NCBI GenBank assembly: GCA_958295745.1
Contig: OY282370.1
Coordinates: 1,295,724 to 1,359,723, forward strand
Direction: 5' to 3'
Source: an uncultured Acidimicrobiia bacterium
Lineage (GTDB): Bacteria; Actinomycetota; Acidimicrobiia; Spongiisociales; Spongiisociaceae
DNA: 64,000 nucleotides
Shown here: positions 1 through 64,000 of the stretch, piece by piece
How positions within the stretch are numbered: position 1 is the first letter of the stretch
How the letters are laid out: each line of letters starts with the position of its first letter
Notes under the pieces: model-generated
What the model saw: only the letters and a program-made list of their open reading frames with translations
What the model was told of the DNA's origin: nothing
Databases searched by the model: none
Made by a program: the position numbers and the translations under genes

Positions 1-2
1 AG

Positions 3-389
3 TACGCCTACCCGTTCGACTACAGCGAGACCGACTGGGAGCAGGCGCCGGTGGAGCTCCGCAACCAGATGGCCTTCATCGGGCGAGCCCAGCAGGGCGG
101 CGTCAAGGTAACGGCGGGCACCGACCTCACCAACCCGTTCGTGGTGCCGGGACACAGCATGCATGAGGAGCTGCGCCTGCTCGTGGAAGGCTGCGGTTTC
201 ACCCCTATGGAAGCCATCGTCGCCGCCACCGGCCGGGCGGCCGAGCTGCTGGGTCGGCAGGAGGATCTGGGCACGGTAGAAAAGCGCAAGCTGGCCGATT
301 TGGTGGTGCTCGACGGCGACCCGCTGGCGGACATCGGCAACACCCGGCGGATCACCGCCGTTTATAAGGGAGGCCGGGCCGTAGGGTAG
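3..389 (+). CDS. Amidohydrolase-family metal-dependent hydrolase, C-terminal fragment (5' end outside window)
   Basis: Open frame continues from base 3 to TAG at 387-389. The C-terminal residues (..GHSMHEEL..DLVVLDGDPLADI..) are typical of the amidohydrolase superfamily C-terminus. Confidence 0.55.
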   Translation, partial: YAYPFDYSETDWEQAPVELRNQMAFIGRAQQGGVKVTAGTDLTNPFVVPGHSMHEELRLLVEGCGFTPMEAIVAATGRAAELLGRQEDLGTVEKRKLADLVVLDGDPLADIGNTRRITAVYKGGRAVG

Positions 390-691
390 GAGGTCGGCGG
401 GCCTTCACCGGATCCCGGGCCGAGTCCGCAGGCGGGTTTGATGCGGCGGCCCCCAGAGAACCTCTCCGACGGGAGGGCGGCCCGCCCTTGCTCTCCCCTC
501 CGTCGCGCCGAGTCCTGCCGGGCTTTCTATCTCCTACGCCGTCGAACGACCCTGCCTCGCCCTGCCGGACCGAATCCGCCCAACCCGCCTGTCCCTGCCC
601 TGTTCGACGTTCTTTCCGCCCCCGGACATCCGAGGACCCGGGGAAATGGACGGAGTAACCATTCACGGCTCAGGGACAGACAGTCAGGACC

Positions 692-978
692 CGTTTTTCG
701 CGTTCTCCGCCCAAAACCTCCGGCTTCGCCGGGCCCTGCCCCCGCCGCCACCGATCCACCGTCTTCGGGCCGCCGGGGGCGTGTCCGCCCGGCTTGTGCC
801 CGATCCGTCTCAGCACAGCTAGTCCGACCGCCCCCGCCCCTTGGAGGCCCGCCCGGGAAGATGACCGAAGGGTCGGCGCCTCTGGGCCGGGGAGTGGTCT
901 TCTATGACCCCAGTGATCCGCGGAGCCACTGGAATATCTGTTATCCAACACTATACACCCTACCTATGACAATTTCAA
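692..978 (-). ncRNA. Candidate promoter-driven structured RNA/leader element, copy A (orphan, transcribed leftward)
   Basis: Minus-strand -35 TTGAAA (973-978), 17-nt spacer, -10 TATAGT (950-955). Downstream hairpin CCAGTGG..CACTGG, then GGTCATAGAAG, then a conserved core ending CGTTTTTCGCGTTCTC at 692-707 (plus-strand representation). Roughly 85-90% identical to copy B over the core by eye. Confidence 0.4.
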
Positions 979-1032
979 TACCCTTGTTCTCCATCCTCGG
1001 TTTCTGCTTGGAGGGAAATCCGCAGGGGGTGC

Positions 1033-1908
1033 TCAGCCGGAGACGATCCGGATCGGTGCGCCCATCGCCTCCTGGGGGTGGATATCTATGACCCCACTCA
1101 CTTCCCTGACTAACCGGACCCCGTTGCGGCGCAGCACGGAGGAGGTTGCCGCTAGATCCGCCGAAGACAGGACCAGCCGGTCGGGACCCGGCAGCCATCG
1201 ATCCGGTCTGGAGGCGGCGGGGTGATCCGGTTCGGGGGCGGGTGCGTAGATATCCAAGACAAAGCGCCCGAGGCGGCAGCACCAGTGAAGGCCTTCCATG
1301 ATCCAGCATCCATCCGCCAGCCCCAACCCCTGCTCGCAGATGCGCACCGCCGCCTCCACATCGTCCACCCGCAGGCTGATCCCGGCCACTCCCCCCACCC
1401 GATTTTGATGGCGCCAGGAAGGGTGTCCGCCGCCGCCGCCGCCCGCCGTCAGCTCCTCCTCCCCGGTGATCCAGTCGATCAGATAAGGCCACGGCTTGCG
1501 CCACGGGGAGCCGCCCGGCACTACCAGCCGCCACTCCACCAGCCCTCCGTCCGGCCGCATCCTGTTCATGTAGAAGGGGTCGGCGGTCTCGATGCCCAGC
1601 GCCCTGAACCGGGCCGCTTCCCGATCCAGACCGGATCCGGCCAGCACGTAACCCGCCAGGCCCGCCCCCCGGCCTGCCAGGAAGTCCACCAGGTCGGCCC
1701 CGAACCGTCCGGCGGCCCGCGCCCGATCCGGGTCTTCCACGGCCAGCAGCTCCAGGTAGTCGAGGCCGAAGCGGACGATGGCGTTGCGGGTGCCGAGCGA
1801 AGGGTGGCGCCCGCCTGCTTCCACCTCGAAACCGAGCCTGCGGAAGGCCGACATCCCCGCCTCCAGATCGGTCATGGCGACCACCGCATGGTCGAAACGT
1901 ACGATCAT
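1033..1908 (-). CDS. VOC-family (glyoxalase/bleomycin-resistance/dioxygenase) two-domain protein
   Basis: ORF 1033-2157. Internal ATG at 1908 gives MIVRFDHAVVAMTDLEAG.., a typical VOC N-terminus. The region upstream of that ATG is low-complexity. Confidence 0.55.
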   Translation of the reverse strand: MIVRFDHAVVAMTDLEAGMSAFRRLGFEVEAGGRHPSLGTRNAIVRFGLDYLELLAVEDPDRARAAGRFGADLVDFLAGRGAGLAGYVLAGSGLDREAARFRALGIETADPFYMNRMRPDGGLVEWRLVVPGGSPWRKPWPYLIDWITGEEELTAGGGGGGHPSWRHQNRVGGVAGISLRVDDVEAAVRICEQGLGLADGCWIMEGLHWCCRLGRFVLDIYAPAPEPDHPAASRPDRWLPGPDRLVLSSADLAATSSVLRRNGVRLVREVSGVIDIHPQEAMGAPIRIVSG

Positions 1909-1994
1909 TCCCGCCTCCTCCACTCCGCTTGCCCGGCGGTGACGGTACGCCCGCCGCCCGCCGTTGCTGTAATACGGGAGCGCTCCTCTGGTCC

Positions 1995-3026
1995 TTACCG
2001 GCCGCCCGCCAGCGCAGGCAGCACCTCTTCGGTCACCCTTCGGAACTGCGCCGCCTCGTCGCGGCCGGCCAGCCGCAGGGTGATGGTGGTGGCCCCCGCC
2101 TCTACGAAGCGGCGGATCCGGGCGGCGCACCGCTCGGGATCCCCGACCGCCGCCCACCGATCCAGGAACCCCCGGTCGTATTCCACCCCGTAGTATTCGG
2201 CCAGGTAGGAGGCGACTTCTTCCATGCCCCGGGCGCGGTCGTCGGTGACGTATATGTTGTAGTACAAGCAGGCCTCGAATCCAGCCCCGATTGGGCGGCC
2301 TTCCTCGGCGGCGTAGCGGCGGATGTCCGCCAGGTTAGCCGCGAAGCTGTCCGGCGTGTTGGCTGTGGTCATCCAACCGTCGCCCAGCCGGGCTACCCGC
2401 CGCAGCGCCCGCTCCGCCAGCTTCGGGAAGGCGGGGTTGGGGTTGGCGGTCACCCAGATCGGCAGGGGCTGCTGCACAGGACGGGGCAGCACGGTCACCC
2501 CTTCGAAGCGGTTGTAGGTGCCTTCGTAGGAGGCGTTCTCGGTGGTGGACACCAGGCGCAGCACCTCGATAGCCTCCTCCATCCGCCGGCTCCTCGTGGA
2601 GGGGTCGATCCCGAAGGCGGCGAATTCCTCTTCGAACCGCCCTCCCCCCGCTCCCCGCTGCCCCTGGCAGGCCGCGAATATCGACCGGCCCCCGGAGAGA
2701 TGATCGAAGCTGAGCCACTGGTAGGCCATCAGCAACGCGTCCCGCAGCGGAGTGCTGGCCATACATCCCACTCCCAGCCGGACCCGTTCGGTGAGGGCCG
2801 CCAGCGCACCGAGGGCCACGAACGCGTCCAGCCTCGGTTTGGCGAAGATCGAGTCGCCCAACCAGACCGAGTCCCACACCTCGGCGGCGTCGGCTTCGGC
2901 GGCCAAGGCCAGCATCTCCTCCACCGTGGACATCCCCAGCAACACGCTGCGGTTCGACAGGGTGAGCCCGTACTTGGCCCTGCCTCCGTTCCGACCCTCC
3001 ACCTCTGGTACCTCCTGTTCGGACAT
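1995..3026 (-). CDS. LLM-class (luciferase-like) flavin/F420-dependent oxidoreductase
   Basis: ORF 1995-3068. ATG at 3026 is preceded by AGGAGG. Protein motifs (..VWLGDS..TERVRLGVG.., ..ITLRLAG..) match luciferase-like monooxygenases. Confidence 0.65.
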   Translation of the reverse strand: MSEQEVPEVEGRNGGRAKYGLTLSNRSVLLGMSTVEEMLALAAEADAAEVWDSVWLGDSIFAKPRLDAFVALGALAALTERVRLGVGCMASTPLRDALLMAYQWLSFDHLSGGRSIFAACQGQRGAGGGRFEEEFAAFGIDPSTRSRRMEEAIEVLRLVSTTENASYEGTYNRFEGVTVLPRPVQQPLPIWVTANPNPAFPKLAERALRRVARLGDGWMTTANTPDSFAANLADIRRYAAEEGRPIGAGFEACLYYNIYVTDDRARGMEEVASYLAEYYGVEYDRGFLDRWAAVGDPERCAARIRRFVEAGATTITLRLAGRDEAAQFRRVTEEVLPALAGGR

Positions 3027-3176
3027 CAGCGCCCACCCGCCGCCGCCCGGAATCCTAACCCCCGGCACTGGGAAGCTGGCGGCCCGGGCTCAGGAAGGCG
3101 GCTTCCGGAACAGGCTGCCAAGCCGTCGAACCCTCTACTCCTGCCAAGAAAATGGGCGTAAACCGGAACAAGGGTA

Positions 3177-3545
3177 TTGTTGTTGTCACATCAATGCTGT
3201 ATAGTGTTGGATAACAGACCCCGCAGCGGTCCGGAAGCTGCGGTCATAGAAGTCGTCCCATCCACAGAGACGCCGTCGCTTCGGACAGGTTACGGCGGCG
3301 GTCCGGAATGGGCAGGACGGTTGAACTTGCTGTGCTGAGACGGATCGGGCACGGGGCCGGGCGAGCACGCCCCCCGCGGCCCGAAGACGGTGGATCGGTG
3401 GCGGCGGGGGCAGGGCCCGGCGAAGCCGGCAAGTTTCGGGCGGAGAACGCGAAAAACGATTCTGGGCCGGTACATCTGGTCGTCTCGGCGGCCCGATTGC
3501 GAAATAGTTCTCTTACCAGAACAGGCTGGTCCACCGGCCCGGATC
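3177..3545 (+). ncRNA. Candidate promoter-driven structured RNA/leader element, copy B (orphan, transcribed rightward)
   Basis: -35 TTGTTG (3177-3182), 17-nt spacer, -10 TATAGT (3200-3205). Hairpin CCGCAGC..GCTGCGG co-varies with the copy A hairpin. GGTCATAGAAG follows, then the core GCTGTGCTGAGACGG...GAGAACGCGAAAAACG (3329-3458). Confidence 0.4.
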
Positions 3546-3566
3546 GACTATTCGTAAAGGCTTGGC

Positions 3567-5150
3567 TTACGGGCCTTGCCCCCGGCCGGCGCGTCGGTCG
3601 GCGAAGACTCCTATGCGGCGCACCAGCCGGGCGGCGGTCACGGTGCGGGAGCGCTGCAGATCGGCCGCCGCCCGGCCGTGCCAGTAGGCGGCCGAGCGGG
3701 CGGCGGTAGGACCGTCCAGGCCCGCCGCCCAGAAGGCGCCTATCATCCCCGCCAGCACGTCACCGGTGCCGATGGTGGCCAGCTCCGGGCCGCCCGTGGT
3801 AACCGCCCACCGCTGCGGGGGCGGCCCCATCACGAAGGTGGGGTCGCCTTTCAGCAGCACGGTCACCCCCAAGCCGCGGGCCAGGCGGTCGGCCTCCTGA
3901 TATGTAGCGGGTCGGCCCGCCAAGCGAACGAACTCCCGTGCGTGGGGAGTTATGACGATCTCGCTGCCTTTCCCCGCCAGGTCCGCCGGGCGGCCGGACA
4001 GGGCGTTCAACCCGTCGGCGTCCACCAGCAACGGCCCTTGCCGACCCGCCAGCACTTCCTTCACGAAACCGTGGACGCCGGGCCCGGACCCCATCCCCAT
4101 CCCCAGCACCATCACGTCGAAGCGGTCGGCCAGCTCCAACACCTCGGCGGCGTCCGCAGGCTCGAACGACCCGGCGCCGCCGACCTCCCCTACAGCCCTG
4201 GTCATCACCTCCGCGGCCGAGACCCTCGCCTCCACCGAGGACGGGCAGGCGATCATCACCGCCCCGGCCCCGGCCCGCAGGGCGGCCCGCCCGGCCAGGG
4301 TCACCGCCCCGTCGATCCCGGCCGACCCTCCCACCACCAGCACGGATCCCGCCGACCACTTGTGGGCGGTCCGCCGCCGCACAGGAAGGGGGGCGTCGCC
4401 TTCCTCGCACAGCCGCAGTTCCGGCGCCACCTCGGGCAGGCCTATGTCGGCCACCGTCACCTCCCCGCACAGGTCGGGGCCCTCCCCGATCAGATGCCCG
4501 ACCCGGTAGCCGCCGAAGGTCACGGCGGCGTCGGCTCTCAAGACCCCCTCGGCGGCCATCCCGGTGGCGGCGTCCAAACCGGAAGGCACATCCACCGCCA
4601 GCACCTCGACCGACGCCCCTGCCGTTCCCGACCTGCCCGCCTCGACGGCCCGCTCCCACACCGAAAGGTCGGGCATCCTCCCCCCGGCCCGGAACCCGCC
4701 CCCGAACAGGGCGTCGATGACCAGGTTGTAACCGCCCCCCGGCCTCCCCGCCTCGTCTTCGCCGGCAACCCCCCTCACATCCGCCCAGGACCGTATGGCA
4801 ACACCGGCCAGCGCCGCCCTCCTCCTGGCCCATCGCGCCGGCCCGGTCTTCGGCTCAACCAAGGGATACACATCCACCATCGTCCCCCGCCCGGCCAGAT
4901 ATCCGGCCGCTACATAACCGTCCCCGCCGTTGTTGCCCGGACCCGCCAGCACCGCCGCCCGCCGCCCGTAGCCCGCCGCACCCAACCGCACAGCCTCCAG
5001 CGCAACCGCCATCCCGGCCCGGTCCAGCAACGTCAGCTCGTCGTCCTCGGCCAGAGCATCCTGGCGGCGTGACTGCTCGGGGGTAAGCACCGGTTTCACC
5101 GAGCACCCGTCCGGCTTCCCGACAAGGCCCGACACAAGGCCGCCCCGCAT
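3567..5150 (-). CDS. nnr: Bifunctional NAD(P)H-hydrate repair enzyme Nnr (YjeF_N epimerase + ADP-dependent dehydratase)
   Basis: GPGNNGGDG motif in the N-terminal half and a carbohydrate-kinase-like C-terminal half. Start is ambiguous: ATG at 5150 or GTG at 5099. The ORF as drawn extends to 5345. Confidence 0.7.
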   Translation of the reverse strand: MRGGLVSGLVGKPDGCSVKPVLTPEQSRRQDALAEDDELTLLDRAGMAVALEAVRLGAAGYGRRAAVLAGPGNNGGDGYVAAGYLAGRGTMVDVYPLVEPKTGPARWARRRAALAGVAIRSWADVRGVAGEDEAGRPGGGYNLVIDALFGGGFRAGGRMPDLSVWERAVEAGRSGTAGASVEVLAVDVPSGLDAATGMAAEGVLRADAAVTFGGYRVGHLIGEGPDLCGEVTVADIGLPEVAPELRLCEEGDAPLPVRRRTAHKWSAGSVLVVGGSAGIDGAVTLAGRAALRAGAGAVMIACPSSVEARVSAAEVMTRAVGEVGGAGSFEPADAAEVLELADRFDVMVLGMGMGSGPGVHGFVKEVLAGRQGPLLVDADGLNALSGRPADLAGKGSEIVITPHAREFVRLAGRPATYQEADRLARGLGVTVLLKGDPTFVMGPPPQRWAVTTGGPELATIGTGDVLAGMIGAFWAAGLDGPTAARSAAYWHGRAAADLQRSRTVTAARLVRRIGVFADRRAGRGQGP

Positions 5151-5487
5151 ACCTCGGCGCCATCGCTTCGAGTTCCTGCCCTGCGCCCCTTCATCACAGC
5201 GGTTCGCAGTCGGCGGTCGTCGTTCATTCGCTCCGTCTCCTTCCCGAGAACGAACCTCACAGCACCGGGTTCTCCATCCCGCGCAAAGCCGCTCCGCAGA
5301 ACGCCCCTCCTCTCCGCCTTGCTCGGAGGTCGAACACAGCTCCACTCCAAGATAGCGAACAGCATCGATCTATCTTCTGACAACGTATGCGGCGGGGGCC
5401 ACGGTTTCGAAACCTCGGACAGACAGAGCGAACCGCAACCCGCGAAAATCCCCGCCGGAATCCCTTACCCGGCATCCCCGACCGCAG

Positions 5488-6708
5488 TCAGCGGCGGAGC
5501 TCCTCCAAACGGTCCTCCATGGTCGCACGCAGGCGGTCGGTGACGGGCGGGTCGAAGCCGATATCGGAGGTTCGCTCGATCCAGACGGCGGCCTTGTCGC
5601 ACAGCGCGGCGATCTTGCGGGCCGCCAAGCGGGGCGGCAGGCCGAGGGATTCGGCGAAGCGTATCCAGTCGGATCCCCTGATGCGGTTGCGGCGGCCGTC
5701 CACGTGTAAGGCCTGCAGATCGTTCGGGATATAGGGGCTCGTGCTGATCAGGTCGTACACCGGGGTCGGCTCCACCATCTGCTGAGCAGGCAGCCAACGG
5801 ACGCTGATGTTCTTGGCGTGCATGTCCCCGTTGGCGATCAGATACGAAAAGGCGGCCAGCCGAACCAGCTCCAGCGCCGCCGGTTTCGGGGCCGACGCCA
5901 CCGCCGTCACCGCCCCCGCGGCCTGCCGCAACGACAGGCGGTACTTGTCGGCGGGCCATCGTCCGGCCAGCTGGCACACGTCCTCTTGGGCGAGGCGCAC
6001 CACCCGCTCCCCTTCCCGCACCCGGTCGAACCGCTCCACCAACAGCCCGGAAACCCCGTCTCGGTCCTCGACGACCTTGTGCGGAGGCACCCGGAAACCG
6101 CACCCTTCGGCCATCCCCAGAAAAAAAGCCTCGTTCTCCACGAGCCGCGGATAGAGCGGCGGGGTCAGTTTCAGGATGGCCGGCCCGCCCCCGATCTCCG
6201 CCGGAAAGGAAATCAACCCATCTGACAGCTTGTCCTGCACACCGGGGAGAGCCGTATCCAGCTGCGGGTCGGAAACCGCCACCGAGCGGGCGAACAGCTC
6301 TCGGAACGACACCCCGCCTGGATCAGACACCCCCGACCCTTCCCCCGGATCGCGGGGCCGCTCCCCGACCGGAACCACCGTGACGTTGCCCACCGTATCC
6401 CCGCCAACAGCCAGCAACAAAGACAGCTCGTCGTCGAGGGAAGTCTTGACCGCCCTGACAACCGCCTGCAGCCGCACTCCCTCCGGCAGGAGCCCGGCGA
6501 AGAAGGCCGGCACCGACCCGCCCGCCGTGATATACGGCTCGTCGCGGACCGGCAAGGTAGAAGCCACCCCCCGATAGCCGCCCCGCCTGTAGGAAGGGTC
6601 GTAGTCGAACTCGACATGATCAGGCCGCCGCCGCAGCCGTCCGGCCAGGATGCCGCCCTGATAGACATCGGCCGCATCTACCGAAGCTATTTCTGCCGGG
6701 TCGATCAT
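5488..6708 (-). CDS. hipA: HipA-family Ser/Thr kinase toxin
   Basis: N-terminal GNVTVVPVG, P-loop-like LPGVQDKLS and the catalytic LIANGDMHAKNISV motif (D-x-H-x-K-N). The ATG at 6708 overlaps the hipB stop (ATGA). Confidence 0.75.
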   Translation of the reverse strand: MIDPAEIASVDAADVYQGGILAGRLRRRPDHVEFDYDPSYRRGGYRGVASTLPVRDEPYITAGGSVPAFFAGLLPEGVRLQAVVRAVKTSLDDELSLLLAVGGDTVGNVTVVPVGERPRDPGEGSGVSDPGGVSFRELFARSVAVSDPQLDTALPGVQDKLSDGLISFPAEIGGGPAILKLTPPLYPRLVENEAFFLGMAEGCGFRVPPHKVVEDRDGVSGLLVERFDRVREGERVVRLAQEDVCQLAGRWPADKYRLSLRQAAGAVTAVASAPKPAALELVRLAAFSYLIANGDMHAKNISVRWLPAQQMVEPTPVYDLISTSPYIPNDLQALHVDGRRNRIRGSDWIRFAESLGLPPRLAARKIAALCDKAAVWIERTSDIGFDPPVTDRLRATMEDRLEELRR

Positions 6709-6923
6709 TTGCCCGCCCCCGGATAACGCGGACGGACCGCCGGTTCCAAGCCGACCGTCTCGCAGATCGCCTGCAGGTTGCGGAGCGTGACCGAAGCCGT
6801 CCCCCGCTCCACGCTCCATACCAACCGCCTGCTCACCCCGGCCAACTCCGCCGTATCCTCCTGTGTCAGCCGCAACATCCGCCTCCGCCGCCGGATTTCC
6901 GCTCCGATCTGTTCCGCATTCAT
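6705..6923 (-). CDS. hipB: XRE-family HTH antitoxin HipB
   Basis: 72 aa protein with an HTH (LRLTQEDTAELAGVSRRLVWSVERG). Its stop overlaps the hipA start. Confidence 0.7.
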   Translation of the reverse strand: MNAEQIGAEIRRRRRMLRLTQEDTAELAGVSRRLVWSVERGTASVTLRNLQAICETVGLEPAVRPRYPGAGK

Positions 6924-6945
6924 CCGAGAGCCCGCATACGCAATA

Positions 6946-6989
6946 TATGTAACATAAGGGCTATCTTACCGCCGAGCGCCTCCTGTCAA
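6946..6989 (-). promoter_or_regulatory. Putative hipBA promoter and operator
   Basis: Minus-strand -35 TTGACA (6984-6989), 15-nt spacer, -10 TAAGAT (6963-6968). An 11-bp perfect palindrome TATGTaACATA at 6946-6956 lies over the predicted transcription start. A second ATATGT half-site is at 6995-7000. Confidence 0.35.
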
Positions 6990-7118
6990 AGCCTATATGT
7001 GATAGATACGTAACTTTCCTTCTGGTCGTCAGGAGTGCTCGGCCCCCTTTGACATGCACCACACCCGACCATCAGGTATTCCCACCAGGGGGCAACGTCC
7101 CCGGTTGTCACAAACCAG

Positions 7119-9254
7119 CTAGGCGTTGTCGTAGATTCTCACGTTGGACAGCTCGAAGCTGTTGCGGACCGACCGGTCGGCGCTGTAGCTGTGGAACGAC
7201 ACCCGGGTGTAGTTGCCCGACCGCAGGGCCGCCTCGAACTCGGCCAGGGTACGATCCCTGCCGTCCACCGTGAACACGTCGTTCGAGTCATAGCGGACCA
7301 ACGCGGGGAACCCCGGATTCAGCACTATCAAATCGTCGTTCACGTCACTGGCCAGAAGCTCGGCCCCCAAGGATCCGGACTCGTTGTGCGGCACCGCCCA
7401 ATGGTGCCGTATCCGCTCGGCCCGCACCCTGGAGTCCGGCACCTGGACGGTTATGGTTTCCGACCCCGGGGTGGTCCCATCCCGCAGATACCTCAAAAGA
7501 GCCGCCCCCTGCGAGTCGGTGACCCTGCTCTTGGCCACCGAACCCACTCCCCGGCTGTCATCGGACGTGAACTCCAGCCTGACGCCCTCCACCGGGTCCC
7601 CGTACTGATCCGTCAGGACTGCCGTCACCAGGTGGGCCACCCCCGGCCCGGCCGCCGACACCAGGTGATAGGCCCGCCCCTGGCTCAACTTCAGCTCCGA
7701 GGGCCGGGCTTCCTCCTCCACCCAGCGGAGAAGAGCATTCTCCCCGGTCAGCACCCTGGACACCGTCCGGTCCACCACCTCCCGCCCCGGCGCCGACACC
7801 TCCATGACCAACGCCGCCCAGTCATCCCCCGACTGCGAAGAGGTATCCGGATCCTGTTGGCGGAAGGTGAGGCTCACCCGGCCGAAGCGGTCGGTGGGGT
7901 AGGTCTTTATCTCCGTCCGGCCCGTAACACCCCCCACGTCGATCCTGCTGGAGACCCGCACCCCCACCCCGCCTTCCGTCACCGGACTGCCGGTATCGTC
8001 CACCAGCTGCATGGTGAAGGTCACCGAATCCCCCAGCCGCAGCCGGCTGGCCCCCCTGCGCATGTCGTCCTCGACCACCAGCGAAGCCGAAGGCCGGGAG
8101 ACGGCTATTTCGAGCTGGCCGGCCTCGGTCACCCCGTCCCGGTAGATATCGTTGTGGGCGCCGGTCCAAGCCCAGAAGACGGTGCTCTCGGAGAGCTCTA
8201 CGGCAACAAACACGTTGCCCAAGTCGTCGGTGCGCCTATCCAGCCGGTCGATCTGGCAAATCTGCCCGGTGGGCACTGCGCTCACCTCCCTGGTGCAGTT
8301 CCCCCTGGCGTCGAAGGCCACATCCCATCTCCTGAGGGAGATCGAAAAGATATCCAAGGGGACCGCCGCCACCGACCTGCGGTCCTGGTCCCTGACCGAG
8401 AAATGCAGGTTGATGGTGTCCCCGGCGGGCACGGACGACCGGCCCGACCTGTCCACCTGGATGGTTACCCCCGCCGGCCGGGCGTTGCTGTGGTTCAGCG
8501 CCCGGGCGATGAACAACGCCATCTGACTCCGGCTCACCCGCTCGTTAGGCGAGAACCGGCCCTCCGAGGTGCCGGAGGTGACCCCCATCTCATAGAGGAC
8601 CATGATCGCCTGCTCGACGGCCCCGGACAGCGGGCTTATATCTTCGAACACCGTGTCGTCCGGCGCCACCTCGCTTACCTCGACCCCGCCCTCTCCGATC
8701 GGGATCTCCCCCAGGAACCGATACAGGAACAAGGCCATCTGCTGGCGGGAAACCGGCCCGTAGGGCGAGAACCGGCCCTCCCCGGTGCCCCTGGTGATCC
8801 CCAGCTGGGCCAGCCGGTTGACGGCTTCCCGGGTGGACGGTCCCAGAGTCCCGATATCCTCGAATCCCTGGTCCCGGGCTTCCGGCAGCGCCAACCCGGC
8901 CGCCTCCGCCGCCCGCACCAGGAACAACGCCATCTGCCAACGGCTAACCGAGTTGCCGGGCGAGAAGGCGCCCGACGAGGTCCCCTTGGTTATTTTATAG
9001 TAGGCCAGGCAGTTGATGGCGTCCTCGGCAAAGATGTCAGCGGTGTCCACAAAGCCCGCCGGGGTAGTCGCCGCCGCCCCCACACATGCCGAATAGCGGG
9101 CGGTGTTGTCAGGCTCGCCGTCCACCGCCATGGCCGGGCCCGCCCCCGGTCCGAACGGCCCTACCGCGCCGACCGCCAACAGCGCCGCGGCCAGCATGAC
9201 CCGCCCGGCCCGCACCGGCCGCGCCCGAACGGCCGAGGCCCCAACCAACTTCAT
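7119..9254 (-). CDS. Secreted cell-surface protein with three N-terminal SLH domains and Ig-like repeats
   Basis: Signal peptide after ATG at 9254. Three S-layer-homology repeats (..RWQMALFL.., ..RQQMALFL.., ..RSQMALFI..) are followed by beta-rich repeats. Confidence 0.7.
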   Translation of the reverse strand: MKLVGASAVRARPVRAGRVMLAAALLAVGAVGPFGPGAGPAMAVDGEPDNTARYSACVGAAATTPAGFVDTADIFAEDAINCLAYYKITKGTSSGAFSPGNSVSRWQMALFLVRAAEAAGLALPEARDQGFEDIGTLGPSTREAVNRLAQLGITRGTGEGRFSPYGPVSRQQMALFLYRFLGEIPIGEGGVEVSEVAPDDTVFEDISPLSGAVEQAIMVLYEMGVTSGTSEGRFSPNERVSRSQMALFIARALNHSNARPAGVTIQVDRSGRSSVPAGDTINLHFSVRDQDRRSVAAVPLDIFSISLRRWDVAFDARGNCTREVSAVPTGQICQIDRLDRRTDDLGNVFVAVELSESTVFWAWTGAHNDIYRDGVTEAGQLEIAVSRPSASLVVEDDMRRGASRLRLGDSVTFTMQLVDDTGSPVTEGGVGVRVSSRIDVGGVTGRTEIKTYPTDRFGRVSLTFRQQDPDTSSQSGDDWAALVMEVSAPGREVVDRTVSRVLTGENALLRWVEEEARPSELKLSQGRAYHLVSAAGPGVAHLVTAVLTDQYGDPVEGVRLEFTSDDSRGVGSVAKSRVTDSQGAALLRYLRDGTTPGSETITVQVPDSRVRAERIRHHWAVPHNESGSLGAELLASDVNDDLIVLNPGFPALVRYDSNDVFTVDGRDRTLAEFEAALRSGNYTRVSFHSYSADRSVRNSFELSNVRIYDNA

Positions 9255-9288
9255 CGGCCCGAGCCGCCGTCTCGATGCCTCCATCGTC

Positions 9289-11385
9289 TCAAGCCCTGAG
9301 GTCGAACCTGTTGACGGCGGACGTATCCCGGGAACGAACATCCACGTCCAGGGTCGTAAGCCCTCTCTCCTCTATGGCGGCCTCGAATTCCTGGAGAGTG
9401 ACGCGTACGCCGTAGATGTTGAACTGGTCGTTCAGGTCATAGGCGTAGGCATAGAGGTCGGCGGTGACGAACTGGTTGAGATCCGTGTCCAATTCCAGGA
9501 TGTAGAGGCCTCGGCGGGGGCCGGTCCGATAGCCGTTGACCCAATAGTGGGGGACAGGGTCCGCCTCGATGTTCGTGCCGACCACCTCGGCGCCGATCTC
9601 TTCCACGCCGGAATACTCGGAGTCGCGCTGATACCGGGCGGTGGCTATCCCCCGGGAGCTGGTATGGCGGCGGTACCGGTCCTCCCCGACGCCCAGATCG
9701 TCCTGCGAAGAGAACAGTATCCTCTGACCGCGCACCGGATCGCCGTACTGGTCGGTGAGCACCGCCTGGACCGAGTTCACAGCGCCCCGGCCCTCGTCGG
9801 AGGCCACATGGAACACAGGCTTCTGGACGATCCGCAGCATGGTGGGGACCGCGCTTTCTTGGGACCACGTCACCCGGACGTCACCGCCGCCGTCCGACGC
9901 GCCCAGGGTGGTCCTGTCCCGCACCACCAAGTCGGACACCGACACGTCCAGGTCGAGGGTCACCACGTCGTCGTTCTTGCTCTTGTCGGGATCCCTCTCC
10001 TGGAACCTGAAGGTCAGCGAACCCGACGAGTCGGTGCTGTAGTTCCTCGACTCGGAATCCTTCACCACCCCGTTGGCTTCGATGGTGCTGGCGACTCGGA
10101 GGGTTCTGCGCACCGGCACAGGGTCGCCGTCGCGGTCCACCACTTGCAGCGTGAAGGTGATCCGGTCGTCGAAAGCGAGCAGCGAAGCGCCTTCCTTCAT
10201 GTCGTCGGTTATTTCCAGGTCCACGGGGGGTTTGGAGGTGCGCACCACGAACGTACGCGCCTCCGCCTTGTCCTCGTCGTACTCTTCGTCGATGGCGCCG
10301 GTCCAAGCCCACAGCGTGAGGCTGTCGTCGATCCGGACGGCGTCGACGGCGTTGCCGAACCCGTCGGTCGTGAGGTCCGCATGGTCGATCACGCAGGCCA
10401 GGCCCCCCAACAGCCCGCCCAGGTTCTGGATCGAGGACGAGCAGGTGCCGTCGCGGTCGAAGGGGTTCTCGGCGTCCAGATCGACCCCGAAGAGGTCTAC
10501 GTACGCGTCCGCGATCGGCCTGTGGAAGCGGTCCCGCAACGAGATCAGAACGTCTATCTGCTCGCCTTCCACCACCTTGGTGTCCACCGCTTGGACCGTA
10601 ACCCCCGAAGGGCGGGCGTTGGTGTGGGACAAAGCCCTGGTTATGAAGGAGGCCATCTGCCCCCTGGTCACCGGAGCATCAGGGGAGAAGGCCGTATCGG
10701 AGGTGCCTTTGGTAACCCCCAGCTCATACAGCCGGTAGACGGCGGTCTCCACCGTGCGGGGAAGGCCGGACAGGTCCTCGAACAGGCTGTCGTCCGAGGT
10801 GACTTTGGTGATGTCGGTTCCACCTTCCCCGAGATCGGCCTGTTCCAGGAACCCGGCCAAGAACAGCGCCATGTCCCTGCGGGGGATCCGCCCCCCGGGA
10901 TCGAACCTCTCCGTCGAGGCGCCGCTCATGATCTTCAGCTCCACCATGCGGTTGATGGCGTCCTGTACCTCTTCGGGCAGGTCCACGATGTCCTTGAACC
11001 CCTGGTCTTCGGCGTCCGGCAGTCGGACCCCGGCGGGCCGGGCCGCCCGCGACAGGAACAGCGCCATCTGCTGGCGGGTCACCAAATCATTGGGGGCAAA
11101 GACGAAGCGGGACTTGCCCTGGGTTATCCGGTAGTGGGTCAGGCAGTCGATGGCCTGCTCGGCGCCGAGGCCGGCGGTGTCGCCGAAGCCGGCCGACTCG
11201 AGGGCGGGGCCCAGACAGGCCGAGAAGTCGGGCAGATGATCGGGCTCGTCCACGGCGGCCGAGGCCGGAGACACCCCCGCCGCCAACAGCGAAGCCGCCA
11301 GCAACAGCGCAACGACCGCACCCGACAAGGGCCGGGGGCGCATCTGTTCCATGGACTCCCGCCGCATCACGGTAATCGCATCCAT
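9289..11385 (-). CDS. Secreted cell-surface protein with three N-terminal SLH domains (paralog)
   Basis: Signal peptide, three SLH repeats (..TRQQMALFLSRA.., ..RRDMALFLAGF.., ..RGQMASFITRAL..). The start could be the ATG at 11385, 11352 or 11343. Confidence 0.7.
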   Translation of the reverse strand: MDAITVMRRESMEQMRPRPLSGAVVALLLAASLLAAGVSPASAAVDEPDHLPDFSACLGPALESAGFGDTAGLGAEQAIDCLTHYRITQGKSRFVFAPNDLVTRQQMALFLSRAARPAGVRLPDAEDQGFKDIVDLPEEVQDAINRMVELKIMSGASTERFDPGGRIPRRDMALFLAGFLEQADLGEGGTDITKVTSDDSLFEDLSGLPRTVETAVYRLYELGVTKGTSDTAFSPDAPVTRGQMASFITRALSHTNARPSGVTVQAVDTKVVEGEQIDVLISLRDRFHRPIADAYVDLFGVDLDAENPFDRDGTCSSSIQNLGGLLGGLACVIDHADLTTDGFGNAVDAVRIDDSLTLWAWTGAIDEEYDEDKAEARTFVVRTSKPPVDLEITDDMKEGASLLAFDDRITFTLQVVDRDGDPVPVRRTLRVASTIEANGVVKDSESRNYSTDSSGSLTFRFQERDPDKSKNDDVVTLDLDVSVSDLVVRDRTTLGASDGGGDVRVTWSQESAVPTMLRIVQKPVFHVASDEGRGAVNSVQAVLTDQYGDPVRGQRILFSSQDDLGVGEDRYRRHTSSRGIATARYQRDSEYSGVEEIGAEVVGTNIEADPVPHYWVNGYRTGPRRGLYILELDTDLNQFVTADLYAYAYDLNDQFNIYGVRVTLQEFEAAIEERGLTTLDVDVRSRDTSAVNRFDLRA

Positions 11386-11610
11386 CTGAGGCCTCCCTTC
11401 CCGCCTGTGGATAATAGCACCGCGACCGAGGTTTATACGGCAGAAGACCGCATCGTGTCCGTAGGGCCGGCGAACCCCCGCTCAGGGACAGGGGGCGGAA
11501 GGCCCTTCGAACCTCTGCGCTTTGCCTGCTTCGCGGCCCGGCCTAATATGGGATTCGGCAATTATCTGGGGTTTTCGAAGCAGCCGACCCGACGATCAGG
11601 GGAAGCCGAC

Positions 11611-12414
11611 ATGGCGACCATCGACACGATCAGCGACCTCATGCGTGTACTGGACACGCATCCCGAGTGGTTGGAGGCGATGCGCGCCCGTTTGTTGACC
11701 AGCGATGTTCTGGAAATGCCCCGACGACACGTGGAATCTACCAACCGTCGCCTGGAGGCTGTCGAACGACTCCTAGAAAACCACGAACAACGCCCAACAA
11801 ACATCGAACGACTCCTAGAAAACCACGAACAACGCCCAACAAACATCGAACGACTCCTAGAAAACCACGAACAACGCCCAACAAACATCGAACAGCTCCT
11901 AGAAAACCACGAACAGCTCCTACAGGGGGACAGCCACTACTTCACAAACGTCTACCGTCGGCTTGACCGCCAATCCGCTGATACGAGTTTCATCAAAGGC
12001 GAGCTGTTCGAAAGGAGGGCCCGTCGGTTGGCACAGGTTCTCACCTACGAATTGGGGTTGGCATGGAAGAGAACCCTGACCGACGAGGAAATACTGGAAA
12101 TGATCAGCAGTCGGCAGGACACCTCCGGCATCGACGCCCGCCGCCTGTACCGTCTTCGGCGGCTTGACCTAACAATTGAAGCCGTCGACCAGAAAGGCAG
12201 TCCCTGTTACATCGCCGGGGAGGTGTCTTACACCGTCGACGAGCGGGATACGGTCCGGGCCATCGACGGGGCGCGGCTCCTGACCGGGCTGACCGGACTG
12301 GCCGCCCATGCCGTGGTGGTCGGAACCCGCAAGGACGACCGTATCCAATGCCAGCTCGATGCCGGCGAGGTGTTCTACTGGGAATTGGAGGACGACGACC
12401 TACTGCCGAGGTGA
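11611..12414 (+). CDS. Hypothetical protein with a coiled-coil tandem-repeat region and a C-terminal domain of unknown function
   Basis: ATG at 11611 preceded by AGGGGAAG. Three perfect 14-aa repeats (ERLLENHEQRPTNI). GC content is lower than the surroundings (about 55% by eye). Confidence 0.55.
   Translation: MATIDTISDLMRVLDTHPEWLEAMRARLLTSDVLEMPRRHVESTNRRLEAVERLLENHEQRPTNIERLLENHEQRPTNIERLLENHEQRPTNIEQLLENHEQLLQGDSHYFTNVYRRLDRQSADTSFIKGELFERRARRLAQVLTYELGLAWKRTLTDEEILEMISSRQDTSGIDARRLYRLRRLDLTIEAVDQKGSPCYIAGEVSYTVDERDTVRAIDGARLLTGLTGLAAHAVVVGTRKDDRIQCQLDAGEVFYWELEDDDLLPR
11767..11926 (+). repeat. Perfect 42-bp tandem repeat, three full copies plus a diverged partial fourth copy
   Basis: cgactcctagaaaaccacgaacaacgcccaacaaacatcgaa occurs three times exactly, inside the CDS 11611-12414. 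Confidence 0.9.
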
Positions 12415-12684
12415 CCGCAGCCCCCCCTTGCTTTGCGCCTCCTATAACCCCCGCCGAGGCGGTGATGTGTTCCTCCAATGATCCACCCTGGAGAATACTG
12501 ATGATTGCCATTAGACGGGTTGATGACCGTTGAATTACCCACCCACCTTCCCCGCGTTTTCGCAAAGCCTCGCAATAATTGGCAGGAAGGGGACCCCTAT
12601 GGTTTCGTGCCTACCGGCGCCGAGGGACCGGCCCTCTCCCGAAGGCGCGGCGGGTTGGGTGGAAGATCCCTGTACCCGGTTTCT

Positions 12685-15600
12685 CTATCTTCGGATTAGG
12701 TAGACGGTCGACAGCTGCTTGTCGGTGGCCGTCTCCTCGCGGTGGGCGGAGTAGAGGGCGCCGGTGGTCCTGTCGAAGACGGTATGCCAGCCGAGGCGCC
12801 CGGCGGCCTTCACCCCAAGGAACTCTTCATCCACGGAGCTGTCGTCCGCCCAGCCGCCGGAGGGCCTATTGAACAGCACCACCGAACCCCGGAAGTCGCC
12901 CTCCTGCCGGTGGAGGCGCCCGGCGGCCACGGCCGAACCGTCGCCGGTCATCGTCACGAACCGGCCGAACAGATCCTGAGCCCGCCCCCGTCCGGCCTTC
13001 AGAACATCCGGGGCATTGCTGTCCGCCCAGCCGCCGGAGGGCTTGGTGAACACATGTATCTCACCGTTCCGTCCTTCGTCCTCGTGGGAATTACCGGCGG
13101 CGGCCACCACATCGCCGGCGCCGGAGAGGGCCACGTGCGCGCCCATCCGCTGCTGCGCCAAGGCGGTGGGGGCGGCCAGCACCGCCGTTTCCTGGATCGG
13201 TGAGGTTACCGCGGTGTCGCTGGTGTTCCATTCCGACCCGGACCTGACATATATGTAGGAAGATCCGGCCTCGGCGGTGCTGCCGATCTTCCTCTCGGCG
13301 CCGCCCACCGCGATCACATCGCCGTCGTCGGACACCGACACCGCCCTCTCCCGGCCGAACTGCATGGTGCTGCCGGAGACGGCGATGGTGGTGCTGGGCC
13401 ACAGCACCGCCCGGCCCGCCCCGTCGTCGTCGTCCCAGCCGGCAGTGCTGTTGTCGTTCTTCTCGAACACGTAGGCCAGGCCGTCTGATTCATCCAGCGT
13501 CGAGCAGGCCACCGGGGCGCGGGGATCTCGAGAGGTGACCACCACCGTGTCACCGTCTTTGGAGACCGCCACCCCGTAGCCGAACATGTGGTTGCGGCCG
13601 GAGCTGCTGGAACAGGCCGCATGATCGGTGCCGGCCACCCTGGCCTGCAGGGTGCCGGCGGTGCCCAGCCCGGAGTTGGTGAGGGTGGCAGCGGGCTGGA
13701 TGCCGGTTCCTTCCCAACCGCCGGAGGGCTTGGTGTAGATGAACACCCGCCCGTTGTCGGCGGCGGTCGCTCCGCTGGCCATTTCGTCGACCCTGGGCGC
13801 CCCGACCACGATGGTGTCGCCCGCGATGTCCACGTCGTATCCGAAATAGTCGTTCTCCTTGGGGACGGGGGCCGTCAGGATCGCCGGGCTCGCATCGGCC
13901 ATGCCTTCGTATACATACACCCGGCCCGCCTTGGGGCATTCTTGGATCGGGGTGCCCGAGTTGCCGTCGTGGTCGCAGTTGAAGGCCTCGTAACCGGCGC
14001 CGACCACTATCACACCGTTGTCGGCGGCGATGGCCTGCCCGAACTGGGCTTCGGCGCCGGCCGCCGCCCCGCCCGGATGGTCCAGGCTGCTCCATCCGTA
14101 GCGGAGAGCGATCTGGCCTGCGCCGGATGAGGAGGCGTGGTAGACCCCCACCCGTACATGGGCGGCGGAGTCCAGGCCGTCTTCGAAGTCGGAAAGCGAT
14201 CCCGACCCGTCCAGGGCGGTCAGGAAATCGTTGCTGTCGTAGGAGGCCAGCAGCACCTTCTCCGCGGCGGAGATCACGAACCGGTTGTCGGACGCGTCGT
14301 GGGCCAGGAGCCGGCCGGACAGCGGGGCGTCGGCGGCTTCCATGTCCTCCGTCCAGTAGTGATACAGGCGGTTGGAGGTGAACCCCCCGCCGGTGGCCCA
14401 GATGGTCTCGATGACGCTCTGGCCGGAATCTCGGTGGTAGGTGAGGGAAGCCGCGCCTGCGACGGCGGCCACCTGGTTGTCCGAGGCGGCGGCGCCGGTG
14501 AGAGTCCTCTTGCCGCCGCTTTCCGCGGAGGTAACGCCGCTGCTGTCCGCCCATATCCCGCTCGGATCGTCGGACAGGAAGGAAATGGTGTCGGTGGCGG
14601 CGGCCGTCTGACCGTACTGGTCGACGATCCTGGCGGAGACGGTGTTGGAGGCGCCCGCGCCCGACGAGGAGGCCTCGGTGTAGTCCGCCGTCTTGGCGAT
14701 CACCAAGGCGCGGGCCGCCGACGCTATGTCCTGCCCGCTCACCTCGTACTGGAGGTCGGCGTCGGGGGCGTTGGTGGTTCCGGCCACCACCGGCAGGGTC
14801 CTGCCCGAACGGGCGGCGGTGCTCGTCGTGAACGTCACCCGGGCGGTCTCGCCGGTGGCGGCGGTTCCGGCCTGGGTGAAGGAGAAGGAAGCCCTGCCCT
14901 CCTGATCGGTGGTGTAGCTGTCGGTCTGCGGCGAGCCGGCGCTGCCTCCCACCGGAGTTTCCGTGGAGGTGACGGTCACCCGCCAGCCGCTCTCGCGCAC
15001 CGGCCTTCCGGCCGAGTCCGACGCCTGCAGGGTGAAGGTAACCGTCCTCGACCGGTCCAGATTCAGATGGGTCTGCCCGGGCATCAGGTCGTCGGTCAGC
15101 AACACCTGAGTGGGCTTCGCCGAGGCGGTGTCGTCGGCCACCAACCCGCCCAGCAGGGTGATCCGGCTGATCCCCCTGGACGACGAAGCGTAGGTGTCCA
15201 CCCGGACGCGGGTGACCACAGGATTGGGCGTGGGTTCCTTGCCGGTGTAACCCAGCTCCTTCTCGAAGTCGGCCAGCCTCACCGGCCCGTCCAGGCCGTT
15301 CAGTTGGTCGTTGCCGTCGTATCCGACGAGAATGACCCCGCCCGACGCATCGCCGATGATCAGCCGGTTCCTGACCGTGTCCTTTTCCAGCAGCCGGCCC
15401 GAAACCGGCCCGGAGGCCTCCGTCGCCCAGTAGTGGGCCATCTGCTCGGGCGTCGAGCGCAGGTCGATGTCGTCGGCGGAGGTGCCGGCGTCGCCGGCGT
15501 CGGTGAATGTGGCCCAGATGTTCTCGATTCCGTCGGCGCCGGAGTCCCGGCTGTAGGAAAGGGTGGCCCTGCCCGACCGGTTGGTGGTGCGGGTCAACCG

Positions 15601-17388
15601 GGCGCCTCCGCCGGTGGCCGCGCCGATGCCGTCCTGGTCATCGGAGAAGAAGCTCAACCTCTTGCGGGATATGGGTTCGCCGTACTGGTCGACCAGCGCG
15701 GCGGTGACCGTGTTGGTAACCCCCCGGCCCGTATCCGACGCCTCGTGGTAGGAAACCGCCTGCGAGATCGTCAGGGTGGCGGGCTCCGCGGCCTCGTCCG
15801 ACCACACCACCGCGGCGTTCGCGGTGCCGGAGCCGTCCGCCCCTGCATTCCCGAGGGTGGTCTTGTCCTCCAGATCCAAGCCGGAGGGCGGGCTCACATC
15901 CAGGTCGAGCGTGGCGGAGTCGCCCGTGTTGCGGCTGCCCGACCTCGGGTCTGTCAGGCGGTACGACAACCTGATCCGGCCCGCCGCGTCCGTCTTGTAG
16001 GTTCTGGTCTCGGACGAATAATCGGCGGACCCCCCGCTCGGCGTCACCGTCTCCTCCACGGAGATCGTCACCGACCGGTCCTTGCCCGACACCGCCTCGC
16101 CGTCCTCGTCCACCAGCTGCAGGGTGAACGTGACCCGGTCGCCGAACCTGGCGTACTTGGCGTTGGCGGCCATGTCGTCGGAGACCCGCAACGAGGCCGC
16201 TCCCTTCGAGGCGGTGATACGCAACGTGGCCGCCTGCACGCGGTCGTCGTCGTAGGTGTCCCCTATATCACCGGTCCAGGCCCACAATGTGGTGCTCTCC
16301 GTGAGGTTGACGGTCAGCTCCACGTCGCCGTCGGCGTTGGTCGCCTCGTCGGCGTGGTCGATCTCACACTCCTTGGTCCCCCCGGCCCCGCCGCCAGGGG
16401 GCAACACCTCGTCCTCGTCGCAGGTCCCGTTGGAGTTGAACGCGTCCCCGGCCTTGGCCGCCGAGAACAGATCCACTACGACGTTGACGGACGGGGTGTG
16501 ATCCCGGTTGCGCACCGACACCACCAGATCCACCGAATCGTCCAAGAGTACGGACGTCTTTTCGGCCTGGAGGGTCAGCCCGGCGGGGCGGGCCACCGTA
16601 TGGGCCAGCATCCGGGTGATGAACACCGCCATCTGGGCGCGGGTCACCAACCCTTCGGGAGAGAACCTGTTGCGGGAGGTGCCCAGCGTCACCCCTGTCT
16701 CGTACATCCGGCTGATGGCCGAATACTCGCCGTGGGTCACCCGGCCGATGTCGTCGAACACGTCGTCATCCGGGTCCACGTCGTCGGGGTAATCGGGACG
16801 GGAAATATTGCCGAGCGCGCCGATGCCCAGTAGCGCCTCGCTCAGGAAAGCGTCCAGCATCAACGCCATCTGGGACCTGGTCACCGCCTCGTCAGGCCGG
16901 AAGGAACGGCCCGATCCGGGCATGATCCTCAGTTCGGCTATCTGGTTGATGGCGTTGCGGCCTTCTTCGAAAATCCTGTCTATATCGTCGAACCCCTGAT
17001 CCGACGCCGCCGGCAGGTCGATTCCGGCGGGGCCGGACGCTCGGGTGAGGAACAGCGCCATCTGCCAGCGCAACACCGGGGCCCCCGGATCGTAGGTGGT
17101 GGCGGTCCGACCCTTCGTTATCCCGTAGTGGGCCAGACAGTTGATGGCGTCCTCGGCGGACGACCTTCTGATGTCGACCAGCCCCGCCGACTCCAACGCC
17201 GAGCCCAGGCACGCCGAATAGGTCGCGGCGCTGTCCGCCTCGCCGTCAACCGCCGCCGCCGGCGCCGCCCCGACAGCCAGCAACGACCCCACCAGAACCA
17301 AAACAACCAAGGCAACGGACCGGCGACCCCGCCGCCGCTCGTTGCTTCTGACGCTTCCGTCACCGCCAAATCTGTTGTCCAGAGCCAT
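12685..17388 (-). CDS. Giant secreted surface protein: N-terminal SLH domains, Ig-like/adhesin repeats, C-terminal FG-GAP (integrin-alpha-like beta-propeller) repeats
   Basis: ATG at 17388 preceded by GAGAGGAG, then a signal peptide. SLH repeats are present. The C-terminal third carries about seven FG-GAP-like units (..FGYDVDIAGDTIVVGAP.., ..GRVFIYTKPSGGW..). Confidence 0.7.
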   Translation of the reverse strand: MALDNRFGGDGSVRSNERRRGRRSVALVVLVLVGSLLAVGAAPAAAVDGEADSAATYSACLGSALESAGLVDIRRSSAEDAINCLAHYGITKGRTATTYDPGAPVLRWQMALFLTRASGPAGIDLPAASDQGFDDIDRIFEEGRNAINQIAELRIMPGSGRSFRPDEAVTRSQMALMLDAFLSEALLGIGALGNISRPDYPDDVDPDDDVFDDIGRVTHGEYSAISRMYETGVTLGTSRNRFSPEGLVTRAQMAVFITRMLAHTVARPAGLTLQAEKTSVLLDDSVDLVVSVRNRDHTPSVNVVVDLFSAAKAGDAFNSNGTCDEDEVLPPGGGAGGTKECEIDHADEATNADGDVELTVNLTESTTLWAWTGDIGDTYDDDRVQAATLRITASKGAASLRVSDDMAANAKYARFGDRVTFTLQLVDEDGEAVSGKDRSVTISVEETVTPSGGSADYSSETRTYKTDAAGRIRLSYRLTDPRSGSRNTGDSATLDLDVSPPSGLDLEDKTTLGNAGADGSGTANAAVVWSDEAAEPATLTISQAVSYHEASDTGRGVTNTVTAALVDQYGEPISRKRLSFFSDDQDGIGAATGGGARLTRTTNRSGRATLSYSRDSGADGIENIWATFTDAGDAGTSADDIDLRSTPEQMAHYWATEASGPVSGRLLEKDTVRNRLIIGDASGGVILVGYDGNDQLNGLDGPVRLADFEKELGYTGKEPTPNPVVTRVRVDTYASSSRGISRITLLGGLVADDTASAKPTQVLLTDDLMPGQTHLNLDRSRTVTFTLQASDSAGRPVRESGWRVTVTSTETPVGGSAGSPQTDSYTTDQEGRASFSFTQAGTAATGETARVTFTTSTAARSGRTLPVVAGTTNAPDADLQYEVSGQDIASAARALVIAKTADYTEASSSGAGASNTVSARIVDQYGQTAAATDTISFLSDDPSGIWADSSGVTSAESGGKRTLTGAAASDNQVAAVAGAASLTYHRDSGQSVIETIWATGGGFTSNRLYHYWTEDMEAADAPLSGRLLAHDASDNRFVISAAEKVLLASYDSNDFLTALDGSGSLSDFEDGLDSAAHVRVGVYHASSSGAGQIALRYGWSSLDHPGGAAAGAEAQFGQAIAADNGVIVVGAGYEAFNCDHDGNSGTPIQECPKAGRVYVYEGMADASPAILTAPVPKENDYFGYDVDIAGDTIVVGAPRVDEMASGATAADNGRVFIYTKPSGGWEGTGIQPAATLTNSGLGTAGTLQARVAGTDHAACSSSSGRNHMFGYGVAVSKDGDTVVVTSRDPRAPVACSTLDESDGLAYVFEKNDNSTAGWDDDDGAGRAVLWPSTTIAVSGSTMQFGRERAVSVSDDGDVIAVGGAERKIGSTAEAGSSYIYVRSGSEWNTSDTAVTSPIQETAVLAAPTALAQQRMGAHVALSGAGDVVAAAGNSHEDEGRNGEIHVFTKPSGGWADSNAPDVLKAGRGRAQDLFGRFVTMTGDGSAVAAGRLHRQEGDFRGSVVLFNRPSGGWADDSSVDEEFLGVKAAGRLGWHTVFDRTTGALYSAHREETATDKQLSTVYLIRR

Positions 17389-17623
17389 CGAACTCCTCTC
17401 ACCGCTCTGGCAAATACTCAAATCGACTCCGCCTAATGAAGAGAGACGATAGCACCGTCTACCAAGACCCTTGGAGTTGCCCCGGTTTTGTGGACGGTTT
17501 TCGGCCTTGGGTTTCATACATCTCTGCTCTGAACACATACCGGCCTTGCCCCGAAAGGCCTGCCGGAGTCCGGAACGGAGCGCCTACTCTCACCGCCGGT
17601 CCGGAGCCGCTACCGTGCTCTCT

Positions 17624-18739
17624 GTGGCGGGACCCCTGTCAGACATCACCATCATCGATCTCACCCGGCTGCTGGCCGGCCCCTACGCCACCATGGTGCT
17701 CGCCGACCTCGGGGCGCGGGTCGTAAAGGTGGAACACCCGGACCGGGGAGACGACGCCCGGCAGGTAGGACCGTTCCTGGGGGAGAGGAGCGTGTATTTC
17801 GAGTCGCTGAACCGGGGCAAGGAGTCCAGGCCGCTCCGTCTCGACGACCCCGACCACCGGAGAGAGTTCGAAGCCATGCTCGACGAGGCCGACGTGCTGG
17901 TGGAGAACTTCCGCCCCGGCGTCATGGACCGGATGGGATACGGGTGGGACGCCCTGCATGCCCGCTGGCCCCGGTTGGTGTACGCGGCGGTCTCCGGGTT
18001 CGGGCAGACCGGGCCTTATGCCGGGCGGCCCGCCTACGACCTGGTCGTCCAGGCGATGGGCGGGGTGATGAGCCTGACCGGACGGCCGGGCGGCCCTCCC
18101 TCCAGGGTGGGCACCTCGGTGGGCGACATCACCGCCGGGCTGTTCGCCGCGGTCGGCATCCTGTCCGCCCTCCACGACCGGGCGCGGACCGGAGCGGGCC
18201 AGATGGTGGATATCGCCATGCTCGACTGCCAGGTGGCCATCCTGGAGAACGCCATTGCCCGCTATGCGGCCACCGGGGAGGTCCCGGCGCCGCTCGGCGC
18301 CCGCCACCCTTCGATCACCCCGTTCGACGCCTTCGCGGCGGACGACGGGCCTTTGGTGATCGCCGCCGGCAACGATGCATTGTTCGCCGCCCTCTGCCGG
18401 GCGCTGGACAGGGATGATCTGCCCGAAGACCCGAGGTTTGCGGACAACCGACGCCGCACCGAGAACGCCGCGGCGCTGAAGACCGAGATCGAAGGGGTGC
18501 TGAGCGGCCGCACCGCGGCGGATTGGCTGGAGCGGCTGGAGAAGGCCGGGGTGCCGTGCGGTCCCATCAACGACATCGCGGCGGTGGTCGGCGACCCCGG
18601 GGTGAGGGCCCGCAACATGATCGTGTCGGTCGGCCTGCCGGACGGATCGACCGTCGAGACGGCCGGCAACCCCGTCAAGCTGTCAGGCCACGAAGACCCG
18701 CCGACCCGTCCGCCCGCCCCCGGCCTGAGGACAGGCTGA
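17624..18739 (+). CDS. CoA-transferase family III (CaiB/BaiF-like)
   Basis: GTG at 17624 (or 17615). Motifs ..ITIIDLTRLLAGPYATMVLADLGARVVKVE.. are typical of family III CoA-transferases. Confidence 0.7.
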   Translation: MAGPLSDITIIDLTRLLAGPYATMVLADLGARVVKVEHPDRGDDARQVGPFLGERSVYFESLNRGKESRPLRLDDPDHRREFEAMLDEADVLVENFRPGVMDRMGYGWDALHARWPRLVYAAVSGFGQTGPYAGRPAYDLVVQAMGGVMSLTGRPGGPPSRVGTSVGDITAGLFAAVGILSALHDRARTGAGQMVDIAMLDCQVAILENAIARYAATGEVPAPLGARHPSITPFDAFAADDGPLVIAAGNDALFAALCRALDRDDLPEDPRFADNRRRTENAAALKTEIEGVLSGRTAADWLERLEKAGVPCGPINDIAAVVGDPGVRARNMIVSVGLPDGSTVETAGNPVKLSGHEDPPTRPPAPGLRTG

Positions 18740-18975
18740 CCGCAACCCACCGCTTCCCGACGCTCGGATGCACCCGGCCGTCGCATAGTTGTCACACCCC
18801 TTATATATATTGAGCAGCATGATACAACGTTCTGATACGAGGACAGCCGGGGTGAGGGGACCATGCAGGAACACTGCCGACAACGCAGAAAGGGGAGGAA
18901 GCACACTATCGTGGAGGGTCGTGGAAGCGGAGAACCGGACTTGACCACGGCTGTCACCTTCGGGACGGAGGTCTC

Positions 18976-20175
18976 ATGACCGGCGCGCCGTCCAATGCCC
19001 GGACCCGGAAACCGGTTATCAGCCGCCTGGTCCGCGCCGCGGCCCACTCGCCTATCTCCGAGGCGCGCGCCCGGGCGGCCGTCGAGCCTTCCGGCACCGG
19101 CCTTCCCCTCTTGGACGTGGCCCAGGCCACCCCCGGCTATCCGCCCGCGCCAGGGCTGCAGCGGCGGATGGCCGAGCTGGACCATCGAGCGGTCTCCCGC
19201 TACGGGCCGGTCCTGGGCGAGGCGCCGCTGCGCGAGGCGCTCGCCCGGGAGCTGACCTTCGCCTACCGGGCCCCGGTGCGACCGGAACAGGCGGCGATCA
19301 CCGCCGGGGCCAACCAGGCCTTCTGCCTGGCCGTCTCGGTGTTGTGCGAGCCGGGCGACGAGGTGATCCTGCCCATCCCCTACTACTTCAACCACGACAT
19401 GTGGCTGGCCATCAACGGCGTCGAGGCGGTATACCTGCCCTGCTCCGGAGACATGCTTCCCTCCCCGGCGGACGCCGACGCCCTGCTGACGGAACGAACC
19501 AGGGCGGTGGTGCTGGTGACGCCCAACAACCCGACCGGGCGGGTGTACCCCCCCGCCCTCATCTCGGCCTTCGCCGACCTGGCCGCAGAAAGAGGAATCT
19601 GCCTGATCCTGGACGAGACCTACCGGCATTTCCGGAGCACCGCGGAGCCCGCCCATCATCTGTTCAGGGACCCGGACTGGGACCGGCACCTGATACATAT
19701 CGACAGTTTCTCCAAGGTGTACGCCATAACGGGCTACCGGGTGGGGGGCTTGGCCGCCTCCCCCGGCCTGCTCACGGAAGCCGAGAAGGTCGCAGACTGC
19801 CTGACCATCTGCCCCAACCGCCTAGGCCAGGAGGCGGCCCTCTACGGGCTGGGCCGCCTGGAAGGGTGGGTCGAGGAAAACCGCCGGGCGGCGTCCCGCC
19901 GGATCGGGGAGTTCACGAAGACGGCGGGCGGGCGCCCCTACGAAGTGGCCTCGGCGGGCGGCCACTTCGTCTACGTGCGCCATCCTTTCGAGGGGGCGCC
20001 GGCCCGGGAGGTGGCCCAGCGCCTGTACGACGAGCAGGCCGTGTTGGCCCTGTCGGGGGACATGTTCGGCCCCGGCCAGGACCGCTACCTGCGGCTGGCC
20101 TTCGCCAACGTCTCCGACTCCGACGTCCCGGAGCTGGCCCGCCGCCTAGCCGAGAGCGCCCTGATGTTCGCCTAG
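18976..20175 (+). CDS. PLP-dependent aminotransferase (class I/II fold)
   Basis: SFSKVYAITGYRVG lysine motif, and the NPTG box. Confidence 0.75.
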   Translation: MTGAPSNARTRKPVISRLVRAAAHSPISEARARAAVEPSGTGLPLLDVAQATPGYPPAPGLQRRMAELDHRAVSRYGPVLGEAPLREALARELTFAYRAPVRPEQAAITAGANQAFCLAVSVLCEPGDEVILPIPYYFNHDMWLAINGVEAVYLPCSGDMLPSPADADALLTERTRAVVLVTPNNPTGRVYPPALISAFADLAAERGICLILDETYRHFRSTAEPAHHLFRDPDWDRHLIHIDSFSKVYAITGYRVGGLAASPGLLTEAEKVADCLTICPNRLGQEAALYGLGRLEGWVEENRRAASRRIGEFTKTAGGRPYEVASAGGHFVYVRHPFEGAPAREVAQRLYDEQAVLALSGDMFGPGQDRYLRLAFANVSDSDVPELARRLAESALMFA

Positions 20176-20242
20176 GCGCCGGCGGATCGGCGGGATACAA
20201 CCCCTGGCCGGCGAGCGCCGGACCGACAACGGTCGTCGCTGT

Positions 20243-20617
20243 TCAGCTCTCCCCCAGGGCCACCGCGAACACCAGGGCCTCCGTATCCGTGTGGGTGATG
20301 GCGGCCTCGATCCTGGTGACGCCCAGCACGGCCGCCCGGGCGGCCGCGGTCCCGGTCAGCACGACGGCGGGTTTGCCGCCCCCCGTTATCTCGATGTCGG
20401 TCCACCGCAGCTGCCGGTACCCGGTGCCCAGCGACTTCATCACCGCCTCCTTGCCGGCGAACCGGGCCGCATAGCGGCGGGCGGGGAAGGCGAACCGCTC
20501 GGCGTATTCCTGCTCGCCGGGGGTGAAGCAACGCCGGGCGAAGCGCGGGTAGCGGGCCAACAACCGCTCGACCCTGGAGATGTCGGTCAGGTCGACGCCC
20601 AGCCCGACGATGCGCAC
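20243..20617 (-). CDS. acpS: Holo-[acyl-carrier-protein] synthase
   Basis: GTG at 20617 preceded by GGGAGG. Protein begins VRIVGLGVDLTDISRVERLL.., matching the AcpS family. It sits directly 3' of glmS, as in other actinobacteria. Confidence 0.7.
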   Translation of the reverse strand: MRIVGLGVDLTDISRVERLLARYPRFARRCFTPGEQEYAERFAFPARRYAARFAGKEAVMKSLGTGYRQLRWTDIEITGGGKPAVVLTGTAAARAAVLGVTRIEAAITHTDTEALVFAVALGES

Positions 20618-20627
20618 GGACCCTCCC

Positions 20628-22448
20628 TTACTCCACGGTGACGCTCTTGGCCAGGTTCCGCGGCTGGTCGATGTCGCGGCCCAGCAGGCGGGCGGTGTGG
20701 TAGGCGAGCAGCTGGAGCGGAACTGCGGCCAGGATCGGGGACAGCAGATCGGCGGTGCGGGGCACCCGCAGGACACGGTCCGCCACCAGGTCGATCTCTT
20801 CGTCGCCCTCGTAGGCCACGGCTATGACCATGGCGCCCCGGGCCTTCACCTCCTGGAGGCTCAGCAGCAGCTTGCCGTATAAGTTCTGCTGGGTGGCCAC
20901 CGCCACCACCGGGGTGCCTTCGTCGACCAGCGCCAGCGTGCCGTGCTTCAGCTCCCCTGCGGGCATGGCCTCCGCATGTATATAGGAGATCTCCTTGAGC
21001 TTGAGGGCGCCCTCCATAGCGCTCGCGTAGTCGAGTCCCCGGCCTATGTAGTAGACGCTGGACGCTCCGGCCAGCTCTCCGGCCAGCAGGCGAAAGGGAT
21101 CCTGATCAGCGAGGACGCGGGCCGCCTTGTCGGAGAGGGAGTGCAGCTCTTCGACCAGCTTCCGCTCCTGGTCGGGGCCGGTGACGCCCCGCGACCGCCC
21201 CAGCCGGAGGGCCAGCAGGCATTCCCCCACCAGCATGGCCAGGTAGGCCTTGGTGGAGGCGACGGATATCTCCGGCCCCGCCCACGTGTAGAGGACTTCG
21301 TCCGCTTCCCGGGCCAGGCTGGACCCCACCACGTTGGTGAGGGCCAGCAGGCGGGAACCGCGCCGGCGGGCCAGCTTGGCGGCGGCCAGCGTGTCGGCGG
21401 TTTCACCGGACTGGCTGACGGCGAGCGTCAGGGAGCGGTCCCCGATGAGAGGATTCGAATAGCGCAGCTCGTGGGCGTATGCCACCTCGGTCGGCACGGC
21501 GGCCAGCCGCTCGAACATGGTCCGCCCGACCAGGCCGGCGTGGTAGGCGGTGCCGCAGGCGGTGATCCATATCTTCTGCACGTCCGCCGGATCGCCTTCC
21601 GCCCATGACAGGTCGGCCAGCGCCTTGCCGCCGTGGATGCGGCCGCCGAGGGTGCGGGCGATCACCTCGGGCTGTTCGTGTATCTCCTTGAGCATGAAGT
21701 GGGCGAAACCGGCTTTCTGAACCGATTCGTTGTCCCATTCGGCGGTAAAGGAGCGCCGCTCGACGGGACGGCCTTCGAGGGTCTCGATCCGGGCGCCGTC
21801 CCTGGTCACCTCGGCTATCTCACCGTCTTCGATGATCAGGAACTCGCGGGTGTAGTCCAGCACCGCCGGCATGTCGGAGGCCAGGAAGGTCTCCCCCTCT
21901 CCGAGTCCCACCACCAGAGGGCTGATCATCCGGGCCGCCACGATCCGGCCCGGTTCGCGGGAGGTCATCGCCACCAAGGCGTAGGCCCCGGAGGCCCGGC
22001 GCACCGCCCGGCGGACGGCTTCCTTCAGGTCTCCTTCGTACTCGAGGGCCAGCAGATGGGCAAGCACCTCCGTGTCGGTCTCGGAGCGGAACCCGACTCC
22101 GGCGCCCTCCAGCTCGCTCCGCAGGGCCCGGAAGTTCTCCACGATCCCGTTGTGCACCACCACGAAATCGCCTGTGTTGTCGCTGTGAGGGTGGGCGTTG
22201 CGGTCGGAAGGCGCCCCGTGGGTGGCCCAGCGGGTGTGCCCGATGCCTGCACGGCCGGGAAGCGGCGCCTCCTCCAAGCGGGCCAGCAGCCGATCGAGCT
22301 TGCCTTCGGCCTTCGATATGGCCACCGACCCGTTGTGGGCCACGGCGAGGCCGGCCGAGTCGTAACCCCGGTATTCCAGACGGCGCAACCCGTGGACCAG
22401 AACTTCCTGCGCCGGCCGGGGACCCACATAGCCGACGATCCCGCACAT
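20628..22448 (-). CDS. glmS: Glutamine--fructose-6-phosphate aminotransferase
   Basis: MCGIVGYVG N-terminus (catalytic Cys2) and two SIS domains. GGAGG lies 8 nt upstream of the ATG at 22448. Confidence 0.9.
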   Translation of the reverse strand: MCGIVGYVGPRPAQEVLVHGLRRLEYRGYDSAGLAVAHNGSVAISKAEGKLDRLLARLEEAPLPGRAGIGHTRWATHGAPSDRNAHPHSDNTGDFVVVHNGIVENFRALRSELEGAGVGFRSETDTEVLAHLLALEYEGDLKEAVRRAVRRASGAYALVAMTSREPGRIVAARMISPLVVGLGEGETFLASDMPAVLDYTREFLIIEDGEIAEVTRDGARIETLEGRPVERRSFTAEWDNESVQKAGFAHFMLKEIHEQPEVIARTLGGRIHGGKALADLSWAEGDPADVQKIWITACGTAYHAGLVGRTMFERLAAVPTEVAYAHELRYSNPLIGDRSLTLAVSQSGETADTLAAAKLARRRGSRLLALTNVVGSSLAREADEVLYTWAGPEISVASTKAYLAMLVGECLLALRLGRSRGVTGPDQERKLVEELHSLSDKAARVLADQDPFRLLAGELAGASSVYYIGRGLDYASAMEGALKLKEISYIHAEAMPAGELKHGTLALVDEGTPVVAVATQQNLYGKLLLSLQEVKARGAMVIAVAYEGDEEIDLVADRVLRVPRTADLLSPILAAVPLQLLAYHTARLLGRDIDQPRNLAKSVTVE

Positions 22449-22916
22449 GTGCGCCTCCAACCCACTCGTTCGACAACCACGGTAGACACTACTAGGGACA
22501 GGGCGGCATATAGCGTCTCACGGCAGGCCGGTGCGGACGGTCAAGCGCTGTCTGCCCCAAGGGTTCGGGGCAACCCGTTTCCGAGGAAGGCGGCCCCTGC
22601 CCACCCTCCTACTCACAGAACCCGCCTTCGCTCGGCATCCTGCAGGTCAGTCTCGTCGTTGCCGTAAAGCGCCTGGCCAATCGGGGTCGGTAAAACCGGG
22701 CTTCGCACCTCGAGAACGCGAAAAACGACCCACCTCCGCCCCCTTCGGGCCCGGCCCCCACCTCCTCCACTCCGTTTGAACGGTCGTCTTGGGCGTGCGG
22801 GGCTTGGGAACCCTCGGCGCTCAACACGACCTGGAATGATCACCGCCCTCCGGAGCAGAAGTGATATTTGTGATATCGGTATATATTGTTATACAACATT
22901 CTTGGGACAAGTTCAA
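22449..22916 (-). promoter_or_regulatory. glmS promoter plus about 430-nt structured leader (element copy C)
   Basis: Minus-strand -35 TTGAAC (22911-22916), 17-nt spacer, -10 TATAAC (22888-22893), with the shared upstream GAACAAGGGT motif. The 5' hairpin ATCACTTCTGC..GCGGTGATCAT is shared with copy D. GGGCCGGGCCCGAAGGGGG is present, and the GAGAACGCGAAAAACG box appears in inverted orientation (plus-strand 22712-22727). Confidence 0.45.
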
Positions 22917-22944
22917 GACCCTTGTTCGAAATCTCTTCGGTTTT

Positions 22945-24357
22945 TCAGCCGAGCTCGCCTGCCACGACTTCTGACAGCTCCAGGGCGGTCGAACGGGCCG
23001 TCTCCATGGTGGGGGCCTCGACCATCACCCTGACCACGGGTTCGGTGCCCGAAGCTCGAACCAGGATCCGCCCGTCTTCGCCCAGCTCCGCTTCGGCGGC
23101 CCGAACCGCCTTCCACACCCGGGCCGCCCCGTCCAGGTCCTTGGACCGGACCGGCACGTTCTCCAAGACCTGAGGGAACTCGACGAGAGCCTCCCTGCGC
23201 AGGTCGCGTATCGGGCGCCCGGCGGCCGCCGCCACCTCCAGAAGCCGGACGGCGGTGCGCAGCCCGTCCCCGGTACGGGCCCGATCTAGCTGGATCACAT
23301 GGCCGGACTGCTCCCCGCCCAGGAAAGCCCCATGCCGCAACATCGCCTCCAGCACGTACCTGTCGCCCACCCGGGTCTCGATCAGCTCGATGCCTTCCCG
23401 GCGCATGGCCCGGCGGAACCCCAGGTTGGACATGACGGTGGCCACCACCCGGTCGAGGCGCCCCAGGCGTCGCAGGTGACGGGCGATGACGGCCAGGATC
23501 ACGTCGCCGTTGGCGGCCGCACCGTCCTCGTCCACCACGATCAGGCGATCGGCGTCCCCGTCGAAACACAGCCCGATCCGCCCTCCGGCCGCCGCGGCCA
23601 GGCTCTCCGGGCAGGTGGCCCCGCACCCGTCGTTGATGTTCATGCCGTCCGGCGCCCCGAAGTACTCCTCCACGTCGGCGCCGAGTTCTTCGAACAGGCG
23701 CCTAGCCGCGCCCGAAGCCGCCCCGTTGGCGCAGTCGAGGGCCAGCCGGAGGTCTGCCAGCCCGCCCGCAGGGGTCTGGCGGAGGATGCCTTCCAGATAA
23801 CGATCGACCGCATCCGGGAAGGGACGGCGGAGGCCGATGCCCGCCCCGGTCGGCGCCTTCCAAGGCCCTCCCTTTTCCAGCCGGCTCTCGATCTCCCCCT
23901 CTGCGCCGTCGTCCAGCTTGCCGCCCCGCTCGTCGAAGAACTTGAAACCGTTGTCGGGGGCGGGATTGTGGGAGGCCGACACCATCACCCCGAGGCGGGC
24001 GCCCAGATCGGAGACCAGATCCGACACCCCGCCCACCGGAACGACCCCCGCATCGATGGTGTTCACCCCCACCGAATGGAAGCCGGCCTGCAGCCCGGCG
24101 CCGAGCATCTCCCCGGAGCGGCGGGTGTCGCGCCCCACCAGGACCGCCCCTCCGCCGATCAGCTCGCCGGCCGCCCGGCCCAAATCGAACGCCAAGGGCA
24201 CGCCGAGGTCGAGATTGGCCACCCCTCGGATGCCGTCGGTGCCGAACAGTCGGCGGGATCGGACGGGCCCGGAAGTCGGGGCCCCTGGAAGAACGTCTGG
24301 CTCCGCCGATTGCGGCCCCTGTCGGCCTGCCCCTCGGCGCCCAGGTATTTCAGTCAT
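22945..24357 (-). CDS. glmM: Phosphoglucosamine mutase
   Basis: ..LFGTDGIRG.., the active-site region SASHNPAPDNG and the ..GDGDADR.. motif. The N-terminal approximately 25 aa may be an extension, because the start is uncertain. Confidence 0.85.
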   Translation of the reverse strand: MTEIPGRRGAGRQGPQSAEPDVLPGAPTSGPVRSRRLFGTDGIRGVANLDLGVPLAFDLGRAAGELIGGGAVLVGRDTRRSGEMLGAGLQAGFHSVGVNTIDAGVVPVGGVSDLVSDLGARLGVMVSASHNPAPDNGFKFFDERGGKLDDGAEGEIESRLEKGGPWKAPTGAGIGLRRPFPDAVDRYLEGILRQTPAGGLADLRLALDCANGAASGAARRLFEELGADVEEYFGAPDGMNINDGCGATCPESLAAAAGGRIGLCFDGDADRLIVVDEDGAAANGDVILAVIARHLRRLGRLDRVVATVMSNLGFRRAMRREGIELIETRVGDRYVLEAMLRHGAFLGGEQSGHVIQLDRARTGDGLRTAVRLLEVAAAAGRPIRDLRREALVEFPQVLENVPVRSKDLDGAARVWKAVRAAEAELGEDGRILVRASGTEPVVRVMVEAPTMETARSTALELSEVVAGELG

Positions 24358-24405
24358 CGACCGACGGCCGCCGTCGTCTTGCGGCGCCCTCCCCGAATAT
24401 CACAC

Positions 24406-24798
24406 CTAGCGCTTGGTGTACTGGGGCGCCCGTCTGGCTTTGCGGAGACCGTACTTCTTGCGCTCCACTACCCGCGCATCCCTGGTGAGCATCCCGGCCT
24501 TCTTCAGGGACATGCGCAGATCGGGGTCGATTTCGATCAGTCCGCGGGCGATGCCCAGGCGCAGGGCGTCGGCTTGGCCGTTGGTCCCGCCTCCGTGCAA
24601 CCTGGCCACTATGTCGTAGCGGCCTTCCACGTTGGCCACCCGCAGGGGCTCGAGCACCCGCATGCGCCGGGCCAAGGTCGGGAAATAGTTCTCCAAGGGC
24701 CGATCGTTGAGGGTCATCACGCCGCTGCCGTTGTAGAAGCGAACCTGCGCCACCGACTCCTTGCGGCGGCCCGTGGCCTGTACCAAAGGCTTGTTCAT
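24406..24798 (-). CDS. rpsI: 30S ribosomal protein S9
   Basis: 130 aa ending ..RRAPQYTKR. The ATG at 24798 overlaps the rplM stop. Confidence 0.9.
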   Translation of the reverse strand: MNKPLVQATGRRKESVAQVRFYNGSGVMTLNDRPLENYFPTLARRMRVLEPLRVANVEGRYDIVARLHGGGTNGQADALRLGIARGLIEIDPDLRMSLKKAGMLTRDARVVERKKYGLRKARRAPQYTKR

Positions 24799-25259
24799 CA
24801 GGAACCCACCTTCCGGAGACCCAGGTCGAGCACCTCGGGGTTCTGGGCCTGGTGCGGATGCTCGGAGCCCGGGTAGACCTTCAGTTTGCGGATCATCCGC
24901 CGACCCAGCCTGTTCTTGGGCAGCATGCCCCGCACGGCCCGCTCGATCACCGCCTCCGGGCGGCGGCTGATCAGGCTCTCGAAGGATTCCTCCTTGAGGC
25001 CGCCCGGGTAACCGGAGTGCCGGTAGTAGATCTTGTCCCGGCTCTTGTTGGAGGAGACCGCCACCTTCTCGGCGTTCACCACCACCACGAAATCCCCCCC
25101 GTCCACGTGGGGGGCGTAGGTCGGCTTGACCTTGCCGGAGAGGATCGGGGCGAGGCGCGAGGCCAAGCGGCCCAACGGCGCATCGGCGGCGTCCACCACG
25201 TACCAACGGCGTTGGACTTCGGCCGGTTTCGGCGAATAGGTCTTGAGTCTGTTCACCAT
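24798..25259 (-). CDS. rplM: 50S ribosomal protein L13
   Basis: ..[18 protein letters not shown].. is a typical L13 N-terminus. Confidence 0.9.
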
Positions 25260-25265
25260 CCCATC

Positions 25266-26024
25266 CTAACGGTGCTCGTTCCCGAACGCCACATCGTAGT
25301 CCACCCGCCACAACACCAAACCGTGGGGCGGCGCCGCGCCCCGGGCCGCGTTCCGGTCCCGGGCTTCGAGCACCCTCACGGCCTCCTCCGGCGCCAGCCG
25401 CCCCCTGCCCACCTCGACGGAGAAGGCGGCGATCGACCTGACCATCTGATGGCAGAAGGCCAATCCTTCGATCTCCAGGCAGAGCAGTCCGTCGGGCAGG
25501 CGCCGCCAACCGGCCGACGTCACGGTGCGGACCGTCGAGCGGCCCTCGGCCTTGCGGCAGAATGAGGCGAAGTCGTGCTCCCCCACGAAATATCCGGCCG
25601 TTTCGTTCATCGAGGCCGCGTCCAGCGGGTGCGCGACGTGCCAGACGGTGAAGCGGCGCAGAGGGTCGGGGTGGGGCCGGTCGAGTATCCGGTACCGGTA
25701 GGTGCGTCGGGCGGCGTCGAACCGGGCCGAGAACCCGTCGGGGACCCGCCGGCAGCGGTAGACGACCACTTCGGGGCCGAGCAGCCTCGTCAGGGAGAAG
25801 GGCAGTCGGCGGCAGTCGACCGGCGTCTCGGTGTGAAACGAAACAACCTGATGGCGGGCGTGCACCCCGGCGTCGGTGCGGCCCGCCACCGCGGTGCTGA
25901 CCGGTTCGAGGATGCGGGCCAGGGCGGCTTCCAGCTCTCCCTGCACGGTGCGCACGTCCGGTTGCCGAGCGTAGCCGCGGAACCCGGATCCGTCGTAGGA
26001 CAGGTCGAGGCGGTAGGTGGGCAT
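25266..26024 (-). CDS. truA: tRNA pseudouridine(38-40) synthase
   Basis: ..GRTDAGVHA.. carries the catalytic Asp. The gene sits between rplQ and rplM, as in other actinobacteria. Confidence 0.85.
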   Translation of the reverse strand: MPTYRLDLSYDGSGFRGYARQPDVRTVQGELEAALARILEPVSTAVAGRTDAGVHARHQVVSFHTETPVDCRRLPFSLTRLLGPEVVVYRCRRVPDGFSARFDAARRTYRYRILDRPHPDPLRRFTVWHVAHPLDAASMNETAGYFVGEHDFASFCRKAEGRSTVRTVTSAGWRRLPDGLLCLEIEGLAFCHQMVRSIAAFSVEVGRGRLAPEEAVRVLEARDRNAARGAAPPHGLVLWRVDYDVAFGNEHR

Positions 26025-26043
26025 CGATCTACCCGGTGGCCAC

Positions 26044-26568
26044 TCAGACGGCGGCCGGGAACAGAATCGTCCCTATGTACCAGCCGAGGACGCCGGCGGC
26101 GGCGAGGAAGCTGTTGCGGGGGTGCCTCATATCGAAAAGGGCGTCCGCCACCACCCGCAGGGCCAGGAAGAACCATAGGAGCGACAGGGCGAGCAGAGGT
26201 ATGCGCAACAGGTCCGCCCAGACCGCCGCTATCAGCGGGAGGAAGGCGACGTGGGCGAACCCGACCAACCGGAAGGCCGAGGCCAGACTGCCGTAGCGCT
26301 TGAACAAGTGGACGCCCGCCGCCCAGACCGCCCCGGCGGCCAAGCCCGCCCGCACGATGCTCCACAGCGCCGCCGACGCCGCAGCGACCACCGACGGGGC
26401 GGCCAGCACGGGGAGCACCGAGACGAGGACGATGACCACCACCGCGTTGCCGGTGGCGTAGTTGTCATGGCGCAACGACGTGTAGAAGGACCTGTCTAGC
26501 CGCCCTGCGCTGAAGATCTGACCGAACACGGCACCTCGCACCGAAGACTCGGCAGAGGCTACCAGCAC
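26044..26568 (-). CDS. Integral membrane protein, Yip1-domain-like (hypothetical)
   Basis: 174 aa with 4-5 predicted TM helices and no recognisable catalytic motif. Confidence 0.45.
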   Translation of the reverse strand: MLVASAESSVRGAVFGQIFSAGRLDRSFYTSLRHDNYATGNAVVVIVLVSVLPVLAAPSVVAAASAALWSIVRAGLAAGAVWAAGVHLFKRYGSLASAFRLVGFAHVAFLPLIAAVWADLLRIPLLALSLLWFFLALRVVADALFDMRHPRNSFLAAAGVLGWYIGTILFPAAV

Positions 26569-26575
26569 AAGGGTA

Positions 26576-27154
26576 TTGACTTGTCGCAGCTACTCGATAT
26601 GATGATAACTGTAGAACAATACAAACATCACTTCCGCAGTCCGGACAGCGGTGATCATATGAGCGAGTCCCGCACCGGGACGAGCAAAACTAGCTGTGCC
26701 GAGACGGATAGGGCACGGAGAGGGAACACGCCCTCTCGCCCCTGAGACGGTGGATTGGCGGCGGCGGGGTGGGGCCCGGCGAAGCCGGGGATTTGGCGGG
26801 GAGAACGCGAAAACCGGCGGCTGGCGGGGGGCAACACCGGAAGGACGGGGCTTGGTTCAACGGTGGGGCGGTCGAAGCGACCTAACCTTGCGCCTACCGC
26901 AGATGCACTCTCGAAAGGCTCGGCTACCTACGATCCCGTCCTACCGAGGCCGCCTTGAGAACCCAACCCGGTTTCGGCCCGACCAAGGCCTTTCCAAAGC
27001 GTCGTGGGCGACGCCAGCGGCCCCCGGGCAGGCCGGCTCGGCGTCGGCCGCCGGGCAGGGGAGCCCCAACTCGACGATGGGTGTTACCACCCGGACGGCG
27101 GATGATCCGTCCTGAGGTCGCTTCGATGGGGCGTCCGTTGGTCATGGCAAGAAT
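26576..27154 (+). promoter_or_regulatory. Promoter plus about 550-nt structured leader (element copy D) in front of the low-GC two-gene module
   Basis: -35 TTGACT (26576-26581), -10 TATGAT (26598-26603), upstream ACAAGGGTATTG. 5' hairpin ATCACTTCCGC..GCGGTGATCAT. Core TAGCTGTGCCGAGACGGATAGGGCAC...GGCCCGGCGAAGCCGG...GAGAACGCGAAAACCG at 26693-26816. Confidence 0.45.
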
Positions 27155-27376
27155 TTGGCTTCGGTGTATATGCTCTCCCAAGACGACAAGGGGAACGGGA
27201 TGGTTGTCGTAATAAACCTAACGGAAGAGGAACTGTGGAAGCGGATCGATCCCTCGCTCGAGGACTTGGGGATGACACGTGACCGGTTCATCGCCGAAGG
27301 GAGAAACGACACTCTTGAAGACCCGCAGCTCCGGGACCTCTGGATCGTATACGGGGCGATGTTGACAGAGGAATGA
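27155..27376 (+). CDS. Small acidic hypothetical protein (candidate antitoxin/immunity-like partner)
   Basis: ORF of 73 aa. An internal ATG at 27200 is preceded by AAGGGGAACGGG, giving an alternative 58-aa protein. Region is about 50-55% GC by eye. Overlaps the next ORF by ATGA. Confidence 0.4.
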   Translation: MASVYMLSQDDKGNGMVVVINLTEEELWKRIDPSLEDLGMTRDRFIAEGRNDTLEDPQLRDLWIVYGAMLTEE

Positions 27377-27939
27377 ACGATTCGAAGCTCTGGATCCTTG
27401 CTCGAGAGTTTGCAGAAGATCTAAACAACAACCTCATGGCAAGGGTTCTGGGTGTCGGTGATGCTCTCCGGGTTACCGGCAAGGGTAAAGATAAAGTCTC
27501 CATAGAAACAACGGGGGTTGACTCTCGAGAGAAACCTGGGTTGCCCCTGATGCGGGCGTCTGATGAAACCCCGTCCCTGTTTCTTCGGGTCGGGTTCAGG
27601 CTCATGCTCGATTCGCAGAACGAGTTCCTGAAAGTCGATAGTTCCATCTTCGGACTGTGGGTCAAGACACCTGATCGCAACCTCCCGCGGCCTTTCGTGC
27701 GGGTCGAGTACGACCGGAGAAAGAGGCGGGCCTCGGCGGCGCATATACAGATACACGCCGAGTCGAAGGATCTGAAGTGGATCGACCAGTCTGCCGGGAG
27801 GACCCCCCGGCAGACAAGCGGGTCAGACCAGCTCTATCTGGGCCATCTCGGCGTTGTCGCCGCGCCGGGGGCCCAACTTGACGATGCGGGTGTAACCGCC
27901 CGGGCGGCGGTTGTAGCGGGGCGCCACCTCGTCGAATAG
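27373..27939 (+). CDS. Basic hypothetical protein (188 aa as drawn; C-terminal about 40 aa overlap the rplQ 3' end on the opposite strand)
   Basis: Low-GC ORF, translationally coupled to the upstream small ORF. Has a basic patch (RRKRR). I found no match to a family I recognise. The last 117 nt run antisense through high-GC rplQ sequence, so the functional C-terminus is uncertain. Confidence 0.4.
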
Positions 27940-28173
27940 TTTGGTCACCACTTCGAGGTCGGTCAGGTCGCGGAGCACCAGACGGCGGGAGTGGAGATCG
28001 CCGCGGCGGGCCTTGGTGATGATCTTCTCGACGTAGGGCCGCAGCACCTTGGCCTTGGCGACCGTGGTGGTAATCCGCTCGTCCCAGATCAGGGACTGAG
28101 CCAGGTTGGCCAGCATCGCCTTCTGATGAGCCGGGTCGCCGCCCAGCCGCTTGCCTTTCCTGGGGCGGGGCAT
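27823..28173 (-). CDS. rplQ: 50S ribosomal protein L17
   Basis: [12 protein letters not shown]... The ATG at 28173 overlaps the rpoA stop. Confidence 0.9.
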
Positions 28174-29126
28174 CAGCGGTCTTCCCCGTCCCGGGAAGAT
28201 GCGATGCTGAGGCCCAGCTCGTCCAGCTTGGCGATCACCTCCTCGAGGCTCTTCTGTCCGAAGTTGGTGATGTCGAGCAGGTCCTCGCTGGTCCGGCGAA
28301 CCAGGTCCCCGACCGTGTTTATCTCGGCGCGCCGCAGACAATTACGGGGGCGCTCCGAGAGGTCGAGCGTCTCGATAGGCAGGTCGAGATCCTGGGACCC
28401 CCCTTCGTCCACGATCACGTCGCCCAGCTCCAACCCTATGCCTTCGCCTATCTCGGCGAACAAGCCCAGCAGCTCGCAGAGTGTCTTGCCCGCCGAGGAC
28501 ATGGCCTCGTTCGGCCCTATCGAGCCGTCGGTCTCAACATCCACCACCAAGCGGTCGAAGTTGGTCATCTGGCCCACCTGGGTGTTCTCCACCCGATAGG
28601 CCACCTTGCGAACCGGGGAGAAGATCGAGTCGATCGGGATGGTGCCGATCGGATAGTTCTTCTTGTTGTCATCGGCGCTCCGGTAACCCACCCCCTGCTC
28701 GACGGTGAGCTCCATCTGCAGGTCGGCCCCTTCGGACAGGGTGCATATGAGGAGGTCCTTGTTGACGATCTCCACCCCGCTGGGCACATCCAGTTGGTCG
28801 GCGGTGAAGGGCCCGGGCTTGGAAGCCGAAAGATGGAGAACCCTGGGCTCGGTATCGTCCATCCGCACCACCAGCCGCTTGATGTTGAGGATGATGTCCA
28901 CCACATCCTCTTCCACGCCGGGGATGATGGTGAACTCGTGGTGGATGCCCTCGACACTGAGGGACGAAACCGCCGGACCCGGAATGCGGGAGAGCAGCGT
29001 CCGCCGCAGGGTATTGCCGAGCGTATAGCCGAAACCGGGCTCGAGCGGTTCGATCACGAACCTGGAACGAGTCTCGTCGACCTGTTCGGCCTCGATCTGT
29101 GGACGTTGAACGATCAAAGCTTGCAA
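28173..29126 (-). CDS. rpoA: DNA-directed RNA polymerase subunit alpha
   Basis: 317 aa with a typical N-terminal dimerisation domain and C-terminal domain. Confidence 0.95.
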
Positions 29127-29139
29127 AGCCCTGTCCTCC

Positions 29140-29757
29140 CTATCTCGAATAGAGTTCGACCACCAGCTGTTCCCGCACGGCCGTATCGATCTGGACGCGG
29201 CTCGGAAGGTCGAGTATCTTCACCCGCCGCTCGTCGAGACCCACGTCCAACCATTCGGGAACCCGGCGGTCACCGGCCGTATCGGCCGCATGCCGGATCA
29301 CGATTATATCCCTGGACTTAGACTTTACAGCCACCTCGTCGCCGGCCCGAACCCGATAGGAGGGAATGTCCACCTTGCGGCCGTTGACCCGAAAATGCCC
29401 GTGGTTGACGAGCTGCCGAGCCTGCGGACGGGTCCTTGCCAGTCCGGCCCGGTAGACGACGTTGTCGAGGCGGCATTCGAGCAGCTGCAACAGGTTGTCG
29501 CCGGTGATGCCCCGGCGTCGGGCCGCCTCCTCGTAGTAGCGGCGGAACTGCCGCTCCAACACGCCGTATATCTGGCGGATCTTCTGCTTCTCGCGAAGCT
29601 GATGCAGGTAGTCGGTATCGTTGCTCCGCCGGGACCGGCGGCGTCCATGCTCACCCGGCGGGTAGGGGCGGCGGTCGTAGTACTTCGACTTGTTGTCGTC
29701 GAGCAGCTGGCCCAAGCGCCGGCTCTTCCGCGTGCGCGGACCCAGATAACGCGCCAT
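29140..29757 (-). CDS. rpsD: 30S ribosomal protein S4
   Basis: MARYLGPRTRKSRRLG... Confidence 0.95.
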   Translation of the reverse strand: MARYLGPRTRKSRRLGQLLDDNKSKYYDRRPYPPGEHGRRRSRRSNDTDYLHQLREKQKIRQIYGVLERQFRRYYEEAARRRGITGDNLLQLLECRLDNVVYRAGLARTRPQARQLVNHGHFRVNGRKVDIPSYRVRAGDEVAVKSKSRDIIVIRHAADTAGDRRVPEWLDVGLDERRVKILDLPSRVQIDTAVREQLVVELYSR

Positions 29758-29760
29758 CCT

Positions 29761-30156
29761 TCATCCCCTCCGGCGTTTCTTGGGGCGGCAGCCGTTGTGG
29801 GCCAAGGGGGTCACGTCTTTGATGCCGGCCACCTCGAGGCCCATGTTCTGAAGGGTGCGGACGGCCGTCTCGCGCCCCGCCCCGTTGCCGCTCACGATGA
29901 CTTCGAGCTTGCGGATGCCGTGTTCACCCGCCCGGCGGGACGCCTCCTCGGCGGCCACCTGGGCGGCGTAGGGGGTCGACTTCCGGGAGCCTTTGAACCC
30001 CACCGATCCGCCGGAGGTCCAGACGATGGTGTTGCCCTTCACGTCGGTGATGTTGATGATGGTGTTGTTGAAGCTCGCCTTGATGTGCGCCTGGCCGAAA
30101 GGAATGTTCTTCCGCTCACGGCGGCGGACGCGTTGCTTCTTCTGCTGTCTGGCCAA
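29761..30156 (-). CDS. rpsK: 30S ribosomal protein S11
   Basis: ..[18 protein letters not shown].. Confidence 0.95.
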
Positions 30157-30165
30157 CCGGCTACC

Positions 30166-30543
30166 TCACTTCTTTATTTTCTTTTGACCGGCAACCGCCA
30201 TGCGCCGGCCCTTGCGGGTGCGGGCATTGGTGTGGGTGCGCTGCCCCCGCACCGGGAGCCCCCGGCGGTGGCGCAGGCCCTGGTAGCAGCCGATCTCCAT
30301 CTTGCGCTTGATGTTCTGCGCCACCACCCGGCGCAGGTCGCCCTCCACCCGAAGATTGGACTGTATGTAGGAGCGGATCCGACTCACCTCGTCGTCGGTG
30401 AGGTCCCGCACCCTGGTGTCGGGGTTCACCCGGGTCTCGCCGCACAAATTGCGGGAGGTGGATATCCCTATGCCGTAGATGTACGTGAGCCCGATCTCGA
30501 CCCGCTTTTCTCGGGGAAGATCGACGCCGGCGATGCGAGCCAT
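30166..30543 (-). CDS. rpsM: 30S ribosomal protein S13
   Basis: [26 protein letters not shown].. Confidence 0.95.
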
Positions 30544-30546
30544 GTA

Positions 30547-30660
30547 TCAGCCCTGCCGCTGGCGGTGGCGGGGGTTGGTGCACACGACCCAGACCCGCCG
30601 GCGACGGCGGATCAGGCGGCAGTTGTCGCACATTTTTTTGGTGGAAGATCGTACTTTCAC
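30547..30660 (-). CDS. rpmJ: 50S ribosomal protein L36
   Basis: GTG start. Protein (V)[36 protein letters not shown]. This short ORF is absent from the supplied track; I found it by reading the 30544-30721 gap. Confidence 0.85.
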
Positions 30661-30721
30661 CCTGCACCTCGTAGTTGCGGGCACGCGAAATCACCGACGG
30701 GGGCCGGTGAGACAAACCATA

Positions 30722-31495
30722 TTACCCCGCCGGGCGGGCAGACAGCAAGTCGCTCACCGTCATCACCACCGGGCCGTCCCCCGTCAGGGCCACGGTATGC
30801 TCGAAATGGGCCGACCGCCGGCCGTCGGCGGTCACCACCGTCCAGCCGTCGTCCAGGGTGGCGGTGCGGTGGGTTCCCAGGTTGAACATGGGTTCGATGC
30901 ACACCGCCATCCCTCTCTTGAGCCGCTGCCCCTTGCCCGGCGGCCCGTAGTTGGGGACCTGCGGGCTCTCATGCATGGACCGCCCGATGCCGTGGCCCAC
31001 GTAGTCGCGCACCACGCCGTAGCCGTGAGGGGCGGCCGCCTGCTCCACGGCATGGCCGATGTCGCCCACCCTCGCCCCCTCCTGCACCTGGTCGATGCCC
31101 GCCCAGAGAGCCCGGCGGGTGACCTCCAGCAAACGGGCCGACTCTTCGTCGATGCCGCCGATGCCGAAGGTCAGGGCGCCGTCACCGTGGTAGCCCTCGT
31201 AGACGGCCCCGGCGTCGATGGAGAGGATGTCGCCCCGGCCCAGCCGGTAGCCGCCCGGTATCCCATGGACTACCACCTCGTTGGGCGAGGCGCAGATGTG
31301 GGCGGGGAAGGACCGGTATCCGAGGAAGGAAGGCCGGCAGCCCCTCGACCGTATGACATCCGCCGCGATCTCGTCCAGCTCCCGCAGGGTCACCCCCACG
31401 TCCGCAGCTTCCACCACCGCCTCGTGGACGGCCGCCACACAGGCCCCCGCCATCGCCATCTTCCGGAACTCGCGCTCGTTCTTGATCGTGATCAC
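30722..31495 (-). CDS. map: Type I methionine aminopeptidase
   Basis: Metal-binding D..D..H..E..E pattern and an ..AHFEHTVAL.. motif. Confidence 0.9.
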   Translation of the reverse strand: MITIKNEREFRKMAMAGACVAAVHEAVVEAADVGVTLRELDEIAADVIRSRGCRPSFLGYRSFPAHICASPNEVVVHGIPGGYRLGRGDILSIDAGAVYEGYHGDGALTFGIGGIDEESARLLEVTRRALWAGIDQVQEGARVGDIGHAVEQAAAPHGYGVVRDYVGHGIGRSMHESPQVPNYGPPGKGQRLKRGMAVCIEPMFNLGTHRTATLDDGWTVVTADGRRSAHFEHTVALTGDGPVVMTVSDLLSARPAG

Positions 31496-31511
31496 AGGGC
31501 CTCGGCGGTGG

Positions 31512-32039
31512 TCACAGCGCGGCGAGGATGCGGCGGGTGATGGTTGCTATCTCGCCCTCGCCCGGCACCCTCACCACGATGCCGCGGGCCTGGTAGAAAT
31601 CAATCAGCGGGGCGGTCTCCTTCTCGTAGGTGACCAGGCGGTTCCTCACCGTTTCCTCGGTGTCGTCGGCCCGGCCGCGGGCCAGCATCCGTTCCACCAG
31701 GACCTCCTCGGAGGCCTCCAGCACCACCGCCGCGTCCAAGGCTTCCGGGCCTACGGCCTCGTCCAGCGCCAAGGCCTGCGGGCGGGTGCGCGGGAAGCCG
31801 TCGAGGATGTATCCGTTCGCATCGAGCCGGGGGGTGAGCATCTCGACGGTGAGGGAGTCGGGAACCAGGCCGCCTAGGGCGATGATCCGCTTCACCCGCT
31901 TCCCCAAGGGGGTTCCTTCCGCCATGTGGCGGCGGAACATGTCCCCGGTGGAGATGTGGGTCAGGCCCTTGGCGGCCGCCACCTTCTGCGCCTGCGTTCC
32001 TTTTCCCGCCCCCGGAGGCCCCAGGAACAGGAGCTTCAT
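31512..32039 (-). CDS. adk: Adenylate kinase
   Basis: MKLLFLGPPGAGKGTQA P-loop. The ATG at 32039 overlaps the secY stop. Confidence 0.9.
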   Translation of the reverse strand: MKLLFLGPPGAGKGTQAQKVAAAKGLTHISTGDMFRRHMAEGTPLGKRVKRIIALGGLVPDSLTVEMLTPRLDANGYILDGFPRTRPQALALDEAVGPEALDAAVVLEASEEVLVERMLARGRADDTEETVRNRLVTYEKETAPLIDFYQARGIVVRVPGEGEIATITRRILAAL

Positions 32040-33358
32040 ACCAGGAAGCCCTCGTAGTTGCGCATGGTGAGCTGACTCTCGATCTGCTTCATGGTCTCCA
32101 GGGCCACTCCCACCACGATGAGGATGGACACTCCGGAGAACCCCACCGGGATGGCCCACACGGCCGAGGCGATGGCGGGCAGGATCGAGATCATCCCCAG
32201 GAATATGGCGCCCGGGAGGGTGATGCGGTTGAGGATCCTCCCCAGGTAGCGGGCTGTCTGCTGGCCGGGCCGCTGGCCGGGGATGAACCCGCCCTGGCGC
32301 TGGATCATCTCCGACTGCCGCACCGGGTCGAACTGGATGGCGGTGTAGAAGTAGGTGAAGAACACGATCAGGAAGAACAACACGGCGATGTACAGCCAGC
32401 TGGTGGCCCCGCTCGCATATCCGGAGGGGGCCAGGTGCACGTTGATGAACTCCCGCACCGTGGAGAAGAACCCTTCGGTGCTGGGAATGGAAGTGGAGAT
32501 CAACACCGGGAAGAACAGGATCGAGGTGGCGAAGATCACCGGGATGACCCCCGCCATGTTGATCTTGAGCGGGATGTAGGTGCTCTGGCCGCCCATCACC
32601 CGGCGACCCCGTATCCGCTTGGCGAACTGGATGGGGATGCGCCGCTGGCCCTGCTCCACGTAGATGATCCCCACGATCATGGCCACGAACAGCAGGATGA
32701 TGAAAACGAAGATGGCCGCCCGGCCGGCCGGCACCGTGTACTGCCATATCAGCGTGAATTGGCTGGGCATGGCGGCGACGATGCTGATGAAGATGAGCAA
32801 CGACATTCCGTTGCCCACCCCGCGCTGGGTGATCAGCTCGCCCAGCCACATCACGAAGGCCGTCCCGGCGGTCATGGTCACCACCATCAACACCACCCGG
32901 GTGGGCGTGTAGTCCTCGATCAGCACCACCCCGCCGGTGAAGCTGCTGCCCCGGCTGAACAGGTAGGTGATCCCGGTGGACTGGAGGAGGGCCAGCACCA
33001 CCGTAACGATGCGGGTCCATTTGACGATGACCGCCCGGCCGGACTCCCCTTCGTCTTGGAGCTTCTGGAGACGCGGGATCACCACCGACAGGAGCTGCAT
33101 GATGATGCTGGCGGTGATGTAGGGAAGGATGCCCAGGCTGAACACCGACAGGTTCTCCAAAGCGTTGCCCGAGAACAGGTTGAGCAGACCGAAGGCGCCC
33201 CCCTGCTGCTGGCCCGCCAAGGCGTCGAGCCTGTCCAGCTCGATGCCCGGCACCGGGACCGCCGCCCCCAGCCGGTAGATGGCGAAGATGAGCAGGGTAT
33301 AGAGTATCTTGCCCCGCAGGTCGGGGATCTTGAACATGTAGCGGTATACGTTCAGCAT
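32036..33358 (-). CDS. secY: Preprotein translocase subunit SecY
   Basis: 440 aa with 10 TM helices and a typical SecY sequence. Confidence 0.95.
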   Translation of the reverse strand: MLNVYRYMFKIPDLRGKILYTLLIFAIYRLGAAVPVPGIELDRLDALAGQQQGGAFGLLNLFSGNALENLSVFSLGILPYITASIIMQLLSVVIPRLQKLQDEGESGRAVIVKWTRIVTVVLALLQSTGITYLFSRGSSFTGGVVLIEDYTPTRVVLMVVTMTAGTAFVMWLGELITQRGVGNGMSLLIFISIVAAMPSQFTLIWQYTVPAGRAAIFVFIILLFVAMIVGIIYVEQGQRRIPIQFAKRIRGRRVMGGQSTYIPLKINMAGVIPVIFATSILFFPVLISTSIPSTEGFFSTVREFINVHLAPSGYASGATSWLYIAVLFFLIVFFTYFYTAIQFDPVRQSEMIQRQGGFIPGQRPGQQTARYLGRILNRITLPGAIFLGMISILPAIASAVWAIPVGFSGVSILIVVGVALETMKQIESQLTMRNYEGFLV

Positions 33359-33367
33359 CTCACTCGT

Positions 33368-33817
33368 TCACCCGGCGGCTTGGCACGATCCGCCCGCCGC
33401 CTCGATCTTCTCCCGGGCGGAGCGGCTGAAAGCGTGGGCCTCGACCATCAAGGCCTTGTCGATCTCGCCCCGCCCCAGCACCTTGACCTTCCCGCGCTTG
33501 CGCACCAGGCCCTTCTGTCGGAGTTCATCGAGCGAGACGACGGAACCTTCGTCGAATATCCCCAGGCTGTCGACGTTCACGACCGTGAACTCCTCCCGGT
33601 TGTGAGGTTTGAACCCGCGCAGTTTGGGGATGCGGGCCTGGAGGGGAGTCTGGCCGCCCTCGAAGCCCGGTCGGACCGAGCGGCGGGCCTTCAGGCCCTT
33701 GGTGCCGCGCCCGGCGGTCTTTCCGCGCCGTCCGGCCTCGCCGCGCCCGACGCGGACCTTTTTCCGCTTCGAACCCTCGGCGGGCCGCAGATGATGGAGC
33801 TTCAACGGGGCGGTCAT
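33368..33817 (-). CDS. rplO: 50S ribosomal protein L15
   Basis: ..GRGEAGRRGKTAGRGTKG.. Confidence 0.9.
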   Translation of the reverse strand: MTAPLKLHHLRPAEGSKRKKVRVGRGEAGRRGKTAGRGTKGLKARRSVRPGFEGGQTPLQARIPKLRGFKPHNREEFTVVNVDSLGIFDEGSVVSLDELRQKGLVRKRGKVKVLGRGEIDKALMVEAHAFSRSAREKIEAAGGSCQAAG

Positions 33818-33999
33818 GCTTCCTCCACCTCCACCAGGTGACGAACCCGATGGACCATACCCCGGATGTCGGGGGTGTCGGAATGCTCCACCGAGGCGTG
33901 CAGCTTGCGCAACCCCAGACCGCGGACCGTGGCCCGGGTCTTCGGCTTCTGGCCGATCAGGCTCTTGCGCAGGGTGATCCGTATCCTCGATCCCGTCAT
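33814..33999 (-). CDS. rpmD: 50S ribosomal protein L30
   Basis: 61 aa, ..IRITLRKSLIG.. Confidence 0.9.
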   Translation of the reverse strand: MTGSRIRITLRKSLIGQKPKTRATVRGLGLRKLHASVEHSDTPDIRGMVHRVRHLVEVEEA

Positions 34000-34002
34000 C
34001 GC

Positions 34003-34563
34003 CTATCCCCTGGTCATCTCGGTGGAGCGGTAGGCGGCCAGCAACCCCGGGGGGGTGATCTGCTCGGGCGTCTTGCCTCTGGCCCGCGCCACCTCCTCGG
34101 GGCGCCGCTGGGATTGGAGGCCGCTCACCGTCGCCCGGGCCACGTTGAGATGGGTGGGCGCGCCCAGGGACTTTGCCAGGGCGTCGCGCACCCCGGCCAC
34201 CTCGAGGATCTGGCGGACGGCGCCGCCCGCGATCACCCCGGTCCCGGGGGAGGCGGGCTTCAGGAGCACCCGCGAGGCACCGTGGCGGCCGATCACCTGA
34301 TGGATCAGGGTCGTGCCGGCCATCGGCACCGTGAACATCGTTTTGCGGGCCGACTCGAGCGCCTTCTGGATGGCGGTGGGCACCTCCTTGGCCTTGCCGT
34401 AACCGATCCCCACCCGGCCCTTGCCGTCCCCGAGCGCCACGAGGGCCGTGAAGGAGAACCTTCGGCCTCCCTTGCTGACCTTCGCCACACGGTTGATCTC
34501 GATCACCCGCTCGTCGTATTGCGGCCCTGAGTCCGCGCCGCCGTCTCGTCTCCTAGAAGTCAA
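34003..34563 (-). CDS. rpsE: 30S ribosomal protein S5
   Basis: ..[19 protein letters not shown].. and other conserved S5 stretches. Confidence 0.9.
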
Positions 34564-34909
34564 GTCCGCCCTCCCTCGCTGCTTCTGCCAAAGCCTTGAC
34601 CCGCCCGTGGTAGGGATGGCCTCCGCGGTCGAAAACCACCCCGGTCACCCCCGCCTCGGCCGCCCGGCCCGCGATGAGCCGGCCCACCTCCGCCGCCGAG
34701 CCGGCGGTCAGGGTACCGGAACGGAGGTCCCGCTCCTGCGACGAGGCAGAGGCCAGGGTGCGGCCGGCCGCGTCGTCTATGACTTGGGCGTATATGTAAC
34801 GATTGCTGCGGAACACGGCCAAGCGAGGCCGGGCGGCGGTTCCGTTCAACCTCTTCCGAATCCGTCTGTGGCGGCGGATCCGTCCCCGGGCGCGGGCGCC
34901 GCCGCTCAT
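34553..34909 (-). CDS. rplR: 50S ribosomal protein L18
   Basis: ..[20 protein letters not shown].. Confidence 0.9.
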
Positions 34910-35454
34910 CTCACCGCCCCCACCCCGGCCTTGCCGCTCTTGCGCCGGACGTGCTCGTTCTCGTAGCGGATGCCCTTGCCCTTGTACGGCTCGGGCGGGC
35001 GGACCCGGCGGATCTCGGCTGCTACCTGGCCTACCAGCTCCTTGTCGATGCCCTTGACAACGATGGTGGAGGCGTCAGGAACCTCGAACTCCACCCCGTC
35101 CACCGCCGGGACGGGGACGCTGTGGCTGAACCCCACCTGCAGCTCCAGCCCGCCGCCCCTGGGCAGGACCCGGTACCCCACCCCCACGATCTTGAGGGTC
35201 TTGCTGTAACCCTCGGCAACCCCGATGACCATGTTGTTCACCAAGGCCCTGGCCAACCCGTGATAGGCGCGGCTGCGGCGCTCGTCGTTCACCCGGGTAA
35301 CCACGCATTCCCTATCCACCACCTCGACCTTCACCCGGCCGCCGAAGGTGCGGCGCAGCGTTCCCTTTGGCCCGTCCACGGTCACGTCTCCCCCGGATAC
35401 GGCCACCTTCACACCGTCCGGCAGGGGGATAGGGATCTTTCCTATGCGGCTCAT
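34906..35454 (-). CDS. rplF: 50S ribosomal protein L6
   Basis: [17 protein letters not shown]... ATG at 35454. Confidence 0.9.
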
Positions 35455-35456
35455 GC

Positions 35457-35858
35457 TCACCAGACCTCGCACATCAGCTCGCCGCCCAGCCGCCGCCGGC
35501 GCGCCTCTCGGTCGGGCAACAGCCCCTGGGATGTGGAGACGATCACGGTTCCCAGCCCTCCCTGCGACCGGGGGAGCTCGTCGGCGCCCTTGTATATCCG
35601 GCGGCCCGGGCGGGATATCCGCCGCAGGCCATGGATGATCGGATCGCGGTTGCCTTTGCCCGAGAACTTCAGGCGGATGGTCAGCTCGGTTCCGCGGACG
35701 GCCGGGGCTACGTCATATCCTTCGACGTAACCTTCGGACGCCAAGAGCTTGACGATCTGCTCCTTGAGCTTCGACGAAGGCATCGAGGCCGTGGACCGCA
35801 GGGCCATGTTGGCGTTGCGGATCCGGGTCAGCATGTCGGCGATCGGGTCGGTCATCAT
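35457..35858 (-). CDS. rpsH: 30S ribosomal protein S8
   Basis: MMTDPIADMLTRIRNAN... ATG at 35858 (or 35855). Confidence 0.9.
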   Translation of the reverse strand: MMTDPIADMLTRIRNANMALRSTASMPSSKLKEQIVKLLASEGYVEGYDVAPAVRGTELTIRLKFSGKGNRDPIIHGLRRISRPGRRIYKGADELPRSQGGLGTVIVSTSQGLLPDREARRRRLGGELMCEVW

Positions 35859-35872
35859 GGTCTTTTCACCGC

Positions 35873-36178
35873 CTACCAGGAGGCTTTCATCACGCCGGGC
35901 AACTCCCCTCGGTGGGAGAGCTCCCGCACCGCGATGCGGGACATGCCGAATTTGCGCAGGAAGCCCCTGGGGCGGCCGGTGATCCCGCACCGGTTCCTGT
36001 AACGGGTGGAACTGGCGTCGCGGGGCATCTTGGCGATGGCCGCATAGGCCTCCCGCTTGGCCTCCAGGGTGGTCGAGGGATCCTTGATGACGGCGATCAG
36101 CTCGGCCCGCTGCTCGCGGTAGCGCTCGACCGTCTCCCCCCGGCGCTTGTTCTTGGCGATCATCGATTTCTTGGCCAT
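35873..36178 (-). CDS. rpsN: 30S ribosomal protein S14 (long, non-zinc type, 101 aa)
   Basis: Ends ..[11 protein letters not shown]. Confidence 0.9.
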
Positions 36179-36225
36179 ATCTTCATCCAGTCGTTTCTTC
36201 GTCGGTCTTCATCCGGTCGGTCTCA

Positions 36226-36813
36226 TCAGATCTGGGGCGCAATTTGCCGGAACGGGAAACCAAACGCTTCCAGCAGGGCCTTGGCGCCTTCGTCATCGGC
36301 GGAGGTGGTGCAGATGGTGATGTCCATACCGCGCACCGCCGTTACCTTGTCGTAATCGATCTCGGGGAAGATGAGCTGCTCGCTCACCCCGAAGCTGTAG
36401 TTCCCGCGCCCGTCGAAAGCCGTCGGGCTGAGGCCTCGGAAGTCCCGTATGCGGGGAATGGATATGGTAATCAACCTGTCCAGGAACTCCCAGGCCCGGT
36501 CGCCCCGCATGGTCGCCGAGCAACCCACCGGGTTGCCGGCCCGCAGCTTGAAACCGGCGATCGACCGCCGGGCCCGGTTGAGGCGGGGCTTCTGGCCGGT
36601 GATGGTGGCCAGGTCCTCGATGGCGGATCTGATCTGCTTGGCGTCGCCCGCCGCTTCGCCCACCCCCATGTTCACCACGATCTTGTCCAGGGTGGGCGCC
36701 AGCATGGGGTTGCCGAGGTCGAGGTCTTCCAAGAGGCGCCGGTGAACGGAGTCGCGGTACTGCCGCTTGAGGCGGGGAACGCCCGCTCCTTCCGAATTCT
36801 CGGCCCCGCTCAT
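36226..36813 (-). CDS. rplE: 50S ribosomal protein L5
   Basis: ..[23 protein letters not shown].. Confidence 0.9.
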
Positions 36814-36826
36814 GCCCCGCCCCTAT

Positions 36827-37132
36827 TCATACCTCGCCCCCGCACTTGGCGCAGCGCCGATACTTGCGGCCCGCCTCGTTGAAGGCGGCCCCCACCCGCA
36901 CCGGCCCGCACTCGCCGCACATCAGCATGACATTGGAGATGTGGACGGGCATGTCCTTGTCGATGATGCCCGCCTGGAGGGTCCGGCCCCGGGCCTTCTG
37001 ATGGCGCTTGGCGGTGTTGATGTTCTCTACGATCACTTTGCTCTGGCGCGGGAGCACCCGGGCCACCCTGGATTCACGCCCCCGGTCCTTGCCGGAGATG
37101 ATCATGACCCTATCGCCCTCCCGGATGGCCAT
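36827..37132 (-). CDS. rplX: 50S ribosomal protein L24
   Basis: [18 protein letters not shown] (KOW motif). Confidence 0.9.
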   Translation of the reverse strand: MAIREGDRVMIISGKDRGRESRVARVLPRQSKVIVENINTAKRHQKARGRTLQAGIIDKDMPVHISNVMLMCGECGPVRVGAAFNEAGRKYRRCAKCGGEV

Positions 37133-37500
37133 CAGATGACCTCCGGCGCCAGGGAGACGATGCGCATGAAGCGCCGCTCCCGCAGCTCACGGGCCACCGG
37201 GCCGAAGATGCGGGTGCCGCGGGGCAACCGGTTCTCGTTGATGATCACGCACGCATTGTCGTCGAAGCGGATGTAGGTGCCGTCCCGGCGGCGCTGCTCC
37301 TTGGCGGTCCGCACCACCACTGCCTTGACCACCTCGCCCTTCTTGACCGCCGCGCCCGGGTTGGCCTGCTTGACGGTGGCCACGATCACGTCCCCGATGC
37401 GGGCGTAACGGCGGCGCGACCCGCCCAACACCCGGATGCACAGCACCACGCGGGCGCCGCTGTTGTCCGCCACCTTGAGGCGGGATTCCTGCTGGATCAT
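37132..37500 (-). CDS. rplN: 50S ribosomal protein L14
   Basis: [17 protein letters not shown]... ATG at 37500. Confidence 0.9.
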
Positions 37501-37754
37501 CGCGCCCGCTCCAACACCTCGACCAGCCGCCACCGCTTGGTCTTCGAGATCGGCCGGGTCTCCATGATCAACACCCGGTCACCGATGCGGGCGTCGTCGC
37601 GCTCGTCGTGCACGTGCACCTTGCGGGCGGTGCGCACGATCTTGTCGTAACGCGGATGGCGGAAGGCGCGCTCGATCCGCACCGTCACCGTCCGGCGGCG
37701 GGCGTCCGAGACCACCACCCCTACCCGGCTCTTGCGACGGGAGCGTTCAGCCAC
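37497..37754 (-). CDS. rpsQ: 30S ribosomal protein S17
   Basis: ..[20 protein letters not shown].. Confidence 0.9.
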
Positions 37755-37950
37755 TTCGCACCTCCTGATCCTGCTCGTGCATGACGGTCTTTATCCGGGC
37801 GATGCGGCGGCGCAGGGTGCCCAAGGAGGCAGTGTCCTCGGATTGGCTCACCGCCAGCTGAAATCGGAGATTGAACAGCTCCTCCTTGGTGTCGTCCAGC
37901 AGCTCGGCCAGCTCGGCGGGCGTGAGGTCGCGCATCTCCGAGGCCCTCAT
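37747..37950 (-). CDS. rpmC: 50S ribosomal protein L29
   Basis: ..[13 protein letters not shown].. Confidence 0.9.
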
Positions 37951-38363
37951 GAGATCTCCCTGGTGACGAATTTGGTCTTGATCGGGAGCTTGTGCCCCGC
38001 CTTGCGGATGGCCTCCCTGGCCAGGTCCTCGGTCACCCCCGACAGCTCCATCATCACCCGGCCCGGCTTGACCACCGCCACCCAGAATTCAGGGTTGCCC
38101 TTGCCCGAACCCATACGCGTCTCGGCGGGCTTGGCGGTCATGGGCTTGTCGGGGAAGATGTTGATCCACACCTTGCCGCCCCTCCGCACCGTCCTGGTGA
38201 TGGCGATACGGGCCGATTCGATCTGGCGGGCGGTGATATGGCCCGGCTCGAGGGCCTGGATGCCGTAGTCGCCGAAGGTAACCGACGTGCCGCCCTTGGC
38301 ATAGCCCCTCATGCGGCCCCGATGCACCTTGCGGTACTTGGTGCGCTTCGGCATCAACATCAT
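37947..38363 (-). CDS. rplP: 50S ribosomal protein L16
   Basis: [20 protein letters not shown]... ATGA overlap with the rpsC stop. Confidence 0.9.
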
Positions 38364-39250
38364 TTCTCCTCGCCGGCGGGGCTTGGGGGTTTGGACGAGT
38401 CGGCTTCGGCGCGGGCGGTGTCGTAGACCGACTTGGCCTCCGCGGCGGAGATCTTGCGGCCGCCCCCGGCCTCGATGATCCGCTTCCCTCCTCCGGCCTC
38501 GATGACCCGGGGCGCGCGGCGCCCGCCGGCCCGCTGCTCGGCGCGGCTCTTGGCGGGGGTCATGCGCCCGCCGGTGGCCAGGGCGGCCTCGGCGGCGATC
38601 TTCTCGCGGGTGGTCTTGAGGGAGGCCACCACATCGCCTTTGTAAACCCATACCTTCACCCCGATCGTCCCCACCGAGGTGGCGGCGGCGGCTTGGCCGT
38701 AATCTATGTCGGCGCGGAGGGTATGGAGCGGCACCCTGCCCTCGCGGTACCACTCCCGCCGGCACATGTCGGCGCCGCCCAGGCGACCCGAGCACTCGAC
38801 CCGCACCCCTTCGGCGCCTGCCTTGAGGGCGGTCTGTACGGTCCGCCTCATGGCCCGCCGGAAGGCCACCCGGTTTTCCAGCTGGTCGGCCACCCCTCGG
38901 GCCAGCACCTGGGCGTCGGTCTCCGGATCCTTGACCTCGATGACGTTGAGCTTGACCCGGCGGCCGGTCATGTTTTCGATGCCGCTGCGGATGCGCTCGG
39001 CTTCGGCGCCCTTGCGCCCGATCACCGCCCCGGGCCGGGCGGTGTGGACATCCACCTGGAGGCTGTCCCTCGTGCGCTCCATGTCCACCCGCGACACCGC
39101 GCCCCGCTTCAGCTCGCGGCGCAGGTAGTCGCGGATGCGGTAGTCCTCGTTGGCGAGGGCCGTGTAGTCCTTCTCCGAGTACCAGCGGGATTTCCATTCG
39201 GTGACGATCCCGAGCCGGAACCCGTAGGGGTGTGTCTTCTGGCCCATCAT
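38360..39250 (-). CDS. rpsC: 30S ribosomal protein S3 (about 296 aa, with a low-complexity C-terminal extension)
   Basis: [14 protein letters not shown]..., GGGAGGA upstream. The C-terminal tail carries [16 protein letters not shown] repeats. Confidence 0.9.
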
Positions 39251-39606
39251 TCCTCCCGGCCGTCGGAAACGACGATCGTTATGTGGCAGGTGCGTTTGCG
39301 TATCCGGGTGGCTCTGCCCCGAGCGCGGGGCCGGAACCGCTTTATGGTCGTTCCTTCGTCGGCGTAGGCCTCCACCACCGTCACCCCCCCGGCGAGGTGG
39401 TCGAGGTCTTCGCCCAGCTCGAACTTGGAGTTCATGTTCGCCACCGCCGAGCGCAGGCAGGCCAGGATCGGACCGGCCGCCCGCCGGTTGGAGTACCGGA
39501 GGACGGTCTCCGCCTCGGAGGCCGACATGCCGCGCACCAAGTCGAGCACCACCCTCACCTTGTAGGGCGACTGCCGGATATGGCGGGCGCGGGCGACGGC
39601 TCTCAT
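39247..39606 (-). CDS. rplV: 50S ribosomal protein L22
   Basis: ..[16 protein letters not shown].. Confidence 0.9.
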
Positions 39607-39887
39607 CGACGCGAAGCCCTTTTCTCCTTGGACCCCGCATGGCCCCGGAAAGTCCTGGTGGGAGCGAACTCCCCCAGCTTATGCCCCACCATCTGCTCCG
39701 AGATGTAGACCGGCACGTGCTTGCGGCCGTCGTGGACCGCGATCACCTGGCCGACCATCTCGGGAACGATGGTGCTGCGGCGGCTCCACGTGCGGATCAC
39801 CCTCCGGGCGCCGGCCCGGCTCTGGGCTTCCACCTTCCTCATGAGGTGCTCGTCTACGAAGGGGCCTTTCTTGAGGCTGCGTCCCAT
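39603..39887 (-). CDS. rpsS: 30S ribosomal protein S19
   Basis: [15 protein letters not shown]... ATG at 39887. Confidence 0.9.
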
Positions 39888-39889
39888 GG

Positions 39890-40723
39890 TTATCTCCGAC
39901 CCTTCTTGGTGCGCCGCCGCACGATATCGCGGTTGCTGGCCTTGTTGCGATTCCGGGTGCTGCCTTCCGGCTTGCCCCAAGGGGAGACCGGATGGCGCCC
40001 TCCCGACGAGCGGCCCTCGCCGCCCCCGAGCGGATGGTCCACCGGGTTCATGGCCACCCCGCGGGTTTGGGGGCGCACGCCCTTCCAGCGGTTGCGCCCC
40101 GCCTTGCCGAGCTTGACGAGCTCCGCCTCGGGGTTGCCCACCTGCCCGATGGTGGCGCGGCAGTCGAGCGGGACATAGCGGACCTCCCCGGAAGGAAGCC
40201 GCAGGAGGGCCCGGTTTCCCTCCTTGGACATGAGCTGCACCCCGGCGCCCGCCGCCCGCGCCATCTTCGCCCCGCCGCCGGGCCGCATCTCGATGGCGTG
40301 CACCACGGTTCCGGCCGGGATGTTGCGGAGGGGCAGGGCGTTGCCGGGGCGTATCTCGGCCTTGGCCCCCGACTCCAGCCGGTCGCCGACCGAAACCCCC
40401 ACAGGATGCAGGATGTAGCGCTTCTCGCCGTCGACGTAGTGGAGCAGGGCCAGCCGGGCATTGCGGTTGGGGTCGTACTCCACCGCCGCCACCCGGGCCG
40501 GCACGCCGTCCTTGTTGCGGCGGAAATCCACTATCCGGTAGCGGCGCTTGTGTCCGCCCCCCCGGTGGCGCGAGGTGATCCGCCCGTGGTTGTTGCGGCC
40601 CGAGGAACGTTTCTTCTTGGCCAGCAGAGACTTCTCCGGCTTCGACTTGGTGATCGACTCGAAGTCCGAGACGGTCTGGAACCTCCTGCCGGGCGAGGTG
40701 GGCTTGCGCTTCTTCACCGCCAT
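39890..40723 (-). CDS. rplB: 50S ribosomal protein L2
   Basis: [14 protein letters not shown]... ATG at 40723. Confidence 0.9.
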
Positions 40724-40724
40724 T

Positions 40725-41012
40725 TCAAACTCCAAAAATCTCTACGGTTTGACCCTGCGAAAGGGTCACCATGGCCCGCTTCGTATCGGAGCGGCGGCCT
40801 GCCACCAACCCCGTTCGCTTGCGCTTGCCCTTGCGGTTGAGGGTGTTGACCTTCAGCACCCGCACGTCGAAGAGACGCTCGACGGCGTCCCTTATCTCTT
40901 CCTTGCGGGCTCGGCGGTCGACCACGAAGGTATAGGTGTTGGACCTCTCGATGAGGTCGTAGGACTTCTCCGAAACCACCGGCAACAGGATGATGTCTCG
41001 CGGGTCTTTCAT
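40725..41012 (-). CDS. rplW: 50S ribosomal protein L23
   Basis: ..[13 protein letters not shown].. Confidence 0.9.
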
Positions 41013-41701
41013 CGCTCCTCCCCCATGTGATCATCCTCCCCCTGGCGGGCCGGCTCGGCGGAGGGGGCCGTCTCGACCGGCGCCCCGGTGGTCTGCTCCA
41101 AGGCCCGGCGGGAGAAGACCACGGTTTCGGACCACAGTACGTCGTATGTGTTCAGATATCCGGCGCGGCCCAGCACCACCCTGGACAGATTTCGGAAGGA
41201 GCGGGCGGCCGCCGCCTCGTCGCGGTCCAGCACCACCAGCGCCTTGCCGCCCGCGCCGATCTCTTCCAGCAGGCCGTCGGCCCGCTTGGTCTTGGGCGCT
41301 TCCCAGTCGAAGTCGTCGACCACCTTCACCGCCCCTTCGGAAGCCCGGGCCGACAGGGCGCTGTGCAGGGCCAAGGCCTTCATCTTCTTGGGGGTGCGCT
41401 GGGCGTAACTGCGGGGCTTGGGACCGTGCGCCACCCCGCCGCCGACCCAGATAGGAGAACGGATGGAGCCGTGGCGGGCCCGCCCCAGGCCCTTCTGGCG
41501 CCATGGCTTGCGGCCGCCGCCCCGCACCTCCGCCCGGGACTTGGTGTGGGCGCTGCCGGCGCGCCGGGCGGCCAGATGCGCCACCACCACCTGGTGCATG
41601 ACGGCCCGGTTCGGCTCGATGCCGAACACCGCGGGGTCGAGCGCCACCGCCCCTTCGAGGGCGCCGGTCGAGGCGTACAGGGAAGCCGACATATCAGCCA
41701 C
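41009..41701 (-). CDS. rplD: 50S ribosomal protein L4
   Basis: ..[22 protein letters not shown].. Confidence 0.9.
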
Positions 41702-42332
41702 GGCCGCTCTTTACCGCCCGGCGCACGAACACCAGGCCGCCCTTCGGCCCCGGCACCGCGCCTTTCAATATCAAGAGGTTGCGTTCGGTGTCCACCCCCA
41801 CCACCGCCAGGTTGAGAACGGTGGAGCGCTCGCCGCCCATCCGACCGGGCAGCTTGGTGCCCTTGAAAACACGGGCGGGGGTGGCGCAGGCCCCGATGGC
41901 GCCGGGGGAACGGTGAACCTTGTGGGCGCCGTGGCTGGCCTCCTTGCCCCGGAAGTTGTGGCGCTTCATGACCCCCTGGAAACCCTTCCCCTTGGACAAG
42001 CCGGACACGTCCGCCCGGATGCCGGGTTCGAAGAGGTCACCGACCGCCAGCTCCTGACCGACCTCGAAGGCGGCCGGGTCGTCGACCCGGAACTCGATCA
42101 GGTGGCGGGCCGGCGCCACCCCCGCCTTGGCGAAATGGCCGGCCTGCGGCTTGTTCACCTTGCGGGGCGGGATCTCGCCATAGGCGAGCTGCACGGCGGT
42201 GTAGCCGTCGTCGTCTTCGGTCCGGATCAGGGTCACGCGGCAGGGGCCCGCTTCGATGACCGTCACCGGGATGGCCCTGGCCTGATCGTCGAAGATGCGG
42301 GTCATGCCCAGCTTCTGTCCCAGGAGGCTCAT
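41694..42332 (-). CDS. rplC: 50S ribosomal protein L3
   Basis: [16 protein letters not shown]... Confidence 0.9.
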
Positions 42333-42637
42333 GTCTCGATCTCCACTTCGACGCCCGCCGGCAGGTCGAGCCGCATCAGCGACTCGATGGTGTTGTGGGT
42401 AGGTCCGAGGATGTCTATGAGGCGCTTGTGGGTCCGTATCTCGAAGTGCTCCCGGGAGTCTTTGTAGACATGGGGGGAACGGATCACGCAGTAGCGTTGG
42501 ATCCTGGTGGGGAGCGGAACCGGGCCGCTTACCCGCGCCTGGGTGCGGATGACCGTCTCGGCGATCTTGCGCGCCGATTCGTCCACCACGTGGTGGTCGT
42601 AGGCCTTCAATTTGATGCGTATCTTTTGTTCTTTCAT
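42329..42637 (-). CDS. rpsJ: 30S ribosomal protein S10
   Basis: ..[14 protein letters not shown].. Confidence 0.95.
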
Positions 42638-42644
42638 CTGCCGC

Positions 42645-43835
42645 TCATTTGGTTATTTTGGTGACGGTGCCCGCACCCACAGTCCGACCACCCTCACGAA
42701 TAGCAAACCGCAACCCCTCATCCATAGCAATAGCCGAACCCAACTCCACCGACATCACCGTATTATCCCCAGGCATCACCATCTCCACCCCCACAGGCAA
42801 CCCCACCCGACCAGTAACATCCGTCGTCCGGAAATAAAACTGCGGCTGATACCCACCAAAAAACGGATTATGACGACCACCCTCCTCCTTCGTCAACACA
42901 TACACCTGCGCCTCGAACTCCGTATGAGGCTCAATCGACCCCGGCGCCGCCAACACCTGACCCCGCTCGACCTCCCCCCGACCCACACCCCGCAACAACA
43001 CCCCCACATTATCCCCAGCCAACCCCTCATCCAACAACTTCCGAAACATCTCCACCCCCGTCGCCACCGTCCCCCGAGTCTCCCCCAACCCAACCACCTC
43101 CACCCGATCACCCACCCGAACCACACCCGACTCCACCCGACCCGTAACCACCGTCCCCCGACCCGTAATCGAAAACACATCCTCAATCGGCATCAAAAAC
43201 GGCCGATCCACCGGACGCTCCGGCACCGGAACATACGAATCCACCGCCCCCATCAACTCCAACACCCCCCCAGCAGCCCCCACATCACCCTCCAACGCCC
43301 GCAACGCCGACACCCGCACCACCGGCACATCATCCCCAGGAAACCCATAATCCCCCAACAACTCCCGCACCTCCAACTCCACCAACTCCAACAACTCCTC
43401 ATCATCCACCAAATCCACCTTATTCAACGCCACCACCACACACGGCACCCCCACCTGACGCGCCAACAACACATGCTCACGCGTCTGCGGCATCGGACCA
43501 TCCGCCGCCGACACCACCAACACAGCCCCATCCACCTGCGCCGCCCCCGTAATCATATTCTTAATATAATCAGCATGACCAGGCATATCCACATGCGCAT
43601 AATGACGCAAATCAGTCTCATACTCCACATGCGCAATCGAAATCGTAATACCACGCTCACGCTCCTCAGGAGCCTTATCAATATCATCAAACACCGTAAA
43701 CACATTACGCCCAGGCACCCGCTCAGACAACACCCGAGTAATCGCAGCCGTCAACGTCGTCTTACCATGATCAATATGACCCATAGTCCCAACATTCACA
43801 TGCGGCTTAACCCGCTCGAACTTTGCCTTAGCCAT
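42645..43835 (-). CDS. tuf: Elongation factor Tu
   Basis: 396 aa with [18 protein letters not shown] and NKVD motifs. Confidence 0.95.
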
Positions 43836-43841
43836 AAGGAT

Positions 43842-45962
43842 TCAACCTCCTATGAGCTCGCCGCGTATCGCAGCTACGATACCGCGAGAAACCTGTTCCG
43901 GTACTTCGTCGTACGAGTGGAATTTCATGGTGGACACGGCGCGGCCCTGGGTGCCGGACCGCAGATCGGTCACGTATCCGAACATCTCCGAGAGGGGCAC
44001 CCGGGCGGTTATGAGCCGATGATTGCCCCGCTGTCCCAGCTCGCCGATCTGTCCCCGGCGCGACGACAGGTCTCCGATCACCTCGCCCGTGTACTGCTCG
44101 GGCGTGACGACCTCGACTTCCATCACCGGTTCCAGCAGCTTGACCCCCGCCCGGCGGGCGGCCTCGCGCAGCACCATCGAACCGGCGATCCGGAAGGCCA
44201 TCTCGGAGGAGTCCACATCGTGTGAGTGGCCGTCCACCAGCCGGGCCCGCACATCCACCAGCGGGTATCCGGCCAGGACGCCTTGGTCGAGCCCTCCCCC
44301 GATTCCCGCGTTCACGGCCGGGATGAACTCGCGGGGCACCGCGCCTCCCTTGATCTCGTCTACGAACTCGTAACCGCCGCCGGGGCCGGTCGGCTCCAAG
44401 TCGATCACCACCACCGCGTACTGGCCCCGCCCGCCGGTCTGCTTGACGTGGCGGTACTCGACCCTTCGGACCGGACCCGCGATGGTCTCGCGATAGGCCA
44501 CCTGGGGGCGGCCCACGTTGGCGTTGACCCCGAACTCCCTGACCAGCCGGTCGACCAGGATGTCGAGGTGGAGCTCGCCCATGCCGGAGATGATGGTCTG
44601 GCCGGTCTCCTGATCGGTGCGGACCAGGAATGTGGGGTCCTCTTCGGTCAGCCGCCCCAGTGAATCGGACAGCTTGTCCTGATCGACTTTGGACTTCGGC
44701 TCGATGGCGACCGAGATCACCGGGGCGGGGAAGCTCATGGCCTCCAGCACCACCGGATGGCGAAGGTCGCTCAGCGTGTCTCCGGTGGCGGTGTGCTTGA
44801 GGCCCACCGCCGCCACGATGTCGCCGGTGAAGACATCCCGGCGGTCTTCGCGGCGGTTGGCGTGCATGCGCAGCAGGCGGCCCAGGCGCTCCTTGCGGCC
44901 TTTGGTGGTGTTCAACACCTTTCCGCCCTTGGGGGCGTGACCGGAGTAGACCCGGAAATAGGTGAGCTTGCCCACGTGCGGATCGCTGACGATCTTGAAG
45001 GCCAGGGCGGCAAAGGGCTCTTCGTCGTCCGGTGGCCGCTCCACGACGGCCTGCTCTTCGCCCGGCAGGAACCCTTGTATGGAGGAGAGGTCGAGCGGGC
45101 TGGGAAGATAGTCCACCACCGCATCGAGGAGCAGCTGCACGCCCTTGTTCCTGAAGGCGGCGCCGCAGAACACCGGGGTGAACATGTGCTGCAGGGTTCC
45201 GGTGCGGACCGCGCTCACTATCTCGCCGGGAGATATGTCGAGGTCCTCCAAGTACTTGACGAGCAGCTTCTCCTCGATCTCCGCCACCTGCTCGAGCAGC
45301 CTGCCCCGGTATTCCTCCGCCATCATCGCGTACTTGGGAGGGATGGCGCCGGTGTTCCAGGTGCGTCCGTCGTCCCCATTCCAGGTGTGCGCCTTCATCT
45401 CGATCAGGTCAACCACCCCCCGGAAGCCGGCCTCTTCCCCGATCGGAAGCTGCATCACCAGAGGCGCCGCCCCCAGCCGTTCCTCGATGGAGGCCACCGC
45501 CGCGAAGAAATCGGCGCCCACCCGGTCCATCTTGTTGATGAAGCAGATACGGGGCACCTCATAGCGGTCGGCCTGCCGCCATACGGTCTCGGTCTGGGGT
45601 TCGACTCCGGCCACCGCGTCGAACACGGCCACCGCGCCGTCGAGCACTCGGAGGGAACGCTCCACCTCGACGGTGAAGTCCACATGGCCGGGCGTGTCGA
45701 TGATGTTGATCCAGTGATCGTGCCACTCGCAGGTGGTGGCGGCGGAGGTGATGGTGATGCCGCGTTCCTGCTCCTGCTCCATCCAGTCCATGACCGCGGC
45801 GCCCTCGTGGACCTCGCCCAGCTTGTAGGTGCGGCCGGTGTAGTAGAGGACCCGCTCGGTCAAGGTGGTCTTGCCCGCGTCGATGTGGGCCATGATCCCG
45901 ATGTTCCGGGTCCGGCTCAGCGGATACTGACGTAGATGGACCAATGCCGTGGGGTTGCTCAT
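43842..45962 (-). CDS. fusA: Elongation factor G
   Basis: 706 aa with a ..[14 protein letters not shown].. G domain. Confidence 0.95.
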
Positions 45963-45965
45963 GAT

Positions 45966-46433
45966 CTACCAGCGGTAATGGGCGAAGGCCTTGTTGGACT
46001 CCGCCATCTTGTGCAGGTCCTCCTTGCGTTTGATGGCCGCCCCGGTGTTGTTGGAGGCGTCCATGATCTCGTTGGCGAGCCGCTCGGGCATGGTCTTCTC
46101 GCGGCGGCGCCGGGCATACCCGACCAACCACCTGACGGCCAGCGTGGAAGCCCGCCGAGGCCGCACGTCCACCGGCACCTGGTAGGAGGATCCCCCCACC
46201 CGGCGAGACCGCACCTCGACCTGGGGCCGGAGGTTGTCGATCGCCCGCTTGAGTATCGTCAGCGAATCCTGGCCGCTCCGGCGGGCCACGATCTCCAGCG
46301 CCCGGTAGACGATCTTGCGGGCCTTCTCCTTCTTGCCCTTGAGCAGGACCTGGTTGATGACCTGGCCGACCAGAACGTTGCGGAACACCGGATCGGGGTC
46401 GACGGGCCGCTTCTCGGCCGGTGCTCTCCGCAT
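45966..46433 (-). CDS. rpsG: 30S ribosomal protein S7
   Basis: 155 aa ending ..AFAHYRW. Confidence 0.95.
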
Positions 46434-46804
46434 CAGCGCCCCTTCTTGGCGCCGTAGCGGGAGCGGGCCTGGCGGCGGCCCTCCACCCCGGCGGCGTCGA
46501 GGGTGCCGCGGATGACTTTGTAGCGCACACCGGGCAGGTCCTTCACCCGCCCCCCGCGCACCAACACGATGGAATGCTCCTGGAGGTTGTGTCCTTCACC
46601 CGGTATGTAGGCGGTGACCTCCACCCCCGAGGTGAGCCGGACCCGGCATACCTTGCGGAGGGCGGAGTTGGGCTTCTTGGGGGTGATGGTGTACACGCGG
46701 ATGCACACGCCGCGGCGCTGGGGAGACCCGGCGAGGCCGGGTGTTTTCTCCTTGCGCGCCTTGGGCTTGCGCCCTTGGCGGACCAGCTGTTGGATGGTCG
46801 GCAA
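46433..46804 (-). CDS. rpsL: 30S ribosomal protein S12
   Basis: TTG start at 46804 (..GAAGGAGAAGAA TTG CCG ACC ATC..), then [14 protein letters not shown]... Confidence 0.9.
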
Positions 46805-46979
46805 TTCTTCTCCTTCGGGTCGGCGCGCCGCGAAACCACCGCATCGGGTGGGTAACGGGTTCCGACGGAATCTTTCCTGGACTTGTGCTAGCCCCACGCC
46901 CGGAGAGGGCACCGGGGTGGGGTCACACCGGCAACCCGTTCAGGGCACAGGAAAACAGACGTGCATGTGCACGGGGGTA

Positions 46980-47008
46980 AGTATATGGCATAGGTGCACG
47001 GTCGTCAA
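46980..47008 (-). promoter_or_regulatory. Putative sigma70-type promoter of the rpsL-rpsG-fusA-tuf operon
   Basis: Minus-strand TTGACG (47003-47008), 17-nt spacer, TATACT (46980-46985), about 170 nt upstream of rpsL. Confidence 0.5.
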
Positions 47009-47018
47009 TACAGACCGG

Positions 47019-47092
47019 CGCGGCCGGGAGGACTCGAACCCCCAACCTTCTGATCCGTAGTCAGACGCTCTGTCCATTTGAGCTACGACCGC
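47019..47092 (-). tRNA. tRNA-Arg (anticodon ACG)
   Basis: Hand-folded cloverleaf. Acceptor GCGGTCG/CGGCCGC, anticodon loop CTACGGA, T-loop TTCGAGT. Confidence 0.9.
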
Positions 47093-47317
47093 AGGCCCCA
47101 AAGGGTACCACGTCTAATGGTAGCCAGCCCGGACGGCAACCGAAACCCGGATCGCAGTCCCCGGCCTCAGGGTTGCACACCGGGCGGCGGCGCCCATCCG
47201 AAGAGGGTCCCTAATCTGGTGTTCCATGCGGTCGAATGTGCCGGACAGCCTCACATGATCATGTCATGATCGGGGACCGTGAGATCACGATGCAGGGTGC
47301 CCAAGCTCTGTGGAGAG

Positions 47318-47407
47318 CGGAGAGGGAGGGATTTGAACCCTCGAGGAGGTTTTCAACCCCCTACTCGCTTAGCAGGCGAGCGCCTTCGACCGCTCGGCCA
47401 CCTCTCC
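47318..47407 (-). tRNA. tRNA-Ser (anticodon GCT)
   Basis: GGAGAGGTGGCCGAGCGGTCGAAGGC... with a long variable arm and anticodon loop CTGCTAA. Confidence 0.9.
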
Positions 47408-47433
47408 CGTCGGCCCTCACTCTAGCCAAAGCG

Positions 47434-47522
47434 CGGAGGGAGTGGGATTCGAACCCACGAGACCCGTCGCCGGGCCCACCGGTTTTCAAGACCAGCGCCT
47501 TCGACCGCTCGGCCATCCCTCC
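47434..47522 (-). tRNA. tRNA-Ser (anticodon TGA)
   Basis: GGAGGGATGGCCGAGCGGTCGAAGGC..., anticodon loop CTTGAAA, long variable arm. Confidence 0.9.
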
Positions 47523-47641
47523 GACTGGGATTATCGCAGGCCGCGGCGCGCACCGAAACGAAGCCCCCACCCGGTAGAATCCGGGCAAGGCCGGGACGAA
47601 GAAAGCCGGGACGAAGAAAGTCGGGACGGAGGAGGTGGCAG

Positions 47642-48631
47642 ATGACCGGTCTCACCGCCGAGCAGCTCCGCCGCTTCGACGAGGACGGGTACCTGATCGT
47701 CGAGGACGTGCTGAGCGAAGAGGACCTCGCCCGGATCGAAGCCGAGTATCGGGAGATACTGGACCGGGCGGCCGACGGCCTGGTCCGCCGGGGCCGGATT
47801 CGGCCGCTGCGGGGCGGCGCCTTCTCGGAGCGTTACGTGGAGGCCATGCGCCAGATCGACGATATGTACGCTCTATACCAACACCTCGACATCTCCCTGC
47901 CGTTGGTCGAGGATCTCGGCCTGTCCCACACTTTGAACACCGGACCGGAGGTTTTCCGCCTGCTGACCCATCCCCGGCTGCTCGACATCGTCGAATCGGT
48001 GATAGGCCCCGAGATCTACTCGAATCCGATCCAGCACACCCGGATCAAGCCTCCTGTCCACTGTCTGCCCGACGCGATCCTCGACTCGAACGTGGCCGCC
48101 ACGGGATGGCACCAGGACTCCGCTGTAGCCACCCGGGAGGCCGACGACACCGACATGCTGACCGTATGGCTGGCCGTCACGGACGCCTTCGTCCAAAACG
48201 GCTGCCTCGTCGTGACGCCGGGCAGCCATCGCAAAGGGGTGACCCGGCACTGCCCCGGCATGGCTTCGTCGGCCGAGATCTACATCCCGGAGACGATCAT
48301 CGACCTGGACCGGGTGATCCCTTTGGAGGTGAAGGCGGGGAGCGCCGTCCTGCTCCACAAGATGACCGAGCACGGTTCCCTGGAAAACCGCAGCGAAGGC
48401 ATCCGATGGAGTTTCGACCTGCGCTACCAACCGATCGGGCAACCCACCGGCCGCTCTGTCTTCCCCGGCTTCGCGGCGCGGAGCTCGGCCCGCCCCGATC
48501 TGGTCGTCACCGACCACGCGGAGTGGGAGAGCCTGTGGCGCCAAGCCCTCCACCGCATCGTGAACGGCGAGGCGGACGCGGCTTTCAACGCCAAGTGGGA
48601 GGCCAACGCCGGGCATCCGCTCTGCGCCTGA
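47642..48631 (+). CDS. Phytanoyl-CoA dioxygenase (PhyH) family Fe(II)/2-oxoglutarate oxygenase
   Basis: ..ATGWHQDSA..H..D.. facial-triad region. 329 aa. Confidence 0.7.
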   Translation: MTGLTAEQLRRFDEDGYLIVEDVLSEEDLARIEAEYREILDRAADGLVRRGRIRPLRGGAFSERYVEAMRQIDDMYALYQHLDISLPLVEDLGLSHTLNTGPEVFRLLTHPRLLDIVESVIGPEIYSNPIQHTRIKPPVHCLPDAILDSNVAATGWHQDSAVATREADDTDMLTVWLAVTDAFVQNGCLVVTPGSHRKGVTRHCPGMASSAEIYIPETIIDLDRVIPLEVKAGSAVLLHKMTEHGSLENRSEGIRWSFDLRYQPIGQPTGRSVFPGFAARSSARPDLVVTDHAEWESLWRQALHRIVNGEADAAFNAKWEANAGHPLCA

Positions 48632-48651
48632 ACCGTCCCCGGCCCCGAAGG

Positions 48652-48739
48652 CGGAGGGGGTGGGATTCGAACCCACGAGGGGCGGAGCCCCTACGGCATT
48701 TCGAGTGCCGCGCACTAGGCCAGACTATGCGACCCCTCC
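48652..48739 (-). tRNA. tRNA-Ser (anticodon CGA)
   Basis: Anticodon loop CTCGAAA, long variable arm, T-loop TTCGAAT. Its 5' end lies inside the tadA 3' end. Confidence 0.9.
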
Positions 48740-49213
48740 CGAAGGATCGGATTGTACCTTGCGGCGCCTCGATTCCGCGAAGAAACCGGTCAGGAGGGCG
48801 GCGCAGTCGGCTTCCAGCACCCCGGCCACCAAGTCAATGCGGTGGTTGAGGCGGCGGTCCTGGGGAATGTTGTAGAGGCTCCAAGCGGCGCCCCCCTTGA
48901 GGTCCGCCGCCCCGTAGACGATCCGCTCCAGGCGCGCCAGGACGGCGGCGCCCGCACACATGGCGCACGGCTCCAAGGTGACCACCAGGGTATGGCCATC
49001 GAGCCGCCGGTTCCCTATCCGGCGGGCGGCCTCCGACAGAACCAGCATCTCGGCGTGGGCGGTGGGGTCGTTCCTCTGCTCACGGCGGTTGCGCCCCGCC
49101 GCCGCCCGCCGGCCGTCGGGGCCCACCAGCACCGCCCCCACCGGCACGTCGCCGTGGTCGGGGGCACGCGCGGCCTCGGCGAGGGCCGCCTCCATCCAGG
49201 GAATCCAGGACAC
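48725..49213 (-). CDS. tadA: tRNA-specific adenosine-34 deaminase
   Basis: HAEMLVL.. and PCAMCAGA zinc-binding CDA motifs. Confidence 0.8.
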   Translation of the reverse strand: MSWIPWMEAALAEAARAPDHGDVPVGAVLVGPDGRRAAAGRNRREQRNDPTAHAEMLVLSEAARRIGNRRLDGHTLVVTLEPCAMCAGAAVLARLERIVYGAADLKGGAAWSLYNIPQDRRLNHRIDLVAGVLEADCAALLTGFFAESRRRKVQSDPSGGVA

Positions 49214-49634
49214 GGGCCAACTATAGGAGTCGGCTATACGGCCAGACGCAGAGAAAGAGCCGAGAGAAGCCGTGCGGCCCGCCGTCGAACGGACATCCCG
49301 AGGCGCAAACCGGCCGCCTGCTCGGGCCCGGCACCCCTACGGCACCCGGTACGCATCGCTTAGGGCTGCTTCCTCCCGGACCTGACCCGGTTCACGAAGG
49401 TTCCGCTGCGCAGGACCCGGCCGTCAATACCGCGTGCCGGCCGCATACCGGCGAGATGCCGACGCCCTTCGACGGGCTTCCGCCCCGCATGTAGAGGGTT
49501 TCGGGTAGAGGGCACCCCTAGCGCCCCGCGTAGCACGGCCGAATCCGGAGTATACAGGTCATCCAGGAAGAGCACTGAACAACGAAGATGGCTCGGTCCC
49601 GTGTATTGCTCAGCACATCTAGAATCACCCCCCA

Positions 49635-49725
49635 GGGAGGGATCGCATAGTCTGGCCTAGTGCGCACGCCTGGAAAGCGTGTTGGCGCCTACCGCGCCTC
49701 GTGGGTTCGAATCCCACTCCCTCCG
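49635..49725 (+). tRNA. tRNA-Ser (anticodon GGA)
   Basis: Anticodon loop CTGGAAA, long variable arm. A TAGAAT -10-like box lies about 10 nt upstream. Confidence 0.9.
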
Positions 49726-49928
49726 CCGACCTCCACCTTTAGAGGGTGCGCGGATAGGTGCTCACCTGGGAATACACTGCTTGCGGCGGTTGCTGAGCCC
49801 ACAGCCATAGCCAGGGGTTCCGAACTGGATCCTGACCGGCGTTTACGAACAGGGCCGGTGGCGGTCCGCCTATTCCCGCACCCTCTTACCCCCTCGCCTT
49901 TCTCATAGACCGGCGGGCGGGAACTGAA

Positions 49929-50585
49929 CTACCCCTCCTTGATCAGTATCACCCCGTAGACGAAGCCGAGAGGCCCCATCCTCCACAGATCCAACCTCCG
50001 AAGGGCGGTTTCCCGAAGGACGGCATCCGCATAGAGCCGCTCGGGGGGCGGGAGCTTGTCGAGGGAACGGTGCAGGTAGCGGTATTCGGCCGCCGCGCCG
50101 ATGGTGAAACCGGCCGCCGGAACGATCACGGCCGAACCGAGCCGGTGGAGGGCCGCGGCCGCCTTCCGTCGGGGGCGGGCCAGGTCGACGATGCCGGCCA
50201 TCCCGCCGGGGCGCAACACCCGCGCGATCTCGGCCAGGGCGCCTCCCACCGAATCGAGGTTGCGGAACACGAAAGCCGAGAAGACCGCGTCGAAGGCTCG
50301 GCCGGAGAACGGCAGGGCCTCGCCCACCCCCGCCACCCGCACGGTCATCGGGTTGAGAGCCAGCATCTGGGACACCGGGTCCAAGGCGACCGCGGGGCGG
50401 TCCCCGAACAGGGGGCGGGCGGCGCCGGTACCCGAGCCGAGGTCGAGCAGGCGGCCGGGGGGCAGCCGAACCATGACGGACCGCCGCCACTCCTGGTCCC
50501 TTCCGAGCGAGAGCACCCGGTTGAGGCGGTCGTATCGGCGGGCGATCTTGGCGAAAACAGCACCCGGGTCGGGGTCGGGGTTCAT
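49929..50585 (-). CDS. Class I SAM-dependent methyltransferase (UbiE/MenG-like)
   Basis: ..LLDLGSGTGA.. SAM motif I. The ATG at 50585 overlaps the serS stop. Confidence 0.6.
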   Translation of the reverse strand: MNPDPDPGAVFAKIARRYDRLNRVLSLGRDQEWRRSVMVRLPPGRLLDLGSGTGAARPLFGDRPAVALDPVSQMLALNPMTVRVAGVGEALPFSGRAFDAVFSAFVFRNLDSVGGALAEIARVLRPGGMAGIVDLARPRRKAAAALHRLGSAVIVPAAGFTIGAAAEYRYLHRSLDKLPPPERLYADAVLRETALRRLDLWRMGPLGFVYGVILIKEG

Positions 50586-51835
50586 CCGACCCGATCGAAC
50601 CCCACATAGGGCCGCAGCGCCTCGGGCACCGCGAAGGATCCGTCTTCCTGCTGGTGGTTCTCCAACAGGGCGATGAGCAGGCGGCCCACCGCCGCCGCCG
50701 TCCCGTTGAGGGTGTGAACCAACCGGTTGCCGCCCTCCGACCGGAACCGTATCCGCAGCCGGCGGCTCTGAAAATCGGTGGTGTTGGAACACGAGGTGAT
50801 CTCTCGGTAACGCTGCTGCGACGGGATCCAGGCTTCGATGTCGTACTTCTTGGCGGCCGAAGCGCCGAGGTCCCCGGCCGCCACGTTCACAACTCGGTAG
50901 GGGATCTCGAGGCGCCGGACGATCTCCTCTTCGAGGGACAGCAGCATCTCGTGCTCGTCCCAGGACCGCTCCGGACGGCAGAAGGAGAACATCTCCACCT
51001 TGTCGAACTGGTGGACCCTGAATATCCCGGCGGTGTCCTTGCCGTGGGCGCCTGCCTCCCGCCGAAAGCAGGTCGAGAATCCGGCGTAGCGGATCGGCAG
51101 GTCGGCCTCTTCGAGAACCTCTCCGGCGTGGTAGGCGGCCAAGGCGACCTCGGAGGTCCCGATCAGGTAGAGGTCGTCCCCGGCGAGCTCGTACACCTGC
51201 TGATCTTCGTCCGGGAAGAACCCCGTTCCGAACAGGGCCTGCTCACGTACCAACACCGGCGGGACCATCGGGGTGAAGCCCTTATCCGCCAGGAAATCGA
51301 GCACCATGCGCACCAGACCGAGCTCGATGATCACCGCCGGGCCGGTCAGGTATGCGAAACGGGCACCGGACACCTTGGCCGCCCGCTCGATGTCGATCAT
51401 TCCGAGGGCGGCGCCCAGCTCGCGATGGTCTTTCGGGGCGGCGCCGTCCGCCGCGGGCTCGCCCCAGCGCCTGATCTCGAGGCTGTCTTCGTCCGAGAAC
51501 CCTTCCGCCGCCGAAGGATGGGCCAGGTTGGGCACCCGCACCCACATCTCGGTGAAACGCTCGTCCAGCTCGTCGGCCCGGGCAAGCCTGTCCCGGTAAG
51601 CCGAAGCCACCTCCGAGGCCCTGGCTATGGCCTCCTGCTTGGAACCGCCTTCGAGCCGGGATATCTGCCGGCCCAGCCGCCGTTGCTCGGCGCGCATCCC
51701 CTCGGCCTCGGCCCGGACCCGGCGGCGCGCCGCGTCCGTCTCCGCCATCGCACCTACATCGAGATCGAGGCCCCTGCGGGCCAAGGCGGCCTCCAGCAGG
51801 CCGGGGTTCTTCCTGAGAATCGAGATGTCGATCAT
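50582..51835 (-). CDS. serS: Seryl-tRNA synthetase
   Basis: 417 aa with an N-terminal coiled-coil arm and class II motifs (..FRREAGAHGKDTAGIFRVHQF..). Confidence 0.9.
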   Translation of the reverse strand: MIDISILRKNPGLLEAALARRGLDLDVGAMAETDAARRRVRAEAEGMRAEQRRLGRQISRLEGGSKQEAIARASEVASAYRDRLARADELDERFTEMWVRVPNLAHPSAAEGFSDEDSLEIRRWGEPAADGAAPKDHRELGAALGMIDIERAAKVSGARFAYLTGPAVIIELGLVRMVLDFLADKGFTPMVPPVLVREQALFGTGFFPDEDQQVYELAGDDLYLIGTSEVALAAYHAGEVLEEADLPIRYAGFSTCFRREAGAHGKDTAGIFRVHQFDKVEMFSFCRPERSWDEHEMLLSLEEEIVRRLEIPYRVVNVAAGDLGASAAKKYDIEAWIPSQQRYREITSCSNTTDFQSRRLRIRFRSEGGNRLVHTLNGTAAAVGRLLIALLENHQQEDGSFAVPEALRPYVGFDRVG

Positions 51836-51892
51836 CGCCGGGGATGCTACTACCGGGTCGAAGAGGTCAACCCCCGATTCGGCCTGATCTGT

Positions 51893-52867
51893 TCATGGAG
51901 GGTTGATCCTGATCTCGGACTCCCACGAGTTGTCCTCTATGTTCGGATCGTCCTCGACCATGGTCAGGTCGAAGGTGAGGAGATACTCGGCGCCCGGGTC
52001 CACCGGCAAGACCCCGAAGATCACTGAACCGATCTCCCCCGGGGCGAGGTCGAGGGCGTCGCTGTCCTGGGTCGAGAGGGTTTGGCCGGAGGTGGATCGC
52101 AGGCTTGCCGAGACCGTCAGCCCCTTCTGGGCCACGTTGCCCCGGTTGCCGACGACCGCGCTGAACTGCAGACGGTCGGTGGCCGGCAGGATGATCTCGC
52201 CGTCCTGACCCAGCCCGCCGGTAGGCAGCGGCTCGAACACCACCTGCAGGATGCCGATATCCCGCCGGACCCCCATCTGGGTGCTGTTGCGGACCGTCCT
52301 GGCCAGACCTTCGCCGTTCATCAGAGCCGGTTGACGGCTGATGAAGGAAATATCCGGGAACTCGCTGACGGCAACGTCCAGGCCTTCGATCATCGCCCCG
52401 GCCCGGGCGAGGAACCCGGCGTAGATCAGATCGCCTACCCGCAGCTGCACGATGGCGCCGCCGAGCCGCTCCACCGGCGCCGCGCCGGCCGGTTGGTCGG
52501 CCACCTCGATTATGGATGTCCGGAAATCGGCCAGCCCGGCCGCCCACGAATCGAAGGCCAGGTCGAGCATGTCGCGGACGGCCCCGGCCGAATCCGGGGA
52601 TTCGGTCTCCTCCAGCCCTTCCGCATGGAGAGCCATCTGGGAAGCCAGCCGCTCCATCAGCACCTCGAAGTCGTCTCGTCCGATGGTGCGCAGCTCGGCG
52701 CTGACCAGACGGCTGAAACCCCCGGCCACCTGGTCGGCCTCCTGGGTGAGGGCGCGGGCCGAGTCGAAGAAGGCGGTCAGACGTCGGGTCTCGGTCCTCT
52801 GACCGTTGACCAGCAGGGCGGTGACCGCCGCCGCCAGCAGGATCAGCGCCAGCAGCCACCACCACAC
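51893..52867 (-). CDS. Membrane-anchored hypothetical protein (single N-terminal TM helix)
   Basis: Putative GTG at 52867 precedes WWWLLALILLAAAVTALLV. The longer track ORF extends upstream through low-complexity sequence. Confidence 0.35.
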   Translation of the reverse strand: MWWWLLALILLAAAVTALLVNGQRTETRRLTAFFDSARALTQEADQVAGGFSRLVSAELRTIGRDDFEVLMERLASQMALHAEGLEETESPDSAGAVRDMLDLAFDSWAAGLADFRTSIIEVADQPAGAAPVERLGGAIVQLRVGDLIYAGFLARAGAMIEGLDVAVSEFPDISFISRQPALMNGEGLARTVRNSTQMGVRRDIGILQVVFEPLPTGGLGQDGEIILPATDRLQFSAVVGNRGNVAQKGLTVSASLRSTSGQTLSTQDSDALDLAPGEIGSVIFGVLPVDPGAEYLLTFDLTMVEDDPNIEDNSWESEIRINPP

Positions 52868-52944
52868 GGCCCGGCGGCGGCGGGTTCTGTACCCGGACCT
52901 GGGGCGGTAATCGATCGACAAGGCGGCAGCCCTTCTACCCCGGG

Positions 52945-53994
52945 TCAGGCAATCGGGAAGGGGGTCTGGAACCAGGCCGGGACATCGGAGACCTCGACCG
53001 CCTCGACCCACTTGACCCACCAGAAACCGCGTCGTCCGGGCGCCACGATCCGGGCCGGGAACCCGTGGCCGGCGCTGAGCGGAGCGCCGCCCATCTCGAA
53101 GGCCAGCCAGAGCCGGTCGGCGTCCTCCGCCGGGAAACGGCGGCCGTATCCCGTAGCCGAACGAACCGAGACGGAGGCGCCGTCCACCTCTCCGAGGAGG
53201 CGGTCCAGCCTCACCCCCCTCCATTCCTGGGTCGAGTACCAGCCGGATGTGCAGTCGAGAGTGGCCTCCACCGTTTCCAACGGCAGCGCGGCCAGCTCCT
53301 CGGGCCCCAGAAGGCGGCCGCGCACGACCAGCTCCGGCCTCTCGAGGCGGGGTACGGTGTCCAAGAACCATTGGGTGACCGGCATGGCGGCCGGATTCAT
53401 GCTCCCCCGCTCGTGCGACCCCGTGAAGCGGCGTTCGCCGCCCGGCCATCCGAGGCCGCCCACCGCCGTTTCCCAACCCGCCAGGACCAGACCGGCCCCG
53501 GCGGTGAGGGCGCCTGTCCGGATCAGATTGCGCCTCGTCAGGTCGGCGGCCCGCGGGCGGACGGGGTGGCGCTTGTAATGCCAAACCGCCAGGGCCGTCG
53601 CAAGCACCGCCGCTCCAACGTGGATCTGCATCGTCCCGAGCGGGCCGACCCTGGTCACCGCGCCGGTCATCTGCGCCAGGCCCGACCCGATCGTGATCAC
53701 GACCGCCCCCGCCAAGACCAACGACCACACCGCTCCCCTGCGCCGCCGCCGCCAACCGGATCGGGCGATCCGGGACTTCCAGGGCGCGAGCAACAGAAAA
53801 CACATACCGAGGGCGCCGTGGGCGAGGACGGCGGCCCGAGACCACCCGGTCCCCAGACCCTGCGCAACCAGGCCGGAAGCCAGGGCCAAGGTGAGCAGCC
53901 CGATCAGGGCCAGGTTCGTGAAGCGCTTCACGACTCCGCCCCTTTCGAGAAAGGCGTCGAGCAATACACCGGCAGACCGTCGGGCGCTGGACAT
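52945..53994 (-). CDS. Molybdopterin-dependent oxidoreductase (sulfite-oxidase/MsrP-like domain) fused to an N-terminal 4-TM membrane domain
   Basis: Mo-binding domain signatures (..DCTSGWYSTQEWRGV.., ..GFPARIVAPGRRGFWWVKWV..) lie C-terminal to the TM helices. Confidence 0.6.
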   Translation of the reverse strand: MSSARRSAGVLLDAFLERGGVVKRFTNLALIGLLTLALASGLVAQGLGTGWSRAAVLAHGALGMCFLLLAPWKSRIARSGWRRRRRGAVWSLVLAGAVVITIGSGLAQMTGAVTRVGPLGTMQIHVGAAVLATALAVWHYKRHPVRPRAADLTRRNLIRTGALTAGAGLVLAGWETAVGGLGWPGGERRFTGSHERGSMNPAAMPVTQWFLDTVPRLERPELVVRGRLLGPEELAALPLETVEATLDCTSGWYSTQEWRGVRLDRLLGEVDGASVSVRSATGYGRRFPAEDADRLWLAFEMGGAPLSAGHGFPARIVAPGRRGFWWVKWVEAVEVSDVPAWFQTPFPIA

Positions 53995-54031
53995 AATGCC
54001 TGTTCAGCGAGCGGCAGGCCGTCGGCAGTCG

Positions 54032-54247
54032 TCATCGTTCAGCACTCTCCTGATCATCCAGCATCCCGACGGTCTTCTCGATCCGCCGCTGCCTGGTCTC
54101 GGGGCGCTTCGCCTCGTCTATCCACTCCAGGTACTCGCGGCGGTGGCTGGGGGCCAGCCTACGGTACGCGGCCATGGCGGCCGGGCGGGCCTCGAGCACG
54201 GCCTCCAGATCGCCCGGGGACTCTATGGGCGTCGATCCGGTTCCCAT
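54032..54247 (-). CDS. Small YdeI/OmpD-associated-family-like protein
   Basis: ..YLEWIDEAKRPETRQRRIEKTV.. 71 aa. Confidence 0.45.
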   Translation of the reverse strand: MGTGSTPIESPGDLEAVLEARPAAMAAYRRLAPSHRREYLEWIDEAKRPETRQRRIEKTVGMLDDQESAER

Positions 54248-54338
54248 GCCCGCCAGACTACGCGGAACGGGCGCCTATTTTCAGGGCCGGAGCATCTCGA
54301 CGATCCCGGTCCGCAGACCCTGGTACAATGTCCGATCC

Positions 54339-54423
54339 GGGCGAGTGGCGGAATTGGTAGACGCGCTGGGTTCAGGACCCAGTGAGCGGTAAGCTCGTGG
54401 AGGTTCGAGTCCTCTCTCGCCCA
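54339..54423 (+). tRNA. tRNA-Leu (anticodon CAG)
   Basis: Acceptor GGGCGAG/CTCGCCC, anticodon loop TTCAGGA, long variable arm. Confidence 0.9.
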
Positions 54424-54538
54424 CAAGCCGTTTCAGTTGAGTCCACGGTCGTGTGTACGGGGGGTGGGGGTCCTTGTTTGGGCGGCGACCGTACCGGACT
54501 TCTCCTGACCGCCCGGCCTCCGATTCGCGCTACGGGCG

Positions 54539-54898
54539 CTACTTCTTGGTGCGCAACATCCACACGTATAGGACGCCGACCGCCGGGATGGCGGAGAAAA
54601 TGAGGGGCAGCCACCAATCCCCCCTGGCGACGCCCGCGCCTATGAGCACCGCGAGCGCGATATCGACTGCGATGTTGACCAGCAACAGCGTCGCGGCCAG
54701 GTCTTTCAGCCTCTTCGAAACCGGCTTGGGCTTCACCGCAACGACCAAGAGCGCGACCGCGGCAATCGGATGCACGACCACGATCGGGATGCGCTCCCAC
54801 AAGCCGCCGTCGGCGAACAGGCCGCCGAGAAGGCCGATCCCCGCCAACAACAACTGGACTGCGGCCAATATCACGATCAGCCTATGGAAGAATTTCAT
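54539..54898 (-). CDS. Small 4-TM membrane protein (hypothetical)
   Basis: 119 aa, hydrophobic, ends with basic KK. Confidence 0.45.
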   Translation of the reverse strand: MKFFHRLIVILAAVQLLLAGIGLLGGLFADGGLWERIPIVVVHPIAAVALLVVAVKPKPVSKRLKDLAATLLLVNIAVDIALAVLIGAGVARGDWWLPLIFSAIPAVGVLYVWMLRTKK

Positions 54899-55062
54899 GT
54901 CCGAATCCTCCTCGTCTACGGAACATCCTACCCCGTCCCTTCCTGCGAGGGGAGCGCCGGACGGGTAGCGTGGCCTGGGAGGGTGCTGAGCAATACACCG
55001 ACGGCCTGCCGGTCGCCGAGCAGCACCCTTCTCGAAATTCGAAGGCCGGGAAGGGGCTGCCG

Positions 55063-56643
55063 ATGTTCGACGTAGTGGTCCGGGGCGGCCTGTTGGTGGA
55101 CGGAACCGGCGCGGCGGCCCGGCGGGCCGACATCGGCATCGAAGGGGAACAGATCACCGCCATCGGGGACCTGGGCGGCGCCGAATCTCGCCTGGCGCTG
55201 GACGCCGGCGGGCTGGCGGCGGCGCCCGGGTTCATCGACATACACAGCCACTCCGATTTCACCCTGCTGGTCGACCCGAGAGCCCACAGCCAGATACTCC
55301 AGGGAGTCACCACCGAGCTGGTGGGCAACTGCGGCCACGGATGCGCTCCCCTGGGTCCGAGGATCGAGGCCTACACGGGCAACATCTACGGGTATCAGGA
55401 CCTCATCCCGATCGACTGGACCTCCATGGAGGGCTACCTGGCCCGCCTGGAAGAAGCCGGGCCGGCCGTGAACGCCGCCGCCCTGGCGCCGAACGGGAAC
55501 CTCAGGTTGACGGCCATGCCGGACGTCCGGCGGCCCGCCGACAAGGACGAGACCGCCCTGATGGTCCGGCTGCTGGAGGAAAGCCTCGACGCGGGGGCGT
55601 TCGGTTTCTCCACCGGGCTCGAATACCCCGCCGAGCGGGCGGCTTCGGAGGAGGAGATCGTCGAGCTGTGCCGCGCCGCGGCCCGCAAGGGCGGGCTCTA
55701 CGCCACCCACGAGCGCAACCGGGACCTGCTGGCCGTGGAAGCGGTCGAAGAAGGGGTGCGGGCCGCGGAGGCGACCGGGGTGCGGCTGCAGGTGTCGCAC
55801 ATCATCCCTCGGCGGGGCGGGCCGCCGGACTCCCTGGAGCGGAGCATCGAAGCGGTCGAGCGGGCCTGCGCCCGGGGCCTGGACGCGGCGTTCGACGCCC
55901 ACACCCGGCTCCACGGCATCACCAACCTCAGCGCGGTGCTCCCCTCTTGGGCCTCGGCGGACGGCCCGGGGCAGATGAACAGACATTTGAGGGATGCGGC
56001 AACACGGGACCGCCTGAAGCAGTACCGCAGCATCATCTCCTCGTTCGGCCTGGGGGGCTGGGATGGGGTGGCCCTGTTCTGCAGCGAAGGCTCCCCGGAC
56101 AAGGTGGGCCGCAGCATCGCCGAGCTGACGCCGCCGGGCGGGGATCCCTACGACACCATGTACGACCTGCTGCTCGCCGAAGGGGGCGACCCGCACGGGC
56201 CGCTGCTGATATGCCGCTCCTACGACGAAGACATGCTGGCCGACACCTTCCGCCATCCGCTCTGCACCACCGAATCGGACGCCACCGCCCTGTGCCTCGA
56301 CGGCCCGCTGGCCGATACCGCCTTCCTCGGCGCCTACACCTGGGCCGGGTCCTTCTTCCGCACCATGGTCCGCGAGCGGCGTGAGCTGACCCTGGAAGAG
56401 GCGGTCCACAAACTCACCGCCCAGCCGGCCGGCCGGATCGGGCTCGGTGACCGGGGCCGCCTGCTGAAAGGTATGAAAGCGGACGTCGTGGTGTTCGATC
56501 CCGCCGAGTTCTCGGACCGCGGAACCTTGGACGACCCCAACCGGCCGGCGGCGGGAGTGCACCATGTCCTGGTGAACGGCGGGCTCACCGTGGTGGACGG
56601 AAAAGAAACCGGCCGACGCAGCGGCCGGGTGCTGCGCCGCTGA
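55063..56643 (+). CDS. N-acyl-D-amino-acid deacylase (D-aminoacylase) family amidohydrolase
   Basis: MFDVVVRGGLLVDGTG...PGFIDIHSHSDF metal-binding HxH. 526 aa. Confidence 0.75.
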   Translation: MFDVVVRGGLLVDGTGAAARRADIGIEGEQITAIGDLGGAESRLALDAGGLAAAPGFIDIHSHSDFTLLVDPRAHSQILQGVTTELVGNCGHGCAPLGPRIEAYTGNIYGYQDLIPIDWTSMEGYLARLEEAGPAVNAAALAPNGNLRLTAMPDVRRPADKDETALMVRLLEESLDAGAFGFSTGLEYPAERAASEEEIVELCRAAARKGGLYATHERNRDLLAVEAVEEGVRAAEATGVRLQVSHIIPRRGGPPDSLERSIEAVERACARGLDAAFDAHTRLHGITNLSAVLPSWASADGPGQMNRHLRDAATRDRLKQYRSIISSFGLGGWDGVALFCSEGSPDKVGRSIAELTPPGGDPYDTMYDLLLAEGGDPHGPLLICRSYDEDMLADTFRHPLCTTESDATALCLDGPLADTAFLGAYTWAGSFFRTMVRERRELTLEEAVHKLTAQPAGRIGLGDRGRLLKGMKADVVVFDPAEFSDRGTLDDPNRPAAGVHHVLVNGGLTVVDGKETGRRSGRVLRR

Positions 56644-56720
56644 CCGGCCGGCGATGGTCCGGCAGGTAAACTGGTCCCGGCCAGGACAGGCAAACCAGGC
56701 AACGGGAGCAAGGAACAGCA

Positions 56721-56912
56721 ATGGGCAAGAAGCCCAGGAAGATCACCCGAAAACAGAAGCGGTACTTGGAGGACCTGCTGGCAGACGCCGGGAGATCGAC
56801 CAGGAAGATTCGGGATGAGACCGGCCGGAAGCGGAAGGTCAAGAAACTGACCCTTCCCGAAGCATCTAGGGCCATCGACGAATTGAGAGGTTGTCGATGC
56901 CACTCATACTGA
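56721..56912 (+). CDS. Small basic protein, DUF3072-like
   Basis: ..TRKQKRYLEDLLADAG...LTLPEASRAIDELRG. Lower GC than the flanking sequence. Confidence 0.4.
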   Translation: MGKKPRKITRKQKRYLEDLLADAGRSTRKIRDETGRKRKVKKLTLPEASRAIDELRGCRCHSY

Positions 56913-56963
56913 CGCTCCAGTTGTGATATTCGGAGGGTGATCGATCATCATGGGGCGGTTCTC

Positions 56964-58634
56964 ATGAATTGGAGGCAGGGCAGGGGACGGAAGGCCGTGC
57001 TGGGGGTGATGTTGACCGCGGCGCTGGCGGCGGGTTCATGCAGCACCGAAGACCCGGGCGGCGGGGAGATAGTCCTGGCGGTGGAACAGTGGCCCGAGTG
57101 CCTCAACCCCATCACTTCCTGCGCCAACGCCTCCTGGCTGTCATGGGCGGTATTGGTGCATCTGCAGCCGGGGCTGATGGAGTTCGACGCCGACAACTCC
57201 CTGCGGGCTTCCCCGGTGCTGGTGGAAGCCCCCACGACGGACAACGGGGGCGTGACGGTGAACGACGACGGCACCTTCACGGTCACCTACCGACTCGACC
57301 CGGACGCCCGGTGGAGCGACGGGACGCCCATCACCAGCACCGATGTGTGGTTCACATGGAGGGCCACGCTCGACACCCGGGGCTCGCTGCGGACCGTCGG
57401 CTATGACCTGATAACCGGGGTGGACGCCGCCGACCCCCGCACCGCGGTGGTCACCTTCAGCAAACCCTATGCACCGTGGCGTTACATGTTCCAAGGCCTG
57501 CTCCCCGCCCACGCTTTCGACGGGGAGACCGACATAGCCGATCACTGGAACGACTCGATTCCCATCTCCGGCGGGCCGTGGCGCCAGGAGTCTTGGAGTC
57601 AGGACGAGCAGGTCCTCGTACCGAACGAGAACTACTGGGTGACCGAGCGCATACCGTTGGTCGATCGGGTGGTGATGGTGCCCCGTGAGAACACCGAATC
57701 CGAGACGGAGGCGCTGCAGGCCGGAGAGGTGATGGCCGCCCTTCCCCAGCCATTTCCCGGCGCCCGGGAGCGCTTCGGCGGCAACCTGGCCTTGGTCGAT
57801 GGACCCGGCACCTTCATCGAGGGCCTGTGGTTCAACCAGATAGCCCCCGACCGGCGCTTCGAGATCACCGCCAACCTGCGCCGGGCGGTGGCCTACGCCC
57901 TCGACCGGGAGCGGATCGCCGAAGCGGCTCTCGGCTCGATCATCGAAGATCCCCAAGTACTGCAGTGCGCCGGTTGGAACCCGGCCTTCGGCGACTGGTG
58001 CGGCGACGACTTCGCCGGCTACGTGCAGGACATGGCGGCCGTCACCGAGCTGCTGACCGCCGACGGTTGGTCCCGGCCCGACCCCGAAGGCCTGTGGGTC
58101 AACGCGGCGGGCGAGGAGCTGATACTGCAGTGGAACACGGTGGCGGGGAACAAACGCCGTGAGGAGGTTCAGGCGCTGGTGGCGGAGATGACCGAGCCGT
58201 TCGGCATCGGTTGGGAGATGATCAACTACGACCCGAGTGAGCTGTTCCAGCGCCGGCTGCCGGCGATGGACTTCGGTCCGGTGGCGCTGTACGCATCCCC
58301 GACCGAACCGGATCCGTCGGTGACGAGGCTGTACGACATCGACGGCATACCCGGCGAAGCCAACGGGTTCAGCGGCCAGAACCACATGGCCTACGCCAGC
58401 CCCCAAGCCAGCGCTCTGGCCTTCGCCATCGACGACGCGATAGACGAGGCGGCCCGGCTCGAGCTGGCGGCCGAGCTCGGCGCACTGCTGGCCGCCGACG
58501 TACCCTGGATCCCCCTCTACGTACTGCCCAACCTCCTAGTGTGGAACTCCACCGTGCTGGAGGGTCCGGGAGAGTGGGTCTCCAGCGTGTACGGCGGTTT
58601 CTACGACATGTACGACTGGACGGTCATCGGCTGA
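56964..58634 (+). CDS. ABC transporter substrate-binding protein, family 5 (peptide/nickel type), probably lipoprotein
   Basis: Signal peptide ending LAAGSCS and a family-5 SBP fold signature. An alternative GTG start at 56937 lies within GGAGGGTG. Confidence 0.7.
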   Translation: MNWRQGRGRKAVLGVMLTAALAAGSCSTEDPGGGEIVLAVEQWPECLNPITSCANASWLSWAVLVHLQPGLMEFDADNSLRASPVLVEAPTTDNGGVTVNDDGTFTVTYRLDPDARWSDGTPITSTDVWFTWRATLDTRGSLRTVGYDLITGVDAADPRTAVVTFSKPYAPWRYMFQGLLPAHAFDGETDIADHWNDSIPISGGPWRQESWSQDEQVLVPNENYWVTERIPLVDRVVMVPRENTESETEALQAGEVMAALPQPFPGARERFGGNLALVDGPGTFIEGLWFNQIAPDRRFEITANLRRAVAYALDRERIAEAALGSIIEDPQVLQCAGWNPAFGDWCGDDFAGYVQDMAAVTELLTADGWSRPDPEGLWVNAAGEELILQWNTVAGNKRREEVQALVAEMTEPFGIGWEMINYDPSELFQRRLPAMDFGPVALYASPTEPDPSVTRLYDIDGIPGEANGFSGQNHMAYASPQASALAFAIDDAIDEAARLELAAELGALLAADVPWIPLYVLPNLLVWNSTVLEGPGEWVSSVYGGFYDMYDWTVIG

Positions 58635-58787
58635 TCACACCGCCCCCGCCCGTCAACACCTGCCCGCCCCGACCGGGTCCGAGTGAATAGTTTCAATCCA
58701 TAATCCCAGGTCAGAGAGCCGCACGCCCGTACCGCCCCCTCCCCTCCCGTCAACCCCGCAACCGAGCGGGGTAGAATCCCCCGCATC

Positions 58788-59996
58788 ATGAGGCCCCTCG
58801 AGGACATAAGGGTCACAGCCGTCGAACAGTACGGCGCCGGTCCGTTCGCATCCTTCCACTTGGCCGCCTTGGGCGCCGAGGTCATCAAGGTCGAGGACCC
58901 CCGGTTCGGGGGCGACATAGGCCGTTACATACCCCCCTTCCAGGAAGGGGAGGACAGCCTGTTCTTCGAGACCTTCAACCGCAACAAGAAGAGCCTGTCC
59001 CTCGACCTGACCGTTCCCGAGGGCCGGCGCGTGTTCGAAGATCTGGTGGCCGAGAGCGACGCCGTGCTCTCGAACCTGCGGGGGGACGTACCGGCCAAAC
59101 TGCGGCTGCGGTACGAGGACCTGGCGGAGGTCAACCCGAAGATCGTCTGCGTCTCGCTCAGCGGATTCGGAATGACCGGCCCGCTGGCGGACCAGCCGGG
59201 GTACGACTACATCCTGCAGGGCCTGGCCGGATGGATGAGCCTGACAGGAGAACCCGGCGGCCCGCCCACCAAGACCGGAATATCGCTGGTGGACTATTCG
59301 ACCGCGTACGTGGGGGCGCTGGCGCTGCTGGCCGGCGTGCACGCCGCCCGGCGCGACGGGCGGGGCATGGACTGCGACATCAGCCTGTACGACACGGCGG
59401 TGTCGCTCCTCACCTACCCGGCCACCTGGCTCCTCAACCGGGGATGGGAACCCCGCCGGACCACCCGCTCCGCCCATCCGTCCCTGGTGCCCTTCCAGCT
59501 GTTCAAAGGGAGCGACGACCGGTGGTTCGTGGTGGGGTGCCCGAAGGAGAAGTTCTTCCGGCGGGTGGCGGAGACGGTGGGGCGGCCCGAGCTGGCCGAT
59601 CATCCCGACTACCTCACGTTCGCCGACCGGGCAAAACACAGCGAGGCGCTGATCGGGATACTCGACGATCTGTTCGCCGCCCGGACGGCCTCCTACTGGA
59701 TCGACCGGCTGAGGGAGGCCGGCGTTCCGACCGGACCGGTGCAGGACACGGCGGAGGCGCTGGCACACCCGCACACCGCCGCCCGGAAACTGATCGTGGA
59801 GACCCCCCACGATGTGTTCGGACCGGTCCGCGCTCCGGCCAGCCCGGTGCAGGTGGGCGATCCGGACGACCTCTCCTACGAGAGAGCGCCCCGGCGCAAC
59901 GAGCACGCCCGGGAGATACTGGAGGGCCTGTTGGGCTACGACGAGGCCGCCGTCCGGCGTTTCGCGCAACGGGGCGCCTTCGGGGAGGCCGGGTGA
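58788..59996 (+). CDS. CoA-transferase family III (CaiB/BaiF)
   Basis: ..IRVTAVEQYGAGPFASFHLAALGAEVIKVE.. 402 aa. Confidence 0.75.
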   Translation: MRPLEDIRVTAVEQYGAGPFASFHLAALGAEVIKVEDPRFGGDIGRYIPPFQEGEDSLFFETFNRNKKSLSLDLTVPEGRRVFEDLVAESDAVLSNLRGDVPAKLRLRYEDLAEVNPKIVCVSLSGFGMTGPLADQPGYDYILQGLAGWMSLTGEPGGPPTKTGISLVDYSTAYVGALALLAGVHAARRDGRGMDCDISLYDTAVSLLTYPATWLLNRGWEPRRTTRSAHPSLVPFQLFKGSDDRWFVVGCPKEKFFRRVAETVGRPELADHPDYLTFADRAKHSEALIGILDDLFAARTASYWIDRLREAGVPTGPVQDTAEALAHPHTAARKLIVETPHDVFGPVRAPASPVQVGDPDDLSYERAPRRNEHAREILEGLLGYDEAAVRRFAQRGAFGEAG

Positions 59997-61342
59997 CCCT
60001 GACCGAACGGTTCGCCGAGTGGAGCGCCGGACTGGAACGGGCGCCGACCGAGGTGCGGAGGGCCGCCAAGTGGCACATACTGGATGCCATAGGCGTGGGG
60101 CTGGCGGCGGCCCGGCTGGGGGTGGTGGACTTCGCGGTGGCGGAGGCGATGAGCTACGGAGCACCGGAGGAATCCGGCGTCATCGGCTACAGCACCCGCC
60201 ATCCTGCCCCGATGGCCGCCCTGGCGAACGGCGCCCTCATCCACGGGCTGGACTTCGACGACACCCACGCGGCCGCCATCCTGCACGGCTCGGCCGCCGT
60301 GCTCCCCGCGGTGCTGGCCGTCTCGGAGGTCGTCGATGCGGACCTCGACGCCGCGGCCGACGCCTTCGTGGTCGGACTCGAGACGGCGATACGCATCTCC
60401 GCCGCCGCCCCGCGCAAGTTCCACCTCCGGGGATTCCACGCCACCAGCGTGGTCGGGATATTCGGCGCCGCCCTGGCCGCCGCCCGTCTGCTGGGCCTCG
60501 ATCCGTCGGCGGCGGTAAACGCCATGGGCCTGGCCGGCAGCCAGGCTTCCGGCTGTCTCGAGTTCCTCTACACCGGCACCTCGACCAAGCCCTTCCATCC
60601 CGGTTGGGCGGGGCTGGCGGCGGTCATGGCGGCGCGGCTGGCCGCACGGGGCGCGGCGGGGCCGGCCACGGTGCTGGAAGGCGAGCGCGGCCTCTACCGG
60701 GCCTACGCCGACGCATCCGTCGATCCGGACCGGGTGACCGCCTCCCTCGGCGGCGAATGGGAAACCACCCGGATGACGGTCAAACCGTATCCGGTCTGCC
60801 AGTACTCCCATGCCACCCTCGACGCGCTGGCCCTGTTCCCCACCGACCTGCAGCCCGGCGGGATCGCCCGCATAGACATCGGCATGCCCGAGGCCTCGCT
60901 GACGGTGGTGGCCGAACCCAGGGAAGGCCGGCTGCGGCCCCGCTCGGCTTCCGAAGCCAAGTTCAGCGTGCAGTGGAACGCGGCCGCCCTGCTGATCGAC
61001 GGCTGCCTGAGCGTCGATCACTTCCGGGAGGAGCAGCTCGCCAGGGAGGACATCCGCGACCTGGCCGCTCGGGTGCACGTGCATCGGCGTCCGTTCGACG
61101 GCCCCCCGGCGGAAGCGCCCGCAGAAGTGACCATCACCATGCACGGAGGGGCGGCCCTCACCCGCAGCCTGACCAGGAGCTCCGCCGACCCGGAGCGGCC
61201 GCAGGACGATGGCGCCCTGCTCGACAAGTTCACCTCCAACGCCGCCGACCGCATCGAGGATCCGGCCAGATTCGCCAAACTGGTGCTGGAGGACGGCGGA
61301 CTGCCCGTCAGGGAGCTGATGGCCTCGACGGGCGGCAGATGA
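59993..61342 (+). CDS. MmgE/PrpD-family protein (2-methylcitrate dehydratase-like)
   Basis: GTG start overlapping the upstream stop (GTGA). Typical PrpD N-terminal and C-terminal domains. Confidence 0.7.
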   Translation: MTLTERFAEWSAGLERAPTEVRRAAKWHILDAIGVGLAAARLGVVDFAVAEAMSYGAPEESGVIGYSTRHPAPMAALANGALIHGLDFDDTHAAAILHGSAAVLPAVLAVSEVVDADLDAAADAFVVGLETAIRISAAAPRKFHLRGFHATSVVGIFGAALAAARLLGLDPSAAVNAMGLAGSQASGCLEFLYTGTSTKPFHPGWAGLAAVMAARLAARGAAGPATVLEGERGLYRAYADASVDPDRVTASLGGEWETTRMTVKPYPVCQYSHATLDALALFPTDLQPGGIARIDIGMPEASLTVVAEPREGRLRPRSASEAKFSVQWNAAALLIDGCLSVDHFREEQLAREDIRDLAARVHVHRRPFDGPPAEAPAEVTITMHGGAALTRSLTRSSADPERPQDDGALLDKFTSNAADRIEDPARFAKLVLEDGGLPVRELMASTGGR

Positions 61343-62526
61343 CCCCGTCCGCCATCCGTCCGGCTGATTTCCCCTGGTTCGACTACTCGCGATATTCCTT
61401 CTCGCTCGGCCTCTCCCTGGGGCCGGACCGGGCCGCTCTCTCCGGCCACTCGGCCTCTGCGTACGACCCGGGCCGGGGCCGGATCGTGGTCGAGGGGGGG
61501 ATGGCCGAGCAGAGCCGCACCGCCTACCGGAAGATCGAGGCCATCCTGCGCTCCGCCGGGCTGGGCTTCGGGGACGTGGTCAGGGTTGTGGAGAACGTGA
61601 CCGCCGAAGGTATAGACCACTATGCGGAGGCGGAGGCGGTCAGGGCCGAGGTGTTCGGCCCGCACACACCTGCGGTCAACACCGTGGTGGTGCACCGTCT
61701 GCTGCGGCCGGGCGCCCTCGTCGAGATCGAGGTCACCGCCGACCGCGGCGGGGGCGCGGCCTGCGGAGGGACCCCGCACCGACCGGCCCGGGCCGCCGGG
61801 GATATCGTCTACCTGAGCACCGTGCACCCCTACGACGCGGAGGGCGAGCTGGTGGGAGAAGGAGACCCCGAGGCGCAGGTCCGCCAGATCTTCCGGAACG
61901 CCGAAGCCGTCCTGAAGGCGTGCGGGCTCGGCATGGAGAACGTGGTGAAGACCCTGGAGATGATCCGCCCCGAAGCGCTGGAGGGTTACAGGTACACGGG
62001 CCGGCCCCGGCGGGAATACCTCGGGCCGGTATACCCGGGCGCGGCCGGCATTCTCCAGGATCGGGTGGCGCCCGACGACCGGGTCCTGATCTCCTACGAC
62101 TTCACGGCGTCCCGCGCCCCGAGGTCGGCCGTGAATCCGGGATGGGACCGCTACCGGCGGCTCACCTACTCCCCGGCGGTCCGGGCGGGCGGCATGTTGT
62201 TCATGTCGGGCCAGGCGGCGCTCGATCCCGAGACCGGGCGGGCCGTTTTCCCTGGTGACGTGGCCGCCCAGGCGGATTACACCTACGCCAATATCCTCGA
62301 TGTCCTGGAAGCGGCCGGGATGGGTCCCCGCAACCTGATCAAGACCATCGAATACGTTGCCCCCGAAGGCCTGGCCGAATATCGAGAGGTGGCGGCGGTG
62401 CGCAGGCGGCGGCTGTGCGAACCCTGGCCGGCGTCGACGGGTGCGGTCTGCCATTCGCTGCTGCGGAAGGAGTTCCTGATCGAGATCGACCCGCTGGCCA
62501 TGGCCTTCGAAGGAACCGGGCCGTGA
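61339..62526 (+). CDS. Tandem-domain Rid (RidA/YjgF/L-PSP) family protein
   Basis: Two Rid-like domains in one 395-aa chain. ATGA overlap with the upstream stop. Confidence 0.65.
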   Translation: MTPSAIRPADFPWFDYSRYSFSLGLSLGPDRAALSGHSASAYDPGRGRIVVEGGMAEQSRTAYRKIEAILRSAGLGFGDVVRVVENVTAEGIDHYAEAEAVRAEVFGPHTPAVNTVVVHRLLRPGALVEIEVTADRGGGAACGGTPHRPARAAGDIVYLSTVHPYDAEGELVGEGDPEAQVRQIFRNAEAVLKACGLGMENVVKTLEMIRPEALEGYRYTGRPRREYLGPVYPGAAGILQDRVAPDDRVLISYDFTASRAPRSAVNPGWDRYRRLTYSPAVRAGGMLFMSGQAALDPETGRAVFPGDVAAQADYTYANILDVLEAAGMGPRNLIKTIEYVAPEGLAEYREVAAVRRRRLCEPWPASTGAVCHSLLRKEFLIEIDPLAMAFEGTGP

Positions 62527-63674
62527 CCGGCCGGGAGGTTGCGGTCGTCGGGGTGGGCGAGTCGGAGCTGGGGGTGACGGGTTGCTCGATCTACCAGCTC
62601 CAGACCCAGGCCGCCCGGGCGGCGCTCGAGGACGCCGGGCTGCGGATGTCCGATGTGGACGGCCTAGCGACCGCGGGGGTGGAGCGGTTCAGCGCCACCG
62701 CCATGGCCGAATACTGGGGGATGCGGCCCGCGTGGGTGTCGTCGACAATGGAAGGCGGGTCGTCGTTCGAGCTGATGGTGGGGGCGGGGGTGGACGCCAT
62801 CCGCTCCGGACGCTGCCGGGTGGTGTTGATCTCGTACGGATCGAACCAGCGGTCGGCCGCCTCCCGCCGGCTGCGCGGGATGGTCCAGCCGCACACGCCC
62901 GCCGACCAGTACGAGGCGCCCTACGGGGTGCTGAGCCCCCTTTCCCTCTATGCGATGGCGGCCCAACGGCACTTCCACGAGTACGGGACCACCGGGGAGC
63001 AGCTGGCCGAGGTCGCAGCGGCGGCCAGGGAGTGGGCGCTGCTGAACCCGAAGGCCTACCGCTACGGCGCCGGGCCGATAACCGTCGACGATGTTCTGTC
63101 GTCCCCGATGATCTCGTCCCCCCTGCACCTCCTGGACTGTTGCCTGGTGGTGGACGGAGGGGGGGCGGTGGTGCTGACCTCCCTCGACCGGGCCCGCGAC
63201 CTTCCCAAACCGCCGGTGCGGGTGCTGGGATGCGGCCAGAGCGTCACCCACATCACGATGGCGCAGGCGCCCGACCTCACCCGGACCGGGGCCGTCGAGT
63301 CCGGCGCCGCCGCCTTCGCCGAGGCGGGGATCGGGCCGGAGGACGTGGACGCGGCGGAGATCTACGACAGTTTCACGATCACCGTGCTGCTGACTTTGGA
63401 GGCGCTGGGGTTCTGCGGGCGGGGAGAGGGCGGACCCTTCGTGGAGGGGGGCAGGACCCGGCCGGGCGGCGCCTTCCCCATGAACACCAACGGGGGCGGT
63501 CTGTCCTATTGTCATCCCGGTATGTACGGGGTGCTGCTGCTGGTGGAGGCGGTGCGCCAGCTCCGGGGGGAGGCGGGGGACCGCCAAGTGCCGGACCCGG
63601 AGATAGTCCTGGCCCACGGCACCGGCGGGGTGCTCTCGAGCCACGGCACCGTGATCCTGGGGGTGGATCGATGA
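62523..63674 (+). CDS. Thiolase-like protein (SCP-x/nonspecific lipid-transfer thiolase type)
   Basis: GTG start overlapping the upstream stop. Thiolase-like fold with a Cys in ..VVGVGESELG.. context. It partners with the DUF35 protein that follows. Confidence 0.7.
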   Translation: MTGREVAVVGVGESELGVTGCSIYQLQTQAARAALEDAGLRMSDVDGLATAGVERFSATAMAEYWGMRPAWVSSTMEGGSSFELMVGAGVDAIRSGRCRVVLISYGSNQRSAASRRLRGMVQPHTPADQYEAPYGVLSPLSLYAMAAQRHFHEYGTTGEQLAEVAAAAREWALLNPKAYRYGAGPITVDDVLSSPMISSPLHLLDCCLVVDGGGAVVLTSLDRARDLPKPPVRVLGCGQSVTHITMAQAPDLTRTGAVESGAAAFAEAGIGPEDVDAAEIYDSFTITVLLTLEALGFCGRGEGGPFVEGGRTRPGGAFPMNTNGGGLSYCHPGMYGVLLLVEAVRQLRGEAGDRQVPDPEIVLAHGTGGVLSSHGTVILGVDR

Positions 63675-64000
63675 CCCTCGTAACCTCCCCGGAGGCCCGG
63701 GAATGGTGGGAGGCCGCCAAAAACCGCCGCCTGCTGGTCCAGTCGTGCCGAACCTGCGGACACCGCCAGCATTACCCCCGGGCCCTGTGCCTGCGGTGCG
63801 GCGGGGTCGATCTGGGTTGGGTGGAGGCGTCCGGCGGCGGAACCATCTACTCGTTCACCCACAGCCACCGGTCGCCGGATCCCGCCGCCTTCGAGCCGCC
63901 CTACACCATCGCCATCGTTACCCTCGACGAAGGACCCCGGCTCCTGACCACCGTTACCGGGCCCGGCATCCGGTGCGACGCCCGGGTGCGGCTCGAGTGG
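63671..64000 (+). CDS. DUF35 OB-fold/zinc-ribbon protein, 3' end outside window
   Basis: C-x2-C...C-x2-C zinc ribbon (CRTCGH..CLRCGG), then an OB-fold. It is the typical partner of SCP-x-type thiolases. Confidence 0.6.
   Translation, partial: MTLVTSPEAREWWEAAKNRRLLVQSCRTCGHRQHYPRALCLRCGGVDLGWVEASGGGTIYSFTHSHRSPDPAAFEPPYTIAIVTLDEGPRLLTTVTGPGIRCDARVRLEW

Follow-up and report, generated by a model that had tools for sequence, protein, structure and literature searches.

A conserved ten-gene set that may degrade a substituted succinate via CoA esters and retro-aldol cleavage

The itaconate/methylsuccinate cluster of pseudomonads comprises Ict, Ich, Ccl, Mcd and Msi, and the characterised members of the MmgE/PrpD family all use a substituted succinate backbone, the isomerase taking the free acid only (Gonner et al. 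2025, PMC12290011). The known methylsuccinate isomerase is 96% proteobacterial. In the aldolases Ltp2 and Sal the Tyr of the YDxF motif is the catalytic base (PMC12329534), and no imine hydrolysis has been seen for Rid subfamilies without Arg105 (PMC4433059). Half of the gene set described here parallels the itaconate/methylsuccinate cluster. Because a CoA-transferase, a PrpD-family protein, an acyl-CoA dehydrogenase and an Ich-like hydratase together follow the logic of a characterised cluster (PMC12290011), the combination is less exotic than the original prediction held. That it is not a canonical pathway was nevertheless borne out, since a literature search found no description uniting PrpD, DUF35 and CoA-transferase, and the set as a whole is undescribed as a pathway.

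The stretch of DNA that was analysed (64,000 nt, hereafter the window) ends in five co-directional ORFs, joined by four 4-nt start/stop overlaps in the ORF listing (Table 1). In order, their Pfam matches are CoA_transf_3, MmgE_PrpD_N+C, Ribonuc_L-PSP, Thiolase_C_1 and zf-ChsH2+OB_ChsH2_C, so that both the junctions and the five family assignments had been described correctly at this level.

Table 1. Coordinates of the features discussed (positions within the window)
Feature	Position	Strand	Details
Amidohydrolase, D-aminoacylase / N-acyl-D-Glu deacylase family	54970..56643	+	Pfam Amidohydro_3
SBP_bac_5 (peptide/opine-type) ABC substrate-binding protein	56964..58634	+	Pfam
Candidate promoter element	58766..58784	+	TAGAAT -10-like hexamer (58772-58777) in loop of 6-bp inverted repeat GCGGGG...CCCCGC
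CoA-transferase ORF	58788-59996	+	402 aa
MmgE/PrpD-family ORF	59993-61342	+	449 aa; GTGA junction with CoA-transferase gene
Triple-Rid ORF	61339-62526	+	395 aa; ATGA junction with PrpD-like gene
Thiolase-fold ORF	62523-63674	+	383 aa; GTGA junction with triple-Rid gene
DUF35 ORF	63671 to beyond 64000	+	ATGA junction with thiolase-fold gene; cut by window end

Overlaps of this length occur in 15 of the 57 same-strand adjacent pairs of the window (26%; 11 of 53 excluding this operon) and are the mark of an ordinary operon, with no special stoichiometry signal, which removes the basis for the tight stoichiometric co-expression that had been read from them. The genes are intact and under purifying selection, as follows from a dN/dS of 0.10-0.28 versus an 84% relative. 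The five ORFs of the supposed five-gene operon are real, but the run continues: in a colinear, 98.5% identical strain (L084) an acyl-CoA dehydrogenase gene directly follows that of DUF35, and just past the position equivalent to the window end lies a convergent unit encoding two MaoC hydratases, one of them two-subunit and the other Ich-like, as well as an LLM-class oxidoreductase. By synteny with this strain the operon extends past the window end, and the gene set of this lineage consists of ten genes, i.e. a six-gene co-directional operon (CoA-transferase, PrpD-like, triple-Rid, Cys-less thiolase-fold, DUF35, acyl-CoA dehydrogenase) plus the convergent unit. This conserved catabolic set begins with the five window ORFs.

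The set is conserved in other Actinomycetota and in one gammaproteobacterium. Cultured Dactylosporangium roseum carries the orthologous set as a single 11-gene operon (42-68% identical) with an HpcH lyase added, and further versions are found in L004/L005/L008, L012, L060 and the gammaproteobacterial L020; the Rhodococcus version lies among extra acyl-CoA dehydrogenases, SDRs and ligases. The HpcH-type lyase is located within the operons of D. roseum, L012, L086 and L087, and in L020 nearby on the opposite strand. It was not found in the window nor in the 21 kb of L084, which counts against the scheme proposed below. The heteromeric MaoC pair is HadA/HadB-like, while the Ich-like hydratase is closest to RipB/Ich (its best NCBIfam match), with a score far below the equivalog cut-off.

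Upstream, a D-aminoacylase and a peptide-type ABC binding protein had been described, and this is indeed what is present (SBP_bac_5 for the latter). The amidohydrolase, which may start at ~55063 according to the gene call in the 98.5% strain, best matches D-aminoacylase in the PDB (1rjq, 232 bits), followed by N-acyl-D-glutamate deacylase (3gip, 214 bits). It was not found in the D. roseum, L020, L060 and L012 versions of the operon, and is a lineage-specific neighbour outside the conserved core; linkage of both upstream genes to the operon is confined to the sponge-symbiont lineage and is missing at the other whole-operon loci (L085, L020, L060, L012). A scan centred on Rid revealed five other loci (L041, L042, L046, L074, L082) in which a neighbour of triple-Rid encodes a distant Amidohydro_3 homologue with 28-29% identity. 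In the relative L008, OppB-OppC-ATPase genes (about 3 kb) separate the binding-protein gene from the CoA-transferase gene. In the window their place is taken by 148 bp of unrelated DNA, and the binding-protein gene is thus orphaned, the permease and ATPase genes of relatives being missing. The last base of the candidate promoter's hexamer is 10 nt ahead of the CoA-transferase ATG. Since no Shine-Dalgarno sequence precedes this ATG, the leader of the operon transcript may be very short or absent altogether. TAG[A/G][A/G][A/G]T or TAGAAT occurs at a similar position in L004, L005, L008 and L001 (only GTACAAT in L006); a consensus promoter scan did not call the TAGAAT element of the window.

The first product matches CoA_transf_3 over its full length (382 bits) and is, judging from its nearest relatives (which are dicarboxylate transferases), a family III CoA-transferase of the dicarboxylate type. 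Its best NCBIfam matches are the succinate-glutarate and succinyl-CoA:mesaconate CoA-transferases, both far under their cut-offs, and its best PDB match is SUGCT (9br7, 225 bits). It is proposed to activate an acid using succinyl-CoA. The PrpD-like protein matches iminodisuccinate (IDS) epimerase best in the PDB (141 bits) and also cis-aconitate decarboxylase (127 bits), 2-methylcitrate dehydratase not being among its matches at E<1e-3. With residue roles taken from PMC12290011, it keeps the C4-dicarboxylate-binding and catalytic residues H84, D87, H98, H149, K199 and K264. Seven sites are invariant in 125/125 homologues, and the subfamily shows no variation at any residue by which IDS epimerase and methylsuccinate isomerase bind the C4-dicarboxylate. 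At the second-base position, where methylsuccinate isomerase has its catalytic Tyr148, all 125 homologues have a His, so that the protein is not the known isomerase and could be a dehydratase or decarboxylase, a point against the scheme proposed below. By its sequence it belongs to an uncharacterised MmgE/PrpD subfamily.

The thiolase-fold protein (PDB matches 4u4e, 395 bits; TcLtp2 6ok1, 199 bits; BbsB, 145 bits) has no Cys at the nucleophile site, has YDSF instead of HDCF and contains a second Tyr in LSYCHPG. These motifs are conserved across 21 homologues, always with a DUF35 gene next. The original prediction of a retro-Claisen pair does not agree with this, as the absent Cys and the YDSF motif point to retro-aldol chemistry rather than thiolysis, and the SCP2-thiolase-fold protein is predicted to be a retro-aldolase of the Ltp2/Sal type. 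Its partner is the DUF35 protein (129 aa in full length in L084), which combines a rubredoxin-like Zn ribbon (CxxC...CxxC) with an OB fold.

The third product, originally taken for a double enamine/imine deaminase, has three Rid stretches rather than two (Pfam and domain alignment to E. coli RidA), and the RidA-required Arg105 is replaced in all of them (Val113, Ala236 and Ser366 in domains 1-3). Its AF2 model (pLDDT 92.6) indicates a single-chain pseudo-trimer of YjgF/Rid domains, for which chorismatases were the only full-length Foldseek matches in the PDB (TM 0.53-0.64). Judged by these replacements, the protein should be unable to hold a 2-imino-acid carboxylate in the manner of RidA; as a best guess, its role would be to protonate and hydrate an intermediate of the enamine, imine or enol type without alpha-carboxylate, e.g. 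a CoA-bound one. This protein (Rid3) is accessory, as some operons that are equivalent in other respects lack it. C-N hydrolases recur next to triple-Rid genes in other phyla, which hints at nitrogen-containing substrates and is likewise counted against the scheme below.

CoA-thioester catabolism of an organic acid, as originally suggested, is supported by these data. Most likely, with roughly an even chance of being correct, the set degrades a substituted succinate (a C4 1,4-dicarboxylate with a substituent at C2/C3) via CoA esters with retro-aldol cleavage. The substrate is suggested by the invariant dicarboxylate-binding PrpD residues and the dicarboxylate-type nearest transferases, and the cleavage by the Cys-less site, YDSF, the conserved second Tyr and the constant DUF35 neighbour. 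Based on family chemistry, the PrpD-like enzyme would work on the free acid via an enolate, probably as epimerase/isomerase, and supply the stereoisomer accepted by the transferase, which would form the CoA thioester from succinyl-CoA. The acyl-CoA dehydrogenase would then form a 2-enoyl-CoA, to which the MaoC hydratases would add water, and the thiolase-fold/DUF35 pair would split the 3-hydroxyacyl-CoA by retro-aldol, i.e. without oxidation and thiolysis, into a short acyl-CoA plus a carbonyl compound. This scheme has no need of two different hydratases, of the LLM oxidoreductase or of the triple-Rid protein, which also counts against it.

It seems unlikely that the set is no more than a cluster of the Pseudomonas/Cupriavidus type for using itaconate/methylsuccinate (branched C5-dicarboxylates) that also carries accessory genes. 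The CoA-transferase would then be Ict, the PrpD-like protein methylsuccinate isomerase, the acyl-CoA dehydrogenase a methylsuccinyl-C4-CoA dehydrogenase and the Ich-like MaoC protein itaconyl-CoA hydratase, with citramalyl-CoA being cleaved by either an HpcH lyase or the aldolase with DUF35. The presence in this lineage of homologues for four of the cluster's five genes (for all five in D. roseum), the RipB/Ich match, the match to the mesaconate transferase model and the conserved dicarboxylate-binding residues agree with this, but the His in place of Tyr148, equivalog scores that are all far under cut-off, the absence of the HpcH lyase from the window and L084, five to six further conserved genes without a role in that pathway and the proteobacterial distribution of the isomerase do not.

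A nitrogen-containing acid (e.g. an N-substituted aspartate or another amino acid- or amide/imide-derived acid) is an improbable substrate as well. Here an amidohydrolase would free the acid, the acyl-CoA dehydrogenase would yield a CoA-bound enamine and the triple-Rid protein would be a true enamine/imine hydrolase releasing ammonia or amine. The loss of Arg105 from all three domains argues against such hydrolysis (PMC4433059), although the residue would be unnecessary for a substrate without alpha-carboxylate. Similarly, the D-aminoacylase-family and binding-protein genes upstream fit this idea but show linkage with the operon in the sponge lineage only, and whereas IDS epimerase is the best PDB match of the PrpD-like protein, and CN_hydrolase, hydantoinase A/B, Amidohydro_3 or double alpha/beta-hydrolase genes adjoin triple-Rid genes in other phyla, genes for an aminotransferase, an amine oxidase or ammonia handling are absent from the conserved set, and equivalent operons do without Rid3. 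Quite improbable, finally, is a module by which a bulky ring compound (steroid, terpenoid, aryl/alkyl-succinate) would lose its side chain, in analogy to igr (ChsE-ChsH1/H2-Ltp2) or Bbs. Other steroid or aromatic catabolic genes were not found in the window or L084, nor were a BbsCD-type dehydrogenase and BbsH-type crotonase in L084; there is a single acyl-CoA dehydrogenase gene versus the ChsE1/E2 pair, and the PrpD-like protein and SUGCT-like transferase indicate small dicarboxylates. On the other hand, the combination of acyl-CoA dehydrogenase, heteromeric MaoC hydratase, Cys-less aldolase and DUF35 is the enzyme logic of igr, BbsB and BbsA homologues are detectable, and the surroundings of the Rhodococcus version would fit.

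Compared with known systems, the triple-Rid protein resembles the chorismatases FkbO/Hyg5 and the '3x-RidA' fusions (Niehaus et al. 2015) in having three YjgF/Rid-fold domains per chain as a pseudo-trimer, but it is only 15-18% identical to the chorismatases and has no shikimate or secondary-metabolite context; its domains are closest in sequence to the RidA subfamily, despite the lost Arg105. The likeness to clusters for steroid side-chain and benzylsuccinate degradation that was originally noted is genuine. With the igr-type aldolases Ltp2/Sal (PMC12329534, PMC11321319) the set shares the thiolase fold without Cys nucleophile, a Tyr-Asp-x-Phe motif (YDSF here versus YDHF in Ltp2 and YDCY in Sal), the second Tyr of Ltp2 (kept in the actinobacterial/gamma clade), the DUF35 Zn-ribbon/OB partner, the adjacent two-subunit MaoC hydratase and the acyl-CoA dehydrogenase; here, however, DUF35 is stand-alone, the steroid gene context is missing and the uncharacterised 4u4e scores higher than TcLtp2. 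Benzylsuccinate beta-oxidation (BbsEF, BbsG, BbsH, BbsCD, BbsAB) likewise involves a substituted succinate, a family III CoA-transferase, an acyl-CoA dehydrogenase, a hydratase and C-C cleavage by a thiolase-fold/DUF35 pair, but the present set lacks the alcohol dehydrogenase (BbsCD) and crotonase (BbsH), its cleavage enzyme lacks the thiolase Cys, and its BbsA/BbsB equivalog scores are 28 and 149 bits versus cut-offs of 250 and 750. Relative to the proteobacterial itaconate/methylsuccinate cluster, this mostly actinobacterial set has the invariant His for Tyr148, lacks the HpcH lyase in this lineage (the D. roseum version shares it) and adds the triple-Rid protein, heteromeric MaoC hydratase, Cys-less thiolase-fold/DUF35 pair and LLM oxidoreductase. 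Shared by the two are a family III CoA-transferase with, next to it, a PrpD-family protein, a small MaoC hydratase of the Ich type and an acyl-CoA dehydrogenase, as well as identical PrpD-family residues for holding the C4-dicarboxylate.

The final 5.2 kb of the window are filled by five plus-strand open reading frames (ORFs), whose Pfam-level families and GTGA or ATGA start/stop overlaps at the four junctions are as originally predicted. Shine-Dalgarno-like purine-rich stretches lie 5' of all four internal starts. The overlaps had been taken as a special signal of tight stoichiometric co-expression, but gene calling across the window with a GC-position-aware method (position-specific GC log-odds, matching the published calls; the DNA has 70% GC) gave 4-nt overlaps in 15 of 57 same-strand adjacent pairs. 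Such overlaps are therefore ordinary here and indicate an operon, nothing further. The proposed extent of five genes did not hold either. A metagenomic contig of a near-identical strain (L084) was reached through a 98%-identical PrpD entry, exact-sequence look-ups of the window's Rid protein and of its 100%-identical database entry having matched no contig. It runs colinearly with the window's final 14 kb at 98.3-98.7% identity and continues after DUF35 (129 aa) with an acyl-CoA dehydrogenase (ACAD, 387 aa) that begins at the next base. Convergently, on the opposite strand, it carries FAS1_DH-type and MaoC subunits of a heteromeric hydratase, a small Ich-like MaoC hydratase (MC_hydratase family) and a luciferase-like (LLM) oxidoreductase, so that the unit comprises about ten genes. 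The Rid gene of this contig (11347-12564) was called at 405 aa, versus 395 aa in the window; three codons (9 nt) inserted close to its 5' end account for part of the difference.

Scanning for consensus promoters and terminators was uninformative for the operon start and detected no terminator within the operon. An inverted repeat, GCGGGG-(TAGAATC)-CCCCGC (window 58766-58784), surrounds a TAGAAT -10-like hexamer, the final base of which lies 10 nt 5' of the CoA-transferase ATG, where a Shine-Dalgarno sequence is absent; judged by its sequence, this arrangement may combine a leaderless start with an operator. Hexamers of this kind occupy a comparable position in three other Spongiisociaceae loci (L004, L005 and L008) and in the sponge-symbiont locus L001, while the sponge-symbiont locus L006 has GTACAAT only. 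Upstream of the operon lie an amidohydrolase (best solved relatives: D-aminoacylase and N-acyl-D-glutamate deacylase) and then an SBP_bac_5 binding protein. In related MAGs, genes for OppB, OppC and an ATPase (~3 kb, L008 4406-7432) are situated between the binding protein and the CoA-transferase; these are missing from the window, where 148 bp of unrelated DNA (58635-58782) take their place and leave an orphan binding protein. L004 also lacks the binding-protein gene. Elsewhere in the window, a second family III CoA-transferase paralogue (17615-18739, +), 35% identical to the operon enzyme of Dactylosporangium roseum, is followed by a class I/II aminotransferase (18976-20175, +). The GC content of the window is flat (0.65-0.72), and the ribosomal-protein-like cluster, GlmS, GlmM and seryl-tRNA synthetase place the operon in the core chromosome, with no obvious island.

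Features of the window, with coordinates, strand and basis or size
Feature	Coordinates	Strand	Basis or size
CoA-transferase ORF	58788-59996	+	ORF calling, Pfam CoA_transf_3
PrpD-like ORF	59993-61342	+	ORF calling, Pfam MmgE/PrpD N+C
Triple-Rid ORF	61339-62526	+	ORF calling, Pfam Ribonuc_L-PSP
Thiolase-like ORF	62523-63674	+	ORF calling, Pfam Thiolase_C_1
DUF35 ORF	63671 to beyond 64000	+	ORF calling, Pfam zf-ChsH2 + OB_ChsH2_C
Three large surface proteins (S-layer-homology + Big_1 or FG-GAP repeats)	7119-9254, 9289-11385, 12685-17301	-	711, 698, 1538 aa
Long tight run of short genes resembling a ribosomal-protein cluster, plus GlmS, GlmM, seryl-tRNA synthetase	~24400-46800, 20628-24222, 50582-51835	-	

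The window belongs to a sponge-associated Acidimicrobiia lineage, and the genomes closest to it are 'Candidatus Spongiisociaceae' MAGs (82-84% protein identity). A scan with the Rid alignment, taking one genome per species, yielded 80 loci, and the window-type gene set was found in the Spongiisociaceae loci L004, L005 and L008, in two other Actinomycetota (L012, L060) and in a member of the Ectothiorhodospiraceae (L020). Look-ups with PrpD homologues added three more loci, from D. roseum, Rhodococcus wratislaviensis and a JGI metagenome. In the cultured D. roseum (CP073721.1, 5,119,333-5,136,709) the whole set forms one 11-gene operon with mostly 4-nt overlaps, behind a GntR/FCD regulator, in the order Ich-like hydratase, LLM oxidoreductase, CoA-transferase, PrpD-like protein, triple-Rid, MaoC_a, MaoC_b (the two-subunit hydratase), thiolase-like protein, DUF35, ACAD and HpcH/HpaI lyase, and its proteins are 42-68% identical to those of the window and L084. 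The R. wratislaviensis and JGI loci contain CoA-transferase, PrpD-like, (MaoC_a/b), thiolase-like, DUF35, ACAD and HpcH genes, and are devoid of Rid, Ich-like and LLM genes. From the gene content across loci, the core thus consists of the CoA-transferase, the PrpD-like protein, a hydratase, the thiolase-like/DUF35 pair and the ACAD (plus HpcH), and the triple-Rid is an optional member of the operon. In the Rid-less R. wratislaviensis operon (L086), the ACAD and HpcH lyase genes are separated by one of the arylmalonate-decarboxylase (Amdase) family (12168-12932), a hint that a substituted malonate may be an intermediate in this version.

For the four complete genes, dN/dS between the window and L004 is 0.10-0.28. 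In sister sponge-symbiont lineages (L001-L003 and L006, relatives at 80-82%) the operon is decaying. The PrpD-like gene of L001-L003 is a 47-codon remnant and the thiolase-like gene is in fragments; in L006 a PrpD homologue is not detectable and the thiolase-like protein is cut to 342 aa. IS110 transposase genes have inserted upstream of the CoA-transferase in L001 and L002.

With regard to function, two of the five original labels, those of the thiolase and the Rid protein, need changing. The thiolase nucleophile site (the NNCATGS region) reads STMEGGSSFELMV, i.e. without the Cys, and YDSF takes the place of the HDCF motif of SCP2-thiolases; both features are found in 21 of 21 thiolase-like homologues. 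A true SCP2-type thiolase, as originally assigned, is rejected on account of the absent nucleophile. The best PDB matches are 4u4e, which is uncharacterised (395 bits), 9myr, the steroid aldolase TcLtp2 (6ok1, 199 bits) and BbsB of the benzylsuccinate (Bbs) pathway (145 bits). In the Ltp2 and Sal aldolases, the Tyr of YDHF and YDCY, respectively, serves as the base that catalyses retro-aldol cleavage, with DUF35 as an obligatory partner (Rolfe et al., PMC12329534, from which the HDCF/YDHF/YDCY comparison is taken); the general acid is Tyr344 in Ltp2 and Cys304 in Sal. IYDSFT, invariant in the homologues, aligns to Y294DHF of TcLtp2 (phmmer), the third residue of the YDSF motif being Ser, neither Cys nor His. 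A second Tyr (LSYCHPG) stands two residues before a conserved His, compared to AYIHG with Tyr344 in Ltp2 (HMMER placed a gap there), and is kept in the actinobacterial/gamma clade, with Asn in the Burkholderiales clade. The ORF of the DUF35 partner (zf-ChsH2 + OB_ChsH2_C) overlaps the thiolase-like stop codon, and the two stay paired in every locus that has the thiolase-like gene. Given the missing Cys, the YDSF motif and the DUF35 partner, the protein is best read as a predicted Ltp2/Sal-like retro-aldolase of a new YDSF subtype. Its NCBIfam name would be acetyl-CoA acetyltransferase (PRK06158, 486 bits).

The PrpD-like protein is not a canonical 2-methylcitrate dehydratase, a candidate that was rejected because the scores against NCBIfam PrpD equivalogs (18-47 bits) are far below the cut-offs (458-950) and the prpBC context is absent. 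Its PDB matches include no PrpD structure, the closest solved relatives being iminodisuccinate (IDS) epimerase (141 bits) and cis-aconitate decarboxylase (127 bits). A PrpD-family protein of the Pseudomonas/Cupriavidus itaconate cluster was recently identified as an (S)-(R)-methylsuccinate isomerase (Msi), which acts on the free acid only and has as gene neighbours a family III CoA-transferase (Ict), an ACAD (methylsuccinyl-C4-CoA dehydrogenase), the Ich hydratase and citramalyl-CoA lyase (Gonner et al. 2025, PMC12290011). All characterised members of the family use a C4 1,4-dicarboxylate backbone, which is bound by conserved His, Asp/Glu, His, His, Lys and Lys (PMC12290011). Placed through the IDS-epimerase alignment (E. 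coli PrpD was too distant and was left unused), H84, D87, H98, H149, K199 and K264 correspond to Msi His88, Glu/Asp91, His102, His152, Lys202 and Lys266, all kept. The second-base site carries His144, where Msi has Tyr148, IDS epimerase Tyr145 and cis-aconitate decarboxylase Met. None of these seven sites varies among the 125 homologues, which include Burkholderiales proteins of 35% identity. By this residue pattern, the protein represents a distinct, uncharacterised subfamily, predicted almost certainly still to act on a substituted succinate. The Msi gene always adjoins that of methylsuccinyl-CoA dehydrogenase; here the ACAD is encoded in the same operon, three to five genes downstream.

The CoA-transferase matches CoA_transf_3 over its full length (382 bits, profile positions 1-365 of 366) and is nearest to dicarboxylate transferases (SUGCT in the PDB, 225 bits); the succinate-glutarate and mesaconate transferase models both score ~230 bits, well under their cut-offs. 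The small Ich-like hydratase is nearest to RipB/Ich, with 195 bits versus a cut-off of 340, and the heteromeric pair resembles HadA/HadB.

From gene content and order, conservation, the intactness of the genes and the active-site patterns, we infer a catabolic route for a substituted succinate. The free acid would be isomerised by the PrpD-like enzyme and converted to its CoA ester by the family III CoA-transferase, after which desaturation by the ACAD, hydration by the MaoC hydratases and retro-aldol cleavage by the YDSF aldolase with DUF35 would follow. This scheme does not account for the need for two hydratases, for the LLM oxidoreductase or for the triple-Rid.

The latter protein, originally described as a double Rid deaminase, has three Ribonuc_L-PSP stretches. 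Its AlphaFold (AF2) model, built from the Rid alignment (pLDDT 92.6, pTM 0.92), has two full-length counterparts in the PDB, the chorismatases FkbO and Hyg5 (TM 0.53-0.64, 15-18% identity), and ordinary single-domain Rid proteins cover one third of it, so that a YjgF/Rid fold arranged as a trimer emerges from the Pfam stretches, the model and the chorismatase match alike. Imine hydrolysis by RidA requires Arg105, the residue that contacts the substrate carboxylate, and is absent in Rid subfamilies lacking it; '3x-RidA' fusions were presumed to be covalent trimers and were not assigned a function (Niehaus et al., PMC4433059). In the domain alignment, the Arg105 site (E. coli RidA numbering) is Val113, Ala236 and Ser366 in domains 1, 2 and 3, columns that do not vary among 20 homologues reaching down to 58% identity. 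In the E. coli reference sequence used, R105, Y17, S30, C107 and E120 fall at the published positions. Domains 1 and 3 retain Glu at the Glu120 site (E131, E382), with Phe21/Tyr277 at the Tyr17 site, and domain 2 is degenerate, with Asp254. Canonical RidA is rejected because Arg105 is absent from all three domains; by its residues, the predicted protein is not a canonical 2-iminoacid deaminase. The family is of considerable size: clustering at 90% identity gives at least 934 clusters (E<=1e-10), and clustering at 50% identity 142 representatives (E<=1e-30), and its members are named 'RidA family' only. Among the 74 loci with a called triple-Rid gene, the most frequent neighbours are a MaoC subunit (59), a FAS1_DH-type MaoC subunit, usually directly downstream (56), an ACAD (43), acyl-CoA synthetase (35), family III CoA-transferase (25), LLM oxidoreductase (25), thiolase-like/DUF35 (18), old-yellow-enzyme reductase (18) and double alpha/beta-hydrolase (15), which places the triple-Rid in acyl-CoA catabolism.

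The substrate could instead belong to a nitrogen-containing class, in which case the target of Rid would be an intermediate that lacks an alpha-carboxylate. This stays a live alternative, since varied C-N hydrolases (CN_hydrolase, hydantoinase A/B, Amidohydro_3 and double alpha/beta-hydrolases) adjoin the triple-Rid in other phyla; the neighbourhoods may point to amide- or imide-derived substrates, e.g. substituted succinimides or maleimides. In six loci from Actinomycetota MAGs (L022, L027, L048, L063-L065), CN_hydrolase, aldehyde dehydrogenase and heme-oxygenase-like genes adjoin it, in the alphaproteobacterial loci L040, L054, L072 and L079 hydantoinase A/B genes, and in a Burkholderiales locus (L087) an old-yellow-enzyme reductase and DUF1330. 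A bolder version, which we regard as quite improbable, is that the Arg-less triple-Rid pseudo-trimer would be a dedicated, chorismatase-like catalyst that protonates and hydrates a CoA-bound enamine or enol ether (which the ACAD would form from an N- or O-substituted succinyl-CoA). In that case, the operon would specify a so far undescribed, oxygen-independent C-N/C-O cleavage of (1,2-dicarboxyethyl)-amines or -ethers, or of succinimide- or maleimide-derived acids, fed by C-N hydrolases that differ between phyla.

If the substituted-succinate route is true, the branched-dicarboxylate (itaconate/methylsuccinate) logic would reach into Actinomycetota and sponge symbionts with another solution for C-C cleavage, and Ltp2-type aldolase/DUF35 pairs, automatically annotated as acetyl-CoA acetyltransferases, would gain a non-steroid role. 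A PrpD subfamily marked by a His/His pair would be newly defined as well, and the Arg-less triple-Rid family would acquire a metabolic context. The presence of the whole operon in the cultured D. roseum makes the proposal directly testable, and it is a moderately interesting lead for enzyme discovery.

The original judgement that this is not a canonical pathway stands. Literature searches on RidA+MaoC+ACAD clusters, on PrpD+DUF35+CoA-transferase and on newly characterised PrpD-family functions gave no account of the gene set. The itaconate degradation cluster has an HpcH/CitE-type (S)-citramalyl-CoA lyase, whereas the window and L084 are without one: tblastn with the D. roseum HpcH gave no match in either, the lyase being present in D. 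roseum, L012, L020 and L073. The Bbs pathway differs in that its BbsA and BbsB models score far under their cut-offs for the window proteins; the L084 gene list holds no SDR (BbsCD-type dehydrogenase) or crotonase (BbsH-type). Nevertheless, the assembly is nearer to known systems than was originally thought. The proposed scheme unites the logic of three of them: the itaconate/methylsuccinate cluster, the igr module of steroid degradation and the Bbs pathway.
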